From an uncultured Candidatus Saccharibacteria bacterium (GTDB lineage Bacteria; Patescibacteriota; Saccharimonadia; Saccharimonadales; Saccharimonadaceae): DNA of 64,000 nucleotides. This document shows, in pieces, positions 1 to 64,000 of the stretch. Where the stretch lies: the NCBI GenBank assembly GCA_963539465.1, contig CAUTMI010000002.1:47168-111167 (forward strand), read 5' to 3'. Every line of letters starts with the position of its first letter. The first letter of the stretch is position 1. A model generated the notes under the pieces. That model ran no database searches, was not told where the DNA came from, and was given only the letters and a program-made list of their open reading frames with translations. The translations under genes and the position numbers were made by a program.

Positions 1-1
1 G

Positions 2-247
2 ATTGATAAGGTGCTCGGTCAACCTGAAAAGACTGTGTTAGAGTGCGAAATTGTCCCTCGTCGTGAAGCACGTAGGTCTCTTGTCTTAACTAGAAGCATG
101 AAAGCTGGAGAGAAAATTACGGAAAACGATATTATGCCAAAGCGTCCAGGTACTGGAATTTCACCAAAATACACCGATATTGTACTTGGTAGGGAAGTAA
201 AACGGGATCTAGAAGAGGATACAATCCTCACATGGGATATGGTGTAA
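2..247 (+). CDS. 3' end of a NeuB/PseI-family nonulosonic (sialic-type) acid synthase, C-terminal SAF domain; the 5' end lies outside the window
   Basis: The frame is open from the window edge. The translation ...IMPKRPGTGISPKYTDIVLGREVKRDLEEDTILTWDMV resembles the SAF/antifreeze-like C-terminus of NeuB-type synthases. A hairpin terminator follows. Confidence 0.55.
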   Translation: MDKVLGQPEKTVLECEIVPRREARRSLVLTRSMKAGEKITENDIMPKRPGTGISPKYTDIVLGREVKRDLEEDTILTWDMV

Positions 248-275
248 TTGTAACAAAAAATGTAAGATAAATTAA

Positions 276-314
276 AAAACCTCCGGTCGAAACAATTAGA
301 TTAGGAGGTTTTTT
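276..314 (+). terminator. Rho-independent terminator
   Basis: AAAACCTCC (276-284) pairs with GGAGGTTTT (304-312), followed by a T-run. Confidence 0.7.
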
Positions 315-394
315 GAATTAGAACACATGGGTTTTATTTTACTAGATATGTTTTATGATAAAATATCACCACAAAACCACGAAAGGAAAACATC

Positions 395-658
395 ATGAAC
401 AAACAAAAAATCAACACTATTGTCGGGTCAGTCGGAGCTTTTATAGGAGTCTTCGTCTTCATAACCTACATCCCACAAATCCTCGCTAATCTCGCCGGCA
501 ATAAGGCCCAACCGTGGCAGCCACTCACCGCTTCAATGTCATGTCTCATCTGGGTTATTTATGGCTGGACCAAGGAGCCAAAAAAGGACTACATCCTCAT
601 TGTCCCAAACCTCGCCGGTGTCGTGCTCGGATTCCTTGCATTTGTGACTGCACTATAG
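395..658 (+). CDS. SemiSWEET / PQ-loop family small sugar transporter
   Basis: 87 aa with three predicted TM segments. It has an IPQI motif in TM1 and a WxxYG motif, typical of bacterial SemiSWEETs. Confidence 0.65.
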   Translation: MNKQKINTIVGSVGAFIGVFVFITYIPQILANLAGNKAQPWQPLTASMSCLIWVIYGWTKEPKKDYILIVPNLAGVVLGFLAFVTAL

Positions 659-740
659 TCGTTCCAGATATTAATATTCTTCCGGAGATTAATGTCCTTA
701 CACGGATTCTAAATTCAACATCCACCATACTTAATTTCCT

Positions 741-845
741 ACTTGACGCTCATATATCTAAGTGATAATATATAAGCATTAAAACCTCCCCCCGATATTG
801 TTTCGGGACTAGGAGGTTTTATTTTTTTACTAAATCATGATATAT
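741..845 (+). repeat. Left copy of an about 100-bp direct repeat flanking the CRISPR-Cas module (promoter-like TTGACG-17-TAATAT, hairpin 781-820, T7)
   Basis: Near-identical to 7201-7305 (a few substitutions and a 1-nt indel). TTGACG is at 743-748, TGaTAATAT at 763-771, the hairpin AAAACCTCC/GGAGGTTTT at 781-820 and the T-run at 822-828. Confidence 0.85.
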
Positions 846-909
846 TTATACCAGAGCCGGGGCTAGATTCCGGCATCTCCATTTTAAGATTCTAAGAACC
901 TCCTCCCTC

Positions 910-940
910 TTGACATATCCAAGCAACTGGTATATATAAT
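910..940 (+). promoter_or_regulatory. Sigma70-type promoter of the tracrRNA
   Basis: TTGACA at 910-915. TATATA lies 17 nt downstream (933-938), overlapping TATAAT at 935-940. Confidence 0.6.
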
Positions 941-946
941 ACCCAT

Positions 947-1068
947 AATCCCTTAAGTAAGGATTATGCTACTATCGAAGTTTATTAGGTCTCTATAATA
1001 ATATAGATTTCTAATAATCTATGTAAAGCTCTAAGGTATTTCCTCGTGAAATACCTTATCTTATTTTC
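947..1068 (+). ncRNA. tracrRNA: tracrRNA of the type II-C system
   Basis: 963-999 (ATTATGCTACTATCGAAGTTTATTAGGTCTCTATAAT) is a near-full-length anti-repeat to the minus-strand reading of the CRISPR repeat, with G:U wobbles, one bulge and one 3-nt internal loop. It is followed by a nexus-like hairpin (1003-1009/1016-1022) and a terminator hairpin AAGGTATTTC/GAAATACCTT (1033-1057) with a U-rich tail. The 5' end is predicted from the promoter only. Confidence 0.75.
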
Positions 1069-1113
1069 TAGCTATCTTTGGTAAAACACCCCATTTCTCC
1101 ATTCCGCTTCTGC

Positions 1114-1141
1114 ATGACAAAACAAGAAGCTGTGATATAAC
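1114..1141 (+). promoter_or_regulatory. cas9 promoter (ATGACA-16-TGaTATAAC) placed for a leaderless transcript
   Basis: The -35-like ATGACA is at 1114-1119 and the extended -10 TGATATAAC at 1133-1141. Only 6 nt separate the -10 from the cas9 ATG at 1148, and there is no Shine-Dalgarno sequence. Confidence 0.5.
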
Positions 1142-1147
1142 ATAGAT

Positions 1148-4100
1148 ATGAACTACTCTTTAGGACTGGATATCGGCACCACATCCTGTGGTTGGTCCGT
1201 TATTAACTTAGACAAAAAACGTATTGAAGATCTCGGAGTCCGTATCTTTGAGGGCGCAGAAAACCCTAAAAATGGCCATTCTCTTGCCGAGCCACGTCGT
1301 GAAAAACGCGGCATGCGAAAACGTCTTCATAGGCGCCGCATCCGTCTCAACTTTCTCAAACAATTCTTTATTCAGCAAAAAATTCTAAGTAATCAGCAAA
1401 TTGAATCTCTCCTCGCGCCACACAAGAACCAAATTGATCCATATGCCGTTCGTGAAAAAGCTCTCTCAGAAAAAATTACTCCTGAAGAATTATTTATTGC
1501 ACTGTATCATATTGCTAAGCGCCGCGGCTATAAATCAAATAGTCGCGCAGAATCAAGCGGCGATGCTGATGAAAACAAGAAGACGCTTAGCGCAATCACT
1601 GCCAATCAAGTATTTCTAAAAGAATACCAGACCGTTGGTGAAGCTCTCAACCATGCTGAAAAATTTAAGTCTCATAAGCGAAATAAGCCAAACGATTATA
1701 GTAACTCCTTTGCCAGGGCAGACTTTGAGGATGAAATTAAGAAGATTCTCAATAAACAGTCTGAGTTCTATCCAGTTCTTAATGAAGAAAAAATTCAGGA
1801 ATTATTATATAGTGAAAATTTCGGTGTCTTATTCCAACGCCGTTTTATGACACCTGAGTTAATTGAGAAAATGCGCGGCAAGTGTCAATTTGAAAAGGAT
1901 AAACCACGCGCCCAAAGAGCCTCATATTCTTTCGAGCTTTTCCGTCTTGCTTCTGATCTAGTCCACCTTACCTATAATATGGGCAATAAACTAACCATCG
2001 ACGAAATTGCAGCCTGTATTGAAAAAGCTAAAGAACTTTCTGTTTTAAAATATTCTCATATTCAAAAAATCCTAGCCGAGGACGTGGAGGACGAGATTAA
2101 TTTTGACTATATTCGTGGTCTGAAAAGAAAAGATCTCATTAAGGATGAGGCTGAAGCGAAAAAGAAAGCACTTGAACAAAAATTCGGAGAACTAAAATTC
2201 TACCATGCCATAAAAAAGGCTCTCAAAGATCAGCCCGCAGAATGGAAAGATATCGAATCAAATATTGAATTATTTGATAATATCGGCTTTGTTCTTACCG
2301 CTAATAAGGAAGATGACTCAGTTAGGGAAGAGTTGAAGAAGTTGGGTCTAAAACCTTCGGTTATCAACGGGATCTCTAATATTAAGCAATCTTTCGCAGG
2401 TTTTGGCCACCTTTCACTCAAAGCTCTTCGTAAAATTACTCCATTTATATTACAGGGGGAAACTTATGATAAAGCCGTTGTTGATGCTGGCTATATATTT
2501 ACTGCCAAGATTTCTGGCAACTCGAATCGTCTACCGGCTCTCTCAAAGGAAGAAAATAATCAAATCACTAATCCAGTCGTAAAACGTGCAATTTCGCAAA
2601 GTATTAAAGTGGTAAATGCAATTATTCTAAAATATGGCGCCCCCACCAGGATTCATATTGAGTGTGCTTCAGAGCTTGCTAAAAGTTATGATAAACGCAA
2701 TGAAATTATCAAGACTCAGGATGAGAATCGTGAAAATAACGAAAAAATTATTGCACGTCTTAAAGAAGAGTTCCATGTATTATCTCCAACTGCTACGCAG
2801 ATTACAAAATTCAAACTCTACGAACAACAGGACGGTAAATGTCTCTATTCTGGATCCCCAATCGATCTTAATCGACTCTTTTCTGACGAACATTATTGTG
2901 AAATTGATCATATTATTCCAATATCACGCTGTGGCAATGATGGTATGATTAATAAAGTTCTTGTTTTAAACCAAGAAAATCAAGAAAAACGCAATCAGAC
3001 TCCATTTGAGGCTTGGGGAAGTGATGAGAAACGTTGGCAAAGCTTTGTTGCACGCGTTGAGTCAAATCCTAAAATCTTTGCAAAAAAGCGTGCGAGACTT
3101 CTTGCTAAAACTCCACCAAAAGAGGACTGGAATGTGCGTGCTTTAAATGACACCAGGTATATCACAAGATTCCTCGCAAACTATTTTAAGCAGAATCTTA
3201 AATTTGCAGACCATACAGATGGTAAAAAAGTGGTCTATACCCCAACTGGCAATATCACTTCCTACCTCCGTCATGTCTGGCACATCGGCAAGAAGGACCG
3301 CTCAAAGAATCTTCATCACGCTGTTGATGCAGTAATTACGGCCTTAGTTACCGATGAGGTAGTTAGGCAATGTGCTTTGATGAATAAAATGATTGAATTG
3401 GGTGCCAAATATAAAACCAAGGGTATCAATCTTGCGGATTATCAAAATGGTATGCTTGCTGCTACTGACCCGGTTACTGGCGAAGTTGTTGATCTCGCGA
3501 AATATGAAGAAGTCCGCGAATCTGTCCTTCCTTGGCCAAATTTTGATCACGAAGTTCGTTTTCGCACTACTCCACTCGCTTGTTTTATAACTGAGGATAA
3601 AGAAGATAAGAAGAAATCTGAGTCGGGTCAGTTATCGGAAGAAGCAAAAACTCATCTTCAAAATGCTTCAGTCAATACCCTAGCTGAATGGCGTGATCAG
3701 TTTAGAGAAATCTATAAAGACCAAGATGAGGAGTTTAGGAGTTCTATTCACCCAATTTTTGTTTCTCGCATGCCAAAGCGCAAAGGCACAGGCAGCCTAC
3801 ATGATGATACAATCCGCTCACCAAAAGGGATTTTAATTGATGAAAAAACTGGTATTGTTTCGGCTAATCCAAATCGTAGTTCATTCATTCGCAAGAGGTT
3901 GCAAGATGTTAAAATCGCAGATTTGGAAAAATCTATCCTAAAACAAAGCGATAAGTTGTTATATCAGCAGTTGGAAAATCTTCTCGAAGCTAATGGTGAT
4001 GATCCTAAAAAAGCCTTCAAGGAACCTGTCTATAAAAATAATGTTAAGTTCGATAAGAACGGGCATCCACTTTCTCCAGTTACAACAATCAAGATCAATG

Positions 4101-4543
4101 ATGATAAAAGTGTAAAATCCGGTATTTCACTTAACCATGGCACTCAATTTGTAAATAATGGCTCTATGGTAAGATTAGATGTCTATCAGAAGGACATAAA
4201 GGGGGAAAAGAAACTATTTTATGTACCAATCTATACGCATCAAGTCCGTAAGGGATCAAATCGTATCCTTCCAACCACCTGCGGCTATAATTTTGCCGAC
4301 AATACTTTTACTAAACTCTGCTCAGTTTATCCTAATGATTATCTAATCATGAAAAAAGGCGATGAAATATTACAAGGATACTATATTAAATACAATGTTA
4401 ATAATTCAGCTATATCATATACGTCAAATATAAAAGAGGGTCGATCTGATTTTGTTAATGCGACAGGTCGTGCGCTTTCTGAGCTCTATCGCCTAGATAT
4501 CTCAGTTCTCGGCGACAATTATCCTTGGGAAAGAATGTACTAA
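1148..4543 (+). CDS. cas9: Cas9 endonuclease, type II-C
   Basis: 1131 aa. Motifs present: RuvC-I LGLDIGTTSCGWSV (D8); Arg-rich bridge helix EPRREKRGMRKRLHRRRIRL; RuvC-II IHIECASEL; HNH EIDHIIPISRCGNDGMINKVLVLNQENQEKRNQTPFE; RuvC-III HHAVDAVI. Adjacent to cas1, cas2, the array and the tracrRNA, with no csn2 or cas4. Confidence 0.95.
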   Translation: MNYSLGLDIGTTSCGWSVINLDKKRIEDLGVRIFEGAENPKNGHSLAEPRREKRGMRKRLHRRRIRLNFLKQFFIQQKILSNQQIESLLAPHKNQIDPYAVREKALSEKITPEELFIALYHIAKRRGYKSNSRAESSGDADENKKTLSAITANQVFLKEYQTVGEALNHAEKFKSHKRNKPNDYSNSFARADFEDEIKKILNKQSEFYPVLNEEKIQELLYSENFGVLFQRRFMTPELIEKMRGKCQFEKDKPRAQRASYSFELFRLASDLVHLTYNMGNKLTIDEIAACIEKAKELSVLKYSHIQKILAEDVEDEINFDYIRGLKRKDLIKDEAEAKKKALEQKFGELKFYHAIKKALKDQPAEWKDIESNIELFDNIGFVLTANKEDDSVREELKKLGLKPSVINGISNIKQSFAGFGHLSLKALRKITPFILQGETYDKAVVDAGYIFTAKISGNSNRLPALSKEENNQITNPVVKRAISQSIKVVNAIILKYGAPTRIHIECASELAKSYDKRNEIIKTQDENRENNEKIIARLKEEFHVLSPTATQITKFKLYEQQDGKCLYSGSPIDLNRLFSDEHYCEIDHIIPISRCGNDGMINKVLVLNQENQEKRNQTPFEAWGSDEKRWQSFVARVESNPKIFAKKRARLLAKTPPKEDWNVRALNDTRYITRFLANYFKQNLKFADHTDGKKVVYTPTGNITSYLRHVWHIGKKDRSKNLHHAVDAVITALVTDEVVRQCALMNKMIELGAKYKTKGINLADYQNGMLAATDPVTGEVVDLAKYEEVRESVLPWPNFDHEVRFRTTPLACFITEDKEDKKKSESGQLSEEAKTHLQNASVNTLAEWRDQFREIYKDQDEEFRSSIHPIFVSRMPKRKGTGSLHDDTIRSPKGILIDEKTGIVSANPNRSSFIRKRLQDVKIADLEKSILKQSDKLLYQQLENLLEANGDDPKKAFKEPVYKNNVKFDKNGHPLSPVTTIKINDDKSVKSGISLNHGTQFVNNGSMVRLDVYQKDIKGEKKLFYVPIYTHQVRKGSNRILPTTCGYNFADNTFTKLCSVYPNDYLIMKKGDEILQGYYIKYNVNNSAISYTSNIKEGRSDFVNATGRALSELYRLDISVLGDNYPWERMY

Positions 4544-4549
4544 AATATC

Positions 4550-5443
4550 ATGGCTTGGCGTACGGTTTATCTAGAGCAACAAACAAAACTTTGGTTAAGC
4601 CGGAACAATCTGTGTTTTTCTCATGACGAAGCAGAGTTGTCTGTTCCGATTGAAGATATTGATACCTTAGTAATTGACAATCACGGCACAAAAATCACCA
4701 CAAATCTCATCGATAGTCTCGCCAACCAAGATGTAGCTATTATAATATGCGATTCTTCACATCTACCAAGTACCGTAATTTTGCCCTACGCGAAACATTC
4801 ACGTCAGGCCAAGATTTCTAGTGATCAGCTAAAAATGCGCCAGCCAATCAGAAAGCAGCTCTGGCAGAAGAACATTATTCAGAAAATTCTTAATCAGGCA
4901 GAGGTCTTAAAGAGATTCAATTTAGAATATTTGGAACTAAACAAGCTATCTGGACTTGTTAAATCTGGTGACACTTCAAACTGCGAGGCAGTTGCCGCAA
5001 GAATTTATTTTAATCAACTACTCAGTGATTCGACTAGGCGTCAGCCAACCTGGTATAATTCTGCTCTTGATTATGGATATAGTATAGTGCGAAGTTGTAT
5101 CGCTAGGAGTGTAGCTTCGCATGGACTTATCGCCTCGCTAGGAATCTTTCATCACAATGAACTAAATAATTTCAATCTAGTGGATGATCTTATCGAATGT
5201 TATCGTCCATTTGTTGATCTCTATGTTTTGAAGACAGTCCGCTTGCGGCATATTGGAGAAGAAGCTGATGAGAATCTAACAAAAGATGATCGAGTCCTAC
5301 TGACACAAGTTGTCAATGAAAATGTCAGAATTCGCAATTTATCTTATTCCATAAAACACAGTGTTGATATTACGGTTGAAAGTTTTATTGCTGCATTTCA
5401 GAATGAAGATTTTAGTCTGTTTGAACTTCCGGAATTTTGCTGA
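4550..5443 (+). CDS. cas1: Cas1 integrase
   Basis: 297 aa. The N-terminus MAWRTVYLEQQTKLWLSRNNL is typical of type II Cas1. It starts 7 nt after the cas9 stop. Confidence 0.9.
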   Translation: MAWRTVYLEQQTKLWLSRNNLCFSHDEAELSVPIEDIDTLVIDNHGTKITTNLIDSLANQDVAIIICDSSHLPSTVILPYAKHSRQAKISSDQLKMRQPIRKQLWQKNIIQKILNQAEVLKRFNLEYLELNKLSGLVKSGDTSNCEAVAARIYFNQLLSDSTRRQPTWYNSALDYGYSIVRSCIARSVASHGLIASLGIFHHNELNNFNLVDDLIECYRPFVDLYVLKTVRLRHIGEEADENLTKDDRVLLTQVVNENVRIRNLSYSIKHSVDITVESFIAAFQNEDFSLFELPEFC

Positions 5444-5473
5444 TTAATAATTTTTGGGTGGGAGAAAGAAAAT

Positions 5474-5800
5474 ATGAGTAGTTATAATTTTATGCGAGCT
5501 CTAGTCTTATTTGATCTACCAACTGATACCAAACTTAATCGAGGAAACGCTACGCGGTTCCGAAACTATCTATTAAACGACGGATTCACGATGTTGCAAT
5601 ACAGTATTTATAGCCGACTCTGTCCAGATCGCGATAATGCAAATACTCACCTTGAGCGAGTGAAAAAGCATGCCCCACATGAAGGGTCTATTCGTATGCT
5701 GATGCTGACTGAGAACCAGTTCACTAATATGGAAGTGATTTGTGGTAATAAAACTGAACAAGAAAAATATATCGGCGAGGAGCAGATGCTGCTATTTTGA
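5474..5800 (+). CDS. cas2: Cas2
   Basis: 108 aa. MSSYNFMRALVLFDLPTDTKLNRGNATRFRNYLLNDGFTMLQYSIYSRL closely parallels type II Cas2 N-termini. Confidence 0.85.
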   Translation: MSSYNFMRALVLFDLPTDTKLNRGNATRFRNYLLNDGFTMLQYSIYSRLCPDRDNANTHLERVKKHAPHEGSIRMLMLTENQFTNMEVICGNKTEQEKYIGEEQMLLF

Positions 5801-5825
5801 ATTAGAGAATAAGTATAAGTATAAT
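5797..5825 (+). promoter_or_regulatory. Canonical sigma70-like promoter at the cas2 stop, pointing toward the array
   Basis: TTGAAT (5797-5802), a 17-nt spacer, then TATAAT (5820-5825). Confidence 0.45.
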
Positions 5826-5890
5826 AAAAAACTATTCTTAAAAAATAGTCTCCTGAGAAAAGAGACAGAAAACCAAAATGCTTACCCAAC

Positions 5891-5922
5891 AAAAAATCTT
5901 CCATTAACAGGGAAGATTTTCT
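5891..5922. terminator. Bidirectional hairpin terminator between cas2 and the array
   Basis: AATCTTCC (5895-5902) pairs with GGAAGATT (5911-5918). It is flanked by an A-run upstream and TTTTCT downstream. On the minus strand the hairpin is followed by TTTTTTG. Confidence 0.6.
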
Positions 5923-5939
5923 GTAAGTAAATTTGTAGT

Positions 5940-7096
5940 ATTATACTACTATCGAAATTGTTAGGGGACTATAACTAGCAATATATCGCTTCTTGAACTG
6001 TATCTATTATACTACTATCGAAATTGTTAGGGGACTATAACAGTCGCATAATAGTATTAAAGTATCTTCGAATTATACTACTATCGAAATTGTTAGGGGA
6101 CTATAACTCGTGATAGCGTGTAGGTTCCAGGGACTAAATTATACTACTATCGAAATTGTTAGGGGACTATAACTAATCCCCAACAAAAGAAAAAATCAGG
6201 GCGATTATACTACTATCGAAATTGTTAGGGGACTATAACCGATCCGAGATCACCTCAGTATACAGAATGATTATACTACTATCGAAATTGTTAGGGGACT
6301 ATAACCGATAAAGTCATCATTATTCAGATAATTCGATTATACTACTATCGAAATTGTTAGGGGACTATAACTAATCTCTCTTTTCTTTCAATAGTGGCTC
6401 TATTATACTACTATCGAAATTGTTAGGGGACTATAACAGACTTTCGCACCAGCCCAATCTCAACTCCATTATACTACTATCGAAATTGTTAGGGGACTAT
6501 AACATAGAATCAAGTGAGGTTGAGGCAGCGTGAATTATACTACTATCGAAATTGTTAGGGGACTATAACCTTGGTCACTGTTATAGTATTGCCGCTCAAT
6601 TATACTACTATCGAAATTGTTAGGGGACTATAACTCGCAGAAGCTTGCTGTTGAGCGTCTGCACATTATACTACTATCGAAATTGTTAGGGGACTATAAC
6701 TTATAGCATTGCGCCCTGTTAGCGAAGTACATTATACTACTATCGAAATTGTTAGGGGACTATAACATCCGTGCTAAGTCCTTAAAGTCCACCTCTATTA
6801 TACTACTATCGAAATTGTTAGGGGACTATAACTTAGAATGGCTTAAAGACATGGATTATAAAATTATACTACTATCGAAATTGTTAGGGGACTATAACAT
6901 CTATGGCACTCAGACGGTTGGAATCGAAATTATACTACTATCGAAATTATTAGGGGACTATAACCAGCCGTTCACATACATCATAAACATCACGATTATA
7001 CTACTATCAAAATTATTAGGGGACTATAACTGGGCATTGGGGATGACTCTGATCGCTAGCATTATACTACTATTGAAATTATTAGGAGGTTATAAC
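5940..7096 (-). CRISPR. CRISPR array with 18 repeats and 17 spacers; functional crRNA polarity inferred to be the minus strand
   Basis: The 36-nt repeat ATTATACTACTATCGAAATTGTTAGGGGACTATAAC (+ strand) recurs with a 65-66 nt period and unique 29-30 nt spacers. The repeats starting at 6929, 6995 and 7061 are progressively degenerate. The reverse complement GTTATAGTCCCCTAACAATTTCGATAGTAGTATAAT has type II-C form. The polarity follows from the plus-strand tracrRNA. Confidence 0.95.
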
Positions 7097-7154
7097 TACA
7101 GCAGAGAATCCAGAAAAGGGTCAGACACCCAATATATCGGGTGCCGCCACTAGC

Positions 7155-7183
7155 AACATATCACAAAATAACCAAAATATCAA
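7155..7183 (-). promoter_or_regulatory. Candidate external promoter reading into the array from its cas-distal end
   Basis: On the minus strand: TTGATA (7183-7178), a 17-nt spacer, then TGaTATGTT with the hexamer at 7160-7155. Confidence 0.35.
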
Positions 7184-7200
7184 TAGTAACGTTAAGGCCC

Positions 7201-7305
7201 AGTTGACACTCATGTTTTCTAGTGATAATATATAGACATTAAAACCTCCCCCCGATATGTTTCGGGACTAGGAGGTTTTATTTTTTTACTAAAACATGAT
7301 AGTAT
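7201..7305 (+). repeat. Right copy of the about 100-bp direct repeat flanking the CRISPR-Cas module
   Basis: TTGACA at 7203-7208, TGaTAATAT at 7223-7231, the hairpin AAAACCTCC/GGAGGTTTT at 7241-7279 and a T-run at 7281-7287. It aligns with 741-845. Confidence 0.85.
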
Positions 7306-7419
7306 GTGTCCAAGCCCTGACGGAGTTTCTAGATAACTCCGTCAGTGTAGCCACGCTTCGCCGTGGTATTTTTATACCAAAAAATAATCCAGATTATCTA
7401 TATATGTAAAAGTAATCTA

Positions 7420-7490
7420 TGATATAATCAAAGCCATAAACACCCCCTCCATCTAAGAGGTAATTAGTCCTCTGAGGGGATGTTTTTTTG
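7420..7490 (+). ncRNA. Candidate small RNA unit (extended -10, hairpin, T7), function unknown
   Basis: TGATATAAT at 7420-7428. The hairpin pairs CCCCTC (7444-7449) with GAGGGG (7474-7479), with inner stem AGAGG/CCTCT. A T-run lies at 7483-7489. No ORF. Confidence 0.3.
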
Positions 7491-7518
7491 TCGAAAAATC
7501 ATATTGCCTAGCTTCATC

Positions 7519-7606
7519 TTGACGCGTAATAAAGTCTATACTAGTATATTAATACTAGAGACCCCTCGACTCCGAGCTTCGGCTTGGATTTGGGGTCTCT
7601 TTTATT
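7519..7606 (+). ncRNA. Candidate small RNA unit (TTGACG-17-TAGTAT, 9-bp hairpin, T-rich tail), function unknown
   Basis: TTGACG at 7519-7524 and TAGTAT at 7542-7547. AGAGACCCC (7557-7565) pairs with GGGGTCTCT (7592-7600), followed by TTTATT. No ORF. Confidence 0.3.
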
Positions 7607-7683
7607 CCTTAATTTCCACCAATATTTGTAGCTTAAAATTATTACCTTGATACCATCACTTTTTCCAGAATATCTTATTAAAA

Positions 7684-8535
7684 CTATTCAGCAGACTCAC
7701 TAAGTTTCTTAAGTCCAGACTCTCCTCCCCCAAGTTTTCTACTAACTTTCTTCTCAATTTCCTTAATATGAACCTCTGGTGGAAGGTTCTCTGGCATCGT
7801 TCCGCCAATGTCTTTTATAGTCTGTCTCACTTTACCACCGATCATGAAATGTATTGAGTCCGCTTTTTGTTCGCCAATTGTTTTACCACTTGCTAGTTCA
7901 TTCTGTAGCTTGTCATTGGTTTGAGTGATACGGAAGAGATTCGCTGCTAGTTCGGTTGTTCCAGCCCTATCTAGAATCTTATCTTTTCCAAGATTCTTTT
8001 TCAAAGCAAGCTCCTTAGCGTTCATACCGTAAAGCCCACGATATCCCGCATCATTAAATTTTCCAAAATTCCTTACGCCACTAGATTTTGCAGAGTCGAA
8101 CAGCGTCTTATTATTGTCAATAACTTGCGTACGTACATGCAGTCTCTTCTCTTCATCAGACATCGACTGGAATTGTTCCTGCCTAAAAGTCTGAATATTA
8201 AAATACGCTTGTGCTTGTGCAATTTCTGGTTTGTCTGGATCGCCATTTTGAGCAATAAGATAGCAGGCATACTTAGATAGCTCGAAATCCACAACGGTAC
8301 GTTCTGCACCTTTTCCCGTCCGTATCATTTTTCCCGCTTGGCGAAAATGATCGTTTATGTTGTAATATTTTGTAATTTTGCTTGTTTCAAAAGATTTCTT
8401 GGCTCTATTGATAGCATTCTGAAATTTATCCCAACTGGCATACCCCAGAATCTTCTGCAGCTCCCTTGCACTCCAAAACTCACGACTCGTGTCGTCGTGT
8501 CGAATGTCATCAAAAATACTAATCTCAGCTGACAT
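7684..8535 (-). CDS. dinD: DNA-damage-inducible protein D (DinD / Bro-N-like family)
   Basis: 283 aa, collinear with E. coli DinD motifs: WSARELQKILGY, LSKYACYLIAQNGDP, GYRGLYG, GTTELAANLFR, KVRQTIKDIGGTMPE. GGAGGA lies upstream of the ATG, and a TTGATT-18-TATAAT promoter lies on the minus strand near 8584-8613. Confidence 0.85.
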   Translation of the reverse strand: MSAEISIFDDIRHDDTSREFWSARELQKILGYASWDKFQNAINRAKKSFETSKITKYYNINDHFRQAGKMIRTGKGAERTVVDFELSKYACYLIAQNGDPDKPEIAQAQAYFNIQTFRQEQFQSMSDEEKRLHVRTQVIDNNKTLFDSAKSSGVRNFGKFNDAGYRGLYGMNAKELALKKNLGKDKILDRAGTTELAANLFRITQTNDKLQNELASGKTIGEQKADSIHFMIGGKVRQTIKDIGGTMPENLPPEVHIKEIEKKVSRKLGGGESGLKKLSESAE

Positions 8536-8844
8536 TTAATTCCTCCACTTTATTATTAATTAAGTTCTCTCGCTCTCTGCCAGTATTATACTTGGATTTT
8601 GTAAATAAAATCAACTGAATTCATGGTGGATTTTTAGTGTCTATAAATATAATAAAAAGATGTAGGAAAACCTACTTTTTGGTCTGTATATTTTACTTAC
8701 TTTAATCAGTAAATTGACGTCCGGAAATATCCTACAAGTGATTCTCAAAACTTCTGTGTCGGTGCTAAAATATGTAAAAGAGTTCATTCGCTAGGTTTTG
8801 TTCCTAGGACAAGAGGACCTCTTTTTATCGAAATGCCACTAGTG

Positions 8845-8901
8845 TTATTTGAGGGTTTTAACCATTTTTCCCACTTGGCGAAAATGGTCTTTTATGTTGT
8901 G
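8845..8901 (-). pseudogene. Short relic of a second dinD-like gene
   Basis: 8863-8900 matches dinD nucleotides 8326-8363 at about 34 of 38 positions. It translates as HNIKDHFRQVGKMVKTLK*, compared with dinD YNINDHFRQAGKMIRTGK. It is bounded by stop codons. Confidence 0.4.
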
Positions 8902-8945
8902 TTATGTTAACCGTACCTTTGTTTTTTTGGTATTAATACCAAAAG

Positions 8946-9233
8946 CTATTGCCTGCTCTTAAAGAAATCTTTCCAATAGGGGTTTTCTTTGTCAAAAATT
9001 TCCTTTTCATGCTGATTTAAAGCCCATGGATAATCTCGAAAAAGCCAGTATACTTTCTTTTTATCAAAGGAAAACACATGATCGCCAAATCCCATAGCAT
9101 CATTGAGATCGCTATTAGAAACTCTTCCAGATTTGATATCATCTTCTAAAATACCATGATAGACTGTCCCCCACCAAATCTGATCACTCTGATTTTCTTT
9201 ATTCCACTCAATATAAATATTATCTTCTGTCAT
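8946..9233 (-). CDS. Hypothetical protein (95 aa), last gene of the two-component operon
   Basis: An ORF abutting the histidine kinase gene. No recognisable motif. Confidence 0.45.
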   Translation of the reverse strand: MTEDNIYIEWNKENQSDQIWWGTVYHGILEDDIKSGRVSNSDLNDAMGFGDHVFSFDKKKVYWLFRDYPWALNQHEKEIFDKENPYWKDFFKSRQ

Positions 9234-9242
9234 TGTATTTTA

Positions 9243-10259
9243 TTATACCACCACCTCAAACTCAGCGCCCCGCCCCTCGCCGCTTCGAAGCACAATTTTA
9301 TACCCCTGTCGCTCTGCTAGATTCTTTGCAATCGCCAGTCCCAGCCCATGACTCGTCTTATCCTCCGTCCTAGTCCTCGCTGCGTCCACCTGATAAAATC
9401 GCTCAAAAATCCTCTTCTGATCTTCTTTCTTCACTCCCACCCCGTTATCTTTCACGCTAAACACCGCATTTTTTCCGCGTCGCCCCGCCCGTAAATAAAT
9501 AATCTTTTCCCCTGAATACTTCATCGCATTATCTGCAAAAATCGTCAAAATCTGCTCCAGCGTATTTTTTGACACACTCGCTCGCAAATTCTTCCCAAGG
9601 TTCATCTCCGTCTCAATCTTCACTCCGCGCTCCTTCGCCACTGGCGCCAATTTTTCTTGCAAATCAGCTAAAAACTCAGGCACATTAATCTCAATCGACT
9701 TTTCTGACTCGCCATTCTCCCGCGCCACGTCCAGCATCGAAGCTGTCAGCTCTTTCATCTTTAAAATCTCTTCAATATTTTTCTCGATCACCTCGCGAGC
9801 CTTTTCTTCCGGCAAACTCCTCTTCCTCAGCGCCACCTCGTTCCTCAGTAACATTGCCGTCAAAGGTGTCTTCAATTCATGGCTCGCATCGAAGATAAAC
9901 TGTGTTTGTTTCATCATCGCCCGTTCAATCGGCGCCAATGTCAATCTTGCCAAGCTTCGGCTCACAAAAATTCCGATAAAGAAAATCCCAAGATTAAAAC
10001 TCACCAGGGAATAGACAATCGTCGTGCGCGTGGTATTGTCCCGCTTGTCCAGCCGCTTTCGAAAATTATCCTCAAAAGAATGCTCCTCAAATTCTGGTGC
10101 CTCTATGCTGACACTCGAGTTTTCTTCTTCGCTTGGCAGGAGTGGCCTATTCAAGCTCGCTGTCGACAGTAAATAAATAATTCCCGTAAAAATCAAGGAC
10201 AGGGTCATGATTACTGCGAGATAACTCAAAGTCAAACGATTTACTTCAGATTTTTTCAT
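9243..10259 (-). CDS. Sensor histidine kinase
   Basis: Two N-terminal TM segments. H-box SHELKTPLT, N box DNAMKY, G boxes DNGVGV and GLGLAIAK. Confidence 0.85.
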   Translation of the reverse strand: MKKSEVNRLTLSYLAVIMTLSLIFTGIIYLLSTASLNRPLLPSEEENSSVSIEAPEFEEHSFEDNFRKRLDKRDNTTRTTIVYSLVSFNLGIFFIGIFVSRSLARLTLAPIERAMMKQTQFIFDASHELKTPLTAMLLRNEVALRKRSLPEEKAREVIEKNIEEILKMKELTASMLDVARENGESEKSIEINVPEFLADLQEKLAPVAKERGVKIETEMNLGKNLRASVSKNTLEQILTIFADNAMKYSGEKIIYLRAGRRGKNAVFSVKDNGVGVKKEDQKRIFERFYQVDAARTRTEDKTSHGLGLAIAKNLAERQGYKIVLRSGEGRGAEFEVVV

Positions 10260-10327
10260 TACTTCTATTCTAACTTATTTTCAAAATTACTCATCCCTAC
10301 TCCGTGAGTGTGGGGAGTCAAATTGAC

Positions 10328-11008
10328 TTATTTCGCCTTCTCGCCCACAATCTTATAGCCAAATCCAGGCACGGTCTGGATCAATTTTTGCTTATAAGGT
10401 TTATCAATCTTCTTTCGCAAAAACATAATAAATAACTCCACATTATTCGGCAACACGTCCGCATCAAAGTCCCAGACGTTCGAAATGATTTTCTCTTTCG
10501 ATAAAACCTTACCTTCATTTCGCATCAAATATTCCAGTACTGCATACTCTTTAGTTGTTAATTTAATTTCATCTCCCGCGCGCGAGACACTTTTTGAACT
10601 TGGATCAAGTACAAGATCCGCCACCCGCAAGACTTCCTCTAGTTTTTGGGTTGGGCGCCTCAGTAGCGCACGCATATGAGCAAGTAGAACTTCAAAATTG
10701 AACGGTTTTGCTAGGTAGTCATCTGCTCCATAATCGAGCCCCTTCACCACATCCTGTGACTGTCCTCTTGCTGTTAGCATCAGAATCGGCGTGGTATTCT
10801 TTTCCGCCCGCAGCTTCTGGCAGACTTCAAATCCATTCATTGATGGGAGCATCACGTCAAGAATAATCAAATCATATTCTTCCGCCATCGCTGTATGGTA
10901 GCCATCCTCGCCGTCAAAGCAGGAATCCACTGCATATGATTCGTCCTCCAGCCCCTCTTTCAATGCCTCATTAATTTCTTTATCATCTTCAATAATTAAA
11001 ATCTTCAT
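10328..11008 (-). CDS. OmpR-family response regulator
   Basis: A receiver domain (IIEDD, ILDVMLP, LAKPF) plus a winged-helix C-terminus (LTTKEYAVLEYL, GFGYKI). Confidence 0.9.
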   Translation of the reverse strand: MKILIIEDDKEINEALKEGLEDESYAVDSCFDGEDGYHTAMAEEYDLIILDVMLPSMNGFEVCQKLRAEKNTTPILMLTARGQSQDVVKGLDYGADDYLAKPFNFEVLLAHMRALLRRPTQKLEEVLRVADLVLDPSSKSVSRAGDEIKLTTKEYAVLEYLMRNEGKVLSKEKIISNVWDFDADVLPNNVELFIMFLRKKIDKPYKQKLIQTVPGFGYKIVGEKAK

Positions 11009-11023
11009 AAATATAACTTCAGT

Positions 11024-11398
11024 TTAATAAGCAAACGTAACAGCCTCAGGCCACATCGCGTTCACTAACTTCTTACCTTGACTAGTCACGCTTACTAAAA
11101 TTTTACCATAGGTCTGTTGGATTACCGTAAGAAGTCCCTTCGATTTTAGCTCCGTCAACACATTCATTGTCACCTTCTTTGGCATTCCGGCCTGGTCCAC
11201 AATATTATCCACATCATCCATCCCCTCCTCAAAAACCTGCTGCAAAATAAGAGCCTCATTCACCGACAGATCCATCTGCTTGCTTTGCTTGGATTTATTA
11301 GTTTTTTGGCTCTTATTTTTCATCACTTTCTCCTTCTTTAAAGTTTTCTTGATTAAATTTTCATCTTCCGCGTATAAGTTAACATCATAATTTTTCAT
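11024..11398 (-). CDS. Small putative winged-helix DNA-binding protein
   Basis: 124 aa with a Lys-rich N-terminus. The C-terminal half (DNIVDQAGMPKKVTMNVLTELKSKGLL) looks like a MarR/Lrp-type wHTH. The start may be an internal Met. Confidence 0.4.
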   Translation of the reverse strand: MKNYDVNLYAEDENLIKKTLKKEKVMKNKSQKTNKSKQSKQMDLSVNEALILQQVFEEGMDDVDNIVDQAGMPKKVTMNVLTELKSKGLLTVIQQTYGKILVSVTSQGKKLVNAMWPEAVTFAY

Positions 11399-11505
11399 TT
11401 TATTCCTTTCGTTTATGATGCTTATAGTTTACAAAGATGTTCTTTAAAACCGCTTTAAATTTTGGAGATTTTTTCTTAAATTACTATCTGTTAATAGATT
11501 ATTTT

Positions 11506-12096
11506 TTACCTAATATTATTTGATCGATTACCAGGGGCACCTTGTCTATTCGGTCCGCTCTGTTGATTCTCACCTTGTCCACCAGGTCCACCTTGTTGAC
11601 CACCGCCTTGTCCGTTACTATTTGGAACGCCCTGTGTTCCGCTTGTATTTGCTCCGCCTGGTTCCCCTTGTGCGTTTTCATTGGTGGTATTACTAGTTCC
11701 GTCTTGGCTTTGACTATTTATCATTCCAGGTCCGCCCTGTTGATTATTACTTTGTCCGCCCGGTCCACCTTGTTGACCACCGCCTTGTCCGCTCGGTCCG
11801 CCCATCTGGCTGCTCATCCCGCCAGGACCCCCTTGTCCGCCAGGTCCACCCATTCCGCCCCTCATACTATTATTGCCAGATACCTGTGTCCCCACAAAGA
11901 AACATAATGCCGCAATCGTCACGCCACCAGCCGCAATCCCGGCAATGGTTCCAACCTTCGTCTCTTTTTTACTTTTCTCTGAAATCTCGTTCATTCTTGT
12001 CCTTTCATAAAAATTATTTTCCCCCACATTTTCCCCAGAGTTCTCCCCCGCATTAATCTGGGCCGCTTCATGAGCCCAGAAATCGTCACTTTTCAT
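11506..12096 (-). CDS. Membrane-anchored Gly/Gln/Pro-rich low-complexity protein
   Basis: 196 aa with one TM (TIAGIAAGGVTIAALCFFVG), then repeated GGPGGQ/QQGGPGG units. It sits in an operon with the glycosyltransferase fusion. Confidence 0.5.
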   Translation of the reverse strand: MKSDDFWAHEAAQINAGENSGENVGENNFYERTRMNEISEKSKKETKVGTIAGIAAGGVTIAALCFFVGTQVSGNNSMRGGMGGPGGQGGPGGMSSQMGGPSGQGGGQQGGPGGQSNNQQGGPGMINSQSQDGTSNTTNENAQGEPGGANTSGTQGVPNSNGQGGGQQGGPGGQGENQQSGPNRQGAPGNRSNNIR

Positions 12097-12113
12097 TTTC
12101 TTAATCTTCCTTT

Positions 12114-14783
12114 CTATGTACTTAATTGATATACCGTATACTGACTCCCCCCATAACTCACTACTGTCGCATTCTGTTTAATCCAACTTACGATTTCACT
12201 ACTACCACCCGGTCCGCCACCCATTCCGTGACTACTTGCTACATAGTATTTAATCTTTCCGCTCGCTACGTATTCCTTAAACTGCGCTAAGGTTAGTACT
12301 GGGTCACTACCATTAAAGCCCCCCAGTGCTGCTACTGGCTTTCCGGTCGAAATCTGAATTGCCGCCGATTCGTTTGCGCTATTCACTGCCGCAATCCAGG
12401 TACTTTCCGAACTGTTTGCCAGAAGGTATGTCACCAATGCGCTTTCGGCCTCGGCATTCTCGTTATTGCTTCCCATTAAAGCCGTGCTACTCGGCCCCGC
12501 CGTTGGAATACTGCCTACGTGGGTCTGCGTCACGGTGGCGACCGTATAATAAACTGGAGTGGCTAGGACACTAATAATTGATAAGACGCTACCAACCTTT
12601 AAGAGAATTGCTTGTCGCACCTCTTTATCCTGTTCGTTACCTTGATTGGCTTTTGGCAAACTCTTCGCCAGTACAAGAAGCAGGGAACTAATAACTCCTA
12701 GGCTCAGAATCACCCACATCATTCCAGTTAGGCCACCCGTGCTTAGATTTATTGCTGCTGTTAAGATAGTTGCTCCAACCGTCACTGGAAGTAGCCAAAT
12801 GTTTTGTTCTGTTTTATAAAGTCGGACGATCAGCGGTAAACTAATTCCCACCAGCGCTGCGATCGCCGGCGCTAGCACCACTACATAATATGGATGAATT
12901 GTTCCTGAGGTCATACTGAAAATAAACATATGCGTGAGTAGCCAAATCGTCCAAAAAGCGGTAATTCCAAATTGAATATTGCTGCGCTCTTTGTTTCTTA
13001 ATTTGATCGCGACTGCAATCATTCCAATCAGGGCTGCCGGTATGAACCACGCAATGTTTGGACCAAACTCTTCATTGAACATTCGAAAAATTCCCGTCGT
13101 TCCTCCAAACCCAGTGCGTCCGCCACCACCCCCGCCATTGCCAGGGCTATTGCCCAGAAGTCGGCCAAAACCGTTATAGCCAAAGATTAAACTCCAAATA
13201 TTGTTATCGTTCGTACTACCAACCCACGGCCTCATTTCTGCCGGTGTTAGATAAACTAGTATCGACCAACTGAGAGAGGCTAGCATCACTACGCCTGTAA
13301 ATATTCCAAGATGTAAAATCCGTTTATTAAGTTTTGGTTTTGCAAAACATAAGTAAACTACGTAGATTGCCGGTAGAATCATTAATCCCTGTAGCATTTT
13401 TGTATTAAATGCCAGGCCCGAGAAAATCGCCGATAGAATCAAATTCCTGATTGGGTGTGATTCTAGTGCCTTAATGAAACAATATCCACTTGCTGTCAAG
13501 AAACACATCAGGATCGCATCAGGGTTATTAAAACCGGACATTAGTGCTACCACTGGCGTCACCGCTAGTGCGATCCCCGCGAGAAGGCCCGACTTAAAAC
13601 CGAAATAACGTCTTGTAATCCGATAGACCAGATAGACCGTGATGACTCCCGCCAGTACATTTGGTAGCAGCATGGAGAAGCTCGAGAATCCAAAGATTTT
13701 TGCAGAAAGCCCCATGATCATTGTTGCAAGTGGTGGTTTATCAACCGAAACGAAGTTTGCCGCGTCTAGGGAACCAAACAACCATGCCGTAAAGTTGCTT
13801 GAGGCTGCCTGCACCGCTGCTGCGTAGTAGCTATTCGCCATACCGTTTTGCATTGCTCCATAAAGATAAGTTGCGGCTGTCAAGATTAATAAAATTCCTA
13901 TCGCCAACCCTCGCTTGCTAGTCGTTTGGACCAGTTCTCGTTTTACTCGCATTAGACCCTGAAGATCCTCCGTCACTGTCTTCATAATTTTTACTCGGCT
14001 ATCCGTATCCTCCACCCAGGTTACTGGCTGTTCATGAATTTTTATTCCTGACTTTTCTGCCTTAATCAGAAGTTCGGTGTCAAAGAACCATTGTGTGTCG
14101 GTTACCTTCGGCAATAAATTTTCCGAAACGTCTTTTCGGATTGCTTTAAACCCACATTGCGCATCTGAGAATCTCGTTCCCATATAGGCTTTAATAATTT
14201 TATTGTAGCTTTTTGAAATAAAATCTCGCTTAAAGCCACGCGTCGTTCTTGAGTTTTTGCTAAGCCTTGAGCCGATTGCCACGCCAGCCTCGCCATTAAT
14301 CAAGGGTCGAATCATCGGCATAAAATCTTCAAGACTGGTCGACAGATCAACGTCCATGTAGGATAAAATATCCGCATCACTCTCCATCCAAACTTGTTTG
14401 AGCGCCCGCCCACGACCTTTTTCTGTTAAGCGTACGACGCGAATTGCTGCATAATTTTCTGAGAGCTCATTCGCAATCATCTGCGTCCGGTCTATGCTGC
14501 CATTATCGGCAATTGTAATCCGAAAATGTAGTCCATCCTGTTTTTGCAGGAAGTCGTGTAATTTCTCAATGTTCGCTTTTAATGTTCTTTCTTCATTTAG
14601 AACCGGCACCACGACTTCCACTAGTGGATTTTCGATCGCCGGAAAATATCGTTTATGATATATTTCAACCGCCTCCGGCTCCCCTCGGCAATGGATTTTT
14701 AATCGCACCGGCGAATTTAACCGTAGTGCTGTTGTTTGACTTGCATTGTATAAATCTTTCTTCATGTTCATCAGTCTATCCAC
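12114..14783 (-). CDS. Fusion of a GT2 (polyprenyl-phosphate sugar synthase-like) glycosyltransferase and an ArnT/PMT-like (GT39/GT83-type) glycosyltransferase
   Basis: 889 aa. N-terminal GT2 motifs (VVVPVLNEE, ADNGSIDRT, MDVDLS), then a multi-TM ArnT/PMT-like core and a C-terminal extracytoplasmic domain. Confidence 0.75.
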   Translation of the reverse strand: MDRLMNMKKDLYNASQTTALRLNSPVRLKIHCRGEPEAVEIYHKRYFPAIENPLVEVVVPVLNEERTLKANIEKLHDFLQKQDGLHFRITIADNGSIDRTQMIANELSENYAAIRVVRLTEKGRGRALKQVWMESDADILSYMDVDLSTSLEDFMPMIRPLINGEAGVAIGSRLSKNSRTTRGFKRDFISKSYNKIIKAYMGTRFSDAQCGFKAIRKDVSENLLPKVTDTQWFFDTELLIKAEKSGIKIHEQPVTWVEDTDSRVKIMKTVTEDLQGLMRVKRELVQTTSKRGLAIGILLILTAATYLYGAMQNGMANSYYAAAVQAASSNFTAWLFGSLDAANFVSVDKPPLATMIMGLSAKIFGFSSFSMLLPNVLAGVITVYLVYRITRRYFGFKSGLLAGIALAVTPVVALMSGFNNPDAILMCFLTASGYCFIKALESHPIRNLILSAIFSGLAFNTKMLQGLMILPAIYVVYLCFAKPKLNKRILHLGIFTGVVMLASLSWSILVYLTPAEMRPWVGSTNDNNIWSLIFGYNGFGRLLGNSPGNGGGGGGRTGFGGTTGIFRMFNEEFGPNIAWFIPAALIGMIAVAIKLRNKERSNIQFGITAFWTIWLLTHMFIFSMTSGTIHPYYVVVLAPAIAALVGISLPLIVRLYKTEQNIWLLPVTVGATILTAAINLSTGGLTGMMWVILSLGVISSLLLVLAKSLPKANQGNEQDKEVRQAILLKVGSVLSIISVLATPVYYTVATVTQTHVGSIPTAGPSSTALMGSNNENAEAESALVTYLLANSSESTWIAAVNSANESAAIQISTGKPVAALGGFNGSDPVLTLAQFKEYVASGKIKYYVASSHGMGGGPGGSSEIVSWIKQNATVVSYGGSQYTVYQLST

Positions 14784-14832
14784 TTCCTCTTTAAAATCGC
14801 TTTAAACCCTCAAAAGATGTATAATATACACT

Positions 14833-16323
14833 ATGAAACAAGAAAAATCCGAAAGAAAATCCGAAAGAAAGTCCACACCCCTCCGCGCTTTTTTCCAAAT
14901 ACTTGCTTTTCTCTCGACCTGCTCGGCCCTCTACTTTTTATACCAAGCCCAACTTTTACCAATCCGTCTTTTTGGCTTTCTCACCATCGGGGTTTTTCTT
15001 ATTTTTACCCTTCTTATCACTCTCAGTAAACGCTATATTCTCGTTGTTATTTTCTTAATCTTAGACACCATCATCAATCTCGCCCTCAGCTTCGTTTTTT
15101 ATAAATACAATGACTATTTCTCCCAATTCGGTACTCACGCCAATTACCACGAGAAATACAGTCTAGTCACTCTAGCCGACTCCGAACTTGCAAAAACCGG
15201 CATCGGCGAAATCACCTATCTTGGTCTCCTCGAAAGTGATCCTTATCTCTCTACATTAGAACAATATCTACAAAACGATCAGTCCACTCGCACTGGTCTC
15301 CTCGCACGCACTCTCTCTGCCTCTGATCTAGTGCACTATGACAATCTTCTCACCTTGACCACCAGTCTAATTAATAAAGCCTCCGTGAATTCCGGCAATC
15401 TAAAAACCATGTTACTTGGCGAGTCTTATCTTGAATCTCTCAAAGAAAACAACCAGGAAATCTTCGCCAAACTCCATATCTTGCAGGATGTTGAACTTGC
15501 CGTCACACCAAAGACAGTTGAGGTTACTAAAAATGATTCACTCGACTCCCCATTCACGGTCTATATTAGTGGTATCGATAATCGTGACCACACTCTACCG
15601 TTCGCTGCTCGCTCTGACGTCAATCTCATTATGGTTTTCAATCCGAAAAAACATAAAATCCTCATCCTAAATACGCCACGTGATTTTTATGTCCCGCTTG
15701 CCATGAATGGAAAACTTGATAAGCTCACTCACGCCGGCCTCTATGGTGTCAACGAATCGATTCATACTCTCGAAAACTTCTATGGCATCAAATTCAATTA
15801 CTACGCCCGCATTAATTTTGACGCCACTTCTTCTGTAATTGACCAACTGGGCGGTGTCGACGTCACAATCCCGTATGTCGTCAATACCTATCACGGCAGA
15901 CGTCATTATGAACCAGGTACGTACCATCTAAATGGCGATCAAGCTCTCGATTTTGCCAGGGAACGTGTCTCAATTAGCTGGGCTGGTGGCGATCGTGAAC
16001 GCGGCCGCAATCAGGAGAAAATTCTTTCCGCTCTTCTTCATAAACTACAAACCAGTCCAAATGACCTCAACCGCATCGATCAGATTTTTGCCTCCATCGC
16101 CAAGAATATTCAGACCAACTTCACTAGTGACGATCTCAAATATCTCGTCCAGCGCCAATTCACCACTCTCGCTAATTGGCAAACTGAGCTGATTGATGTT
16201 GATGGTAAGGCCGATATTACATCAACTTTCACCTATCCTGAACCAAAACACTTCGTCTGGCACCCATATCAAGATTCTGTCGATCGCGCCAAAGTCAAAC
16301 TTCAAGAGTATCTCCAAAACTAA
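14833..16323 (+). CDS. LytR-CpsA-Psr (LCP) family cell-wall polymer transferase
   Basis: N-terminal TMs followed by LCP motifs: RSDVNLIMVFNP, LNTPRDFYV, ALDFARER, GDRERGRNQ. Confidence 0.85.
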   Translation: MKQEKSERKSERKSTPLRAFFQILAFLSTCSALYFLYQAQLLPIRLFGFLTIGVFLIFTLLITLSKRYILVVIFLILDTIINLALSFVFYKYNDYFSQFGTHANYHEKYSLVTLADSELAKTGIGEITYLGLLESDPYLSTLEQYLQNDQSTRTGLLARTLSASDLVHYDNLLTLTTSLINKASVNSGNLKTMLLGESYLESLKENNQEIFAKLHILQDVELAVTPKTVEVTKNDSLDSPFTVYISGIDNRDHTLPFAARSDVNLIMVFNPKKHKILILNTPRDFYVPLAMNGKLDKLTHAGLYGVNESIHTLENFYGIKFNYYARINFDATSSVIDQLGGVDVTIPYVVNTYHGRRHYEPGTYHLNGDQALDFARERVSISWAGGDRERGRNQEKILSALLHKLQTSPNDLNRIDQIFASIAKNIQTNFTSDDLKYLVQRQFTTLANWQTELIDVDGKADITSTFTYPEPKHFVWHPYQDSVDRAKVKLQEYLQN

Positions 16324-16396
16324 ATATTAAAATCAAATAATATCGAAACTAATTATAAAAATAGTCAAACATAGTTCAAAAACCTTATTGCAAAAC

Positions 16397-16933
16397 ATGA
16401 CCTCAAAAAACACACCAAAAAGTCATTCAAAAACCGCAATCATTCTTTTGGCACTCCTGATTTTTCAAATGCTTTTTATTTTTGCCATGTCATCTTTCGG
16501 TCCGGATTCTTCAAACGCGCAAAGTAATTTCTTTGTCAATCTAATTTCTGGGCTTATACCAGATCTTAAAACTGGCACGTCTACGTCGGCTTTTGATCTC
16601 AAAACCCTCATCTTCTTCGTCCGTAAAACCGCCCACTTTACCGAATACGCCATTTTAGGTCTCCTCTTCTACCTTAATCTAAGACATCACTCAAATAAAA
16701 AACAATCACCAAATCATCACTCAAGCCAAAAACAATCGCTAAAACTCTTTGCTCTAGCGATTCTATTTAGCGCCCTCTATGCTTGCACCGATGAATTTCA
16801 TCAGCTTTTTGTTCCTGGCCGCACCGGACAGCCTTTTGACGTCTTAGTCGACACGCTTGGCGCCACTTTTGGTTGTCTCGTCGTCATCGCCGTCCAAAAA
16901 CTCAGAAGCCAACTAGCTCTTCGCCACTCTTAA
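16397..16933 (+). CDS. VanZ family membrane protein
   Basis: KTAHFTEYAILGLLF and DEFHQLFVPGRTGQPFDVLVDTLGA are VanZ-like. An alternative TTG start lies at 16388. Confidence 0.7.
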   Translation: MTSKNTPKSHSKTAIILLALLIFQMLFIFAMSSFGPDSSNAQSNFFVNLISGLIPDLKTGTSTSAFDLKTLIFFVRKTAHFTEYAILGLLFYLNLRHHSNKKQSPNHHSSQKQSLKLFALAILFSALYACTDEFHQLFVPGRTGQPFDVLVDTLGATFGCLVVIAVQKLRSQLALRHS

Positions 16934-16975
16934 CCAAAAGAGAACCCCGCTAATTCTTCGTCGTTCCTAGCTAAA

Positions 16976-17710
16976 TCAGAACCCGGCTAGCTCTTCGCCG
17001 TTCTTAATCATCTTGCGATAATGCTCTTCGCCAGCGTATTTCAAAATCTTCTTCTGTGCTTTCTCAAATTTCAAAAACAGGGAACCGTCCGCTCGGTGAA
17101 TATCCGTGCCAAGATAGGAAATTAAGTGTCGCTTCAATAAGATCTTTAACGTCTTTTTTGCCTTGCCGCCATATTGTCCAACAATGCTTCCAAAATTCCC
17201 CTGCAATTTTACCCCCAACTTAACTAGGTCCACTGCGGCGTCTGGATTTTTTTGCAAGAATAAGTAGCGCTCCGGATGTGCTAAAATCGGCGTAATCCCA
17301 CGTGCCTTTAGTTCAAAAATCATGTCGCGCAAAAACGGCACTTCCGCATAAAACGGCAGCTCAAACAGAATCTGATAACGAACGCCTTTCTTGCCTTCGA
17401 AATCGCCGCCGAGTGCAGATGATTTTTTTTCCACCAGGTGGTCAACCATTTTTGGATCGATATAGATTTCGTTGCCAGGTAGTAAAATAAATTTCACGCC
17501 GGCCCGATCAAGCTCCTTCTGTAATTTCTCACGAAGCAACTTTTTCTTCTGATTATCGGCCGCCTGCTCGTTGTCAGCAATGAAATGTGACGTACAGAAA
17601 CCTCCGCGAAAACCTAGCGCTGCCAGCTTTTTCGCCATCTCGACACTTTCTTGCATCGAGCGGCTGCCGTCGTCAATGCCAGGCAGGATATGTAAGTGTA
17701 AATCAATCAT
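16976..17710 (-). CDS. CpsB/YwqE-type PHP-family protein-tyrosine phosphatase
   Basis: MIDLHLHILPGIDDGS at the N-terminus, plus AHPERY and GTDIH motifs. Confidence 0.85.
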   Translation of the reverse strand: MIDLHLHILPGIDDGSRSMQESVEMAKKLAALGFRGGFCTSHFIADNEQAADNQKKKLLREKLQKELDRAGVKFILLPGNEIYIDPKMVDHLVEKKSSALGGDFEGKKGVRYQILFELPFYAEVPFLRDMIFELKARGITPILAHPERYLFLQKNPDAAVDLVKLGVKLQGNFGSIVGQYGGKAKKTLKILLKRHLISYLGTDIHRADGSLFLKFEKAQKKILKYAGEEHYRKMIKNGEELAGF

Positions 17711-17738
17711 AATCTAATTATATCCCACCCGCATCAAT

Positions 17739-19424
17739 CTAGTAGCTGTAGTATTTGTTGTAGTAGTCGCCGCGACGTTCATCTACAGTACGGTTCAAGA
17801 CAACACCGGAAACCTTCACGTCAATCGCCTCAAGCGCCTTCTTTGAGTTCTGCAAGTCTTCAATCGTGGTGATATTTGCAGAACAGACAACCACGGTGCG
17901 GTCGGTTTTCTTGGCCAGAATCAAAGAGTCTGAAAGCCCATCAAGTGGCGTGCCGTCAAGGATGATGTAATCGTATTTTTCTTTCGCCTCATTCAATAAC
18001 TCTTCCATGTCGCTGGAGTCTAGTAATTCACTTGGGTTTGGTGGCACCACACCACGCGTAATTACGCTCAAACTCTTCACGGAAGTTTTCTGTACATATT
18101 TTTCATATGCCTTAGCCTCATTCTCAGCTAGCAAGTTGGAAAGACCAGCCTTGTTTGAGAGGGCAAAGATTTCATGTTGACGACCAAGACGCATGTCACA
18201 GTCGACTAGAAGTACTTTCTTCTGGGTTTTCGCAAAAGCCACGGCGAGGTTTGACGCGATGAAGCTTTTACCTTCGTTTGGCGTCGAGCTGGTAATTAAC
18301 ACAGTATTTGATTTCTTATTATTCAATGAGAAGTAAAGACTGGTACGAATCGTACGAAAATCCTCACTCACCTTTGATTTTGGATTGTCGCGAAGTACAA
18401 GCTCAGAATCTTCATCAATCTCGTCGGTCTCAGTTTCGTCGATCTCGGCTTCTTCAGCCTCTTTTTCAGCTGCTAATTTCTCCTGAAGTGCCTTCTCTTC
18501 AGCAATAATCTTCCTACCAACTGCCTTAATTTCCACTACTTTTTTCACTGGAGCTTCTTCAGTTTTTTCTTCCGTCTCACTCTCTGCTTCGTCGGATTCT
18601 TCCGAGATGGCTTCCTCAGCTTCAAGATCTAAGGCCTTCTTTGCTTCCTCGCGTGCAAGTTTCTTTGCCAGTTTTTCTTGCTGCTTCTCAAGCTTCATAG
18701 CCTGCTTAGCTTCTTTTTTAGCACGTTTCTCAGCTTCTTTTTTGCGTTTTTCCTTCTGCTTTTCGGTTTCTAGTTTTCGCACCTTACCAAAAATTGGTAG
18801 CTTAAATAATTGCTCAATCTGTTCAGTAGTTTTAACCGTACGATCAAAATAGAACATAAGGAAGATAATTGCAGTAGCGAGCACTACGCCAGCAGCAAGA
18901 TAAATTGCCTCTTGTTTCACTACATCCACATTGTATGGCTTCTGTGGCTCAACTGCGCGGTCCAGCACGTTAACGCTTTTATCGTTATAAATTAAGCCAA
19001 TTTCGGAAGTAAATACCTCAGCAATACTGTTTGCAAGTTCAAAAGCATGGTAATGATTGGCATCCACCACAGAAATACTAATAATCTCGGTGTCTTTAAG
19101 GGAAGAAACATTAATCTTTTTCACCAGCTGTTCATAAGAGTCGTCAATCAACATCTCACGCTTCACGCGATCGAGCACGCGGTGGGATTTTACCACCTCG
19201 GTATAAGTATCAATCAAGTTTTTGTTGGCGTTGATTTCATTTTGCACGGTATTTTTTGATTTGTCCGAGCTCAAAATTACGGTTGCCTGTGCCTTATATT
19301 CAGGTTTCTGCACAAAAATAGTATAAAAAGTACCGCCAGCGACAACGAGTACCACAAAAGTTACAAACAAGATCAAGTGCTTCTTGAAATAAGCCAAAAG
19401 ATCTCTCAAATTAATTTCTTCCAT
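17739..19424 (-). CDS. Fused Wzz/CpsC-CpsD polysaccharide co-polymerase and BY-type tyrosine autokinase
   Basis: Wzz-like N-domain with 2 TMs and a K/E-rich linker. P-loop SSTPNEGKS, DCDMR, ILDGTP, and a Tyr-cluster tail GDYYNKYYSY. The start is taken at the MEEINL Met; the ORF extends to 19448. Confidence 0.8.
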   Translation of the reverse strand: MEEINLRDLLAYFKKHLILFVTFVVLVVAGGTFYTIFVQKPEYKAQATVILSSDKSKNTVQNEINANKNLIDTYTEVVKSHRVLDRVKREMLIDDSYEQLVKKINVSSLKDTEIISISVVDANHYHAFELANSIAEVFTSEIGLIYNDKSVNVLDRAVEPQKPYNVDVVKQEAIYLAAGVVLATAIIFLMFYFDRTVKTTEQIEQLFKLPIFGKVRKLETEKQKEKRKKEAEKRAKKEAKQAMKLEKQQEKLAKKLAREEAKKALDLEAEEAISEESDEAESETEEKTEEAPVKKVVEIKAVGRKIIAEEKALQEKLAAEKEAEEAEIDETETDEIDEDSELVLRDNPKSKVSEDFRTIRTSLYFSLNNKKSNTVLITSSTPNEGKSFIASNLAVAFAKTQKKVLLVDCDMRLGRQHEIFALSNKAGLSNLLAENEAKAYEKYVQKTSVKSLSVITRGVVPPNPSELLDSSDMEELLNEAKEKYDYIILDGTPLDGLSDSLILAKKTDRTVVVCSANITTIEDLQNSKKALEAIDVKVSGVVLNRTVDERRGDYYNKYYSY

Positions 19425-19560
19425 ATCCCATATTATAACATAAAACAACCGGTATTGTAAAGAGTTACCATATCAAAACGAAATAATGCAATAAGGATAA
19501 GCTGTATCTGTAAAATGGACATTTACTATAAATACCGGTCTAGTCCCACCCCTGTAAAGC

Positions 19561-19589
19561 TTGCATTTTTTTAATGTTTCTGCTAAAAT
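19561..19589 (+). promoter_or_regulatory. Promoter of an orphan transcription unit upstream of aspS
   Basis: TTGCAT (19561-19566), a 17-nt spacer, then the extended -10 TGcTAAAAT (19581-19589). Confidence 0.5.
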
Positions 19590-19595
19590 CTCAGG

Positions 19596-19880
19596 TATTG
19601 CTCTTTTCCACAAGTCATTCTAGAGTATTTTGACTTACGAGGTGGGTCGGTCGCGAGCAATAGAATTAAACGGAGTAAGAATTTTACTTATGCGTAGACT
19701 TAAACGTGAATCTTCGCGCAAAAAGTCGAAAATTCCTCCTGCCCCATGGCAAGAGTTCATTATTTACTAATTAGAAGGGTCAAACTTCCTTGAAGATTCA
19801 GCCTGAGAGCTAAAAACGCAAATCTTCAAGCACGATTATTAAATAAGGAAAATATCACCCCAAAAGGTGATATTTTTTTG
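19596..19880 (+). ncRNA. Candidate structured RNA or leader (about 285 nt), family not recognised
   Basis: It is bounded by the promoter above and the terminator AATATCACC/GGTGATATT (19851-19874) with a T-run. It contains an 8-bp 5' closing helix (19596-19603/19655-19662) and a perfect 10-bp stem (19789-19798/19821-19830). The only ORF is 26 codons (19690-19770). Confidence 0.35.
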
Positions 19881-19883
19881 ATT

Positions 19884-19952
19884 CTATCTTGCTAATCAGT
19901 ACAATACTATCTTGCCAATCAGTGGAACACTATCTTGCCAATCAGAGCAACA
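19884..19952 (+). repeat. Three tandem 23-bp direct repeats (CTATCTTGCYAATCAG + 7 variable nt) upstream of the aspS promoter
   Basis: Units at 19884-19906, 19907-19929 and 19930-19952. The 16-nt core is identical except for one base in unit 1. Confidence 0.8.
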
Positions 19953-19995
19953 CTTTAGGTTTCCCCTATTCTCTAAGATGTGGTATTATTTTTTT

Positions 19996-21759
19996 ATGAG
20001 AATATTGTCTGGAGAATTGAAAACGAAATTAAATCAAACCGTAACTGTTGCCGGTTGGGTTAATTCCCGCCGTGATCATGGTGGTCTTATCTTTATCGAT
20101 TTACGCGACCATCAGGGAATTATTCAGCTAGTTATCACTCCAGAAAATAGTCAAGCCTTCACTCTTGCCGAATCCTTGCGTGACGAATACGTTATCTCTG
20201 CAACCGGTCTGATCCGCGAGCGCGCCGCTGAACTCAAAAACCCAAACATTGAAACTGGTGACATCGAACTTGTAGTCGAAAGCATCGAACTCTTGAATCG
20301 CTCCGACACTCCTCCAGTCAATACCCACGACGATGGACCTGAATCCAGCGAGGAGCTTCGCCTCAAATATCGTTATCTTGATTTGCGTCGTCCAAGCATG
20401 CAAAAGACTCTGAAGCGCCGCGCCAAGTTTTATTCCTACCTCAGAAATTACATGGATCAGCACGACTTTATCGAGGTCACCACGCCAATTCTCGCTAACT
20501 CCAGCCCTGAAGGTGCTCGTGACTTCCTCGTGCCATCCCGTCTGAAACCAGGTCTCTTCTATGCGCTTCCTCAGGCTCCTCAGCAGTTCAAACAGCTCCT
20601 CATGGTTGGTGGTCTGCCACGTTATTATCAGATTGCTCCATGTTTCCGCGACGAGGATCCTCGTGCCGACCGTCTTTATGGTGATTTTTATCAGCTAGAC
20701 TGTGAGATGTCCTTCGTCGATAAGGGTGAAACTGTCAGACAGACTGTCGAGCCACTCATCAAGTCTCTCGTCACCGACTTTGCTGGCAAAAAACTTTTCT
20801 CTGAAGAAATCCCACGCATTTCATACCAGGAATCTATGGAAAAATACGGTGTCGATAAACCAGACCTTCGCTACGGCATGGAAATGATCGAGCTTACTGA
20901 AATCCTCAAAGACACTAGCTTCAAAGTCTTCCAGAGTCCATGCGTTAAAGCTATCTGTGTTAAAAATGGTGCCAGCCTCACTCGTTCTCAGATCGACCAG
21001 TTCACTGAAAAAGCCAGGAAACTTGGCGCCTCCGGTCTCGCTTACATCATGTATGAAAACGGTACCGAAAAAAGTCCAATTGCTAAATTCTTGCAACCTG
21101 AAGAACTTGCCAAAATCAAAGAAGCCACTGGCGCTAAAGATGGTGACGCTGTCTTCTTCTGCTCTGATGACCGCGCTAAGGTGAACAAAATCCTCGGACA
21201 ACTCCGCATCGCTTTTGCCGATCACTTTAACCTGAAGGACGACTCTATTGTTGCGCTTTGTTGGATTGTTGACTTCCCATTCTACGAATGGAATGATGGC
21301 GAACGTAAAATCGACTTCGGTCACAACCCATTCTCGATGCCAAAAGGCGGCCTCGCTGCTCTTGAAGCTGCAGAAACCGATGAAGAAAAACTTGCCATCG
21401 TCGCTGATCAGTACGACATGGTGATGAATGGCTATGAAATCTGTTCTGGCGCCGTCAGGAATCACAATCCTGAAATCATGTACAAAGTTTTCAATATTCT
21501 TGGCTATGGTCATGAATACGTCGAGAAACGCTTTGGTGGCATGCTCAATGCCTTCAAATTTGGTGCACCTCCACACGCTGGCTGCGCCTTCGGTATCGAG
21601 CGTATCTTCATGGTCTTAAACGACACAAAGAACATCCGCGACATCGTGGCCTTCCCAAAGAACGGCTCTGGTATCGACCTCATGATGAGTTCTCCATCCT
21701 TTGTTGACGAATATCAGCTAAAGGATGCACATATTCAGATTATTGAAGATGAGGAATAA
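19996..21759 (+). CDS. aspS: Aspartyl-tRNA synthetase, bacterial type
   Basis: MRILSGELKTKLNQTVTVAGWV is a typical N-terminus. Class II motifs are present (QIAPCFRDEDPRADR, GAPPHAGCAFGIERI), as is the GAD-type insertion. The start is chosen at the Met preceded by TGgTATTAT. Confidence 0.9.
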   Translation: MRILSGELKTKLNQTVTVAGWVNSRRDHGGLIFIDLRDHQGIIQLVITPENSQAFTLAESLRDEYVISATGLIRERAAELKNPNIETGDIELVVESIELLNRSDTPPVNTHDDGPESSEELRLKYRYLDLRRPSMQKTLKRRAKFYSYLRNYMDQHDFIEVTTPILANSSPEGARDFLVPSRLKPGLFYALPQAPQQFKQLLMVGGLPRYYQIAPCFRDEDPRADRLYGDFYQLDCEMSFVDKGETVRQTVEPLIKSLVTDFAGKKLFSEEIPRISYQESMEKYGVDKPDLRYGMEMIELTEILKDTSFKVFQSPCVKAICVKNGASLTRSQIDQFTEKARKLGASGLAYIMYENGTEKSPIAKFLQPEELAKIKEATGAKDGDAVFFCSDDRAKVNKILGQLRIAFADHFNLKDDSIVALCWIVDFPFYEWNDGERKIDFGHNPFSMPKGGLAALEAAETDEEKLAIVADQYDMVMNGYEICSGAVRNHNPEIMYKVFNILGYGHEYVEKRFGGMLNAFKFGAPPHAGCAFGIERIFMVLNDTKNIRDIVAFPKNGSGIDLMMSSPSFVDEYQLKDAHIQIIEDEE

Positions 21760-21773
21760 GAGACTCTAGCCAT

Positions 21774-21804
21774 AAAAAATCTACACCGCAGTGTAGATTT
21801 TTTT
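21774..21804. terminator. Bidirectional terminator between the convergent aspS and uppP genes
   Basis: An A-run, then ATCTACAC/GTGTAGAT (21779-21798), then a T-run. Confidence 0.75.
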
Positions 21805-21813
21805 ATCCAAGTT

Positions 21814-22620
21814 TTAGGCAAAGATTACAATACTAAGCAGCACACAGGCGAGCAGAACTCGGTAGTAGCCAAAGGCTGGGATCGAATTTTCCTTCTTGAA
21901 GAATTTCATCACCACCTTCAAGGCGATTAGACCAGAGACAAAAGCGACCAAATTAGAAAATAGCAGCATCTGCCAGTTTGCGGCAATATAAGCGCGACTT
22001 GAACTTGAAAGTAGCGACTTGCCGCACACTGCCGTCATGATTGGGAGAGAAGCAAGGAAAGAATATTTCGCGGCTGAAGCAGAGTTCATTCCCATTACAC
22101 GACCAGCAATAATCGTTGATCCAGAACGAGAAACGCCCGGAATCAAAGCAAATACCTGTGCAAGGCCAATCACAAGCGCCCTTTTATGAGGTAATTTATT
22201 TTCGTCAGTCTCAGATTTGTGTGGCAAACGATTTACGAAAATCATCAAAAGCCCCACGGTGCCCATTGCGATTGCAATCGTGGTCAGAGCGGAGAAGAAA
22301 CTATGCTGCTCAATAAATTTTGATAGCACTAGCCCAATCAGTCCAGCTGGAATCGAAGTAATCAGAAGATTCATCGCCATATGCATGTCGCGCTTAACAA
22401 ATACTTGCTTAAAAATCTTCGCAATTTCTTTACGATAATAGATTAAAAGTGCAAACAAGGTTCCGAAATTAATCAGCTCCAAAAAGAAATGAAAATCGTC
22501 CGCGCGACTCCCGGCGCCTAATAATTTTTGGACTAGCTCCAGATGCCCAGAAGAAGACACTGGAATAAACTCGGTCAGACCTTGCGTCAAACCTAAAACA
22601 AGTGATTCAATTACATTCAT
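21814..22620 (-). CDS. uppP: Undecaprenyl-diphosphate phosphatase
   Basis: GLTEFIPVSSSGHL and PGVSRSGSTI motifs; polytopic membrane protein. Confidence 0.9.
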   Translation of the reverse strand: MNVIESLVLGLTQGLTEFIPVSSSGHLELVQKLLGAGSRADDFHFFLELINFGTLFALLIYYRKEIAKIFKQVFVKRDMHMAMNLLITSIPAGLIGLVLSKFIEQHSFFSALTTIAIAMGTVGLLMIFVNRLPHKSETDENKLPHKRALVIGLAQVFALIPGVSRSGSTIIAGRVMGMNSASAAKYSFLASLPIMTAVCGKSLLSSSSRAYIAANWQMLLFSNLVAFVSGLIALKVVMKFFKKENSIPAFGYYRVLLACVLLSIVIFA

Positions 22621-22719
22621 ACTAGTATTATAGCGAATAATCTGTTTTCTTTACAATCTTGAAATATCATGTATAATATGTCAAAAGAATATTATTAAAA
22701 ATCACAGGGAATTAAATTA

Positions 22720-23094
22720 ATGCCGATTATCAAATCTGCAAAAAAGGCAGCACGCCAAGCAGTCAAACGCACTGCGCAGAATCAACAAATTAAAAAGTTC
22801 ATTAAGGCCGCTCTTAAAGCTTTCAAGGCTGAACCAACTCCTGAAAATCTTTCAAAAGCTCAGTCTGAATATGACAAAGCTGCAAAGAAAGGTCTTTTGA
22901 AGAAAAATACCGCTTCTCGCCGCAAAGCAAACTTAGTTAAAATCGCTAAGGCTGCAAAAGCTGAAGTTAAAGAAGCTCCAAAGACTGTGAAAAAAGCTGT
23001 TGCAAAGAAGCCTGCTGCTAAGAAAACCGCTGCAAAAAAGGCAACCGCTGCAAAAAAGGCAACTACCAAAAAAGCAACTGCCAAGAAAGCTTAA
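22720..23094 (+). CDS. rpsT: 30S ribosomal protein S20 with a Lys/Ala-rich C-terminal extension
   Basis: MPIIKSAKKAARQAVKRTAQNQ is an S20 N-terminus. The protein is 124 aa because of an AKK/TAAKK repeat tail. Confidence 0.85.
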   Translation: MPIIKSAKKAARQAVKRTAQNQQIKKFIKAALKAFKAEPTPENLSKAQSEYDKAAKKGLLKKNTASRRKANLVKIAKAAKAEVKEAPKTVKKAVAKKPAAKKTAAKKATAAKKATTKKATAKKA

Positions 23095-23124
23095 GTAGTC
23101 GCCAAGAAGGCTTAGTCAATCTTT

Positions 23125-23151
23125 AAAATAGGGCCCAGCGCCCTATTTTTT
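23125..23151. terminator. Bidirectional terminator between the convergent rpsT and holA-like genes
   Basis: TAGGGC/GCCCTA (23129-23145) flanked by an A-run and a T-run. Confidence 0.6.
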
Positions 23152-23781
23152 GTCTGATAATTCAAGCAAAAAAGTTTCCAGCAAAAGCCAAGGCTCTTTC
23201 GAAAAACTAGTTTGTTTTAGCATCATATCAATTTCGGCGAGCTTCTTCACGATGCGTTTTTCGCGTTCACCATTTGGTCTGGCCGCCAGTAAATCCACTG
23301 CCTTCTTGGTCCAGGACCCCACTGTTAGGTATGGGCTATTATTCTCCTCAGCCTCACGCAGTAGTTTTACCGCCCTCTTTCCGTCGGTCAGGGCAACATC
23401 AAACACGCGAAAAGTTAAGAATTTGTCTACCTCTTCAGTAATCTTAAATTCATCAATCTTCACCTGCTGGGGATTCTTCTTCGCTACAGCAGCTAATTCC
23501 TTATAGACGGCATTTCTCTTGTCGATCTTCTGTTCTAAAATCACGATTCTGTGTTCAGTCTCAAGATATTTTGGAAGCTCTGCGAATAATTCTTTCTTTG
23601 CCCCCAAATCCTTGATTAGGATTTTTCTCGTTTCAAAAAACAACGTCGTACCCTGGAAAATCGACACCAAATCTGCCTTTTCCAGACTCTCTGCATCAAT
23701 TACTTCATAATTTTCACCCAAAAAATCCTTAGCTTTTGACTCAGCTTTTTTGCGATCGTCTCCATCAATTAAATAAATCAT
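23143..23781 (-). CDS. holA: DNA polymerase III delta subunit-like protein (short form)
   Basis: MIYLIDGDD...IFQGTTLFFETRKILIKDL resembles the HolA N-domain. Its ATG overlaps the mutM stop in an ATGA arrangement. The assignment is moderate. Confidence 0.55.
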   Translation of the reverse strand: MIYLIDGDDRKKAESKAKDFLGENYEVIDAESLEKADLVSIFQGTTLFFETRKILIKDLGAKKELFAELPKYLETEHRIVILEQKIDKRNAVYKELAAVAKKNPQQVKIDEFKITEEVDKFLTFRVFDVALTDGKRAVKLLREAEENNSPYLTVGSWTKKAVDLLAARPNGEREKRIVKKLAEIDMMLKQTSFSKEPWLLLETFLLELSDKK

Positions 23782-24704
23782 AGATTCTTCTGTTGGCAAT
23801 GCGGGCAAAGATGTGTGCCGCGACCTGCCACCTTTATTTTAATAATTTCCGTTCCACAGCGATTGCAAGGCTCACCTTCTCGGCGAAAAACCTGTGCAAA
23901 TTTTTGTAGGTAATCCCCACGTGTGCCATCCGCCTTCACATAAGTTGCCATCGTACTCCCACCAGAATCAATCGAGGCTTGCATTACCGATTTTGCCGCT
24001 TCTAATAAGTCGGAAATCTCTGCTTCACTAAGCGATCCAGTCAATCTTTCCGGATGAATTTTAGCTAGGAATAGCGCCTCGTCCGCGTAAATATTACCAA
24101 GTCCGGCAATCACTGTCTGATCAAGAATAGTAGGTTTTATCTCCGCATTCTTGTGCCGCGCCAGGTTTTTAGAAAACTCCGCCACGCTCATTTGCCATGG
24201 TTCTTTTGCCAGTTTCTTAATAAAACTATCTTGCATTACTTCGCTAGTCTCTAGAACCTTACAAAACCCAAACTTTCGCTGGTCGTTAAAATATAAAGTT
24301 CCATTCTCGAGAGTGAACAATACGCGAGTCTGCTTGTTTGGTAACTCCGAGAAGAAGCTATCCGTCGGGTGGCCGCCCGCAAAACTTTTTTCATCATAAA
24401 GCGAGGTTTTGAAATCACCAGCCTCAATCATTTCTCGATAATCTTTGCCGGATTCCTCGCCGAAAGCCCGGAAAATTAGCTGTCCGGTCATTCTCAGATG
24501 TACCATCATCGAAACTCCGTTTGCAAAATCAAAAATCAGCGCCTTTCCAAAACGGCGAATAGCAATAATTTCTTGCCCAAAAATCAACTCCTTCGGGCCG
24601 ATAAAAGATTTATCACAAAAAACCTGCACGGTCTTTACGCACTTTCGCAAAATAAACTGATCTAACCCCCGACGAATTGTTTCAACTTCCGGTAACTCTG
24701 GCAT
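23778..24704 (-). CDS. mutM: Formamidopyrimidine-DNA glycosylase
   Basis: The catalytic N-terminus MPELPEVE and the C-terminal zinc finger CNRCGTEIIKIKVAGRGTHLCPHCQ. Confidence 0.9.
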   Translation of the reverse strand: MPELPEVETIRRGLDQFILRKCVKTVQVFCDKSFIGPKELIFGQEIIAIRRFGKALIFDFANGVSMMVHLRMTGQLIFRAFGEESGKDYREMIEAGDFKTSLYDEKSFAGGHPTDSFFSELPNKQTRVLFTLENGTLYFNDQRKFGFCKVLETSEVMQDSFIKKLAKEPWQMSVAEFSKNLARHKNAEIKPTILDQTVIAGLGNIYADEALFLAKIHPERLTGSLSEAEISDLLEAAKSVMQASIDSGGSTMATYVKADGTRGDYLQKFAQVFRREGEPCNRCGTEIIKIKVAGRGTHLCPHCQQKNL

Positions 24705-24921
24705 AGCTCTATTTTATCCTAAATTCCGCAAACTCTCCACATTAAAAAGGCGCAGGTCTCAGCGCGGATCTATTGGTTAGACAAATCAAAATATGTGCAA
24801 GCCTTTTAAATATGGAAATCACAAGAATCATCAAGCTTATGCTTGACTATAATTATAAAATATTGTAGAATCGCGGCAACTACGGGGAAGGTCCCCGAGG
24901 GTTCTTTGAAAGGAGTGTAAC

Positions 24922-26214
24922 ATGAAAAAGCAGAATTTGTTACCGTTGGCAACCGTTGTTGCACTTTGCATGAGTGCAACGTCTATCACTGTCCCGCTTG
25001 GCGCGCTCAATTTTGGCGCACAGACGGTTTATGCAGGTGTTGTAAAACGCAGCGCTTCTAGTAAGGCTGCCGGCACGACATCCGCCGCAACTACTGACGC
25101 ATCTTCGGATGCAAACACCACTAAGCAGGAAACCTCGATTGGCACTGCAGCTTTCAGCGACGGCAAGACCTACACCGAAGTTGATTCGAATGGTCAGGTC
25201 GTCATACGGCGGGATTTGCAGGACGGCGCTTCGAAATACGCCATCCCCACCTATCGCGGAAATTTGTTCTCAAGTGATTTTCACCGTGTTTCTGGTGGAT
25301 ACATCGAAGATGAGAAGATTTTTAATCCGCTCATCAATGACGATGGAAGTCGCCGCAGAATGAAGGAACCGAAAATGTATCCGGAGGAAGTATATAAGTC
25401 GAGCGATTGGTTGCTTCCGAATGGTGTCGCGAAGACACCGAGCTATCTTGGCGCAGAGCTTGAAGTTGAAACAGCCAGTTTTGATGACAGGTCGACACGC
25501 TACCCTATAGCGCCAGAACCGGATGGGGCCGCGCATTTTTCGCCGACATGGCTCTATCACACTAAGACCATTACTGAGGATCATCCTTGGCCTGCAATCA
25601 ATCCGATAACCAATAGGCCATTATGGGATACTCAGCCGTTCTGGAGAAGTGACAATAGCTTTGATCTGTATGGATACCTGAAGCAGTTCACCCCGGAACA
25701 AAAGAATAGCTACGCATATATGTATGTAGATGGAGGCACCAATGGAGGCAAGTTTGGAAGAAACAAGACAAGGTACGGTAGTCTTTTTACATTAACTCAT
25801 GACCATCAGATTCAATTTGATCATGACCCGGATGCTGGCGCCGTACTCTACTTGGAAGTTAATCTTGCCAATTCTGTAGTCTTCGATGATGACTACAATG
25901 GGGCTTATGGTGGGGTAAGGCTTAGTGCAGGCTGCAAATTATCTGACGGTACAAGAGTAGATGCACTTGGTCAGGCTCGAATCAAGCCCGGCTGCCAAGG
26001 CCAGAAAATTCGAATCACCGGAACAAATGACGCATATATTAATGAGGCAGTGCTTAAAGGTCTCGAAATAATTATGCGTTCTTATACGGAGGACCATACT
26101 CTTCTCAAAGGAACTGAGGGAAGTAATCCTTGGAGAGAAATATCCATCCCCGGGGCTGATAAGGAAAACGCAAAGGTCATATTGTTTGCAGAACGCTATG
26201 AAGTATCAAATTGA
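24922..26214 (+). CDS. Secreted hypothetical protein (430 aa) with codon usage unlike its neighbours
   Basis: Signal peptide MKKQNLLPLATVVALCMSATS...TVYA. It has its own promoter (TTGACT 24843-48, 17 nt, TAGAAT 24866-71), an AGGAG RBS and a GC-rich hairpin downstream. No recognisable domain. Confidence 0.6.
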   Translation: MKKQNLLPLATVVALCMSATSITVPLGALNFGAQTVYAGVVKRSASSKAAGTTSAATTDASSDANTTKQETSIGTAAFSDGKTYTEVDSNGQVVIRRDLQDGASKYAIPTYRGNLFSSDFHRVSGGYIEDEKIFNPLINDDGSRRRMKEPKMYPEEVYKSSDWLLPNGVAKTPSYLGAELEVETASFDDRSTRYPIAPEPDGAAHFSPTWLYHTKTITEDHPWPAINPITNRPLWDTQPFWRSDNSFDLYGYLKQFTPEQKNSYAYMYVDGGTNGGKFGRNKTRYGSLFTLTHDHQIQFDHDPDAGAVLYLEVNLANSVVFDDDYNGAYGGVRLSAGCKLSDGTRVDALGQARIKPGCQGQKIRITGTNDAYINEAVLKGLEIIMRSYTEDHTLLKGTEGSNPWREISIPGADKENAKVILFAERYEVSN

Positions 26215-26253
26215 GACAGTAATATTGTCTGTTGCTCTTCGTGTTCGTCTCCT

Positions 26254-26290
26254 GGCGCCTGGAATTTTTTCCAGGCGCCTTCCCATTTGA
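26254..26290 (+). terminator. GC-rich hairpin after the 430-aa gene
   Basis: GGCGCCTGG (26254-26262) pairs with CCAGGCGCC (26271-26279). The T-tract downstream is weak. Confidence 0.5.
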
Positions 26291-26348
26291 TTTATTCTGC
26301 TTTTGGTTATATACTTTTTAAAAGGTATTTTTAATTAATTTTGAATAT

Positions 26349-29300
26349 ATGACTTCAAGAAGCACTAACACAAAGATTCTCGGAATTATGGCAATTTTGG
26401 CCTGGGTATTTATATTTTCAGCAAAATGTTTTGCTGTCGATCCTCCACAAAATCCTGGCGGAAAACAAGGAGGGGATTCTCAATCTGCAGGAGCATGTCC
26501 TAAGTCATCGGATGGAACTTGCTACAACAGTTTTAATCGCAATGGCGAAGATAATGGTACGGGTGGTGGTGGAGAATGGTTAAGAATACCTAAAAATCAA
26601 ATCAAAACCGACATGAATAGGATTACATACGATTATCTAAGGGGTAATTTTCACATAAGTCGAAAAAGCGGACAGGGTGGTAATATTTCGTGGAAGGGTG
26701 ATCCCCAGGTTATTACTGGTTGCGGTGATGCTGATAATATATATGTATTTATCGGCCATATATTCCAAAACCAACCACCATACCAAGCAAAAAACGAAGG
26801 TTATGGCCCACATAAATTTTATTATTTCTGGTATGGAAATAAAAACGTTCCACCTGAAAAGGGGTATGTTAATCGAGCTGACAAATATCACGCTGATTAT
26901 AATGAAGCAAAAAGCGAATATTTTAAATACCTAAAGCGTACTAATCAGACCGATAATGAGGAGGCTGCTGAAAAAAGGTGGCAAGAGGGTCAATTCTCCT
27001 GGTTCTGCTCCTGGGATGCAGAGAAGAAACCTGATTGCGACCCGAACGACCCGACCTGTAATGATAAAATTATCCCACCAACCCCAACGGCTGGCAGTCT
27101 CAACTGTGGCCGTGATCTTCCTGGCGTCTCCACTTCACCATACAAAGGCAACACCGTTGCCGAATCCGGCGTCATTAATCTCTCCTATACCGGTACCCTA
27201 GATTTTCGTAACTGGCAAAACACCACAAAGGGGAAGAATTTTGTCCTGGCTCGGCCGGGAGACTCAGTCCGTTTCAAACACTCCATGTGTTATACCGCAC
27301 AAGCGGTTGGCCGCAACCTGCAAGGTCGCCCAACTCCAGACAAAGAAAATCATTTCCAAATTTATGCAAAACGCAACGGCAGCGAGGATAGTCGTTATCT
27401 CTTCGGCCAATCTGAACTACTTGACGGCAATCAGCATACTGTCCATGCCCACACTCAGCACCAAATCCGTGGTAACGGTATTGTTTCTGCTGACTACGGC
27501 TTCACTACGGAATCTCCAACTGGTAACCCAAACCCAGATTATCTCTGTAATTCACCAATTTTCACAATCAATAATAACCGCGGCGTGCAGAATGGTTTCC
27601 AGATTCCAGGCTTCGCTACGGGCATTACTAATTGTAATTCCGCCAGCCGCACCACTAACAACTCTGAAGTTGGTAGTGTAATTTCACAAGGTCTGCGCTA
27701 CGACGATATCCGCACCTGGGTTTCCTACACCACTCAGTCTGTCGCTAACTGTGGCTGTGACCGCGATGAGGCATATGAGAATCATTTTAAGCAGACTTCA
27801 TATGATACCGCCGGTACCTCAAGTAGTCCAAGGACCGAATGGGGCCAAAACTACGTCTCTTGTCGCGCCAGTGGTACCTGCCATAAAGGGGAAGACACAA
27901 GATACAAGCCAACCTATACATATGAATTTCCGCTTACTACTGAAAATCGCGGCACCAAAGAAACTGAATCCAAGGTCTATGTCCCATATAATTTCAATAC
28001 CTATGTCACTAGCTTCATCGATGCCGAAGATATCGCTTTCGCTGGTGAGCAGGTTGATATTGGTGGCTCCTATCATATTCTGCCAAGGCAAAACGATGTT
28101 GTCGCAAAGAACGCCTATGCAACTGTTACTTCCAGCAAGGAAACCTTCCGCATTTATGAAATGATTCTCCCAATCTATGCTACTCCAAATACCTTCTCTG
28201 GCAACGAACGCTCTGCTCAAGACGTCTGTCAGTACTACGGTATTTCCAACTGTAATCTCGTTAATACTATCAATGGTCCAATGAACGCCAGTGGTAACTA
28301 CAGTGGTGAAAGTAAAAATACAGGCACCTACTCCCGTACTATCCCAGACAATGAAGAATATGTTGGCTTCAAATATTGTACTGCCACCTCGATCTGGCCA
28401 GCCTCCTCTCATGTCGGTACCACCAATACAGTTGATGAAAACATCAGCGGCCCAGCCATGAATGGTGGTGACGAAAGCAAATACAATGTTTCGGATCTTT
28501 CCTGTATCACTATCGCCAAGAAGCCAAACTTCCAAGTTTGGGGTGGCGGTATGTACACCAACGGCAGTGTTGAAACTTCCGTCAGTAAAAAAGTGCCAGG
28601 CAGCGGCTTCAATCCTTATCCAAATGGCACTGAAAAGATTTTCGGCTCATGGGATGAATATCACGTAATTGCTGGCAGCAATGTTTCCGGCTTTGGCTCT
28701 GGTGCCTCCCTTGGTTATGAAAGGGGCTATCGCTTTGATGTTCCAACTGGCGGCGCCAATCTTAATGACAGTCGCAATAATCTCACTGTCGCAAGTCGCG
28801 GCCGCACCGGCTATTCCGGCGTCCCAGGTCTTCCATCAAGCCTCTTAGCCCGCCTCAAGGCAAGATACCGTGATAATATTGAAAAAATCAGTCGCCTCAA
28901 AATCACCACACACGACACTGGCTTACAGAATGCTTATATCAAAGGTGATGTCAATCTCTCGCAAATTAGTCTTCCAGATTATAATCCAAACGCCGCCAGC
29001 ACACTTGGCGTTATGAAAAATAGTCTCTACAAAACTCTTTCCGCCGACGATTCAAAGAATAACACTCTCGTTCTCTATGTCGACGGTACCCTCAATATTG
29101 ACCAGAATATCTGCTATGCCACCTCTGGATATTACTGCGAAGGCACCTCTTCCACCATACAGAATAATTATGCTGATATTGCCACAAACTCCATCACTAA
29201 GCTCCCTCAAATCCTCATTTTTGCCAAACAAATTAACGTGTCAGATCAGGTGACTCGTATTGATGCCTGGCTCATTCTCGATGAAGATAATGCATCAAAC

Positions 29301-29648
29301 AATCTTAATACTTGTTCAACCTATGCCGAACCTTCAGCTCTCGTCTGCTCGAAAACTCTCGTCTTTAATGGTCCTGTCTTTGCCAAGAGTCTCACCTTAA
29401 GACGTACCGGCGGCGCCAACCATGGTGGCGGTATTGCAACTCGTGACAACGCAGGCTCTCGTGAACTTGGCACCTCCTTCAGGCATCTTCCAGGCGATAC
29501 CTATTACTTCACGGCCAATGATGGCTCAGTCGCACCAGGTGAAATCTTCAACCTTCGTTCAGACGCCTACTACTGGGGTATGGGACAGGCTCAACGCTCG
29601 GGTATTGCGGAAGTCGTCTATCAGCGCGAACTTGCACCACGATACTAA
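26349..29648 (+). CDS. Large secreted Cys-containing hypothetical protein (1099 aa)
   Basis: N-terminal signal/TM segment ILGIMAILAWVFIFSAKCFA and a long uninterrupted ORF. No recognisable catalytic motif. Confidence 0.6.
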   Translation: MTSRSTNTKILGIMAILAWVFIFSAKCFAVDPPQNPGGKQGGDSQSAGACPKSSDGTCYNSFNRNGEDNGTGGGGEWLRIPKNQIKTDMNRITYDYLRGNFHISRKSGQGGNISWKGDPQVITGCGDADNIYVFIGHIFQNQPPYQAKNEGYGPHKFYYFWYGNKNVPPEKGYVNRADKYHADYNEAKSEYFKYLKRTNQTDNEEAAEKRWQEGQFSWFCSWDAEKKPDCDPNDPTCNDKIIPPTPTAGSLNCGRDLPGVSTSPYKGNTVAESGVINLSYTGTLDFRNWQNTTKGKNFVLARPGDSVRFKHSMCYTAQAVGRNLQGRPTPDKENHFQIYAKRNGSEDSRYLFGQSELLDGNQHTVHAHTQHQIRGNGIVSADYGFTTESPTGNPNPDYLCNSPIFTINNNRGVQNGFQIPGFATGITNCNSASRTTNNSEVGSVISQGLRYDDIRTWVSYTTQSVANCGCDRDEAYENHFKQTSYDTAGTSSSPRTEWGQNYVSCRASGTCHKGEDTRYKPTYTYEFPLTTENRGTKETESKVYVPYNFNTYVTSFIDAEDIAFAGEQVDIGGSYHILPRQNDVVAKNAYATVTSSKETFRIYEMILPIYATPNTFSGNERSAQDVCQYYGISNCNLVNTINGPMNASGNYSGESKNTGTYSRTIPDNEEYVGFKYCTATSIWPASSHVGTTNTVDENISGPAMNGGDESKYNVSDLSCITIAKKPNFQVWGGGMYTNGSVETSVSKKVPGSGFNPYPNGTEKIFGSWDEYHVIAGSNVSGFGSGASLGYERGYRFDVPTGGANLNDSRNNLTVASRGRTGYSGVPGLPSSLLARLKARYRDNIEKISRLKITTHDTGLQNAYIKGDVNLSQISLPDYNPNAASTLGVMKNSLYKTLSADDSKNNTLVLYVDGTLNIDQNICYATSGYYCEGTSSTIQNNYADIATNSITKLPQILIFAKQINVSDQVTRIDAWLILDEDNASNNLNTCSTYAEPSALVCSKTLVFNGPVFAKSLTLRRTGGANHGGGIATRDNAGSRELGTSFRHLPGDTYYFTANDGSVAPGEIFNLRSDAYYWGMGQAQRSGIAEVVYQRELAPRY

Positions 29649-29757
29649 AATAAGTAGTCTCGTCCTCGTCAACTTTAATATAAGTAGCCCCCTTCCACGT
29701 CAGCTTGTCAAAACAAAACTCTTATGCTAAATTTATATAAAATAGGTCAACACAAAA

Positions 29758-32349
29758 ATGGATTCTGGAATGCAAAATAATCAACCAAAAACACCTGCTT
29801 CAAGCACGGTAGACGCTGCCATGAAGGCACCACATCCGGGCGGTGACTCTGATTTTGGTCTGAATCCAGAAGACGCCGTCTCAAAGGTTGCTGATAAAAT
29901 CCAACATGCCACCAATATCTTGATCGCCCTCTCTAAAGACCCTAATGTTGATGAGATTTCTGCCGCCATCGCTCTAGCCTTTGTTCTAGACCAGCAAAAG
30001 AAGCACGTTACTGCTATCTATTCCGGCCAGACTCCAAACGCGCTTGAATTTTTGCGCCCTGAAGAAACCTTCCAAAAAGACATTAGTGGCTTGCAAGATT
30101 TTATCATCGCCCTCAATAAGTCGAAGGCCGACCATCTTATCTATCAGGTTGAAGGTGATTATGTCAAAATCCTTATCACCCCATACAAGGGTCAAATCAA
30201 AAAAGAGGATCTAGAATACTCCTATAGTGACTACAATGTTGACCTCGTGATTGTCTTTAATGTTAATTCTGGCAGCGAAATCGACTCCGCCCTCTCTGAA
30301 TATGGGCGTATCATGCATGATGCTATGGCGATTAATATTACCTCCAGTGTGCCGGGTCGCTTTGCAGATCTTGAATGGAGTGATCCATCAAAATCTTCCG
30401 TTTGTGAAATGGTCTATGACTTACTTGGTGAGCTTGAAATTGACAATACTCCACAAGAAGTTGCCACTGCGCTTCTTACTGGTATTCTCTCTGCCACCGA
30501 ACGCTTTTCCAATAATCGCACTAAGCCAACTACAATGGCGGTCGCCTCAAAACTCATGGAAGCCGGCGCCGACCAGCAGCTAATCTCCTCCAATATCTTA
30601 AAAGCAGAGACTGCAGCTGCAGCTGCCGAAAACCCTTTTGCTACCCAATCCCCAATCAAGAATGAAACACCAGCAGCTCCAGCTACCCCAGAAGCACAAG
30701 GGGCTCCAGTAACTCAAGAGACACAAGAGGCTCCAGCGACTCCAACCATTCAAGAAACTCCAGAAGCATCAGCAGCTCCAGCTGCTCAGGCATCCCCAGC
30801 AGCTTCAGCAGCCACTCCAGAAGTCCCAGCCGTTTCGCAGGATTCCGCTGAGACACCACAACTCACTCCCGAACAAGAACTTGAACGTATGTTTGAACAG
30901 AATCAGGCTTCCCAGTCTCAGGCCCCTACTTCAGGTAGCTCACTCCCTGGAAACTCTATGGTTGCCGCCTCGAACGTAATGGACGACTTAGCTCGCCTCA
31001 CTGACTCAATGTTGAGCGCAGAGTCTCCAGCAGCACCAAATGTTACTCCAGCTGCTCCCGTTGAGCCTATAGCTCCAAATATTCCAGCGGTACCAGAAAA
31101 TATCCCAGCAGCCCCAGAAGTACCAGCGGCGACTCCAACTATTCCTGTCGCACCGGAAAATATTCCAGTCGCGCCAGAAAATTCTCCTGCTCCAAATATC
31201 CCTGTCGCACCAGAAAAACCAACTATTCCAGCATCCCCAGCGCAGCCTCAGTATATTCAACCGCAGCCGATGCAATATCAATCAGTACAGCCGCAACCAC
31301 AGCAATATCAGCCTGTGCAACCTCAACCAGAACAGATTCAGCCGATGCCTCAAATGCAGGCCGAATATCAGCCAACTCCTCAATTTGTTCAGCCTGCTAC
31401 ACAACCAATTCAGCCTGCTCCTCAGCCAGCCCAGCCAGCCTTCCGTCCTCAACCAGCTTCAAACCCTGAAATTTATGGTCACACCATCGCCGAACCGGTC
31501 ATAGATTCCGGTGAAGACATGAGTCGTCTGATGGATGAAGCCCTCGCTGAGCCTTCTCCAATCCAGAATCCAATCGGTTACCAGGGAATGATTAATCAAT
31601 CCAACTACATTAATCAGTCTCTTAATCAAAATACTACGCCAAATTATCCGCTTGCTGTTGGTCAGCAACCGGTTACAAATTACCAGCAGGGCCAAAATCT
31701 TGCAACGCTTTCCGCGCCTGCCTTGCCACAAATGCCACAAAATCAGGCCTACCCAAATCCTGAATACTCAAATGTGGTTCCAGAGTACCAAACTCCAGCT
31801 ATGCCGGTTCTCCCTGAGGATCCATCACAGCCGGCTCCACAACCAGTTCAACCTACTCCACAGCCTATCCCACAGCCTGCTCCTCAGCCAGTCCAGCCAG
31901 CTCAACCACAAATGCAGGTTCCAACTCAGCCTGCCCCAGAGCCAATTCAGTCACAGCAGTCAATGGATAGCTACATTCAGGCCACTCCACCAGCCACCAG
32001 CACGCCAATCCCGGATTTTCTTCAGCCCGAATCATTCCTGCCGCCAGCTCCAGCCCCAGTAATTATCGATCAGGCCGCGCCTCCATTCATGCCACCAGCT
32101 ATGCCTGCCCCACAGCCTATCTCACAGCCTATCTCACAGCCTATCTCACAGCCTGCTCCTCAGCCAGTCCAGCCAGCTCAACCACAAATGCAGGTTCCAG
32201 CTCAGCCTATCCCAGCTCCAGCTCAACCACAAATGCAAACTCCAGTCCAGCCAACCCCACAGCCAACTCAGCCGCAGACCCCAGCCGATCCGGCCGCCAA
32301 TCCAGTCAAGGCCGATCCATCTGCTTTTCATATCCCAGGCAGCTACTAG
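29758..32349 (+). CDS. Degenerate DHH/NrnA-like N-domain fused to a long Pro/Gln/Ala-rich tail
   Basis: The first about 270 aa are collinear with DHH-family phosphoesterases found upstream of truB in many bacteria, but the DHH-type His/Asp motifs are not evident. The remaining about 590 aa are PQA-rich with internal repeats. Confidence 0.5.
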   Translation: MDSGMQNNQPKTPASSTVDAAMKAPHPGGDSDFGLNPEDAVSKVADKIQHATNILIALSKDPNVDEISAAIALAFVLDQQKKHVTAIYSGQTPNALEFLRPEETFQKDISGLQDFIIALNKSKADHLIYQVEGDYVKILITPYKGQIKKEDLEYSYSDYNVDLVIVFNVNSGSEIDSALSEYGRIMHDAMAINITSSVPGRFADLEWSDPSKSSVCEMVYDLLGELEIDNTPQEVATALLTGILSATERFSNNRTKPTTMAVASKLMEAGADQQLISSNILKAETAAAAAENPFATQSPIKNETPAAPATPEAQGAPVTQETQEAPATPTIQETPEASAAPAAQASPAASAATPEVPAVSQDSAETPQLTPEQELERMFEQNQASQSQAPTSGSSLPGNSMVAASNVMDDLARLTDSMLSAESPAAPNVTPAAPVEPIAPNIPAVPENIPAAPEVPAATPTIPVAPENIPVAPENSPAPNIPVAPEKPTIPASPAQPQYIQPQPMQYQSVQPQPQQYQPVQPQPEQIQPMPQMQAEYQPTPQFVQPATQPIQPAPQPAQPAFRPQPASNPEIYGHTIAEPVIDSGEDMSRLMDEALAEPSPIQNPIGYQGMINQSNYINQSLNQNTTPNYPLAVGQQPVTNYQQGQNLATLSAPALPQMPQNQAYPNPEYSNVVPEYQTPAMPVLPEDPSQPAPQPVQPTPQPIPQPAPQPVQPAQPQMQVPTQPAPEPIQSQQSMDSYIQATPPATSTPIPDFLQPESFLPPAPAPVIIDQAAPPFMPPAMPAPQPISQPISQPISQPAPQPVQPAQPQMQVPAQPIPAPAQPQMQTPVQPTPQPTQPQTPADPAANPVKADPSAFHIPGSY

Positions 32350-32387
32350 TTTTGACATTGCAGAAAAATCCACTATGATGGTAGGAA

Positions 32388-33152
32388 ATGACAGAAAATA
32401 ATCCCAAAATCCCAAATTCAGTGGTCAGTCATGAAGAAATGGCTAAAATTGAAGCCGAAGTCAGCCCAAGCGACATCATTTTGATTGATAAGCCAGATGG
32501 CCTCAGTTCCTTTGGTGTGGTCGCTCGCGTTCGTCGTGTGCTTTCTAAAAAAGCTGGCAAAAAAGTTAAAGTCGGTCATACTGGTACACTCGACCCCTTT
32601 GCTACTGGTCTTCTGATTTTGCTCGCCAACAAGGCAACCAAGCTCTCCAATCAATTTCTTAAGCTCGATAAGTGGTATGAAGCCACAATCCATCTCGGTA
32701 AGGTTAGCACTACAGGTGATCCCGAAGGTGAAATCACTGATTTTGTACCTGAAACTCCAAGAGAAAATCTCCCGGATCGCGCCGAAATTGAGAAGGTGAT
32801 TGAAAAATTTATCGGCCAGATTCAGCAAACTGTTCCGAGTTTTTCTGCCGTCAAAATCAACGGCCAGCGCGCCTATCAACTTGCCCGTCGTGGTGAAACC
32901 GTAGAGATGCCAACCCGCACCGTCGAAATTTACGCCATCGAAATCCTAGGCTACCATTATCCAGATCTCGTGATTCGCACACATGTCTCTAGTGGCACCT
33001 ACATCCGCACCCTTGGTGAAGATATTGGCAAAGCCTTGAATACCGGCGCCTATCTTACCGCCCTTCGTCGCACTAAAATCGGCGACTTCGATATTGCTGC
33101 CGCCACTAAGCTCGCGGATTTTATGAGTGCAGAAGAAATTCATCAAACATGA
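32388..33152 (+). CDS. truB: tRNA pseudouridine(55) synthase
   Basis: LIDKPDGLSSF and the catalytic motif GHTGTLDPFATGLL. Confidence 0.9.
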   Translation: MTENNPKIPNSVVSHEEMAKIEAEVSPSDIILIDKPDGLSSFGVVARVRRVLSKKAGKKVKVGHTGTLDPFATGLLILLANKATKLSNQFLKLDKWYEATIHLGKVSTTGDPEGEITDFVPETPRENLPDRAEIEKVIEKFIGQIQQTVPSFSAVKINGQRAYQLARRGETVEMPTRTVEIYAIEILGYHYPDLVIRTHVSSGTYIRTLGEDIGKALNTGAYLTALRRTKIGDFDIAAATKLADFMSAEEIHQT

Positions 33153-33194
33153 GCTCTTGTAGAAACTCCTACTCCGTGGTATAATCTCTCCAAT

Positions 33195-33461
33195 ATGATT
33201 ACAAAAGAGAATAAAGCTAAGGCAATTGCTGCTACTGCCCGTGATAAAAAGGACGTCGGTTCTCCAGAGGTTCAGGTTTCTATTTTAACTGAGCGCATCA
33301 AAGAAGTGACTGAACACGTTAAGGCTAACAAGCACGATTTCATGGCTCGCCGTGGACTTATGCAGATGGTTGGTCGCCGCAAACGTCTTCTAAAGTATCT
33401 TGAGAAAACCGACTTCGAACTCTACAAAGGTACAGTCGCAAAACTCGGACTTAGGAAATAA
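33195..33461 (+). CDS. rpsO: 30S ribosomal protein S15
   Basis: 88 aa; GSPEVQVSILTERI...HDFMARRGLMQMVGRRKRLLKYL. Confidence 0.95.
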   Translation: MITKENKAKAIAATARDKKDVGSPEVQVSILTERIKEVTEHVKANKHDFMARRGLMQMVGRRKRLLKYLEKTDFELYKGTVAKLGLRK

Positions 33462-33465
33462 TCAC

Positions 33466-33491
33466 GAAATCCCCGCGCAAGTGGGGATTTT
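33466..33491 (+). terminator. rpsO terminator
   Basis: AAATCCCC/GGGGATTT followed by TT. Confidence 0.7.
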
Positions 33492-33561
33492 TAGTGCACA
33501 AAAATCATAAGTTAAGAAATCATCAGAGTTAAAAACTCAAAGGTCTAAAGGTATTTAGAAT

Positions 33562-33589
33562 TACAAAAGACCCTACAATTGTAGGGTCT
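33562..33589 (-). terminator. Terminator of the 209-aa minus-strand gene
   Basis: GACCCTAC/GTAGGGTC (33569-33588), followed on the minus strand by TTTTG. Confidence 0.65.
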
Positions 33590-33598
33590 CAGGTTCCA

Positions 33599-34228
33599 TT
33601 AGAACAGTTTGTCAAAGTCTTCGACCAGCATTCCGAGTATTTCAACCACTCGCGGTCTTTCGCTCTCGCCATTAAAGTATTCTTCACTGAAGGCATCGAT
33701 CTCGTCTCTGTATCGAGTTGCTGCCAGTGCGATGCTTACCTGAATTTCATGCGGGGTCGGTTTTCTGACCTTGCGGTAGAAAGTGCGGATCTTTGCCGGA
33801 TCAGCGAGACTTTCTGTGCTCCATCTGGTGGAAATCTTCGCGCGGCATTTGTCGTAATCCGGTCGATGTAAATATCTCATTCTCACCTTAGATACATCTT
33901 GTAAAATGTCGTAGATATCGCCTACTGCCCCCTCTCTGCGCTCAATCGCCTGATAGAGCATGACATCTTCATGGAAGAAATAATCTTCCGCCATGTTCTG
34001 CACTAACGAAAACCTCAAGAAGTTCCCCCCGTCCTGCTCGACGTAGAAGAACACGTAGTCGATGTTCAAATCGAGGCGAATCTGTTTTCTGAGTGGCACC
34101 AGCTTCTCCTCAATAAGTCTATTGCGAAACAGATCTCGCGCCTTCTGAATCTCGGTCTCATCCTCACCCGTGAAACCATCCATCTTGATCAAAAGAAAAT
34201 GATTGTCTCTCTGTATCTGCTGTTCCAT
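33599..34228 (-). CDS. Hypothetical protein (209 aa) inserted between rpsO and pnp on the opposite strand
   Basis: A clean ORF with its own terminator and codon usage richer in G/C than its neighbours. No recognisable motif. Confidence 0.55.
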   Translation of the reverse strand: MEQQIQRDNHFLLIKMDGFTGEDETEIQKARDLFRNRLIEEKLVPLRKQIRLDLNIDYVFFYVEQDGGNFLRFSLVQNMAEDYFFHEDVMLYQAIERREGAVGDIYDILQDVSKVRMRYLHRPDYDKCRAKISTRWSTESLADPAKIRTFYRKVRKPTPHEIQVSIALAATRYRDEIDAFSEEYFNGESERPRVVEILGMLVEDFDKLF

Positions 34229-34518
34229 ATTAATGGTCCTTTCTTAATGTGCGTGAATTATCAGTTCAACTTGTTCTAAGGCCGCTCCCCTCCTTTCGGT
34301 CTTCAATAATATACATCTTAGAACATCTTATATTATAACATGAAAACCATAATCTGTAAAACAAACGCCTGAGTTAACATCTCAAGTGCAACACTAACCA
34401 ATAAAAAGAGTTTCATGATACAATTAATCCATAACAATAAAGGGGAAGACGGCGGATAAGTCTTCTAGACCCAGCTTTTCTAGAGTAGTTATCTGGTGTT
34501 TTCCCAAGAAAGGAATCA

Positions 34519-36684
34519 ATGGAAATAATCAATCCAACCGGCAAGCACACCTTCAGTGTGTCAACCGATTTTTGTGGTCGTGAATTGAAACTTGAAGTCA
34601 ATCGCGTTGGTTTTCGCACCACTTCATCTGTTTTAGTTACTTATGGCGACACCGTCGTTCTCGGTTCAGTCGTTGTTAGCGAAAAACCTGTCGTACAGGA
34701 TTTCTTCCCACTCTCAATCGACTATGAAGAAAAATTCTATGCTGCTGGCAAAATTTCTGGCTCAAAATTCATCAAACGTGAAGGTAAACCTGCCGATGAA
34801 GCAGTGTTGATTGGTCGCCTCATCGATCGTCCAATTCGTCCACTTTTCCCTAAAGGCTACCGTCAGGAAGTCCAGGTTGTCACTACCGTCCTCTCGATGG
34901 ACCCAAGCTTCCGTCCTGATGTTGTGGCGATGATTGCCGCTTCCTCAGCTCTTTTAAACGCTGGCGTACCATTTGACGGCCCAGTCGCTGGCCTCCGTAT
35001 TGGTCGTGTGAACGGTGAATTTAAGGCCTTCCTCACCAAGGAAGAACGTGAAGCTTCCGATCTCGACCTAGTGGTTGCTGTAAAAGACCAAAAGGTTGTC
35101 ATGGTTGAAGCTGGTGCTAATGAGGTTCCAGAACAGGTCATCATTGATGCCATGCGTTGGGCCGTTGAAATGGCACAACCTGCCCTCACTCTTCAGAGGG
35201 AATTGAAGGAAAAGCTCAATGTGGTTGAAAAACCATATGAACTCAGTCTCCCAGACGCAGCAGTTGCTGAAAAAGTTGAAAACTGGACCCGTGAACACTT
35301 TAAAGGCGAAGACAGCAAGACTGGCACTAAAATCCGCGGTAACGTACTTGATCGTAAGCGCATCGCTGATGAATTAAGAGACCAGATGGACGCGGAATTT
35401 GCGCTTGAACTTGGCGAAGGTGAAACCGACGAAGAGAAAATTGCAGATTATGACGCTCGCTTGAAAGATGAATATCACAATGCTTATGAATTAGCTATCC
35501 ATCATGAAGTTCGTCGCGCCATCGTTGAAGATAATGTCCGTCCTGACGGCCGTAAACTTAATGAGGTTCGTCCGCTCAGTTCTCAGGTTGCTATCTTGCC
35601 ACGCGTACATGGCTCCTCGCTCTTCACTCGTGGTCTCACTCAGGCTATGAACATCGTCACCCTCGCTCCTCTTTCATATGCTCAGATTGTTGACACCATG
35701 GAAGTCACCGATGGTGAACGTCGCTATATGCACCACTATAATGCACCTAGCTACACTGTTGGTGAAACTGGTCGCATCGGCTCTCCAGGTCGTCGTGAAA
35801 TCGGCCACGGCTATCTTGCCGAGCGCGCCCTTCTCCCAGTTCTTCCATCCAAGGAAGACTTTCCATACGCCATCCGCTCTGTCACCGAAATCATGTCTCA
35901 AAACGGTTCCACCTCAATGGCTGCCACTTGTTCATCTTGTCTTGCCCTTATGGACGCCGGTGTTCCACTTAAGGAGCCTGTCTCTGGTGTTGCTATGGGT
36001 TTGATGCTTGATGGCGAAACTCCACACGTTCTAACCGACCTCATGGATGCCGAGGATTTTGCTGGTGACATGGACTTCAAGGTTACTGGTACTAAGAACG
36101 GTATCACTGCCCTCCAGATGGATATGAAGGTTCACGGCCTTCCAGTCGACATTCTCGAAAAAGCCATTCAGCAATCTCACGAAGGTCGTATGTTTATTCT
36201 TGGCCACATGCTTTCCGTACTTTCTGCTCCACGTGCTGAGCTCTCACCATACGCTCCACGCATCGAAAAACTCATGGTTAAACCTGAGAAAATTGGTGCC
36301 GTGATAGGTAAAGGTGGCGAGATGATTAATAAAATCACCTCTGAAACTGGCGCTGAAGTTGACATTGACGACTCTGGCCTCATCACTGTTTCTGGTACTG
36401 ACGCCGAAAAAATCAAGCGCGCCATCGACTGGATTCGCAGTCTCGTTGAAGAACCTGAAGTCGGAAAAATCTATCGCGGCAAAGTAGTAAATATTAAAGA
36501 TTTCGGTGCCTTCGTGAATATTCTTCCAGGCATCGACGGTATGCTTCACATCTCTCAAATTTCTGAAAAACGTCTTGATAAGGTTGAAGATGCGCTCCAC
36601 CTCGGCGATGAAGTGAACGTACGCCTTGACTCGATTGATGACAAGGGACGTCTCTCCCTTAGCATGCGTCGCGTCGAGCAATAG
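34519..36684 (+). CDS. pnp: Polynucleotide phosphorylase
   Basis: 721 aa with two RNase PH domains, a KH domain (GKGGEMINKI) and an S1 domain (GKVVNIKDFGAFV). Confidence 0.95.
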   Translation: MEIINPTGKHTFSVSTDFCGRELKLEVNRVGFRTTSSVLVTYGDTVVLGSVVVSEKPVVQDFFPLSIDYEEKFYAAGKISGSKFIKREGKPADEAVLIGRLIDRPIRPLFPKGYRQEVQVVTTVLSMDPSFRPDVVAMIAASSALLNAGVPFDGPVAGLRIGRVNGEFKAFLTKEEREASDLDLVVAVKDQKVVMVEAGANEVPEQVIIDAMRWAVEMAQPALTLQRELKEKLNVVEKPYELSLPDAAVAEKVENWTREHFKGEDSKTGTKIRGNVLDRKRIADELRDQMDAEFALELGEGETDEEKIADYDARLKDEYHNAYELAIHHEVRRAIVEDNVRPDGRKLNEVRPLSSQVAILPRVHGSSLFTRGLTQAMNIVTLAPLSYAQIVDTMEVTDGERRYMHHYNAPSYTVGETGRIGSPGRREIGHGYLAERALLPVLPSKEDFPYAIRSVTEIMSQNGSTSMAATCSSCLALMDAGVPLKEPVSGVAMGLMLDGETPHVLTDLMDAEDFAGDMDFKVTGTKNGITALQMDMKVHGLPVDILEKAIQQSHEGRMFILGHMLSVLSAPRAELSPYAPRIEKLMVKPEKIGAVIGKGGEMINKITSETGAEVDIDDSGLITVSGTDAEKIKRAIDWIRSLVEEPEVGKIYRGKVVNIKDFGAFVNILPGIDGMLHISQISEKRLDKVEDALHLGDEVNVRLDSIDDKGRLSLSMRRVEQ

Positions 36685-36726
36685 ATCGCGATAAGCGGCG
36701 TTCCATGCGCCGCTTTACCGCTTTAA

Positions 36727-36759
36727 TAAAAAAGATTGGTCATATGGCCAATCTTTTTA
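36727..36759. terminator. Bidirectional terminator after pnp and the convergent 247-aa gene
   Basis: An A-run, then AAGATTGG/CCAATCTT (36732-36755), then a T-run. A second hairpin AAGCGGCG/CGCCGCTT lies at 36693-36715. Confidence 0.7.
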
Positions 36760-36830
36760 TTATGTTAAAACCTTAATTTTAAGTCAAATTAAGTCAGGTT
36801 AGGATAAGTTAGGATAAGACCTATTTTAGT

Positions 36831-37574
36831 CTATAAGTCAACGAAGCCGTTATTTTCTTTAACCTTTTCATCGCGGCAAGTCATGGCTGGATTACCATTT
36901 GGATCTTTCACTCCGCGGTAAACTTCCTTCACCTCAGGAGAAAGGTTCTCGCAAAGGTCTGGAGCCTGTCCGGCAGTTGCAAATTTCCATTCACCATTTG
37001 GTAATGCACGGTAATACATTGCAAGATGACCACCACCGCCACCTTCGACACGGGTCGCACCTGTTGTTGGATTGGTTATTACTTCGTAATTCATATGTTC
37101 GCTTGCCACTGCAAATAGATAGGTTGCGTCCTTGTTAGTGTAAAGTTTAGTCAAGCTTACGATTGGCCAGCTATCTTTAATCTCAAAACCTTCATCATTC
37201 TTGCCAGACATCTTTTGAGTCCTAACCTTAATAAAATTCATAAGATCGCCGATCCGAGTATCCATAGCCATTGGCTTAACAATCTCAGTTACTTTTGCAT
37301 TCTCGACATTCTCTACCGCCTTCGTCCCAGTGGCGAGCTCATATTTTGAAATCACCTCGTTTGCCTTAACGAGAGCCTCCTTTGAATTCTTCACCTCGCC
37401 TTCCAGTTTGTTTTTCTGGTCGTTAACCCTGATCGTGGTATAAACCAAACCGCCAAGACAGGCAAGAATTATTAAACAAAAAACCGCAGCTATCTTTTTA
37501 TTGCTACGGCCTGCTCGAAAATCTCGCTTTTCACTACTGATATTTATAATATTATCTGTATCGTTTCGATCCAT
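36831..37574 (-). CDS. Membrane-anchored hypothetical protein (247 aa)
   Basis: A single TM (IAAVFCLIILACLGGLVYTTI), a coiled-coil stretch and an extracytoplasmic domain. No motif recognised. Confidence 0.5.
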   Translation of the reverse strand: MDRNDTDNIINISSEKRDFRAGRSNKKIAAVFCLIILACLGGLVYTTIRVNDQKNKLEGEVKNSKEALVKANEVISKYELATGTKAVENVENAKVTEIVKPMAMDTRIGDLMNFIKVRTQKMSGKNDEGFEIKDSWPIVSLTKLYTNKDATYLFAVASEHMNYEVITNPTTGATRVEGGGGGHLAMYYRALPNGEWKFATAGQAPDLCENLSPEVKEVYRGVKDPNGNPAMTCRDEKVKENNGFVDL

Positions 37575-37659
37575 ATATCTCCTTTAATCAACTATAGCAT
37601 AAACAATTTTTTCCGCTAGTCCCTCGCTATATCTATAATTATTATGTTATAATCTGTCT

Positions 37660-39906
37660 ATGGTTAAACGAAAAAAAGGTCGACGCAAATCTTCCCGTGA
37701 GGTAGTTCCAGAACACGAATTGCCAGGCGGCTTTTGGCGTCAAGTCTCAGCAGTTCTTATGATTGCCATCTCTATCGTTCTCGTGATGACTTGGTTTGGT
37801 AGTGGCGGCACTCTTCTCAATGATTTTCATAAATTCGGCCTCTGGCTGATTGGTTATGCTACTTTTGCTATCCCAGTGATCCTGGTTTATCTTGCCGTGA
37901 AAATCTTCCGCACCACAGATAATCGACTTCCTGCCGTCATCTGGGTTGTTTCGTTTTTGATGATTTTTTGGCTCTCTGGACTCTTTGGCCTACCGACTTA
38001 TGGCAACTCTGCCACACAAACTGGTGGCATCCTTGGGGTTTGGTTAAATAGTATGGTCACACAAATTCTCAACCCAAGTGTCGCCGCCTTTATCTATCTT
38101 GTTTTGATCTTTATTACTGCAATTTTCATCCTCCAGCTTTCTCCAGCCGCCGTCTTTCGTGATATTGCCAACATTTTCAAAACCACCAAGCGTGATGAAG
38201 ATGCTGAAAATGCTCGTATTGCTCGCCGCGCTCAGGCTGAGGATGCGGTTAACGCTGGAGCTCTGGGTCCTCTCAAGATCAAAGCTAATGGTGTTGAGGT
38301 TACTGCCGAAGAATTAAAAGCCGCACCAAAAATTGAGGTTAAAAAGCCGGTTGCTGCCGCCCCTGTTGAGACTGAACCTGAACGCGCCCTGATTGCTGTT
38401 TCTGATCCAAACTGGAAAATGCCTTCAACAGACCTGCTTTCGAAAAAACAAAATCCGCCAGACGGTGGCAATATTCAGCAGAATGCCTTCATTATCAACT
38501 CCACTTTTGCCGACTTCGGTATTGAGGTAAAACTTGATGGTGCAAACGTCGGCCCGCGTGTTACTCAGTACACAATTCAGCCGCCAACCGGTGTGGTGCT
38601 ATCGAAAATCGCCGCTCGTGACAAGGAGCTTGCGCTTAATCTTGCCGTCGATAAGGTCCGTATCGAAGCTCCGATTCCTGGTACTCGTCTGGTTGGTATC
38701 GAGATTCCAAACGTTCGTCCAGCCGATGTAACCCTCCGTTCAATTCTCGAGAGCAACGAATGGAAGAAGGAAACTAATCCGCTCTGCTTTGCCGTGGGTA
38801 AAGATATTTCTGGTAACCCAGTCATTGCCAATCTTGCCAAAATGCCACACCTCCTGATCGCTGGTACTACTGGTTCTGGTAAGTCCGTCATGACTAATAC
38901 TCTCATCTCCTCATTGCTTTATCGCAATGCCCCAAGCGACATGAAACTAATCATTGTCGACCCGAAGCAGGTAGAAATGGTGCAATATAATGACATTCCG
39001 CATCTCTTAACTCCAATTATCAACTCCACTGAAAAATCGCTTTCCGCCATGAAGTGGGCTGTTAATGAGATGGAGCGCCGATATACTCTTATGGCTGAAG
39101 AGAAGGTTAAGAAAATTGAAGACTACAACGAAAAGCTTCATAAAAAATCTGCCACCATCGCCGATGAAGATAATAACGAGCAGCAGCATAATGGCGGCAA
39201 GATGCCATACATCGTCATTGTGATCGATGAGATGGCTGACTTGATGATGCAGGCAGGGAAAGACCTCGAGCAACTCATTGTTCGTATCGCACAGAAAGGT
39301 CGTGCCTCTGGTATTCATCTCGTACTCGCAACCCAGCGTCCTGAGGTTAAGGTGATTACCGGTCTGATCAAGGCCAATGTTCCAGGCCGTATTGCCTTCG
39401 CTGTGAATAATAATACCGACTCTCGCATTATGCTCGATATGGGTGGTGCCGAGAAGTTGCTTGGTAAAGGTGATATGTTGATGCTGACTACCGAGATGAT
39501 GGGTAAGCCTCGCCGTATTCAGGGTGCTTATGCTTCCGATAGTGATGTTGAAAAACTCACCAACTTCCTCCGTGAGCAGCGTGCTCCTGAATATAATAAC
39601 GAAGTAATTTCTCAAGCCGTTCAAATCAAGGGTATTGGCCCAACTGATGGTGGCGGCTTTGGCGACCTCGGTCGTAAATATGATCCACATGATCCAGTTG
39701 TCAGAAAGGCCATCGAAATTACTCTCACCAAAGGTAAATTCTCTACCGCCATGCTGCAGACTTATCTCGGCAAAGGTCACGGTTTCGTATCTGGTCTCGC
39801 TATCTGGCTGGAAGAGATTGGCGTCATCGGCCCGGCAAATGGCAATAAGCCACGCGACGTGATGATTAAAAACCTAGACGAATTCGACCAGCTCGCTGGT
39901 GGATAG
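37660..39906 (+). CDS. ftsK: DNA translocase FtsK
   Basis: N-terminal TMs, Walker A GTTGSGKSV, Walker B VIVIDEMADL, and a C-terminal gamma winged helix. Confidence 0.9.
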   Translation: MVKRKKGRRKSSREVVPEHELPGGFWRQVSAVLMIAISIVLVMTWFGSGGTLLNDFHKFGLWLIGYATFAIPVILVYLAVKIFRTTDNRLPAVIWVVSFLMIFWLSGLFGLPTYGNSATQTGGILGVWLNSMVTQILNPSVAAFIYLVLIFITAIFILQLSPAAVFRDIANIFKTTKRDEDAENARIARRAQAEDAVNAGALGPLKIKANGVEVTAEELKAAPKIEVKKPVAAAPVETEPERALIAVSDPNWKMPSTDLLSKKQNPPDGGNIQQNAFIINSTFADFGIEVKLDGANVGPRVTQYTIQPPTGVVLSKIAARDKELALNLAVDKVRIEAPIPGTRLVGIEIPNVRPADVTLRSILESNEWKKETNPLCFAVGKDISGNPVIANLAKMPHLLIAGTTGSGKSVMTNTLISSLLYRNAPSDMKLIIVDPKQVEMVQYNDIPHLLTPIINSTEKSLSAMKWAVNEMERRYTLMAEEKVKKIEDYNEKLHKKSATIADEDNNEQQHNGGKMPYIVIVIDEMADLMMQAGKDLEQLIVRIAQKGRASGIHLVLATQRPEVKVITGLIKANVPGRIAFAVNNNTDSRIMLDMGGAEKLLGKGDMLMLTTEMMGKPRRIQGAYASDSDVEKLTNFLREQRAPEYNNEVISQAVQIKGIGPTDGGGFGDLGRKYDPHDPVVRKAIEITLTKGKFSTAMLQTYLGKGHGFVSGLAIWLEEIGVIGPANGNKPRDVMIKNLDEFDQLAGG

Positions 39907-39907
39907 A

Positions 39908-39940
39908 TAAAAATATAGTCTGAAAAGACTATATTTTTTA
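39908..39940 (+). terminator. ftsK terminator
   Basis: AAATATAGTC/GACTATATTT (39911-39936) followed by a T-run. Confidence 0.75.
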
Positions 39941-39982
39941 TTCCGTTTATGTTAAAATAAACACACTAACAAGGTACATATC

Positions 39983-41980
39983 ATGAAACAAACACAAAAC
40001 TCAGGCAATTTCGCCTGCAAAATTTCAATATGCTTAGGTTTTGCGCGCCTCAAAAATCTCCTTAGTACAAAACGCGCAAGAATAATCACTACAGTGTTCG
40101 CATTTTTTGCGTCAAGTCTTTCTCTATGCTTCTTACAGAATCCTAACTTCGCAAGTTTCCTCCGCACTCCAGCCACCTACCTCAATATCTCCACCTCCAC
40201 CCCGAATGTCGATTTTCAGTTCAACCAGTCCGAACTCTCTTCTTTCGCCTTCAAAACAAATAATGTCACTGTCAATATTCAGACTGATAACGCCACTGGT
40301 GCTACCACCTATATTTCGAGCATCGATGAGGCTACCAGTCTAGTTCATTCCGACTCTGGTGTTTCCGATAGTATTGCCTCCATCTCCTCCCCACTCCTCT
40401 CGACCGCCTTCACTGGCAAAACATGGGGCTACCGCGTTGGCTCTCTCGCCACCACGGCTTTTAATCCAATCCCAAAAGCTAGCACTCCTGCTGAGATTTT
40501 AAATACCACCTCCGCCACTCCAGCTTCAAATAATCTCGATATCGACTTTGGGGTTAAAGTCTCTCCGGATCTATCTTCTGGAACTTACTCCAAGCAGATT
40601 TTATTCACCACCACTACAAATTACGTACAAACCTATACGAAATTTTTACCTGGTCCTGCTTTTAATGCTATTCTCACGGGATTAAGTTCAAACAATTATA
40701 CTGATTATTTTAAACATTCGCCTACGGCACCAGCTAACCTTGCCACTGCTCAAATCGTTTCAGCGGCTGGATCAGAACATCCGATTTATCTATGGTATGA
40801 AGCTACGGATAAGACAATTTATTGGTGGAGTGCCGCTGATGTTGTTTATATGAATGAAGATGCTTCCTATATGTTTTCTCATGTTAATTATGGCGCGTAT
40901 TATATTAATAAGGAAGTAGATGCGAGTGGCATTGATACCAGTAAAACTACAAACATGAGCCATCTATTTTACTATGACAAACCTGGTGGTCTTGGTCTAC
41001 AAGGTGTAAAAACTGACGGGTTCAACACAAGTAACGTGACGGATATGAGCTACATGTTCTCAATGAATAATTATTTAGGCGATCAGTCTAATTCACCTGA
41101 TTTTAGTACCTTTGATACTAGCAAGGTCACCAATATGGAACATATGTTCGACGGTTCAAACTTCTATCATATTGACGTATCGACCTTTGACACAAGCAAC
41201 GTGACGAATATGGACGGGATGTTTTCATCTAATCATAGAACATTAACCATTAATGTTGATAATTTTGATACCAAGAAAGTAACAAGTATGGCAAGAATGT
41301 TTTTTAGTTGTCAAGCCATATCCACCCTGGATTTATCTAGTTTTAGGAATAATCTAGTTACTAATATGTCTGGAATGTTTCAGAATGACATATCTCTTAG
41401 TTCATTGAATTTAGCAGGTTTTACTACTGGACAGGTTAAGAATATGTCCTATATGTTCAGCGGGATGACTAGTATTACTAATTTAGATTTACTCGGTTTT
41501 GATACGAGTAATGTGGAAGATATGGCTCAAATGTTCGCTAGTATGAGGTCTATTAAGAATTTAAATCTCTCGTCATTTGATACTTCAAAAGTCACCACGA
41601 TGGCAACTATGTTTGCTGATATGTATAAAATTGAAAATCTAAATTTGTCATCTTTCGATACTAGAAATGTCACAAATATGAAATATATGTTTAGCTATAT
41701 TATGAGAGATGTAGCAAACGGAATTTTGGATCTTTCAAGTTTCAACACCCAAAGCCTTAATAATAGTATTAATATGTTCAGTGCGGCAAAAGTAAAAACA
41801 ATCTATGTTTCACCATCCCTTACCAATACTTCTATTAGTGCCTCGACTGATATGTTCCGTAATGCTACTAATCTTGTCGGTGGTAACGGTACAACTTATT
41901 CTCCAAGCAATCCTAGAGATAAAACCTATGCCCGAATCGATGCCCCAGGTACTCCAGGATACTTCACTCAAAAGCCATAA
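39983..41980 (+). CDS. BspA-type / DUF285 (26-residue repeat) surface protein
   Basis: An N-terminal hydrophobic signal region. The C-terminal half has at least ten repeats of the FDTS(N/K)VT(N/S)MxxMF type. Confidence 0.75.
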   Translation: MKQTQNSGNFACKISICLGFARLKNLLSTKRARIITTVFAFFASSLSLCFLQNPNFASFLRTPATYLNISTSTPNVDFQFNQSELSSFAFKTNNVTVNIQTDNATGATTYISSIDEATSLVHSDSGVSDSIASISSPLLSTAFTGKTWGYRVGSLATTAFNPIPKASTPAEILNTTSATPASNNLDIDFGVKVSPDLSSGTYSKQILFTTTTNYVQTYTKFLPGPAFNAILTGLSSNNYTDYFKHSPTAPANLATAQIVSAAGSEHPIYLWYEATDKTIYWWSAADVVYMNEDASYMFSHVNYGAYYINKEVDASGIDTSKTTNMSHLFYYDKPGGLGLQGVKTDGFNTSNVTDMSYMFSMNNYLGDQSNSPDFSTFDTSKVTNMEHMFDGSNFYHIDVSTFDTSNVTNMDGMFSSNHRTLTINVDNFDTKKVTSMARMFFSCQAISTLDLSSFRNNLVTNMSGMFQNDISLSSLNLAGFTTGQVKNMSYMFSGMTSITNLDLLGFDTSNVEDMAQMFASMRSIKNLNLSSFDTSKVTTMATMFADMYKIENLNLSSFDTRNVTNMKYMFSYIMRDVANGILDLSSFNTQSLNNSINMFSAAKVKTIYVSPSLTNTSISASTDMFRNATNLVGGNGTTYSPSNPRDKTYARIDAPGTPGYFTQKP

Positions 41981-42087
41981 CCCATCGCGCCCTGCTTGAG
42001 ATTTTTTCCACAGTCTGCTATAATCACAGCATTATTAGCTCAGCAAGCGACGATGAGGTGTGCTTGCTTTAACCAAAGGAGTGCAAA

Positions 42088-42444
42088 GTGAAACAGTATG
42101 AACTTACTGTGTTGATTCATCCTGATTTGGAAATGAATCTAACACCAGCCCTAGACAAAATTAAGAAATTAATTGAGTCACAAGACGGTAAAATCGTAAA
42201 AGAGACCAACGAAGGTAAAAAGCGCCTTGCTTACACTATCAACAAGCAGGACTACGCTGTTTATTACTTCTACGAGCTCGAGCTTCCTGCTCAGGCCCCA
42301 GCAAAGATCTCTTCTACTTTAAATATTACCGATGAGGTTCTACGTTATCTCTTGGTCACTGTCGACGAACGCAAAGCTAAATTTGAAGCTAAGCGTAAAG
42401 CTCGTGCAGAAAAAACTAAGAATACTGAAGAATCAGCAGAATAA
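42088..42444 (+). CDS. rpsF: 30S ribosomal protein S6 (GTG start)
   Basis: KQYELTVLIHPDLE is an S6 N-terminus. AAGGAG RBS. First gene of the rpsF-ssb-rpsR order. Confidence 0.9.
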   Translation: MKQYELTVLIHPDLEMNLTPALDKIKKLIESQDGKIVKETNEGKKRLAYTINKQDYAVYYFYELELPAQAPAKISSTLNITDEVLRYLLVTVDERKAKFEAKRKARAEKTKNTEESAE

Positions 42445-42461
42445 ATAATTTAGGAGGTTTT

Positions 42462-42905
42462 ATGGCGCGGGGATTTAGTAAGGCAATCATTACAGGGAAC
42501 GTCGTTCGCGATCCTGAACTCAGAGCTACTTCTGGTGGCACTCAGGTCTGTTCCTTCTCTGTAGCAGTAAATTACAATTACGTACAAAACGGTGAGAAAA
42601 AAGAACAAGTTTCTTACATCAACTGTTCTGCATGGGGCAAGGCCGGCGAAGTAATTGCTCAGTACGCCAAAAAAGGCACTGGCATTCTCGTTTCCGGACG
42701 TCTTTCACAGCGTGCTTTTGAAGATAAGACCGGCGCAAAGCGCTCAGCTACTGAAATCGTCGTTGAAGATTTCAACTTCCTCGGCGGTGCCAGCGAGGGA
42801 TCTTCTTCGAGAAGCTTCGCCAGTTCCAGTAATGATGAATCTGCTGATATCATCCCAGATGATATTCCAGATGAGCCTATCGACCTCAGTGAGGTTCCAT
42901 TCTAA
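42462..42905 (+). CDS. ssb: Single-stranded DNA-binding protein
   Basis: OB fold N-terminus (KAIITGNVVRDPELR) and an acidic C-terminal tip ending in PF. Confidence 0.9.
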   Translation: MARGFSKAIITGNVVRDPELRATSGGTQVCSFSVAVNYNYVQNGEKKEQVSYINCSAWGKAGEVIAQYAKKGTGILVSGRLSQRAFEDKTGAKRSATEIVVEDFNFLGGASEGSSSRSFASSSNDESADIIPDDIPDEPIDLSEVPF

Positions 42906-42925
42906 ACAATAATTAAGAGAGAGTT

Positions 42926-43132
42926 TTGAGAGAAATGAAAAGAATTAAAAATGATCCAAATCTTTACTTCGACTATCGCGATGTAAAGACTATGCAACGT
43001 TATATTGACGTTTATGGTCGCATTGAACCAATTTCAAAAACTGGTCTTTCTGCTAAACAGCAAAGACAATTAGCTGTCGCTATCAAGCGTGCACGTCATC
43101 TTGCATTGCTTCCATTTGTGTCTGCCAACTAA
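42926..43132 (+). CDS. rpsR: 30S ribosomal protein S18
   Basis: [20 protein letters not shown]...[19 protein letters not shown]. The start is TTG at 42926 or ATG at 42935. Confidence 0.9.
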
Positions 43133-43148
43133 TTTAGGAGAAAAAACC

Positions 43149-43709
43149 ATGTACGGTCCAACCGATTTAAAGAAAAACGTACTAATCACCTTAGATGGCC
43201 AGCCATACAAAGTTATTGAATATTCCCAAAAAGTTATGGGACGTGGTGGCTCTATCGTCAACGTACGTGTCAAAAATTTAATCACAGGTGCATTAATTCC
43301 AAAGACTTTCAAAGGTCAGGAAAAAATCGAACCAGCCGAAGTTACCACCAAAAAAGTTCAGTATCTCTACAAGGACGAAGATAAGTTCTATTTTATGGAC
43401 CCTTCAACTTTTGAGCAGTATGAACTATCAAACGACCTTGTCGGTGATTCCAAAGACTTTATGAAAGATGGTGATGAGATGGAGATCCAGTTCTACAACG
43501 GTTCCGCCATCAACCTCACTCTTCCAAAGAACCTTTGGCTTGAGGTTACCTATACTGAAAACGCTGTTAAGGGTGATACTTCTACTTCAGTCATGAAAGA
43601 CGCCACCCTTGAAACTGGTGTCGTAGTTAAGGTCCCAGCCTTCATTAAGACTGGTGATGTAATTTCTGTTGATACGGAAACTTATGCCTACCGTGAACGT
43701 CAAAAATAA
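43149..43709 (+). CDS. efp: Elongation factor P (Arg-type loop)
   Basis: MYGPTDLKKNVLITLDGQPYKVIEYSQKVMGRGGSIVNVRVKN. An AGGAG RBS lies upstream of the ATG at 43149. The upstream ORF extension overlaps rpsR and is rejected. Confidence 0.9.
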   Translation: MYGPTDLKKNVLITLDGQPYKVIEYSQKVMGRGGSIVNVRVKNLITGALIPKTFKGQEKIEPAEVTTKKVQYLYKDEDKFYFMDPSTFEQYELSNDLVGDSKDFMKDGDEMEIQFYNGSAINLTLPKNLWLEVTYTENAVKGDTSTSVMKDATLETGVVVKVPAFIKTGDVISVDTETYAYRERQK

Positions 43710-43710
43710 G

Positions 43711-44421
43711 ATGCGTTCATTGCGTGATTATGATCGTGATCGTAATCATGATCGTGATCTAAAATCGCATGCCAACATGCAGACTACGCGTGTTGGTATG
43801 CCAGTATCACGTGCTGAGAATAAGCTTGCGGGGGCGGCGCAGGCTTTTTCTTATGATTTTCGTTGTAAAACCGTGCTCGATATAGGCTCCAGTACTGGCG
43901 GCTTTACCGAATACGCTCTTCTTCGTGGTGCCAAGAAAGTCATTGCTGTTGAAAAAGGTACTAAACAGATGAAAGTACCCCTTCGTTTTGATCCGCGTAT
44001 CGACCTACGAGAAAAGACGGATATTTTTTCCGTGACTCGTAACTCGTTGTCGAGGGATCAAGATGAAACTAATGAAAATGAATCTAAGACAGATATAAGA
44101 ATCGACACTATTCTTGCTGACGTCTCCTTCATCTCCTTAAAACAGGTGCTACTTCATGCTAAAAAACAGCTTGCCACCCCTCAGACAGATTTTCTTGTCA
44201 TGCTAAAGCCTCAATTTGAAGCCAGACCATTTCAACTGAAGAATGGTGTCGTCAAAAACGAAACTATTCGTCGTGACATCATCAAAGATTTTGAAGCTTG
44301 GCTCAAAAATAACGGCTTCTTGATCGTGAATAAACGCGATAATATCCTTGCTGGCAAAAATGGTAATCTTGAGCGATTTTATTTTCTTAAATTGGCCATA
44401 ATGTCTCATAAAAACAGGTGA
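43711..44421 (+). CDS. TlyA/FtsJ-like rRNA 2'-O-methyltransferase lacking the S4 domain
   Basis: The SAM motif VLDIGSSTGGFTEY and the DVSFISL motif. The N-terminus is a short charged segment rather than an S4 domain. Confidence 0.65.
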   Translation: MRSLRDYDRDRNHDRDLKSHANMQTTRVGMPVSRAENKLAGAAQAFSYDFRCKTVLDIGSSTGGFTEYALLRGAKKVIAVEKGTKQMKVPLRFDPRIDLREKTDIFSVTRNSLSRDQDETNENESKTDIRIDTILADVSFISLKQVLLHAKKQLATPQTDFLVMLKPQFEARPFQLKNGVVKNETIRRDIIKDFEAWLKNNGFLIVNKRDNILAGKNGNLERFYFLKLAIMSHKNR

Positions 44422-44566
44422 TACACTGGCATATTCTTGTCAAAGTATTCATAATTTGCTATAATACTAATCAGTTAATCTTACTTATTTTCAAACAGAA
44501 CAGAATTCAAGCGAAAATCTTTTTGTTTGCAAACTTTGTAGATCTTATTATTTAAAAAAGGAAATC

Positions 44567-46813
44567 ATGAATAAACAAGAACAAGAAAGACGTGCCAGAC
44601 TCATGAAGATGCAGGCTGAGCGCTTGCCAGAAATCAAACGCCGTTTCGAAGAAAATCAGAATCGTGCGAAACTTGCTGAAACTCCTGCTCCTGTTGAGAC
44701 TGGTGCAGCAGTAATTTTTGAACAGGCTCAGAAGCGTAATTTCAACAGTAACTTCAAGCCAGGCGGCAAGGACTATGCGGCTCGTTCAAAGAGAAAAAAT
44801 AACTTCTCTGGCGACAATTCCGATGCTCGCGCAAATAAAACTGCCGATCAGTCCAAGAATAAAAAAGCCCCTAAAGCCAAAGCTCCAAAAGCTGCCAAAA
44901 ACGTAAAAAGCACTGAAGCCGAAGAGCGCAAGGTTAATCTTTCCGTCTCTACTAGACGTGGCGACATGGTTCATCACCAGCGTATGCTTTCTCAGGACGT
45001 AAATGCTCAGGCTACCCAGCACATCATCGGTATCCCAGTTAATAAATCCCGTTTCAATGGTTATAACGGTGCCCAGGTCACCAACGCACAGCTCAAATCG
45101 GCTCGCCCTGACCACGAAGCCGTCCGCATTATCCCAATCGGTGGTGTTGGTGAGTTCGGTATTGGTAAAAACATGACCGCCATCGAGTATAAAGGTGAAA
45201 TTATCGTTATCGATATGGGTGTACTTTTTGCCAGTGAAGATTACCCCGGCGTTAACTACATGGTTCCAGATATTAAATATCTCGAAGACAATATGGATAA
45301 GGTAAAGGCGATTCTCTTTACACATGCCCACCTTGACCACATCGGTGCCTGCCGCCATCTACTTCCAAAATTCAATCCACTCACCCCGATCTACGCCACT
45401 GATTTCACTATTGGCATGATCAAGAAACAGATGAGTGAGCTTGAAGATGTTCCAGAAATGAACTACCAGGTTGTTGATCCATTCAAGCACGAAAAACTCC
45501 AGGTTTCTGAACACCTAAGCGTTGAGTTTATTCACACTCTTCACTCCATTCCAGGTAACTGTGCCATCATCATCCGCACTCCAAATGGCGTCATTTACTT
45601 CTCAGGTGACTGGCGCGCCGAAGCTAACCCAATCGAAAAACAGACCGACTTCGAGCGCATTGATGAAATCGTCAAAAATGAGGGAATCACCTTGATGCTC
45701 AACGAGTCTACCAACATCGACTCTCCAGGTCACCATCCTCACTCTGAATATGACGTTGGTGACAATATCGGTAAGGTAATGGATCATTACGCTAATGGCC
45801 GCGTGATCATCTCCTGCTTCTCTTCACAAATTAACCGTATTGGCATGATTCTCGAGCAGGCCTACCAGCGTGGACGCAAAGTTGCCTTTGCTGGTTTCTC
45901 GATGATTAATAATATCGAGGTCGCCCTCCGCGCTAAATGTATCAAGGTGCCAAAAGATACTGTGATGAAGATGGAAGATATTATTAAGCTTCCTGACGAT
46001 AAAATCACTATCGTTTGTACCGGTTCTCAGGGCGAACTCAACGCCGTGCTTAATCGCATGGTCAGTGGTGCACATAAGTACATCAAGATTAAGGCCTCCG
46101 ACACTATCGTCTTCAGTTCAAACCCAATCCCAGGTAACGAGCCACATGTCGTTAATACTGTTGACGGACTCTTGCGTGAGGGTGCTCAGGTAATTCAAAA
46201 CGGTAAGACTCATCTCACTAACATCGGTCCACTTCACCTTTCAGGCCACGCATATTACGAAGATCACGTCGATTTTGTCACTCGCCTGCAGCCAAAGAAT
46301 TATATGCCATACCACGGTGAGTTCTTCATGATGGAGCATAATGCCGAGATGGCAGAAAATGTGGTTGGTATTCCACACGAGAATATTCTCATTGCCGACG
46401 ATGGTGACGTTGTTGAGCTAATGTCAGATCACACTATTCGCAAAAACGGCCGCATCCATGTTGGTAATAAACTTTACGATGATGCCGATAAGCCGGTTCA
46501 TGAAGCTGTTGTAAAAGACCGTATTCATATCTCTCGCGAAGGTATCTTTATGATCGTTCTAACCCTCAGTAAGAAAACCGGTCGCCTCATTAAGACCCCA
46601 GATATTGTTTCCCGTGCCTTCATTTATCTTGATAACTCTGAAGAATTAATCGGTAAAATTCGCCACTATCTCCGCGTGAAAACTGAAAAGTCCATCTCTT
46701 CCGACCCAGAACTAAAGGTCTTAAAAGATGAAATCAAAGAAGATATTACTCGTATTCTCTTTGACGCTACTGGCCATACTCCAATCGTTATCCCGGTCAT
46801 CAATAAGGTTTAG
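44567..46813 (+). CDS. rnj: Ribonuclease J with an about 185-aa Lys-rich N-terminal extension
   Basis: The canonical core starts at VRIIPIGGVGEFG. It has the metallo-beta-lactamase motif HAHLDHIG and beta-CASP and C-terminal domains. Confidence 0.9.
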   Translation: MNKQEQERRARLMKMQAERLPEIKRRFEENQNRAKLAETPAPVETGAAVIFEQAQKRNFNSNFKPGGKDYAARSKRKNNFSGDNSDARANKTADQSKNKKAPKAKAPKAAKNVKSTEAEERKVNLSVSTRRGDMVHHQRMLSQDVNAQATQHIIGIPVNKSRFNGYNGAQVTNAQLKSARPDHEAVRIIPIGGVGEFGIGKNMTAIEYKGEIIVIDMGVLFASEDYPGVNYMVPDIKYLEDNMDKVKAILFTHAHLDHIGACRHLLPKFNPLTPIYATDFTIGMIKKQMSELEDVPEMNYQVVDPFKHEKLQVSEHLSVEFIHTLHSIPGNCAIIIRTPNGVIYFSGDWRAEANPIEKQTDFERIDEIVKNEGITLMLNESTNIDSPGHHPHSEYDVGDNIGKVMDHYANGRVIISCFSSQINRIGMILEQAYQRGRKVAFAGFSMINNIEVALRAKCIKVPKDTVMKMEDIIKLPDDKITIVCTGSQGELNAVLNRMVSGAHKYIKIKASDTIVFSSNPIPGNEPHVVNTVDGLLREGAQVIQNGKTHLTNIGPLHLSGHAYYEDHVDFVTRLQPKNYMPYHGEFFMMEHNAEMAENVVGIPHENILIADDGDVVELMSDHTIRKNGRIHVGNKLYDDADKPVHEAVVKDRIHISREGIFMIVLTLSKKTGRLIKTPDIVSRAFIYLDNSEELIGKIRHYLRVKTEKSISSDPELKVLKDEIKEDITRILFDATGHTPIVIPVINKV

Positions 46814-46878
46814 AGTTTTTACTAACAACATCCAGATCTTCAATAAGGTCCAGTATTTTTAGCAATATCCAGGCTACC

Positions 46879-46907
46879 AATAAGCTCCGCCAGGAGCTTA
46901 TTTTTTT
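46879..46907 (+). terminator. rnj terminator
   Basis: TAAGCTCC/GGAGCTTA (46881-46900) followed by T7. Confidence 0.8.
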
Positions 46908-46965
46908 GTCCGTACTCGAAGCACAGGTATGTACTCGAAGCATAGTTTAGAGTATAATAAGCCTA

Positions 46966-47712
46966 ATGTTTTTTAAATCCTTAGGCATCGTCGCCGAACG
47001 TCCACTCCCCGAACTCCTTGCCTATCTTTTTCTCCTCTTCATGCTATATTCATTTGGCGGCTGGATTGTTGAATGTATCTGGACTTTAATCACTAAGCGC
47101 CGACTAGAGAACCGCGGCTTCCTTTTTGGCCCAATCTGTCCAATCTATGGTGTCGGTTCATTACTTTGTGTTCTTTTTCTCGCACCACTCAATTTGTCCT
47201 GGCCAGCTACATTTTTCACGATGGTCATCCTCTGTGATGTTATAGAATATATCACCTCGGTTGTGCTTGAGAAAATCTACCACGTTCGCTGGTGGGATTA
47301 TACTACCGGTTCACTTCTGCACCTAAACGGCCGTATTTCGCTTGAGACTTCCATCGGGTTTGGGGTTGGTGGTATTGCTATTCTTCATCTCGTTCAGCCA
47401 ATTTTTACTAACTTTCTCGCATATTTTTCTCCTCTTACTCTTCTCATTGTCGCCATCATCCTAGCTATTATCTTCGTTGCGGATATCGTCTTCTCCACCA
47501 TCGCCATCGCCAATGTCACCGATCGCATGACCGGTGGCACAATTGACTTAACAGCTGAAATCAAAAAATTCAGTATTAATTATTACAAGAAAGCCTCACG
47601 CCTCAGCCGCAAGATTGCGCGTTCCGCACTTTCTCAGGTTGAGAAAGCTCAAAAAGAAGCTAAGCGTCGCGTCCAGAATACTTTTGGTCCTAAAGATTCT
47701 AGTGATAAATAA
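46966..47712 (+). CDS. Polytopic membrane protein of the DUF1113 / putative ABC-transporter type IV family
   Basis: YSFGGWIVECIW...RGFLFGPICPIYGVG is characteristic of that family. Confidence 0.55.
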   Translation: MFFKSLGIVAERPLPELLAYLFLLFMLYSFGGWIVECIWTLITKRRLENRGFLFGPICPIYGVGSLLCVLFLAPLNLSWPATFFTMVILCDVIEYITSVVLEKIYHVRWWDYTTGSLLHLNGRISLETSIGFGVGGIAILHLVQPIFTNFLAYFSPLTLLIVAIILAIIFVADIVFSTIAIANVTDRMTGGTIDLTAEIKKFSINYYKKASRLSRKIARSALSQVEKAQKEAKRRVQNTFGPKDSSDK

Positions 47713-47740
47713 TTCACTTATTCATTTACTCATTTATTTG

Positions 47741-49423
47741 TTAATCCAAAAAATAGGTCTTTAAATCACTATTCTCGCGTAGCTCTAAAATGAATGGCGA
47801 CTCTTTGTCCTTTACTGTGAGAAATAAAACTTTCTTCCGTGCACGTGTCATTGCTACATAAAATAACCTCCTTTCTTCTGAAAATGCAAAGTCTGAGTCG
47901 CTAGGCTTTTTCTCTAGCAAGAAATCACTAAAAAATCGAGACCTCTTTTTTGGATTTTTATCTTGAGAAAGATTATGTATAGCTAGCTCACGTACGAGCT
48001 CCGCCAATTTATCTTCTTCTACTCGGCTCGGAAACCCTAGTGTTGCATCTCGGCAATTAATGATAAATACATAATCTGCTTGCAATCCCTTAGATTTATG
48101 CGCGCTTAAGAAACTAATCTCTAGATCTGGTCGCTCACGCATGATAATCTGGAGTTTGTCCTCATGTTTCGTAAAGGTTAAATATTCACAGTGTGATATT
48201 TTTCGGATATCAAAATTATATCTGCCGATCAAGAAGATTTTTGCACGCTCTGGCAAATTCAAAAGAAAGTAATATAGGGCATTAAGATCAGTTCTTTCGG
48301 ATGGTCCGTTAATCTCGACAATCTGGTCTGGCTCGTCTAGTCTTTTTCCACGAATTTGCTTCACCAGTTGCGCGCTGTTTTGCATAATAAAACTCCCTGA
48401 TAATTCCGCCAGCCTTTCCGGAAAACGATAAGTTCTTTCGATTTTGAAAACTTTAGTCTCTCCCCAGCATTTTTCAAAATTTAAAATTAAGCTAATCTCA
48501 CTCCCCGCGAACTGGTAAATTGTCTGCCAGTCATCCCCCACGCAAAACAGCTTAAAATAGTGAATCTCACGCAATTTCTTTATTAATAAATATTCGAGTG
48601 GTGATATATCTTGATATTCATCAATTATCACATAATCATAGGAAAAATTAGTATCTAAAGATGTTTTTGCTATCTCTAATAAGCCAGCAAAGTCAACACT
48701 TACAGTACTTTTTAACAACTCCTGATATTCACGCGTATATTTTTCCAGCTCCAGCAGGGAGGCTTGTAATTTTTGCAATTCATCCTGTTGCCAAAAATAG
48801 TGAAATTTCTCTCGGGCTAACCTTTGTAAAGAAGAAATACTCACGTTATAATTCTGAAGTAGGGAATATAAATGTGAAAATCTTTCAGCCTTTTCCTCTG
48901 TTAAGATCAGATCCGGTGCGTCGGTCGCAGTCGTTGATGCCATAACATTTTTTAAGAATCCTTCAAATCCCGATACTTCTAGCTTAAAATTTTCAAAATT
49001 CAGGCCCTTGACCATCCGCAGGGCTAGACTATGAAAAGTTTCTACCTCAACAAAATCACCAGGGTGATATATTTTAAACACCAAATCGTCCTGTAAAATT
49101 TCCGACAGAATCCGCCGCTCAAGCTCATCTTTTGAGGCGTGCGTGAATGATACTACTAGCACTTTTGGCGGCGACTCCGCTGACTTTTGAGCTAGCTGTC
49201 GTTTTAAAAACCAGTTTTTTAAAATCCACTTGATCTTCCCAATAATCGTGGTGGTTTTTCCGGTCCCTGCTCCGGCCACTACAAGTGTGTTTATGGTGTC
49301 ATTCTCAATACAAGAAACTTGCTGCTCGTCTAGACTATATCCTTCAACTTTTTTATAGTCCAGCTTGCACCTTATATTTTCTAGTGCCCCTAAATTATCT
49401 CCTTCCGCTCGACCTTCGCTCAT
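47741..49423 (-). CDS. Accessory UvrD/Rep-superfamily (HelD-like) helicase
   Basis: Walker A AGAGTGKTTT, motif II IIDEYQDIS, motif VI VAMTRARKK. AT-rich relative to its neighbours and adjacent to tRNA-Leu. Confidence 0.75.
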   Translation of the reverse strand: MSEGRAEGDNLGALENIRCKLDYKKVEGYSLDEQQVSCIENDTINTLVVAGAGTGKTTTIIGKIKWILKNWFLKRQLAQKSAESPPKVLVVSFTHASKDELERRILSEILQDDLVFKIYHPGDFVEVETFHSLALRMVKGLNFENFKLEVSGFEGFLKNVMASTTATDAPDLILTEEKAERFSHLYSLLQNYNVSISSLQRLAREKFHYFWQQDELQKLQASLLELEKYTREYQELLKSTVSVDFAGLLEIAKTSLDTNFSYDYVIIDEYQDISPLEYLLIKKLREIHYFKLFCVGDDWQTIYQFAGSEISLILNFEKCWGETKVFKIERTYRFPERLAELSGSFIMQNSAQLVKQIRGKRLDEPDQIVEINGPSERTDLNALYYFLLNLPERAKIFLIGRYNFDIRKISHCEYLTFTKHEDKLQIIMRERPDLEISFLSAHKSKGLQADYVFIINCRDATLGFPSRVEEDKLAELVRELAIHNLSQDKNPKKRSRFFSDFLLEKKPSDSDFAFSEERRLFYVAMTRARKKVLFLTVKDKESPFILELRENSDLKTYFLD

Positions 49424-49560
49424 TCAACCTCCTTTTACCTCGTACGGATATATGAAAAAAGAACACACGCGTGTTCTCCTATAAAACTTTGTCTGCGACC
49501 ATAGACCTTGCCGCTAAATATATTTTATCACAAAACCTAGTTTAATTTGTCTAAAGATTT

Positions 49561-49646
49561 TGGTGCCCGAGACAGGACTTGAACCTGCACCTAGGAACTA
49601 GACTAGCACCTGAAGCTAGCGCGTCTGCCAGTTTCGCCACTCGGGC
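49561..49646 (-). tRNA. tRNA-Leu(CAG) with a long variable arm and an encoded CCA
   Basis: The minus strand reads GCCCGAGTGGCGAAACTGGCAGACGCGCTAGCTTCAGGTGCTAGTCTAGTTCCTAGGTGCAGGTTCAAGTCCTGTCTCGGGCACCA. It has a 7-bp acceptor stem, anticodon stem CTAGC/GCTAG with loop TTCAGGT, and a GTTCAAGT T-loop. Confidence 0.9.
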
Positions 49647-49789
49647 CTGTACAGATTATAGCACACCGCATGGATTGAGAGATATTTTATCACACTCTTT
49701 CACAGCGTTTATTTTATAAGATGAAAGAATCATAAATAAAATAAAAATAGAGTAAAATTAGAATAGCATTGTAAATGAAAGAGGAAAAT

Positions 49790-50320
49790 ATGGCCATTGA
49801 AATTGAAGGTAGAATCCCAAATATTAATCCGGAAGAGGTAAAAGCTATACTTCTTGCCATCGGTGCTAAACCACTTGGCTTCTACAATTTTCGACGTTAC
49901 GTTTTTGATCCAGCCATCGGCGCCCCTCATCGTTGGCTGCGACTGCGCACTGATGGCAATAAGACTACCCTCACCTTCAAAGAAATTAGCAATGATTCTT
50001 TCTCCGGTACTGAGGAGTGGGAAGTCGAAGTCTCAGATTTTGAAACTACTTTAAAGATCTTAGAAAATACAGGTATTAAGCACCGTTCTTATCAAGAAAA
50101 TACCCGTGATGAATATGAATATCATGGCGCCAAGCTCTCCATTGATCACTGGCCAAAGCTCGGCTACTTACTAGAAATAGAGGTTGAAAAAGAAGAGGAT
50201 ATTTATGAGATCACTAGTAAGCTCGGCTTTAAGCCACAAGATGTTATCTCAACTGACTTTGCTAGCCTTTATCGGAATATCGGCATTGATGTCAATAATT
50301 GTGAAATTATGAAATTCTAA
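49790..50320 (+). CDS. CYTH-domain protein (CyaB-like class IV adenylyl cyclase / triphosphate tunnel enzyme)
   Basis: N-terminal MAIEIEGRI (ExExK-type motif) and about 176 aa long. An AGAGGA RBS precedes the ATG at 49790. Confidence 0.65.
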   Translation: MAIEIEGRIPNINPEEVKAILLAIGAKPLGFYNFRRYVFDPAIGAPHRWLRLRTDGNKTTLTFKEISNDSFSGTEEWEVEVSDFETTLKILENTGIKHRSYQENTRDEYEYHGAKLSIDHWPKLGYLLEIEVEKEEDIYEITSKLGFKPQDVISTDFASLYRNIGIDVNNCEIMKF

Positions 50321-50413
50321 AATTCTGAAATTCTAGTCATTTCGACAAACTATTATTGACTCTTGCATCGTTCAGAATCTTTTACTGTAACTCTCTTATG
50401 CTATACTAAATTC

Positions 50414-52063
50414 ATGAATAATCTACACTATGACGGTCCAATTACTCTCGTTGTGCTTGATGGCGTCGGCCTCAGGGATGATGAATATGGTAACGCCGTT
50501 TTACAATCACATTCCGAATTTATTGATCAACTTTTTGAAAAATACCCATGGGTATCTCTAAAGGCCTCAGGGGAGGCAGTAGGCATTTTAAATGGACAGA
50601 TGGGGAACTCTGAGGTTGGACATAATGCGCTCGGTGCTGGGCAAATCATTAAACAGGGTATCGCCAAAATCGAAGACGACTTTAAGACTGGCGCAATCTG
50701 GCAAACTGAGGCTTGGCGCGGTGCCATCGAAAATGTCAAAAATCATAACTCCACCTTACATTTTTCCGGCATCTTCTCTGATGGTGGCGTACATAGTTCT
50801 CTTGATCAATTACTTAAAATGCTCGAACAGGCCAAGAATGAGGGAATTACAAAAATCCGTATTCACCTTATCCTAGATGGTCGCGATGTTCCGCCTCAAT
50901 CTGCCGACACTTTTGTCAAGCTTCTCGAAGATAAAATTGATGAGCTCAAAAAACAGGCAGAATTTCCGCTTGATTATCGCATCGCTTGTGGTGGTGGTCG
51001 TATGCTCTTTCTTGCAGATCGTTACGAAGCTGATTGGAATATTGTCAAAACTGGCTGGAATGCCATGGTTTATGGCAAGGCCGATCAATATTTCACCTCT
51101 GCTATGCAGGCTATTGAAGAAAATCGAAAGCGCAACCCAGGTTTGCAAGATCAGTATTTTCCAAGTTTTGTGATCACTGAGTCTGGTAGCAATGGTCAGG
51201 CTGATCCTACTCGCCCAGTTGGTCTTGTTCAAGATGGCGATAGTTTTATCTTTTACAGTTTCCGCGCTGATCGTGCCATCGAAACCGCCAAAGCTTTCAC
51301 CGAGCAAGATTTCCATGGCTTCGATCGTGGTACTGAAAACAATCGTCCACTCAGTGTCTTTTTTGCTGGCATGACCGAATATGATTCCGATCTGCATATT
51401 CCAGAACACTGTCTCGTCACCCCAATCACTATCAAAAATCCACTCAATCAACTTCTAGCAGCACATCGTATCAACCAACTTGCGGTTGCCGAAACTGTAA
51501 AGTTTGGTCATATTACCTACTATTTTAATGGTAATAGTTATGACAAGGCGGAAGGTGAGGATTTTATTGAAATTAAATCTGATACTCAGCCGTTTAATGA
51601 ACGTCCATGGATGAAGGCTGCGGAAATTACTGACGCTGTTCTTGAAAAGATGTCCGAAGTAGACGAAGCTGGCAAGCCAAAGTATCAATTTATTCGCATA
51701 AATTATGCAGGTGGTGATATGGTCGGACATTTTGGTGAGCTTGAACCAACCATTACCGCTATGGAGGCCATTGATATTCAGCTGGCGCGCCTAGCCAAGA
51801 AGACCGACGAGCTTGGTGGTATGATGATTATCACAGCAGATCACGGTAATGCCGAAGAGGTGTCAGATCCGGTTACTAAGAAGCCAAAAACTTCCCACAC
51901 TACCAACCCTGTTCCTTGTTGGTTCTATGACAATACGAAAAATGCCGCACTCTACCAGCCTAAACAGCTAGAGGATGCCGGTCTTTCCAATGTCGCCCCA
52001 ACTATCGCTAAATTATTCGGTATTTCAGATCTTCCAGAATCCTGGCGTCAACCACTAATTTAG
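50414..52063 (+). CDS. gpmI: 2,3-bisphosphoglycerate-independent phosphoglycerate mutase
   Basis: LVVLDGVGL, NSEVGHNALGAG and TADHGNAE motifs. Confidence 0.9.
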   Translation: MNNLHYDGPITLVVLDGVGLRDDEYGNAVLQSHSEFIDQLFEKYPWVSLKASGEAVGILNGQMGNSEVGHNALGAGQIIKQGIAKIEDDFKTGAIWQTEAWRGAIENVKNHNSTLHFSGIFSDGGVHSSLDQLLKMLEQAKNEGITKIRIHLILDGRDVPPQSADTFVKLLEDKIDELKKQAEFPLDYRIACGGGRMLFLADRYEADWNIVKTGWNAMVYGKADQYFTSAMQAIEENRKRNPGLQDQYFPSFVITESGSNGQADPTRPVGLVQDGDSFIFYSFRADRAIETAKAFTEQDFHGFDRGTENNRPLSVFFAGMTEYDSDLHIPEHCLVTPITIKNPLNQLLAAHRINQLAVAETVKFGHITYYFNGNSYDKAEGEDFIEIKSDTQPFNERPWMKAAEITDAVLEKMSEVDEAGKPKYQFIRINYAGGDMVGHFGELEPTITAMEAIDIQLARLAKKTDELGGMMIITADHGNAEEVSDPVTKKPKTSHTTNPVPCWFYDNTKNAALYQPKQLEDAGLSNVAPTIAKLFGISDLPESWRQPLI

Positions 52064-52172
52064 TAAAAAATCAGAGATGTTTCTTCAAAAAACGTCTAGA
52101 AAAATATACCACCTGTGATATAATCTGTGTAGAAAAATGACAATTTTTTTGGTGGGAAATAAAGGAGCTATT

Positions 52173-53021
52173 ATGCAAAAGATTACGAAAGCAATCATTC
52201 CAGTAGCTGGTTGGGGCACTCGTCGCCTTCCAATTACGAAAATTATTGAAAAATCAATGCTTCCTGTCGGCAATCGTCCGCTTGTTGATTATTCGGTACA
52301 AGAGTTAATTAAGGCCGGTATCACCGATATCTATATGGTCATTAGCAACGTCGAGCCTTGCCAGGTACAGGAGTTCTATCGTGATAATCACGCTCTTAAC
52401 GATTATCTAGTCGAGCGCGGTAAAGCTGATCGTCTCGCACTCGCCAAAACTTTGCCAGATCACGTCAAAATTCATTACACCACTCAGGACCCAGCCGGTC
52501 GTTATGGTACCGCAGTGCCAATTGCTCTTGTGGTCGAAGAATATAATATTGACGAACCAGTCTTAGTCTTTATGGGCGATGATTTTGTCTGGAATCCAGA
52601 TGGTGAATCCGCCGCAGAATCTCTAATCCACTCTCTACAAAATGCCGACGAATCTGCTATTTTAGGTGTCGAAATTCCAAAGGAAAAAGTCGATAAATAT
52701 GGTGTTCTTAGTATCAAAGACGGCAAATTAACCGGTGTAGTCGAAAAACCAAGCGTAGAAGAAGCTCCATCCAACATGATTAATGTTAGCAAATACATTA
52801 TGTCAAAAGACCTACTCCGTCGCATTGTTAATTACGTTAAGTCCCACGACTTTGGCCCACTTGATCAAGAATATCTCGTCACCGATCCAATCGATGAATA
52901 CATCAACGAGGGTGGCGTGATGCGTGTTGCTCCAACTACCGGTGAATACCTGGATGGTGGGTCCGTTGAAGGTTGGGTGCACGCCAATAACGTCGTTACA
53001 AGCTACAAAAAAGCTAAATAA
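52173..53021 (+). CDS. galU: UTP-glucose-1-phosphate uridylyltransferase
   Basis: AIIPVAGWGTRRLPITK nucleotidyltransferase motif. An AAGGAG RBS precedes the ATG at 52173. Confidence 0.85.
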   Translation: MQKITKAIIPVAGWGTRRLPITKIIEKSMLPVGNRPLVDYSVQELIKAGITDIYMVISNVEPCQVQEFYRDNHALNDYLVERGKADRLALAKTLPDHVKIHYTTQDPAGRYGTAVPIALVVEEYNIDEPVLVFMGDDFVWNPDGESAAESLIHSLQNADESAILGVEIPKEKVDKYGVLSIKDGKLTGVVEKPSVEEAPSNMINVSKYIMSKDLLRRIVNYVKSHDFGPLDQEYLVTDPIDEYINEGGVMRVAPTTGEYLDGGSVEGWVHANNVVTSYKKAK

Positions 53022-53100
53022 TCTAGAGCAGATCACACTTTTTGTTATTAAGATATTTCGTTTGAATATATCATCAGATGAATAAAAAATAAGGAGGATT

Positions 53101-54651
53101 ATGGCAAAAACACGCACCTATCAGGAGGAAATTGGCTCCGTTGTTGCGACAATGCGCAAAGAAAAAGGACTCACTCAGGCCCAGCTTGCAAATATGCTTG
53201 GTACTTCACAGTCCGCGATTCATCGTATTGAGAAGGGCGATCAAAACACTTCGCTTGAAATGATCAAAAAAGTCTCCACCGCGCTTGGTGGTCAAATCCT
53301 CTCTATTAATGACTCCTCCTCACAGTCTTTTCGTGTCAATGGCGGCCGCACTTTGAGCGGCACCATCACCATCAATACCTCAAAAAACGCTGCTGTTGGT
53401 CTGCTCTGCGCTAGTCTCTTAAATCGCGGTCGCACTGTCTTGCATCATGTAGCACGTATCGAGGAGGTCTTCCGCATTATTGAAGTCCTAGAGTCGATTG
53501 GTGTAAAATGTCGTTGGTTTAATCGCCGTAAAGATCTTGAAATTATCACACCACGCGAATTAAAAATGGATGAACTTGACCTTGAGGCTGCCAGAAAAAC
53601 TCGCTCCATCATCATGTTCCTCGGTCCACTCCTTCATCGCTATGAAAATTTCAAACTTCCATACGCTGGCGGTTGCTCTCTCGGTACCCGCACGGTTGAT
53701 CCGCATCTCAAAGCTCTCTCCGCCTTTGGGTTGGAAGTCGATGCAAAATGTAATGCAGGATTTTATGAAGCTAGTGTTAATCAGGCCGAATTAAAAAGCC
53801 AAGACAATAAGCGTATCGTTTTAATCGAACGCGGAGACACCGTAACTGAAAACGTCTTAATGGCTGCTGCTCTCTTCCCAGGCAAGACCACCATCATTGG
53901 CGCCTCACCAAACTACATGGTCCAGGATGTTTGCTTCTTCCTACAAAAACTTGGCGTCAAAATCAACGGCATCGGCTCCACTACTCTTGAGATTGAAGGT
54001 CTTGAGAAGATTGACGAAGATGTTGAATATTACCCAAGTGAAGACCCAATCGAGGCAATGTCATTTATTGCGGCCGCTCTCGTCACCAAATCCGAAATCA
54101 CTATTAGCCGTGCTCCGATCGAATTCCTTGAAATTGAACTCGAAGTGCTTCACTCTATGCACGCCAAAATTGACCGCTCTGAAGAGTATAAATCTTATAA
54201 CGGCGAAACTAGGTTAGTTGACCTCACAATCCATCGCGCCGATCTCGTTGCACCAACTGACAAGATTCACCCGATGCCTTTTCCAGGCCTCAATATCGAC
54301 AATCTCCCATTCTTCAGTGTGATCGCCGCCACTGCAACTGGACGCACCTTGATTCACGACTGGGTGTTCGAAAATCGAGCAATCTACTCAACTTATCTCT
54401 CAAATCTCAATGCGAAAATCGAGTTACTTGACGCGCATCGAGTTTACGTTGAGGGGCCAACCAACTGGCATTCTGCAGAACTCGTTGCTCCTCCAGCTTT
54501 GCGTCCTGCCGTGGTTGTACTAATCGCCATGCTAGCCGCTCCCGGCGTTTCTATCTTGCGCAACGTCTACTCCATCAATCGTGGCTATCAGAATTTTGCC
54601 AAGCGTCTCAACCACCTCGGTGCCGACATTCGTCCACTCTCAGGCATCTAA
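53101..54651 (+). CDS. murA: XRE-type HTH domain fused to UDP-N-acetylglucosamine 1-carboxyvinyltransferase (MurA-like)
   Basis: Residues 1-65 (GLTQAQLANMLGTSQSAIHRIEKG) form an XRE helix-turn-helix. The rest is collinear with MurA (FRVNGGRTLSGTITINTSKNAA, active-site loop PYAGGCSLGTRTVDPH, VFENR, INRGY). Confidence 0.8.
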   Translation: MAKTRTYQEEIGSVVATMRKEKGLTQAQLANMLGTSQSAIHRIEKGDQNTSLEMIKKVSTALGGQILSINDSSSQSFRVNGGRTLSGTITINTSKNAAVGLLCASLLNRGRTVLHHVARIEEVFRIIEVLESIGVKCRWFNRRKDLEIITPRELKMDELDLEAARKTRSIIMFLGPLLHRYENFKLPYAGGCSLGTRTVDPHLKALSAFGLEVDAKCNAGFYEASVNQAELKSQDNKRIVLIERGDTVTENVLMAAALFPGKTTIIGASPNYMVQDVCFFLQKLGVKINGIGSTTLEIEGLEKIDEDVEYYPSEDPIEAMSFIAAALVTKSEITISRAPIEFLEIELEVLHSMHAKIDRSEEYKSYNGETRLVDLTIHRADLVAPTDKIHPMPFPGLNIDNLPFFSVIAATATGRTLIHDWVFENRAIYSTYLSNLNAKIELLDAHRVYVEGPTNWHSAELVAPPALRPAVVVLIAMLAAPGVSILRNVYSINRGYQNFAKRLNHLGADIRPLSGI

Positions 54652-54673
54652 TTACTTATGCTATAATCAGCAT

Positions 54674-55612
54674 ATGCTACAGTTTCTAAAAACCAAGAAT
54701 TTTGACGAAGTCGTCTCTGATATCAAAATTTCCAAAGTTGTTTTTACCTGTATTATGCTGATTATGGCAATTTTTGCTGGCATCTCATGTCAAATTAATC
54801 AGACCGAGCAGAACGCTGCCTATGTCAAAAAATATCTAGCTAGCAAAAAAGGTTATTATAGTAACTTAGTCTCAAATATGCGTCGCGCCGCCACTGAAAA
54901 ATACTATGGCAGCTCCAGTAAAGCTGAAGACTTTTCAGAATCCTTCAAAAATTCTTTTCAATCTATCCTGAGTCAAAATCCCAGACACAACCTGAAAGAA
55001 GGTGTTGTTTTTATGCAGCTCAAATATCTCAACGATTATTTTTCAGAAATTCTCGATCAAACCATTAGTCAGGAAACCACCGAAAGTCAACTCAATCGAT
55101 TTCTTGACCTCAGATTTGCCGCTGAGTCTAACCTCGAAACTAAATCTAGAGCTGGCTCTAACTCTAGTCTTAACTCTAGCTCTAACCTCGATTCTAATCT
55201 TGAAACGCAAGCTGCATTTGCAAGTTCCAAAACTCAGATCCTAAACACCGCTGCAGCCAAAATCGATCAGCTCATGATTGCCGAACGTCTCACCATCGAC
55301 CCCGCCATTCTTGAAGCCTTTCTCACTCCACTTGTCGATGTTTATTACAATCAGCTCATTACGATCAGTTTTTCAAAAGCCAGTGGCCGCCAAAATAATC
55401 CTGTCGTACGTTTTCTGATCATTAATCTGCCGATTCTCATCCTTCTCGTCATGCTTATTTTTGGCTATTTTTTCTATACCAGTATTGGCGGTCGTCTCGC
55501 GATTTTCTGTCTCGTCCTCTCCCTCTTTTTTGTCGCCTTCAATCTTCAGGCGCCTGCTTCAAACCACAACATCGATCTCACCTACAACCAGCTCAGTCTC
55601 TTTGCGGATTAG
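54674..55612 (+). CDS. Hypothetical membrane protein
   Basis: One N-terminal TM and C-terminal TMs. It contains a Ser/Asn/Leu-rich repeat (SNSSLNSSSNLDSNLE). The start is set at the Met preceded by TGcTATAAT. Confidence 0.5.
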   Translation: MLQFLKTKNFDEVVSDIKISKVVFTCIMLIMAIFAGISCQINQTEQNAAYVKKYLASKKGYYSNLVSNMRRAATEKYYGSSSKAEDFSESFKNSFQSILSQNPRHNLKEGVVFMQLKYLNDYFSEILDQTISQETTESQLNRFLDLRFAAESNLETKSRAGSNSSLNSSSNLDSNLETQAAFASSKTQILNTAAAKIDQLMIAERLTIDPAILEAFLTPLVDVYYNQLITISFSKASGRQNNPVVRFLIINLPILILLVMLIFGYFFYTSIGGRLAIFCLVLSLFFVAFNLQAPASNHNIDLTYNQLSLFAD

Positions 55613-55627
55613 TGCTATAATTAACAC

Positions 55628-57856
55628 ATGGAAATTTTTACGGAGGGACTCAACCCTGCTCAAAAAGAAGCAGTGGAAACATTGGCTGGACCAGTTTTGA
55701 TTTTAGCTGGGGCTGGCTCTGGTAAAACCAAAACTTTAACTCATCGCATCGCTAATCTTATCGCTCATGGAATTCCTGGCGATCGGATGTTGGCCGTGAC
55801 CTTTACCAATAAGGCAGCAAAAGAGATGCGCGATCGTCTTTGGCGTTTATTGCAGCAGGCTCGCTCCGACGCTCGTCTTACCCCGAGTTTTAAGGATGAT
55901 GTTTTCGCCGATAATGCCGCCATGCTTGCTACTGACGGCACACCGGGTCGCGACATCGATAGTGATGGCTTTACTAATCCTCCTCGTAATTTTATGCCTT
56001 ACATGGGTACCTTCCACGGCATTTGTGTGCGGATCTTACGCATCGAATATCAGGCCGCTGGGCTTGATCGTAATTTTGTGATTTATGATACTGATGATCA
56101 AATTTCTCTAATCAAACAAGCCATGAAGGACCTGAAGATTGACGACAAAACTCTCCGTCCAAAATCGGTGCAAAGTACTATTTCTCATTGTAAAAACACC
56201 GGTCAAACTCCAGAGGAATATGAGGAAGAAGCTTATTATCCAAATCAGGTGAAAACTGCCAAAATTTTTGCTCGCTATGAAAAGCTCAAGCGGGAATCTT
56301 TTGCCCTCGATTTTGATGATCTCCTACTTGAAGTGACCAAACTATTTGAAAATAATAAGACAATTCGCGAGAAATGGCAGAATCGTTTTGAGCATATTTT
56401 GATTGATGAGTATCAGGATACTAACCATATCCAGTATCGCCTAGTTAAGGCTCTAGTCAATCAAGATCGCAATATCTGTGTGGTTGGTGACGACTGGCAG
56501 TCGATCTATTCATGGCGTGGTGCCGACTTTACGAATATTTTAAATTTTGAACGCGATTTTCCTGGCGCCAAAACGATTAAGCTGGAGCAGAATTATCGAA
56601 GCACCGGCAACATCCTGACCGCCAGTCAAAAAATCATTAATCAAAACAAAACTCGCACCGATAAGGAATTATTCACCACCTCTGGTGAAGGTGAGCCAAT
56701 CGAAATTCAGTCGTTAATGGATGAAACCGCCGAAGCCAGTTTTGTCGCTATGAAAATCATCAATCTCCTAGCTAACTCAAAGGCCGTCATGCAAAACGGT
56801 GAGCTGGTTAAGGATTTTACGAGCTACTCGGATTTTGCTGTCCTCTATCGTACTAACGCGCAATCATACGCAATTGAAAAGGCGTTTATTTCTCACCAAA
56901 TCCCATATAAAATCATCGGCGGCGTACGCTTCTATGATCGCAAAGAGGTCAAGGACGTCCTCGCCATTCTCAAACTAATTGTTAATTTTCATGACCGCAT
57001 CAGCCTGGATCGCATCTGTCGCAATGTGCTTTCTGGTATTGGTCCAGCCAGCCTCGAAAAAGTGCATACCTTCCTTAATCAGTCTGAAAATTATGACGCC
57101 ACGGCGCAGGGAAGACGGAACGCACTCCTGGATGCTGGACTACTCGACGCGCTTTCTGGTAAGGCCAAGAATAATTTTGCTAGATTGCAGAATTTCTTAC
57201 GTGATCTCGATATGACTTTAAAGCCTGCCGAAATCATCGAAAAAGTAATTCATTATTTTGGCCTAGCTGAGTTGGTTCAGGACGGCACCCCTAGTGGTGA
57301 TGAGCGAGCGGAAAACCTGAATACCATGATCGGCAATGCTGCCGAGTTCGAGTCTCTTGATGATTTTCTTGCTGAGGCTACCCTAATGTCTTCTGCTGAT
57401 GAGCAAACTTCAACCAACTTCGTTACCCTCATAACCATTCACGCTGCTAAAGGTCTAGAATTTCCATCCGTCTTTCTTGTGGGGCTTGAAGAAGGTCTCT
57501 TTCCAAGCTCTCGTTCCGACGATGAAGACTCAATCGAGGAGGAGCGCCGTCTCGCCTATGTCGGTATGACCAGGGCTAGAAAACTCCTCATTCTCACCTA
57601 TGCCGGCTCACGTTTTTCGAATGGCCAAAGAAGTTACAATATGCCGTCTCGTTTTCTCATGGAGCTCGGCTACGATCCCTATGGCTCTACTAATCTAAAT
57701 AATAGTTCCAGTAATAATTTTGGCTTCAACTCTCAATCTCAAAAACCTCGTCGTAGTTTTGACCCCTTCAATGATGATATTGAATATGACGATGTTGACC
57801 CGTTTGAAGATAATCCAGACCCCTTTCAGGACGATACCGAAATTTACTATGAATAA
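55628..57856 (+). CDS. pcrA: ATP-dependent DNA helicase PcrA/UvrD
   Basis: GAGSGKT, LIDEYQDTN, VGDDWQSIYSWRGA and YVGMTRARK motifs. Confidence 0.9.
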   Translation: MEIFTEGLNPAQKEAVETLAGPVLILAGAGSGKTKTLTHRIANLIAHGIPGDRMLAVTFTNKAAKEMRDRLWRLLQQARSDARLTPSFKDDVFADNAAMLATDGTPGRDIDSDGFTNPPRNFMPYMGTFHGICVRILRIEYQAAGLDRNFVIYDTDDQISLIKQAMKDLKIDDKTLRPKSVQSTISHCKNTGQTPEEYEEEAYYPNQVKTAKIFARYEKLKRESFALDFDDLLLEVTKLFENNKTIREKWQNRFEHILIDEYQDTNHIQYRLVKALVNQDRNICVVGDDWQSIYSWRGADFTNILNFERDFPGAKTIKLEQNYRSTGNILTASQKIINQNKTRTDKELFTTSGEGEPIEIQSLMDETAEASFVAMKIINLLANSKAVMQNGELVKDFTSYSDFAVLYRTNAQSYAIEKAFISHQIPYKIIGGVRFYDRKEVKDVLAILKLIVNFHDRISLDRICRNVLSGIGPASLEKVHTFLNQSENYDATAQGRRNALLDAGLLDALSGKAKNNFARLQNFLRDLDMTLKPAEIIEKVIHYFGLAELVQDGTPSGDERAENLNTMIGNAAEFESLDDFLAEATLMSSADEQTSTNFVTLITIHAAKGLEFPSVFLVGLEEGLFPSSRSDDEDSIEEERRLAYVGMTRARKLLILTYAGSRFSNGQRSYNMPSRFLMELGYDPYGSTNLNNSSSNNFGFNSQSQKPRRSFDPFNDDIEYDDVDPFEDNPDPFQDDTEIYYE

Positions 57857-57901
57857 TGACCCCTCTTCATAAAAGAACGCAGTTATGCTATAATACCTAG
57901 G

Positions 57902-58942
57902 ATGAAAATCAAATCACCGCTTTTCTACAGGCTTTTCTGTGGGTTCAGCGCCAGTATATTTGTTCTAACACTCCTCTTCGGTGTATTTTTTAGTATGCGC
58001 CCAACCTACGCCGAGTCCAAAGATTCCGATAATGGCGTAGTTTCTGATGCGCATTTTGTAACTTTTCATGATGATACAAAATCTCTTACGATCAAAACTA
58101 CCGCAAAAACCGTAGCAGAAGCTCTTGAGCGTGCCAAAATACAATATCACACCTCTGATCATGTCGAACCAGCCCTCACGGAGTCAATAAATTCCGACAA
58201 TTTCCACATCAATATCTATCGTGCGCGCCCAGTGATTATTAAGAACGGCTCAATTAGCAAGTTTGTTATGACCGCCAGTGTCGACCCTAAAGAGATTGCT
58301 CAGGCTGCCGGTATCACAATCTACGATGGCGACGAGCTATCTCTAGTTTCTAATCAGAATATTTTGGAATCGGGAGTTGCCACCGTTTATCAACTAACCC
58401 GAAATGGCGGCCGCACTATTACCGTCGAAGAAGATATTCCGTTTAACGATAAATCCGTCAGCGATACGTCTTTACCAACTGGCCAGACCAATCTGCGTCA
58501 AGTTGGTGAACTCGGTCGTAAGTCTTCCGTCTACCAGGTTAACTTTGTAGATGGCAAAGAGGTCTCCCGTGAACTTATTAGTACCAATATTATTAAAAAT
58601 CCAGTCGATCGCATCACCGCTGTAGGTATGAAAAAATCTGTCCCACCAGAATGGGAGACCTGTGCTTCTTACGCTCGCGCCGCCGGCGTCTCTGAAGCGG
58701 ATATTTATGTTGCCCTCACCCTTATCTATCGTGAGTCTGGCTGTCGTTTTGACGCTACTAATGCCGGCAGCGGTGCCTATGGTATTCCGCAGGCCCTTCC
58801 TGGTTCAAAAATGGCCAGCGCTGGTGCGGACTGGCAAACCAACCCAGTTACTCAGATTCGTTGGATGATTGGCTACGTGACTGGCCGCTATGGTGGTTGG
58901 AGCCAAGCTTGGAATTTCTGGCAAACCCGTCACTGGTATTAA
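57902..58942 (+). CDS. Secreted muralytic protein with DUF348-like repeats, a G5 domain and a C-terminal lysozyme-like/transglycosylase domain (RpfB-like architecture)
   Basis: An N-terminal TM/signal segment and a G5-like segment (LPTGQTNLRQVGELGRKSSVYQV). The C-terminus reads ESGCRFDATNAGSGAYGIPQALPGSKM. Confidence 0.7.
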   Translation: MKIKSPLFYRLFCGFSASIFVLTLLFGVFFSMRPTYAESKDSDNGVVSDAHFVTFHDDTKSLTIKTTAKTVAEALERAKIQYHTSDHVEPALTESINSDNFHINIYRARPVIIKNGSISKFVMTASVDPKEIAQAAGITIYDGDELSLVSNQNILESGVATVYQLTRNGGRTITVEEDIPFNDKSVSDTSLPTGQTNLRQVGELGRKSSVYQVNFVDGKEVSRELISTNIIKNPVDRITAVGMKKSVPPEWETCASYARAAGVSEADIYVALTLIYRESGCRFDATNAGSGAYGIPQALPGSKMASAGADWQTNPVTQIRWMIGYVTGRYGGWSQAWNFWQTRHWY

Positions 58943-59009
58943 ATAAGATTCATATTAAATAAGACCCACATTAAAATAGGACCGATATTAAAATAAGACC
59001 CATATTAAT
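58943..59009 (+). repeat. Four tandem 16-17-bp repeats (ATAAGACCCATATTAAA consensus)
   Basis: Units at 58943-58958, 58959-58975, 58976-58992 and 58993-59009, in the intergenic region upstream of rsmA. Confidence 0.75.
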
Positions 59010-59072
59010 ATTAAAACCTTAGGGCAAAAGACTAAATAACACATATTAATAAAGAATTCGGATAAGATTAAA

Positions 59073-59843
59073 ATGTTGCAGAATAAAAAGTCATTAGGTC
59101 AGAACTGGTTGAAGAACCGTCCAATTCTAGAAGAGCTTGCAGAAAGTGCCATGTTGCCACTTGATGACCAATCTCAGCCACTCTGCCTCGAAATTGGTCC
59201 GGGCCTTGGTACGCTAACCAGCTCGCTCCTGCGACGTTTCCCAAAAGTCCTCGCTATTGAGTATGATGAAAAACTAGCTAAAAATCTGCCGAATTCATTT
59301 CCTGGCAAAAACCTGGAAGTTAAGCACCAGGATTTTTTGCAATTTGACCTCGATACCATTAAAGAACCCTACGTTGTCGCTGGTAATATTCCATACTACA
59401 TCACTAGTCCGATTATTCAGCGTTTAATTTCCGCCAAAAACGCACCAAGACGCATTGTCTTACTAATGCAGAAAGAAGTAGCGGATCGTCTTTTGCTTGG
59501 TCAGGGAAAATATACCTATCTGACACTTGCCGTCCTGAATTTTGCTAACGTTTTTCCAGGAATTTATGTTGACCGAAGCCTCTTCACTCCACCTCCAAAA
59601 GTTGATTCAGCCTCAGTTATACTAGTGCCACGCAAAAAACCAATTGTCGATGAAAAAGTCCTTAAATTTATTAAGCAATGTTTTGCCAACCCTAGAAAAA
59701 AACTCATTACCTGTCTGCCCCTGATTACTAATCAATCTCGCGATGAGATTAAGGAAATTTATCGTAAGCTCAATTTTGATGAGAATTTTCGTCCAGCCGA
59801 CCTCAATCTTTTCGACTGGCAGAATCTTTATGATTTGCTCTAA
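59073..59843 (+). CDS. rsmA: 16S rRNA (adenine1518/1519-N6)-dimethyltransferase
   Basis: KSLGQNWL, LEIGPGLGTLT and GNIPYYITSPI motifs. Confidence 0.9.
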   Translation: MLQNKKSLGQNWLKNRPILEELAESAMLPLDDQSQPLCLEIGPGLGTLTSSLLRRFPKVLAIEYDEKLAKNLPNSFPGKNLEVKHQDFLQFDLDTIKEPYVVAGNIPYYITSPIIQRLISAKNAPRRIVLLMQKEVADRLLLGQGKYTYLTLAVLNFANVFPGIYVDRSLFTPPPKVDSASVILVPRKKPIVDEKVLKFIKQCFANPRKKLITCLPLITNQSRDEIKEIYRKLNFDENFRPADLNLFDWQNLYDLL

Positions 59844-59924
59844 TTATGTTAAGATAAACATAAGCGCAATGCTAATTTTTAGCGTACAAAATTTTTGCAA
59901 AAAGAACTAATTATAAGGAAAAAA

Positions 59925-61100
59925 ATGGATCCAACTTTTCAGCCTCAAAATCAAAATGACACACCAAATGAAGTAGGCCTCGATACCTCAGCCACTTCAG
60001 CTAGTCCAGCTACCCCAGTCACTCCGACTACCTCAACCGCTCCAACCACCTCAACTACTGGCTCAACTATCCCAACCGCCACAGCTGACCCAACCGCTCC
60101 AACCGCCTCTAATGATTCAGCGATGGGTGGCTCTGAACTTGATAGCCTCATGAGCGAGCTAAATAATTATCGACCAGAAAATGATACTACACTTGATTCG
60201 ACAGGTGTCCCTGCTAATGCTTCAACTTCTGGTACTTCTAGCACCTCTTCCGACTCTAATACTTCTGATCGTCCACAATTTTCTCCGTCTGAAAACCTTA
60301 CACAAACCGCCACGGTTTCTGCCTCCATGCAAGGTTCAGATTTGAATACCACAAGTTTAACCGACAGCTCATTCACTCAGGCTCCTGCCACACAAACCTC
60401 AGCTACTCCAACGCAAGAAGCAACCGAGTCGGATGAAGAAGAGGATGAGGATAAGCCACTCACTGCTGCCGCTCCAGTTCCAGGCTCAATCGGAAGCGCT
60501 GTTTCTTATGCTGATGTTGAGAAGAAACAGGCCGAAGAAGCCGCTAAACAAGCTAAGAATCAGAATAAGCCAAAAATTAAACTCTCCAGCACTGCCATCC
60601 TTGCGATTATCGTCGGTGGTCTCTTTGTTATTACCGGCATCATCTTTGCTATTATTATGCTCAGCTCACCAAAGAAGGCTCCCGCTGAAGCCTCTGGGAA
60701 AAATAAAGTTGCTCAGGCTGAATCAAAATCCCTCACTTGTGTCCGTCCACTTTCGACCAATGAAACTGCAGAGATTGGCGCCGCTTACGGAAACTTTGAA
60801 CGTCAATTTGAATTTAAAAATGACAGTCTAGAATCAATCAGTGAAAATTATGTCTATCAATTCAATAGTGCCGAAGCTGCCACTGCTGCAAAAACATCTA
60901 TTGATTCAAATAACTCTAATGCCAACACGACCACCGTTGTTAATATCAATCAGTTAAAGAAAACCACTAAAATTGCCACCGAAAATCTTGATTCTTACAT
61001 TAAGGGTATAGCTGAGCTAAATTCTGCTACGGGACATGATCTAAATAGTCTCCTTATCGCCGAGAATCAAACTGGGCTCTCTTGCTCGACGGTTGAATAA
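59925..61100 (+). CDS. Ser/Thr/Pro-rich membrane-anchored hypothetical protein
   Basis: A low-complexity N-terminal half, an acidic cluster, one TM (AILAIIVGGLFVITGIIFAIIML) and a C-terminal globular region. An AAGGAA RBS precedes the ATG at 59925. Confidence 0.5.
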   Translation: MDPTFQPQNQNDTPNEVGLDTSATSASPATPVTPTTSTAPTTSTTGSTIPTATADPTAPTASNDSAMGGSELDSLMSELNNYRPENDTTLDSTGVPANASTSGTSSTSSDSNTSDRPQFSPSENLTQTATVSASMQGSDLNTTSLTDSSFTQAPATQTSATPTQEATESDEEEDEDKPLTAAAPVPGSIGSAVSYADVEKKQAEEAAKQAKNQNKPKIKLSSTAILAIIVGGLFVITGIIFAIIMLSSPKKAPAEASGKNKVAQAESKSLTCVRPLSTNETAEIGAAYGNFERQFEFKNDSLESISENYVYQFNSAEAATAAKTSIDSNNSNANTTTVVNINQLKKTTKIATENLDSYIKGIAELNSATGHDLNSLLIAENQTGLSCSTVE

Positions 61101-61171
61101 ACGCCAGCCTCACCTTAGCGACTCTTTTGTAGTATAATAATTCTGATTATTGGTAAAAATAAAGGAATCGC

Positions 61172-62587
61172 ATGTCTCAAAAAACTTATATCACGACTGC
61201 CATTCCGTATGTCAACGGCGCGCCACATATCGGACATGCGGAAGATTATCTACTGGCTGATATTTTTGCTCGCTATAAAACCATGCAAGGTGCGAAAGTT
61301 CGCTTTCAGGCCGGCACAGACGAGCATGGTAATAAGATTGAAAAGAAGGCCCAAAGCTCTAATATCGACATTAAGCAATATGTTGACCAGAATTCACAGA
61401 AGTTCCGCGACTTTCTCGCCAAATTCAATATCGGCTACACTGATTTTATTCGTACAACCGATGAAGATCATATCAAGCGCGTCCAGGCGATCTGGCAACG
61501 TCTAGAAAAACATATTTACTCTGCCAGCTACAACGGTTGGTATTGTGAAGGTTGTGAAAGATTTGTCACTCAAAAAGAATATGACGAAAATCAGGGTTCA
61601 TGCCCAGATCATCAGACTCCATATCAACACCTCACAGAATCTAATTATTATTTCCGTGTTTCGGACTTTAAGGACCAGATCCGCGAGGCTATCGAAAATA
61701 ATGAGATGCAAATTTTACCGGAATTTCGTAAAAACGAGATTTTGAGACTGCTTGAAGATACTCCCGATGTCTCAATCTCACGTCCAGTCGCTCATCTCAC
61801 TTGGGGAATTCCAGTTCCAGGTGATGAATCACAGGTCATGTATGTCTGGATGGACGCTCTCACGAACTATATTACAGTGCTTGGTTACCCTGATCAGGAC
61901 ATCTCTGATTTTTGGCCAGCTGATCTCCAGGTCGTTGGTAAAGATATTTTGCGTTTCCACGCGATTTTATGGCCTGCCATCTTGCTAGGCCTCGGTCTTC
62001 CACTTCCGAAAACTATCCTCTCTCATGGCTTTATTCTGACTGATGGTCAAAAAATTAGTAAGTCTCTCGGCAATGTCATCGATCCAGTCGAGGTTCTCGA
62101 AAAACACGGTATTGATGCCTTCCGTTATTATTTCTCAAAACACGTAGATACCTTCCTCGATGCCGATTTCACCTGGGAGAAATTTGAGAACGCCTATCGC
62201 AATGAGCTTGCCAATGATTATGGCAACCTTGTCCAGCGTCTTTCGGTGCTCTGCCAGAAAAATGGTGCCCCAAAAATCGATTTTCACCCTAACCTAAATG
62301 GCGCTTACGTGGATCTGATGGATCAGTTTGAGTTCACTAATGCCATTAACTTTGCTTGGAGCATAGTGCAAGACGTTAATCGTCACATCGAAGAGCAGAA
62401 ACCATGGCAAATCGCCAAGACCGATAAGGCAGAAGCTAAAGTTGTTCTAACTAATCTCGTCGAAGAGCTTTTAATTGCTAACCACCATCTTAAGCCATTT
62501 CTCCCAATCGCCGAAACGGTTGAGCAGATCTTTGCTGGTAGTGGCGAGATCCTTCCACCAAAAACTCCACTCTTTCCAAAAGACTAA
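61172..62587 (+). CDS. metG: Methionyl-tRNA synthetase (short form)
   Basis: The HIGH motif (PHIGHA), KISKS (a KMSKS variant) and a CEGCERF...CPDH zinc knuckle. Confidence 0.9.
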   Translation: MSQKTYITTAIPYVNGAPHIGHAEDYLLADIFARYKTMQGAKVRFQAGTDEHGNKIEKKAQSSNIDIKQYVDQNSQKFRDFLAKFNIGYTDFIRTTDEDHIKRVQAIWQRLEKHIYSASYNGWYCEGCERFVTQKEYDENQGSCPDHQTPYQHLTESNYYFRVSDFKDQIREAIENNEMQILPEFRKNEILRLLEDTPDVSISRPVAHLTWGIPVPGDESQVMYVWMDALTNYITVLGYPDQDISDFWPADLQVVGKDILRFHAILWPAILLGLGLPLPKTILSHGFILTDGQKISKSLGNVIDPVEVLEKHGIDAFRYYFSKHVDTFLDADFTWEKFENAYRNELANDYGNLVQRLSVLCQKNGAPKIDFHPNLNGAYVDLMDQFEFTNAINFAWSIVQDVNRHIEEQKPWQIAKTDKAEAKVVLTNLVEELLIANHHLKPFLPIAETVEQIFAGSGEILPPKTPLFPKD

Positions 62588-62610
62588 TATTTATAAAAAT
62601 AGCTTATAGA

Positions 62611-62635
62611 AAAATAGCCCCGCGGGGCTATTTTT
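62611..62635. terminator. Bidirectional terminator between the convergent metG and MIP channel genes
   Basis: An A-run, then TAGCCC/GGGCTA, then a T-run. Confidence 0.7.
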
Positions 62636-62652
62636 CATGAAGTTAGTTTTGC

Positions 62653-63702
62653 TTATTTGCAGCACTTAGTGTCGCAGTAGTCTTTGCAGCAACAGTCGTC
62701 CTTGTAGCAATTATCGTCGCAGCAAGCTTCATTATCATCAGACAATGCAGTTGCAACATCACCGAGGAAGAATGCTAGAATACCAGCAATTACTGGGGTG
62801 AGAATGTAGACGAGAATTTCAAGACCAACCTTGCTAATCAAAGCACCAAAGTTCTCAGCAGAAGTTGGGAAAATCTGGTACATAATTGCAATAGCTGGGT
62901 TCAAGATAAAGTTGTTGGAAATCTTGAGGAAGTTGCTTGAAATGACGATTGCAAAGAGAACTGCAAGGGTCATACCACCACCGATGATTGCAGCGTAGGT
63001 GAATGCGTTGCGGCGGGTTTTGTATTCCTGTGCACGGTTGAAGAAGAAAGCAAAGGTGAATACACCAAGGAACTCAATGGCAGCAAGTGACCACATTGCG
63101 CTTGCCTCAACAGGGTTCAATGCAGGTAGGTCAACCTTAGTTTCACCAGCCATGCGGAAGGCATTGATGATGATAAGGCCGAGCCATGCACCAATCACCT
63201 GAGCGACCATATAAAGTACACCACGGATAGCTGAAATGCGACGAGTTGCCATCATACCAGCAGTGATAGCAGGGTTAAGTTGTGCGCCTGAAAGTGAGAA
63301 AACTGCAAGAGTCACACCAATCACGCCAAAGAGCACATAAAGTGGTTGATAAATACCAAGAGTCAAAAGTAACATGGTGAGGAACATGGTTCCGAGTAAT
63401 TCACCGGCTACAGCGCCCCAGATCTTTGGTGATTTAAAAATAGTTAAGATATTTTCGTTTGGGTCACCTTTCTTAGTAAAGAAACCAGCAAAAATGCATT
63501 TACCATTCTTGCAGCTCTTGCATTCTTTGGCTCCGAAGGTTTTGACTTCTTCAGTCTTGACTTCTTCAATTACAGTTGTTTCTGGTTCGGCATTTTCAGC
63601 TACGGTCACTACTTCTTCGACGACGGTAACTTCAGCCTTCTTGTTAGTATTTTTTGGCTTGTCAGCAGACTTTTTAGCCTTCTTGGACTTACTTGTTGCC
63701 AT
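62653..63702 (-). CDS. MIP-family channel (aquaporin/aquaglyceroporin) with a Lys-rich N-extension and Cys-cluster termini
   Basis: Two NPA boxes (GAQLNPAIT, FILNPAIAI) and six TMs. The N-extension carries CKSCKNGKC. The C-tail reads ACCDDNCYKDDCCCKDYCDTKCCK. Confidence 0.8.
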   Translation of the reverse strand: MATSKSKKAKKSADKPKNTNKKAEVTVVEEVVTVAENAEPETTVIEEVKTEEVKTFGAKECKSCKNGKCIFAGFFTKKGDPNENILTIFKSPKIWGAVAGELLGTMFLTMLLLTLGIYQPLYVLFGVIGVTLAVFSLSGAQLNPAITAGMMATRRISAIRGVLYMVAQVIGAWLGLIIINAFRMAGETKVDLPALNPVEASAMWSLAAIEFLGVFTFAFFFNRAQEYKTRRNAFTYAAIIGGGMTLAVLFAIVISSNFLKISNNFILNPAIAIMYQIFPTSAENFGALISKVGLEILVYILTPVIAGILAFFLGDVATALSDDNEACCDDNCYKDDCCCKDYCDTKCCK

Positions 63703-63786
63703 TATACCTCCTTAAATAATATTGAGAAAATTATATCACATCTGTGGTAAAATACTTAAAGTTTAAATCAAAATGAAAGGTATAGG

Positions 63787-64000
63787 ATGGGAGTCATCGT
63801 TCATAAAGAACAGGAAAGAAATACAGAATTAAGTCGTCGCATTGCTGCAGACTTAAAAATTAAGGCGGAGCAAACGGCCAAGGGTTCCGATCCAGATCTC
63901 GTGAACGATTCTGATTATCTAAAAGGGTCCAAGACCACTGGTCGCTATGGCTGGTTTTGGCTTGTCCTGATTGGTCTTGCCATCCTCTCGCTCATCCTCA
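63787..64000 (+). CDS. 5' part of a hypothetical membrane protein that runs off the window
   Basis: ATG at 63787 with an open frame to the window end. The translation ends in a hydrophobic segment (WFWLVLIGLAILSLIL). The RBS is weak. Confidence 0.35.
   Translation, partial: MGVIVHKEQERNTELSRRIAADLKIKAEQTAKGSDPDLVNDSDYLKGSKTTGRYGWFWLVLIGLAILSLIL

Follow-up and report, generated by a model that had tools for sequence, protein, structure and literature searches.

The locus lies in an oral Saccharibacterium (TM7) related to Candidatus Nanosyncoccus and was analyzed within a 64-kb stretch of DNA, which is referred to in its entirety as the window (Table 1). II-C1 systems have been reported in Saccharibacteria (PMC10746230), and the window harbors a type II-C module between a SemiSWEET gene and dinD. 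The tracrRNA (~945-1075) contains an anti-repeat that is predicted to pair with the minus-strand repeat (-35.6 kcal/mol, duplex prediction), while the crRNAs are read from the minus strand, on which each repeat ends in TATAAT, and transcription from within the repeats may be assumed for this array. The leader between cas2 and the first repeat is kept in the remnant loci L012, L014, and L028, and the trailer is kept beside right copies of the boundary element described below in L002-4, L007-9, L020, L022-24, L026, and L032. The second of the two hairpins in the right flank preserves its pairing via G-U pairs and one A-U compensatory change.

Table 1. Features of the CRISPR-Cas locus and its borders (window coordinates).
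Feature	Position	Strand	Details
SemiSWEET gene	395-658	+	PF03083; conserved left anchor of the hotspot
Left boundary element copy	743-842	+	-35 TTGACG 743-748, TGnTAATAT 763-771, hairpin 781-820, T7 822-828; tail to CATGATA, ending 842; putative head of the Cas9 module
tracrRNA gene and promoter	910-1075	+	TTGACA 910-915; anti-repeat ~962-1000; terminator 1032-1058 and T-run
cas9, type II-C, 1131 aa	1148-4543	+	TIGR01865, 706 bits; HNH_4 and Cas9_RuvC domains
cas1	4550-5443	+	PF01867
cas2	5474-5800	+	PF09827
Leader, cas2 to first repeat	5801-5939	.	minus-strand terminator-like hairpin 5848-5866
CRISPR array	5940-7096	-	18 repeats of 36 nt, 17 spacers; degenerate repeats at right end
Trailer, last repeat to right copy	7097-7202	.	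conserved beside right copies
Right boundary element copy	7203-7301	+	-35 TTGACA 7203-7208, TGnTAATAT 7223-7231, hairpin 7241-7279, T7 7281-7287
Right flank, two further hairpins	7306-7400	+	second hairpin ends in plus-strand terminator 7350-7367 and T-run
dinD (DinD equivalog), right neighbor	7684-8535	-	NF008573, 291 bits; Bro-N, PF02498

The module is bracketed by two copies of a boundary element, which are direct repeats with 92 of 101 aligned columns identical (743-842 versus 7203-7301; MAFFT, BLAST and global alignment). In line with the original prediction, they differ by a few substitutions and one 1-nt indel in the loop (GATATTG versus GATA-TG), and their longest common exact run in the global alignment is 36 nt; in a repeat scan of the window they constitute family D6, the sole long two-copy family spanning the CRISPR locus. 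The predicted near-consensus promoter with a 17-nt spacer was recovered from both copies by a promoter scan (TTGACG-17-TAATAT with TG, 743-771; TTGACA-17-TAATAT with TG, 7203-7231), and folding bore out the hairpin of ~40 nt, with a T7 run 3' of it in each copy. The hairpins fold at -20.4 (left) and -21.0 kcal/mol (right), with z-scores of -5.2 and -4.1 and no shuffled sequence as stable (0/200); a terminator scan of the window called neither of them because of their bulges. With both strands of the window scanned, the succession of promoter, hairpin and T-run occurs in two places only, namely the left and the right copy. It had also been claimed that the copies enclose nothing but CRISPR-Cas and that the junctions are free of integrases, transposases and tRNAs, and both claims held, as the interval consists of tracrRNA, cas9, cas1, cas2 and the 18-repeat array, a domain search returned no integrase or transposase domains in the ORFs flanking the copies, and no tRNA was found in positions 1-12000 of the window.

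The repeats, the one-copy sites, the hybrids with their differing crossover points, the allele exchange, the Cas12a link and the conservation of promoter and hairpin are all shown by comparison of assemblies. A search of the window, GTDB genomes, metagenomes and viral contigs for further copies revealed no dispersal: 52 of 52 copies found (53 loci) sit in a single hotspot downstream of SemiSWEET, the matches come from three GTDB genomes (one each) and 27 metagenome loci, all at the hotspot and with at most two copies per locus, and the viral contigs searched gave none. In the genome loci (L011-L013) SemiSWEET is the direct neighbor of the element, and in most of the 27 metagenome loci it lies upstream at a distance of no more than a few kb. 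A diverged homolog of the element is found beside another II-C array at a second genomic site (L041). At least six independent assemblies (L002-4, L007-9) have two copies in the same arrangement, while complete Cas9 modules with the left copy only are present in L001, L005, L010, and L048-L053, hence the right copy is not required by the Cas9 module.

The empty site that had been predicted, with a single element between SemiSWEET and dinD, exists in three independent human oral metagenome contigs (L015, L033 and the 192-kb contig L027), which are colinear for SemiSWEET, one element, the right flank of the window, dinD and DUF7675; the same one-copy left junction is seen in L029, L030, L034, L036, L037, and L011. 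Relatives without Cas9 thus retain one copy of the element at the site. Sequence comparison identified the single copies as hybrids of left and right type with differing crossover positions: in L037 and L029 a left-type promoter is joined to the right-type loop and right flank, whereas L015 and L027 are of left type as far as CATGATAG and then continue into the right flank, which implies at least two crossover intervals. The one-copy sites and their hybrid copies support the proposal that the repeats are a recombination footprint. The promoter alleles of paired copies (left, right) are pA and pB in L032, pB and pA in L020, and pB in both copies of L024, and in L032 and L024 the loop of the left copy is of the right type, which shows at the level of sequence that alleles are exchanged between paired copies. 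The one-copy contigs bear lineage-specific substitutions of their own. All 14 contigs whose SemiSWEET protein equals that of the window or matches it at 99% identity have an occupied site (14/14), whereas clean one-copy sites belong to lineages with flanks 88-97% identical, so that the one-copy lineages may be sister lineages that never had Cas9 rather than deletion products. The hybrid patterns fit loss and gain equally and do not tell the direction, which for any given event can be presumed at most.

The right copy leads to a second effector. Element and right flank are found ~150 nt upstream of cas12a (REC1, PF18501) in L018 and L040, whose contigs stop short of SemiSWEET, and the same cassette lies upstream of cas12a in L035 and L019, where the interval from SemiSWEET to the element has no Cas9 module. 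In 13 loci, the two-copy strains L002, L003, and L008 among them, the right flank is succeeded by a solitary V-A repeat. Since element and flank are native to cas12a in L035 and L019, a copy with that flank was resident in its own right, and the right copy with its flank probably represents the original upstream border of a type V-A (Cas12a) module lost in this strain, and probably not a scar from insertion of the Cas9 cassette.

On balance, we therefore favor, with reasonable though limited confidence, an explanation in which the direct repeats would be the heads of two class 2 CRISPR modules, between which homologous recombination turns over the Cas9 block. The unit of ~100 bp would comprise a sigma-70-type promoter, followed ~3-5 nt later by a bulged hairpin of 36 nt with a U7 tail, and would in effect be a tiny promoter-to-terminator RNA gene that doubles as an insulator or as a terminator in both directions. 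Its place in oral Saccharibacteria would be at the upstream border of class 2 CRISPR modules, within a defense-island hotspot downstream of SemiSWEET, the left copy heading the type II-C Cas9 module and the right copy, with flank 7306-7400, presumably heading a neighboring Cas12a module of type V-A that this lineage has lost by deletion. Being direct repeats, the two heads would be substrates for homologous recombination, putatively of RecA type rather than site-specific, which would remove exactly tracrRNA-cas9-cas1-cas2-array and leave one hybrid copy, either intrachromosomally or after DNA of a strain with one or two copies had been taken up, and the reverse exchange would re-install the block; Saccharibacteria are naturally competent (PMC10633639). 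The one-copy sites without Cas9 in relatives suggest that ordinary recombination between the repeats allows loss or gain of the cassette as a whole.

A different origin of the duplication, which we regard as unlikely, is that a circular Cas9 module with its own element underwent one crossover with a resident element and was thereby inserted in the Campbell manner, both copies then being by-products of one integration and not the heads of two modules. The hybrid patterns suit integration as well as deletion, the positions of the element upstream of tracrRNA (L048-L053) and downstream of the array (L041) read as circular permutations of one module, and local duplications bracket other hotspot cassettes (a SemiSWEET 3' fragment in L017/L021, the trailer in L002/L003/L008). 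However, right copy and flank are native upstream of cas12a in L035 and L019 with no intervening Cas9 module, the circle junction trailer-element-tracr is absent from all contigs compared, and the flanks of the L041 element share nothing with the trailer or the tracr-side flank of the window. It is very improbable that the hairpin or the promoter-like AT-rich box is an attachment site, at which a recombinase encoded elsewhere (Xer/dif-like, an integrase, or an integron- or IS605-like hairpin enzyme) excises or integrates cassettes. IMEX-type elements need no recombinase in cis, the hairpin has bulges, and many kinds of cassette abut both sides of the element, where homology ends abruptly at the -35 box and at CATGATAG, but the crossovers inside the element occupy at least two distinct intervals, neither a tRNA nor an integrase or transposase is nearby, and peel-and-paste transposition would not leave one full copy. 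Moreover, the AT-rich box is unlike the dif consensus by inspection, with variable XerD-arm positions (AAGC/AAAC/AGAC), and cumulative GC skew keeps falling at a steady rate over the window and does not change direction near the element. The readings as a chance match, a generic terminator or an artefact of assembly are effectively refuted by the recurrent two-copy assemblies (at least six, L002-4 and L007-9), the one-copy sites and the lineage-specific substitutions of the one-copy contigs; the terminator downstream of the NeuB-like gene (277-311) does share the outer stem AAACCTCC/GGAGGTTT, but a 100-nt match at ~91% identity was never reached in shuffles, and a 36-nt exact run is too short for skip-chimeras at usual final k-mer sizes.

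As to a small RNA, the major-allele frequency is 0.97 in the -35 box and in TGnTAATAT, 0.77 in the spacer, whose length is fixed at 17, and 0.66-0.68 in the flanks, while the near-invariance of the hairpin is in part a bias of retrieval, 24 hairpin positions having been preset in the search pattern. In the L041 homolog the inner stem-loop is unchanged and the outer stem has gone from AACCTCC/GGAGGTT to ATCTCCC/GGGAGAT by three double substitutions, the hairpin still folding at -21.9 kcal/mol. As the promoter hexamers are conserved and the spacer sequence varies, the unit probably has two roles, that of a recombination substrate and that of a genuine small transcription unit or terminator, and we infer that it is transcribed; the small-RNA proposal, judged by the conserved promoter and the compensatory hairpin, is thus probably true in part, but not as an alternative to the footprint. 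We doubt, rather more strongly than for integration of a circle, that the unit encodes a dedicated CRISPR regulatory RNA of ~50 nt, either an anti-repeat-like mimic pairing with the crRNA repeat or a leader/attenuator setting cas expression, the duplication existing since each CRISPR module would need one RNA. Apart from the conserved promoter, such a role would suit the constant position of the unit beside a class 2 CRISPR module or remnant, in the orientation of the cas genes and also at L041, and the match of CGATATTGTTTCGGGACTA to the repeat CGAAATTGTTAGGGGACTA at 16 of 19 positions in tracr sense (p ~0.003; equaled by 0/553 real segments), with a duplex between this segment and the crRNA repeat of -21.4 kcal/mol (p 0.006). 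However, the element's own hairpin (-20.4 kcal/mol) out-competes the duplex and cofolding predicts no pairing, the L041 repeat is altered (GGGGACT to GAGGACT; last repeat GAGGTCT) with no matching change in the element and hence no co-variation, the unit is unchanged where the contig stretch examined has no Cas9 or Cas12a gene (e.g., L027, L033), and an Rfam search gave no family match. The 16/19 similarity is not accounted for by the model of two module heads, and no function is obvious for the product of a promoter that runs at once into a strong terminator, which also counts against that model.

Small RNAs of the DapZ/MicL type derive from 3'-UTRs and have their own promoter and a terminator in common with the upstream gene. 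The left copy is comparable, with its promoter between the SemiSWEET stop codon and a hairpin that would also terminate SemiSWEET transcription, but the unit has almost no single-stranded seed region and occurs away from SemiSWEET as well (right copy, L041, after inserted cassettes). scaRNA of Francisella novicida and tracr-L of Streptococcus pyogenes are small RNAs beside type II loci with repeat- or anti-repeat-like sequence, and resemble the putative ~50-nt RNA, which has its own promoter and terminator, lies beside a type II locus and is partly repeat-like; in contrast to them, it resembles the repeat in the anti-repeat (tracr) sense, the matching segment is hidden inside a stable hairpin and does not co-vary with the repeat in L041, and the unit also occurs ahead of cas12a and where no cas genes are nearby. 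In the type II-C loci of Neisseria meningitidis and Campylobacter jejuni, promoters are embedded in the repeats and crRNAs are read towards the cas genes. The present module shares with them cas9-cas1-cas2 without csn2 or cas4, a tracrRNA upstream of cas9, 36-nt repeats ending in TATAAT on the crRNA strand and degenerate repeats at the cas-distal end, while we know of no flanking boundary element described for those loci. The presence of CRISPR-Cas varies between conserved anchor genes, for example in enterococci and E. coli, and genomic islands or CRISPR-Cas loci are deleted between flanking direct repeats by RecA. The locus resembles such repeat-mediated island loss in that direct repeats bracket the module, relatives carry a one-copy empty allele and no dedicated recombinase is present. 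It differs in that the repeat is a conserved promoter-hairpin unit heading two different CRISPR modules rather than an IS, an att site or a gene fragment, and in that the host belongs to the CPR, has a reduced genome and is naturally competent. The locus would be a solid but modestly new case of repeat-mediated cassette turnover in a defense hotspot.

The direct repeats that the original prediction placed at 741-845 and 7201-7305 are as described, with a homologous block that runs from the -35 box to CATGATA, is identical at 92 of 101 aligned positions and contains one 1-nt indel, in the loop, and a longest exact common run of 36 nt. Each copy opens with TTGAC(G/A), 17 nt and TGnTAATAT (TAATAT with an upstream TG), which fits the sigma-70 -35/-10 consensus and its 17 ± 1 spacing, and continues about 10 nt further on with a bulged hairpin (AAAACCTCC-C-CCCGA / loop / TCGGG-ACTA-GGAGGTTTT) that folds at -20.4 and -21.0 kcal/mol in the two copies (0 of 200 shuffles as stable). 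A run of seven T (UUUUAUUUUUUU) lies directly 3' of the hairpin, giving the sequence features of an intrinsic (Rho-independent) terminator, which the terminator scan misses because of the bulges. The combination of promoter, immediate hairpin and T-run occurs at only these two places in the whole 64-kb window. A weaker mini unit of like architecture (TTGACG-17-TAGTAT, hairpin GAGACCCC...GGGGTCTC, then TTTTATT) is also present, and the terminator after a NeuB-like gene has the outer stem of the element (AAACCTCC / GGAGGTTT) around a different interior. A small ORF starting from the ATG in the tail was rejected, as the downstream frames differ wholly between the two copies, and an Rfam 15 search of window 1-9000 at E ≤ 1 returned no relevant match, only two chance miRNA hits.

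Only a CRISPR-Cas module separates the copies, again as foreseen, consisting of a predicted tracrRNA gene, cas9, cas1, cas2, a 139-nt leader and an array of 18 repeats and 17 spacers; the neighbours of this cassette are the SemiSWEET gene and a DinD equivalog. Cas9 matches TIGR01865 at 706 bits (cut-off 100) and carries HNH_4, Cas9_RuvC and RuvC_III domains, while the cas9-to-array interval holds Cas1 and Cas2 ORFs only, with neither csn2 nor cas4; as a type II-C locus, the cargo is ordinary. In Saccharibacteria, II-C1 systems are already known, and a single genome is reported to have V-A (PMC10746230). Duplex formation between the tracrRNA and the repeat, taken in its minus-strand sense, is computed at -35.6 kcal/mol across the whole repeat, hence the crRNAs are read from right to left. 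TATAAT ends every repeat on the crRNA (minus) strand, for which the leader contains a terminator; repeat-internal promoters, as in the II-C arrays of Neisseria and Campylobacter, are suggested for this array. In a distant II-C locus (L044), whose Cas9 is 51% identical, the array is followed by a small unit made up of TGATATAAT, repeat-like sequence and a terminator; it keeps the register of the repeat period and is perhaps a repeat in decay, perhaps an analogous unit. The element was found in none of the Cas9 relatives at about 50% identity (L044-L047).

Coordinates of features in the window and in compared loci (L handles: other genomes or metagenome contigs)
Feature	Sequence	Position	Strand
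Terminator after NeuB-like gene	window	277-311	
SemiSWEET gene	window	395-658	+
Element, left copy	window	743-842	
Element, right copy	window	7203-7301	
Tail ATG, left / right copy	window	836 / 7296	
tracrRNA promoter (predicted)	window	910	
tracrRNA anti-repeat (predicted)	window	~962-1000	
tracrRNA terminator (predicted)	window	1032-1075	
cas9	window	1148-4543	
Terminator in leader	window	5848-5866	-
CRISPR array	window	5940-7096	
Degenerate last repeat	window	7061-7096	
Repeat-like segments of element	window	787-805, 7247-7264	
Matching repeat segment (example)	window	6283-6301	
Trailer	window	7097-7202	
Right flank	window	7306-7400	
Mini unit	window	7519-7611	
dinD	window	7684-8535	-
46-nt direct repeats	window	8326-8371, 8863-8908	
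Periodic repeats	window	30664-32276, 59982-60109	
Unit after distant II-C array	L044	15422-15490	
Remnant between two element copies (example)	L032	3741-4070	
Cas12a module	L018	1152-5053	
Cas12a module	L040	948-2212	
Solitary V-A repeat	L029	13884-13919	
Solitary V-A repeat	L030	10786-10821	
Solitary V-A repeat	L011	contig end	
Second copy of last repeat and trailer	L002	17679-17789	
Second copy of last repeat and trailer	L003	17699-17820	
Second copy of last repeat and trailer	L008	18031-18152	
Variable cassette	L021	736-4100	
Variable cassette	L016	708-2717	
Variable cassette	L017	1297-2379	
Variable cassette	L035	9124-10792	
Variable cassette	L022	7298-9484	
Variable cassette	L006	7723-9924	

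Among 185,579 species-representative genomes scanned by pattern, only three have the hairpin, all Saccharibacteria MAGs (one being Candidatus Nanosyncoccus nanoralicus) with one match each, always just downstream of the gene for an 87-aa SemiSWEET. The same scan of metagenome contigs yielded 27 loci, from human oral metagenomes where the record names are informative, most of which lie in the same chromosomal hotspot downstream of SemiSWEET and have at most two copies each (BLAST against the window features). Few genomes have the element, in one hotspot and in no more than two copies, and it is therefore locus-specific among the three genomes and 27 metagenome loci, rather than the dispersed terminator that had been raised as a possibility, or a REP/MITE-like repeat; the scan pattern had a fixed outer stem, to which diverged copies such as that of L041 are invisible. 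Homologues of the window SemiSWEET (72-87% identical) are annotated in Leptotrichia, Streptococcus and Oribacterium, and horizontal movement of the gene among oral bacteria is suggested. Elsewhere in the window, two 46-nt direct repeats (87% identical) lie inside the dinD start and in the upstream intergenic region, and long tracts of imperfect repetition (periods of 9, 12 and 18 nt), in which CCA/GCT codons abound, probably encode Pro/Ala/Thr-rich repeat proteins.

The predicted empty site, a single element between SemiSWEET and dinD, is present in L027 (a 192-kb contig), L033 and L015, where SemiSWEET and its intergenic sequence are followed by one element, the right flank, the equivalent of window 7401-7683, dinD and DUF7675; about 570 nt stand where the window has 7 kb. 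The left junction is the same in L029, L030, L034, L036, L037, and L011. Loci in states other than that of the window came from the pattern search and belong to slightly more distant lineages (flank identity 88-97%). Exact-protein look-ups of the window SemiSWEET and of a 99% identical variant led to 14 same-species contigs with cas9 in all (truncated or split in some, e.g., L006, L008, and L009), the variant giving occupied sites only, and the look-ups of the window DinD and DUF7675 found no record. A full Cas9 module with the left copy only is seen in L001, L005, and L010, in which the array end abuts a Schlafen/AlbA_2 gene, and the more divergent L048-L053 have the left copy only. Decay is visible as a leader with a single repeat (L012, L014, and L028) or as truncated cas9 (L013 and L006). 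In L032, L020, L024, and L026, two element copies enclose a 380-nt remnant, in which the tracrRNA promoter leads into an anti-repeat/repeat hybrid of GGATTATGCTACTATCGAA and ATTATTAGGGGACTATAAC and then the trailer that separates the last CRISPR repeat from the right copy, i.e., window 846-980 is fused to about 7075-7200. This junction marks the loss of the cas9-cas1-cas2-array block through recombination of the tracrRNA anti-repeat with a terminal CRISPR repeat, a second way of deletion that is built into type II loci with the tracrRNA in this orientation.

Alignment of 52 element copies, 37 of them unique, revealed that single copies are mosaics. L037 and L029 combine a left-type promoter spacer with a right-type loop and the right flank (L037 also has the rare TTGACG of the window), and in L015 and L027 the sequence matches left copies (e.g., that of L025) without a difference up to CATGATAG, with the right flank only thereafter. 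These two patterns place crossovers in at least two intervals within the element, which argues for homologous rather than site-specific exchange. At the two-copy remnant loci, the two promoter alleles are found in all left/right pairings, and the right-type loop in the left copies of L032 and L024 points to gene conversion. Mosaicism extends to the whole locus: relative to that of the window, the cas9 genes of L043 and L025 are mosaic, the first 850 nt being 93-94% identical and the last 850 nt only 77-81%, which implies recombination inside the gene; cas9 of L016 is mosaic in the same comparison. Saccharibacteria are naturally competent (PMC10633639), hence a site could be converted either way by DNA taken up from a strain with the alternative state. 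Individual events are unpolarised, since loss by left-by-right recombination and gain from a copy-bearing donor predict the same hybrids. The one-copy sites and the hybrids support the first of the two readings originally offered, in which the repeats are a recombination footprint for gain or loss of the cassette, with the amendment that the right copy need not stem from insertion of the Cas9 cassette.

The right copy has counterparts in another setting. In L018 and L040, the element and a block homologous to the right flank precede a Cas12a gene (REC1 domain, PF18501; split into two ORFs in L018) by about 150 nt, and in L019 the same cas12a leader directly follows the element. Thirteen other loci, among them the two-copy Cas9 strains L002, L003, and L008 as well as L011, have a lone type V-A repeat (GTTTAATAATTAAAAATAATTTCTACTATCGTAGAT) after the right flank, in which the L011 contig ends; the window has neither Cas12a nor a V-A repeat. 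Since element and flank head cas12a or V-A repeats elsewhere, the simplest anatomy would be two adjacent modules with the same head unit, one running from the element through tracr, cas9, cas1, and cas2 to the array and the other from the element and flank into cas12a. The second module of the window would have been lost completely, with its head retained as the right copy. Between SemiSWEET and the element, cassettes vary by strain and include a reverse-transcriptase pair, HipA_C with HIRAN, a SocA/Panacea pair and an AAA_13 ATPase, with an integrase domain in none of the cassette proteins scanned, and the region is a defence hotspot. In L017 and L021, a duplicated SemiSWEET 3'-end fragment adjoins the element. 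The last CRISPR repeat and trailer have a second copy beyond the right element in L002, L003, and L008, and in the latter two these copies enclose a stretch that contains a pair of small ORFs, one with an HTH_Tnp_1 domain; here too a local duplication surrounds an insert.

Whether the unit is transcribed was judged from its variation. Among the 37 unique copies, the major-allele frequency is 0.97 in both the -35 box and TGnTAATAT, 0.77 in the spacer, the length of which is fixed at 17, and 0.66-0.68 in the flanks; the promoter was outside the retrieval pattern used to collect copies, and homology between unrelated contexts starts exactly at the -35 box. This allele pattern suggests the footprint of a working promoter. 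L041 and L042, whose Cas9 is 68% identical to that of the window, lie at a different site, with no SemiSWEET or dinD, in the order tRNA-Ala, tracr, cas9, cas1, cas2, and array, and about 240 nt past the last, degenerate repeat they have TTGACA-17-TAATAT, an extra 5' hairpin, ATCTCCCCCCCGATATGTTTCGGGGCTAGGGAGAT and T6. The inner stem and loop of L041 are identical to those of the right copy of the window, and its outer stem has three base pairs changed on both sides and folds at -21.9 kcal/mol (z -5.2), so that apparently compensatory changes are found in the element stem, on this one divergent homologue only. An A-to-G change in the left copies of L020 and L026 gives G-U and keeps the pairing, and a second hairpin, in the right flank, keeps its pairing by plus-strand-only G-U pairs and one A-U compensatory change. 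Together, the promoter footprint, the L041 homologue and the second hairpin favour a transcribed, structured plus-strand RNA, and the other original reading, a small RNA gene, is plausible on sequence grounds. The hairpin and U-tract would form a terminator that stops read-through from SemiSWEET or the cas operon on the plus strand, and the A-tract may provide a weaker stop for minus-strand transcription from the dinD side.

Such an RNA could conceivably act on the CRISPR system itself. Of 19 positions compared, 16 are shared between the loop plus 3' arm of its hairpin (CGATATTGTTTCGGGACTA) and the equally oriented CRISPR repeat (CGAAATTGTTAGGGGACTA), a score that none of 553 real segments reaches (p about 0.003), and the duplex energy of element and crRNA repeat is significant against shuffles. 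The intramolecular hairpin out-competes this duplex, however, and the changed repeat of L041 is not accompanied by co-variation in the element, so that an anti-repeat mimic was kept as a minor rival only, and a scaRNA- or tracr-like regulatory role has a low probability. The 3' stem of the element recurs exactly in the degenerate last repeat of the array, which has drifted to TAGGAGGTT. A phage-borne repeat mimic or RNA anti-CRISPR is unsupported, with no match among viral contigs (IMG/VR) to the strict or the relaxed hairpin pattern, the strict one having a fixed outer stem to which diverged copies such as that of L041 are invisible.

The junctions had been described as free of integrase, transposase and tRNA, and none was found at either: no integrase or recombinase domain occurs in the window ORFs or the scanned neighbouring cassettes, apart from the short HTH_Tnp_1 ORF in L003 and L008, and no tRNA in window 1-12000. 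The tRNA-Ala of L041 precedes the tracrRNA, and a search for att-like repeats did not find its 3' end repeated downstream. With neither an integrase nor a duplicated tRNA/tmRNA 3' end, an integrase-mediated island with an att site was rejected. For a dif/Xer site (IMEX), the AT-rich box has a superficial likeness to XerC arm-TATATA-XerD arm, but inspection of the aligned copies shows that the variation falls in the would-be XerD arm, and the cumulative GC skew declines throughout the window without turning near the element, which counts against dif or the terminus. An integron attC or IS200/IS605 hairpin was likewise dismissed on inspection, there being no R-box consensus and no transposase, and a full copy being left.

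Under homologous exchange between element copies, the locus offers a concrete sequence-level mechanism for CRISPR-Cas gain and loss in reduced genomes, in which one hotspot holds Cas9, Cas12a or several other defence cassettes by strain, a conserved unit of 100 bp recurs where modules meet, and the natural alleles are occupied, emptied or partly decayed. It also supplies a candidate small RNA, and since oral Saccharibacteria are cultivable and transformable, these proposals are testable. More ambitiously, and in our estimation improbably, the unit might be a portable, dedicated head element of Saccharibacteria class 2 modules (Cas9 and Cas12a), joining a small structured RNA or attenuator that sets or insulates expression to a shared homology handle for swapping, stacking and discarding modules among competent cells; if true, adaptive-immunity genes would have a cassette system that needs no recombinase.

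Few CPR/Patescibacteria have CRISPR-Cas, its distribution among them is patchy, and to our knowledge it is not understood how their reduced genomes acquire and lose it. Almost no regulatory RNAs are known to us from the group. The loss of an island by recombination between flanking direct repeats is textbook. Particular to this locus are a repeat that is a conserved promoter-hairpin unit heading two different class 2 modules, the visibility of all intermediate states in natural populations of a CPR bacterium, and the additional deletion route via the tracrRNA anti-repeat. It is not a new class of system, but a neat, well-documented mechanism of CRISPR turnover in Patescibacteria, together with a candidate small RNA.
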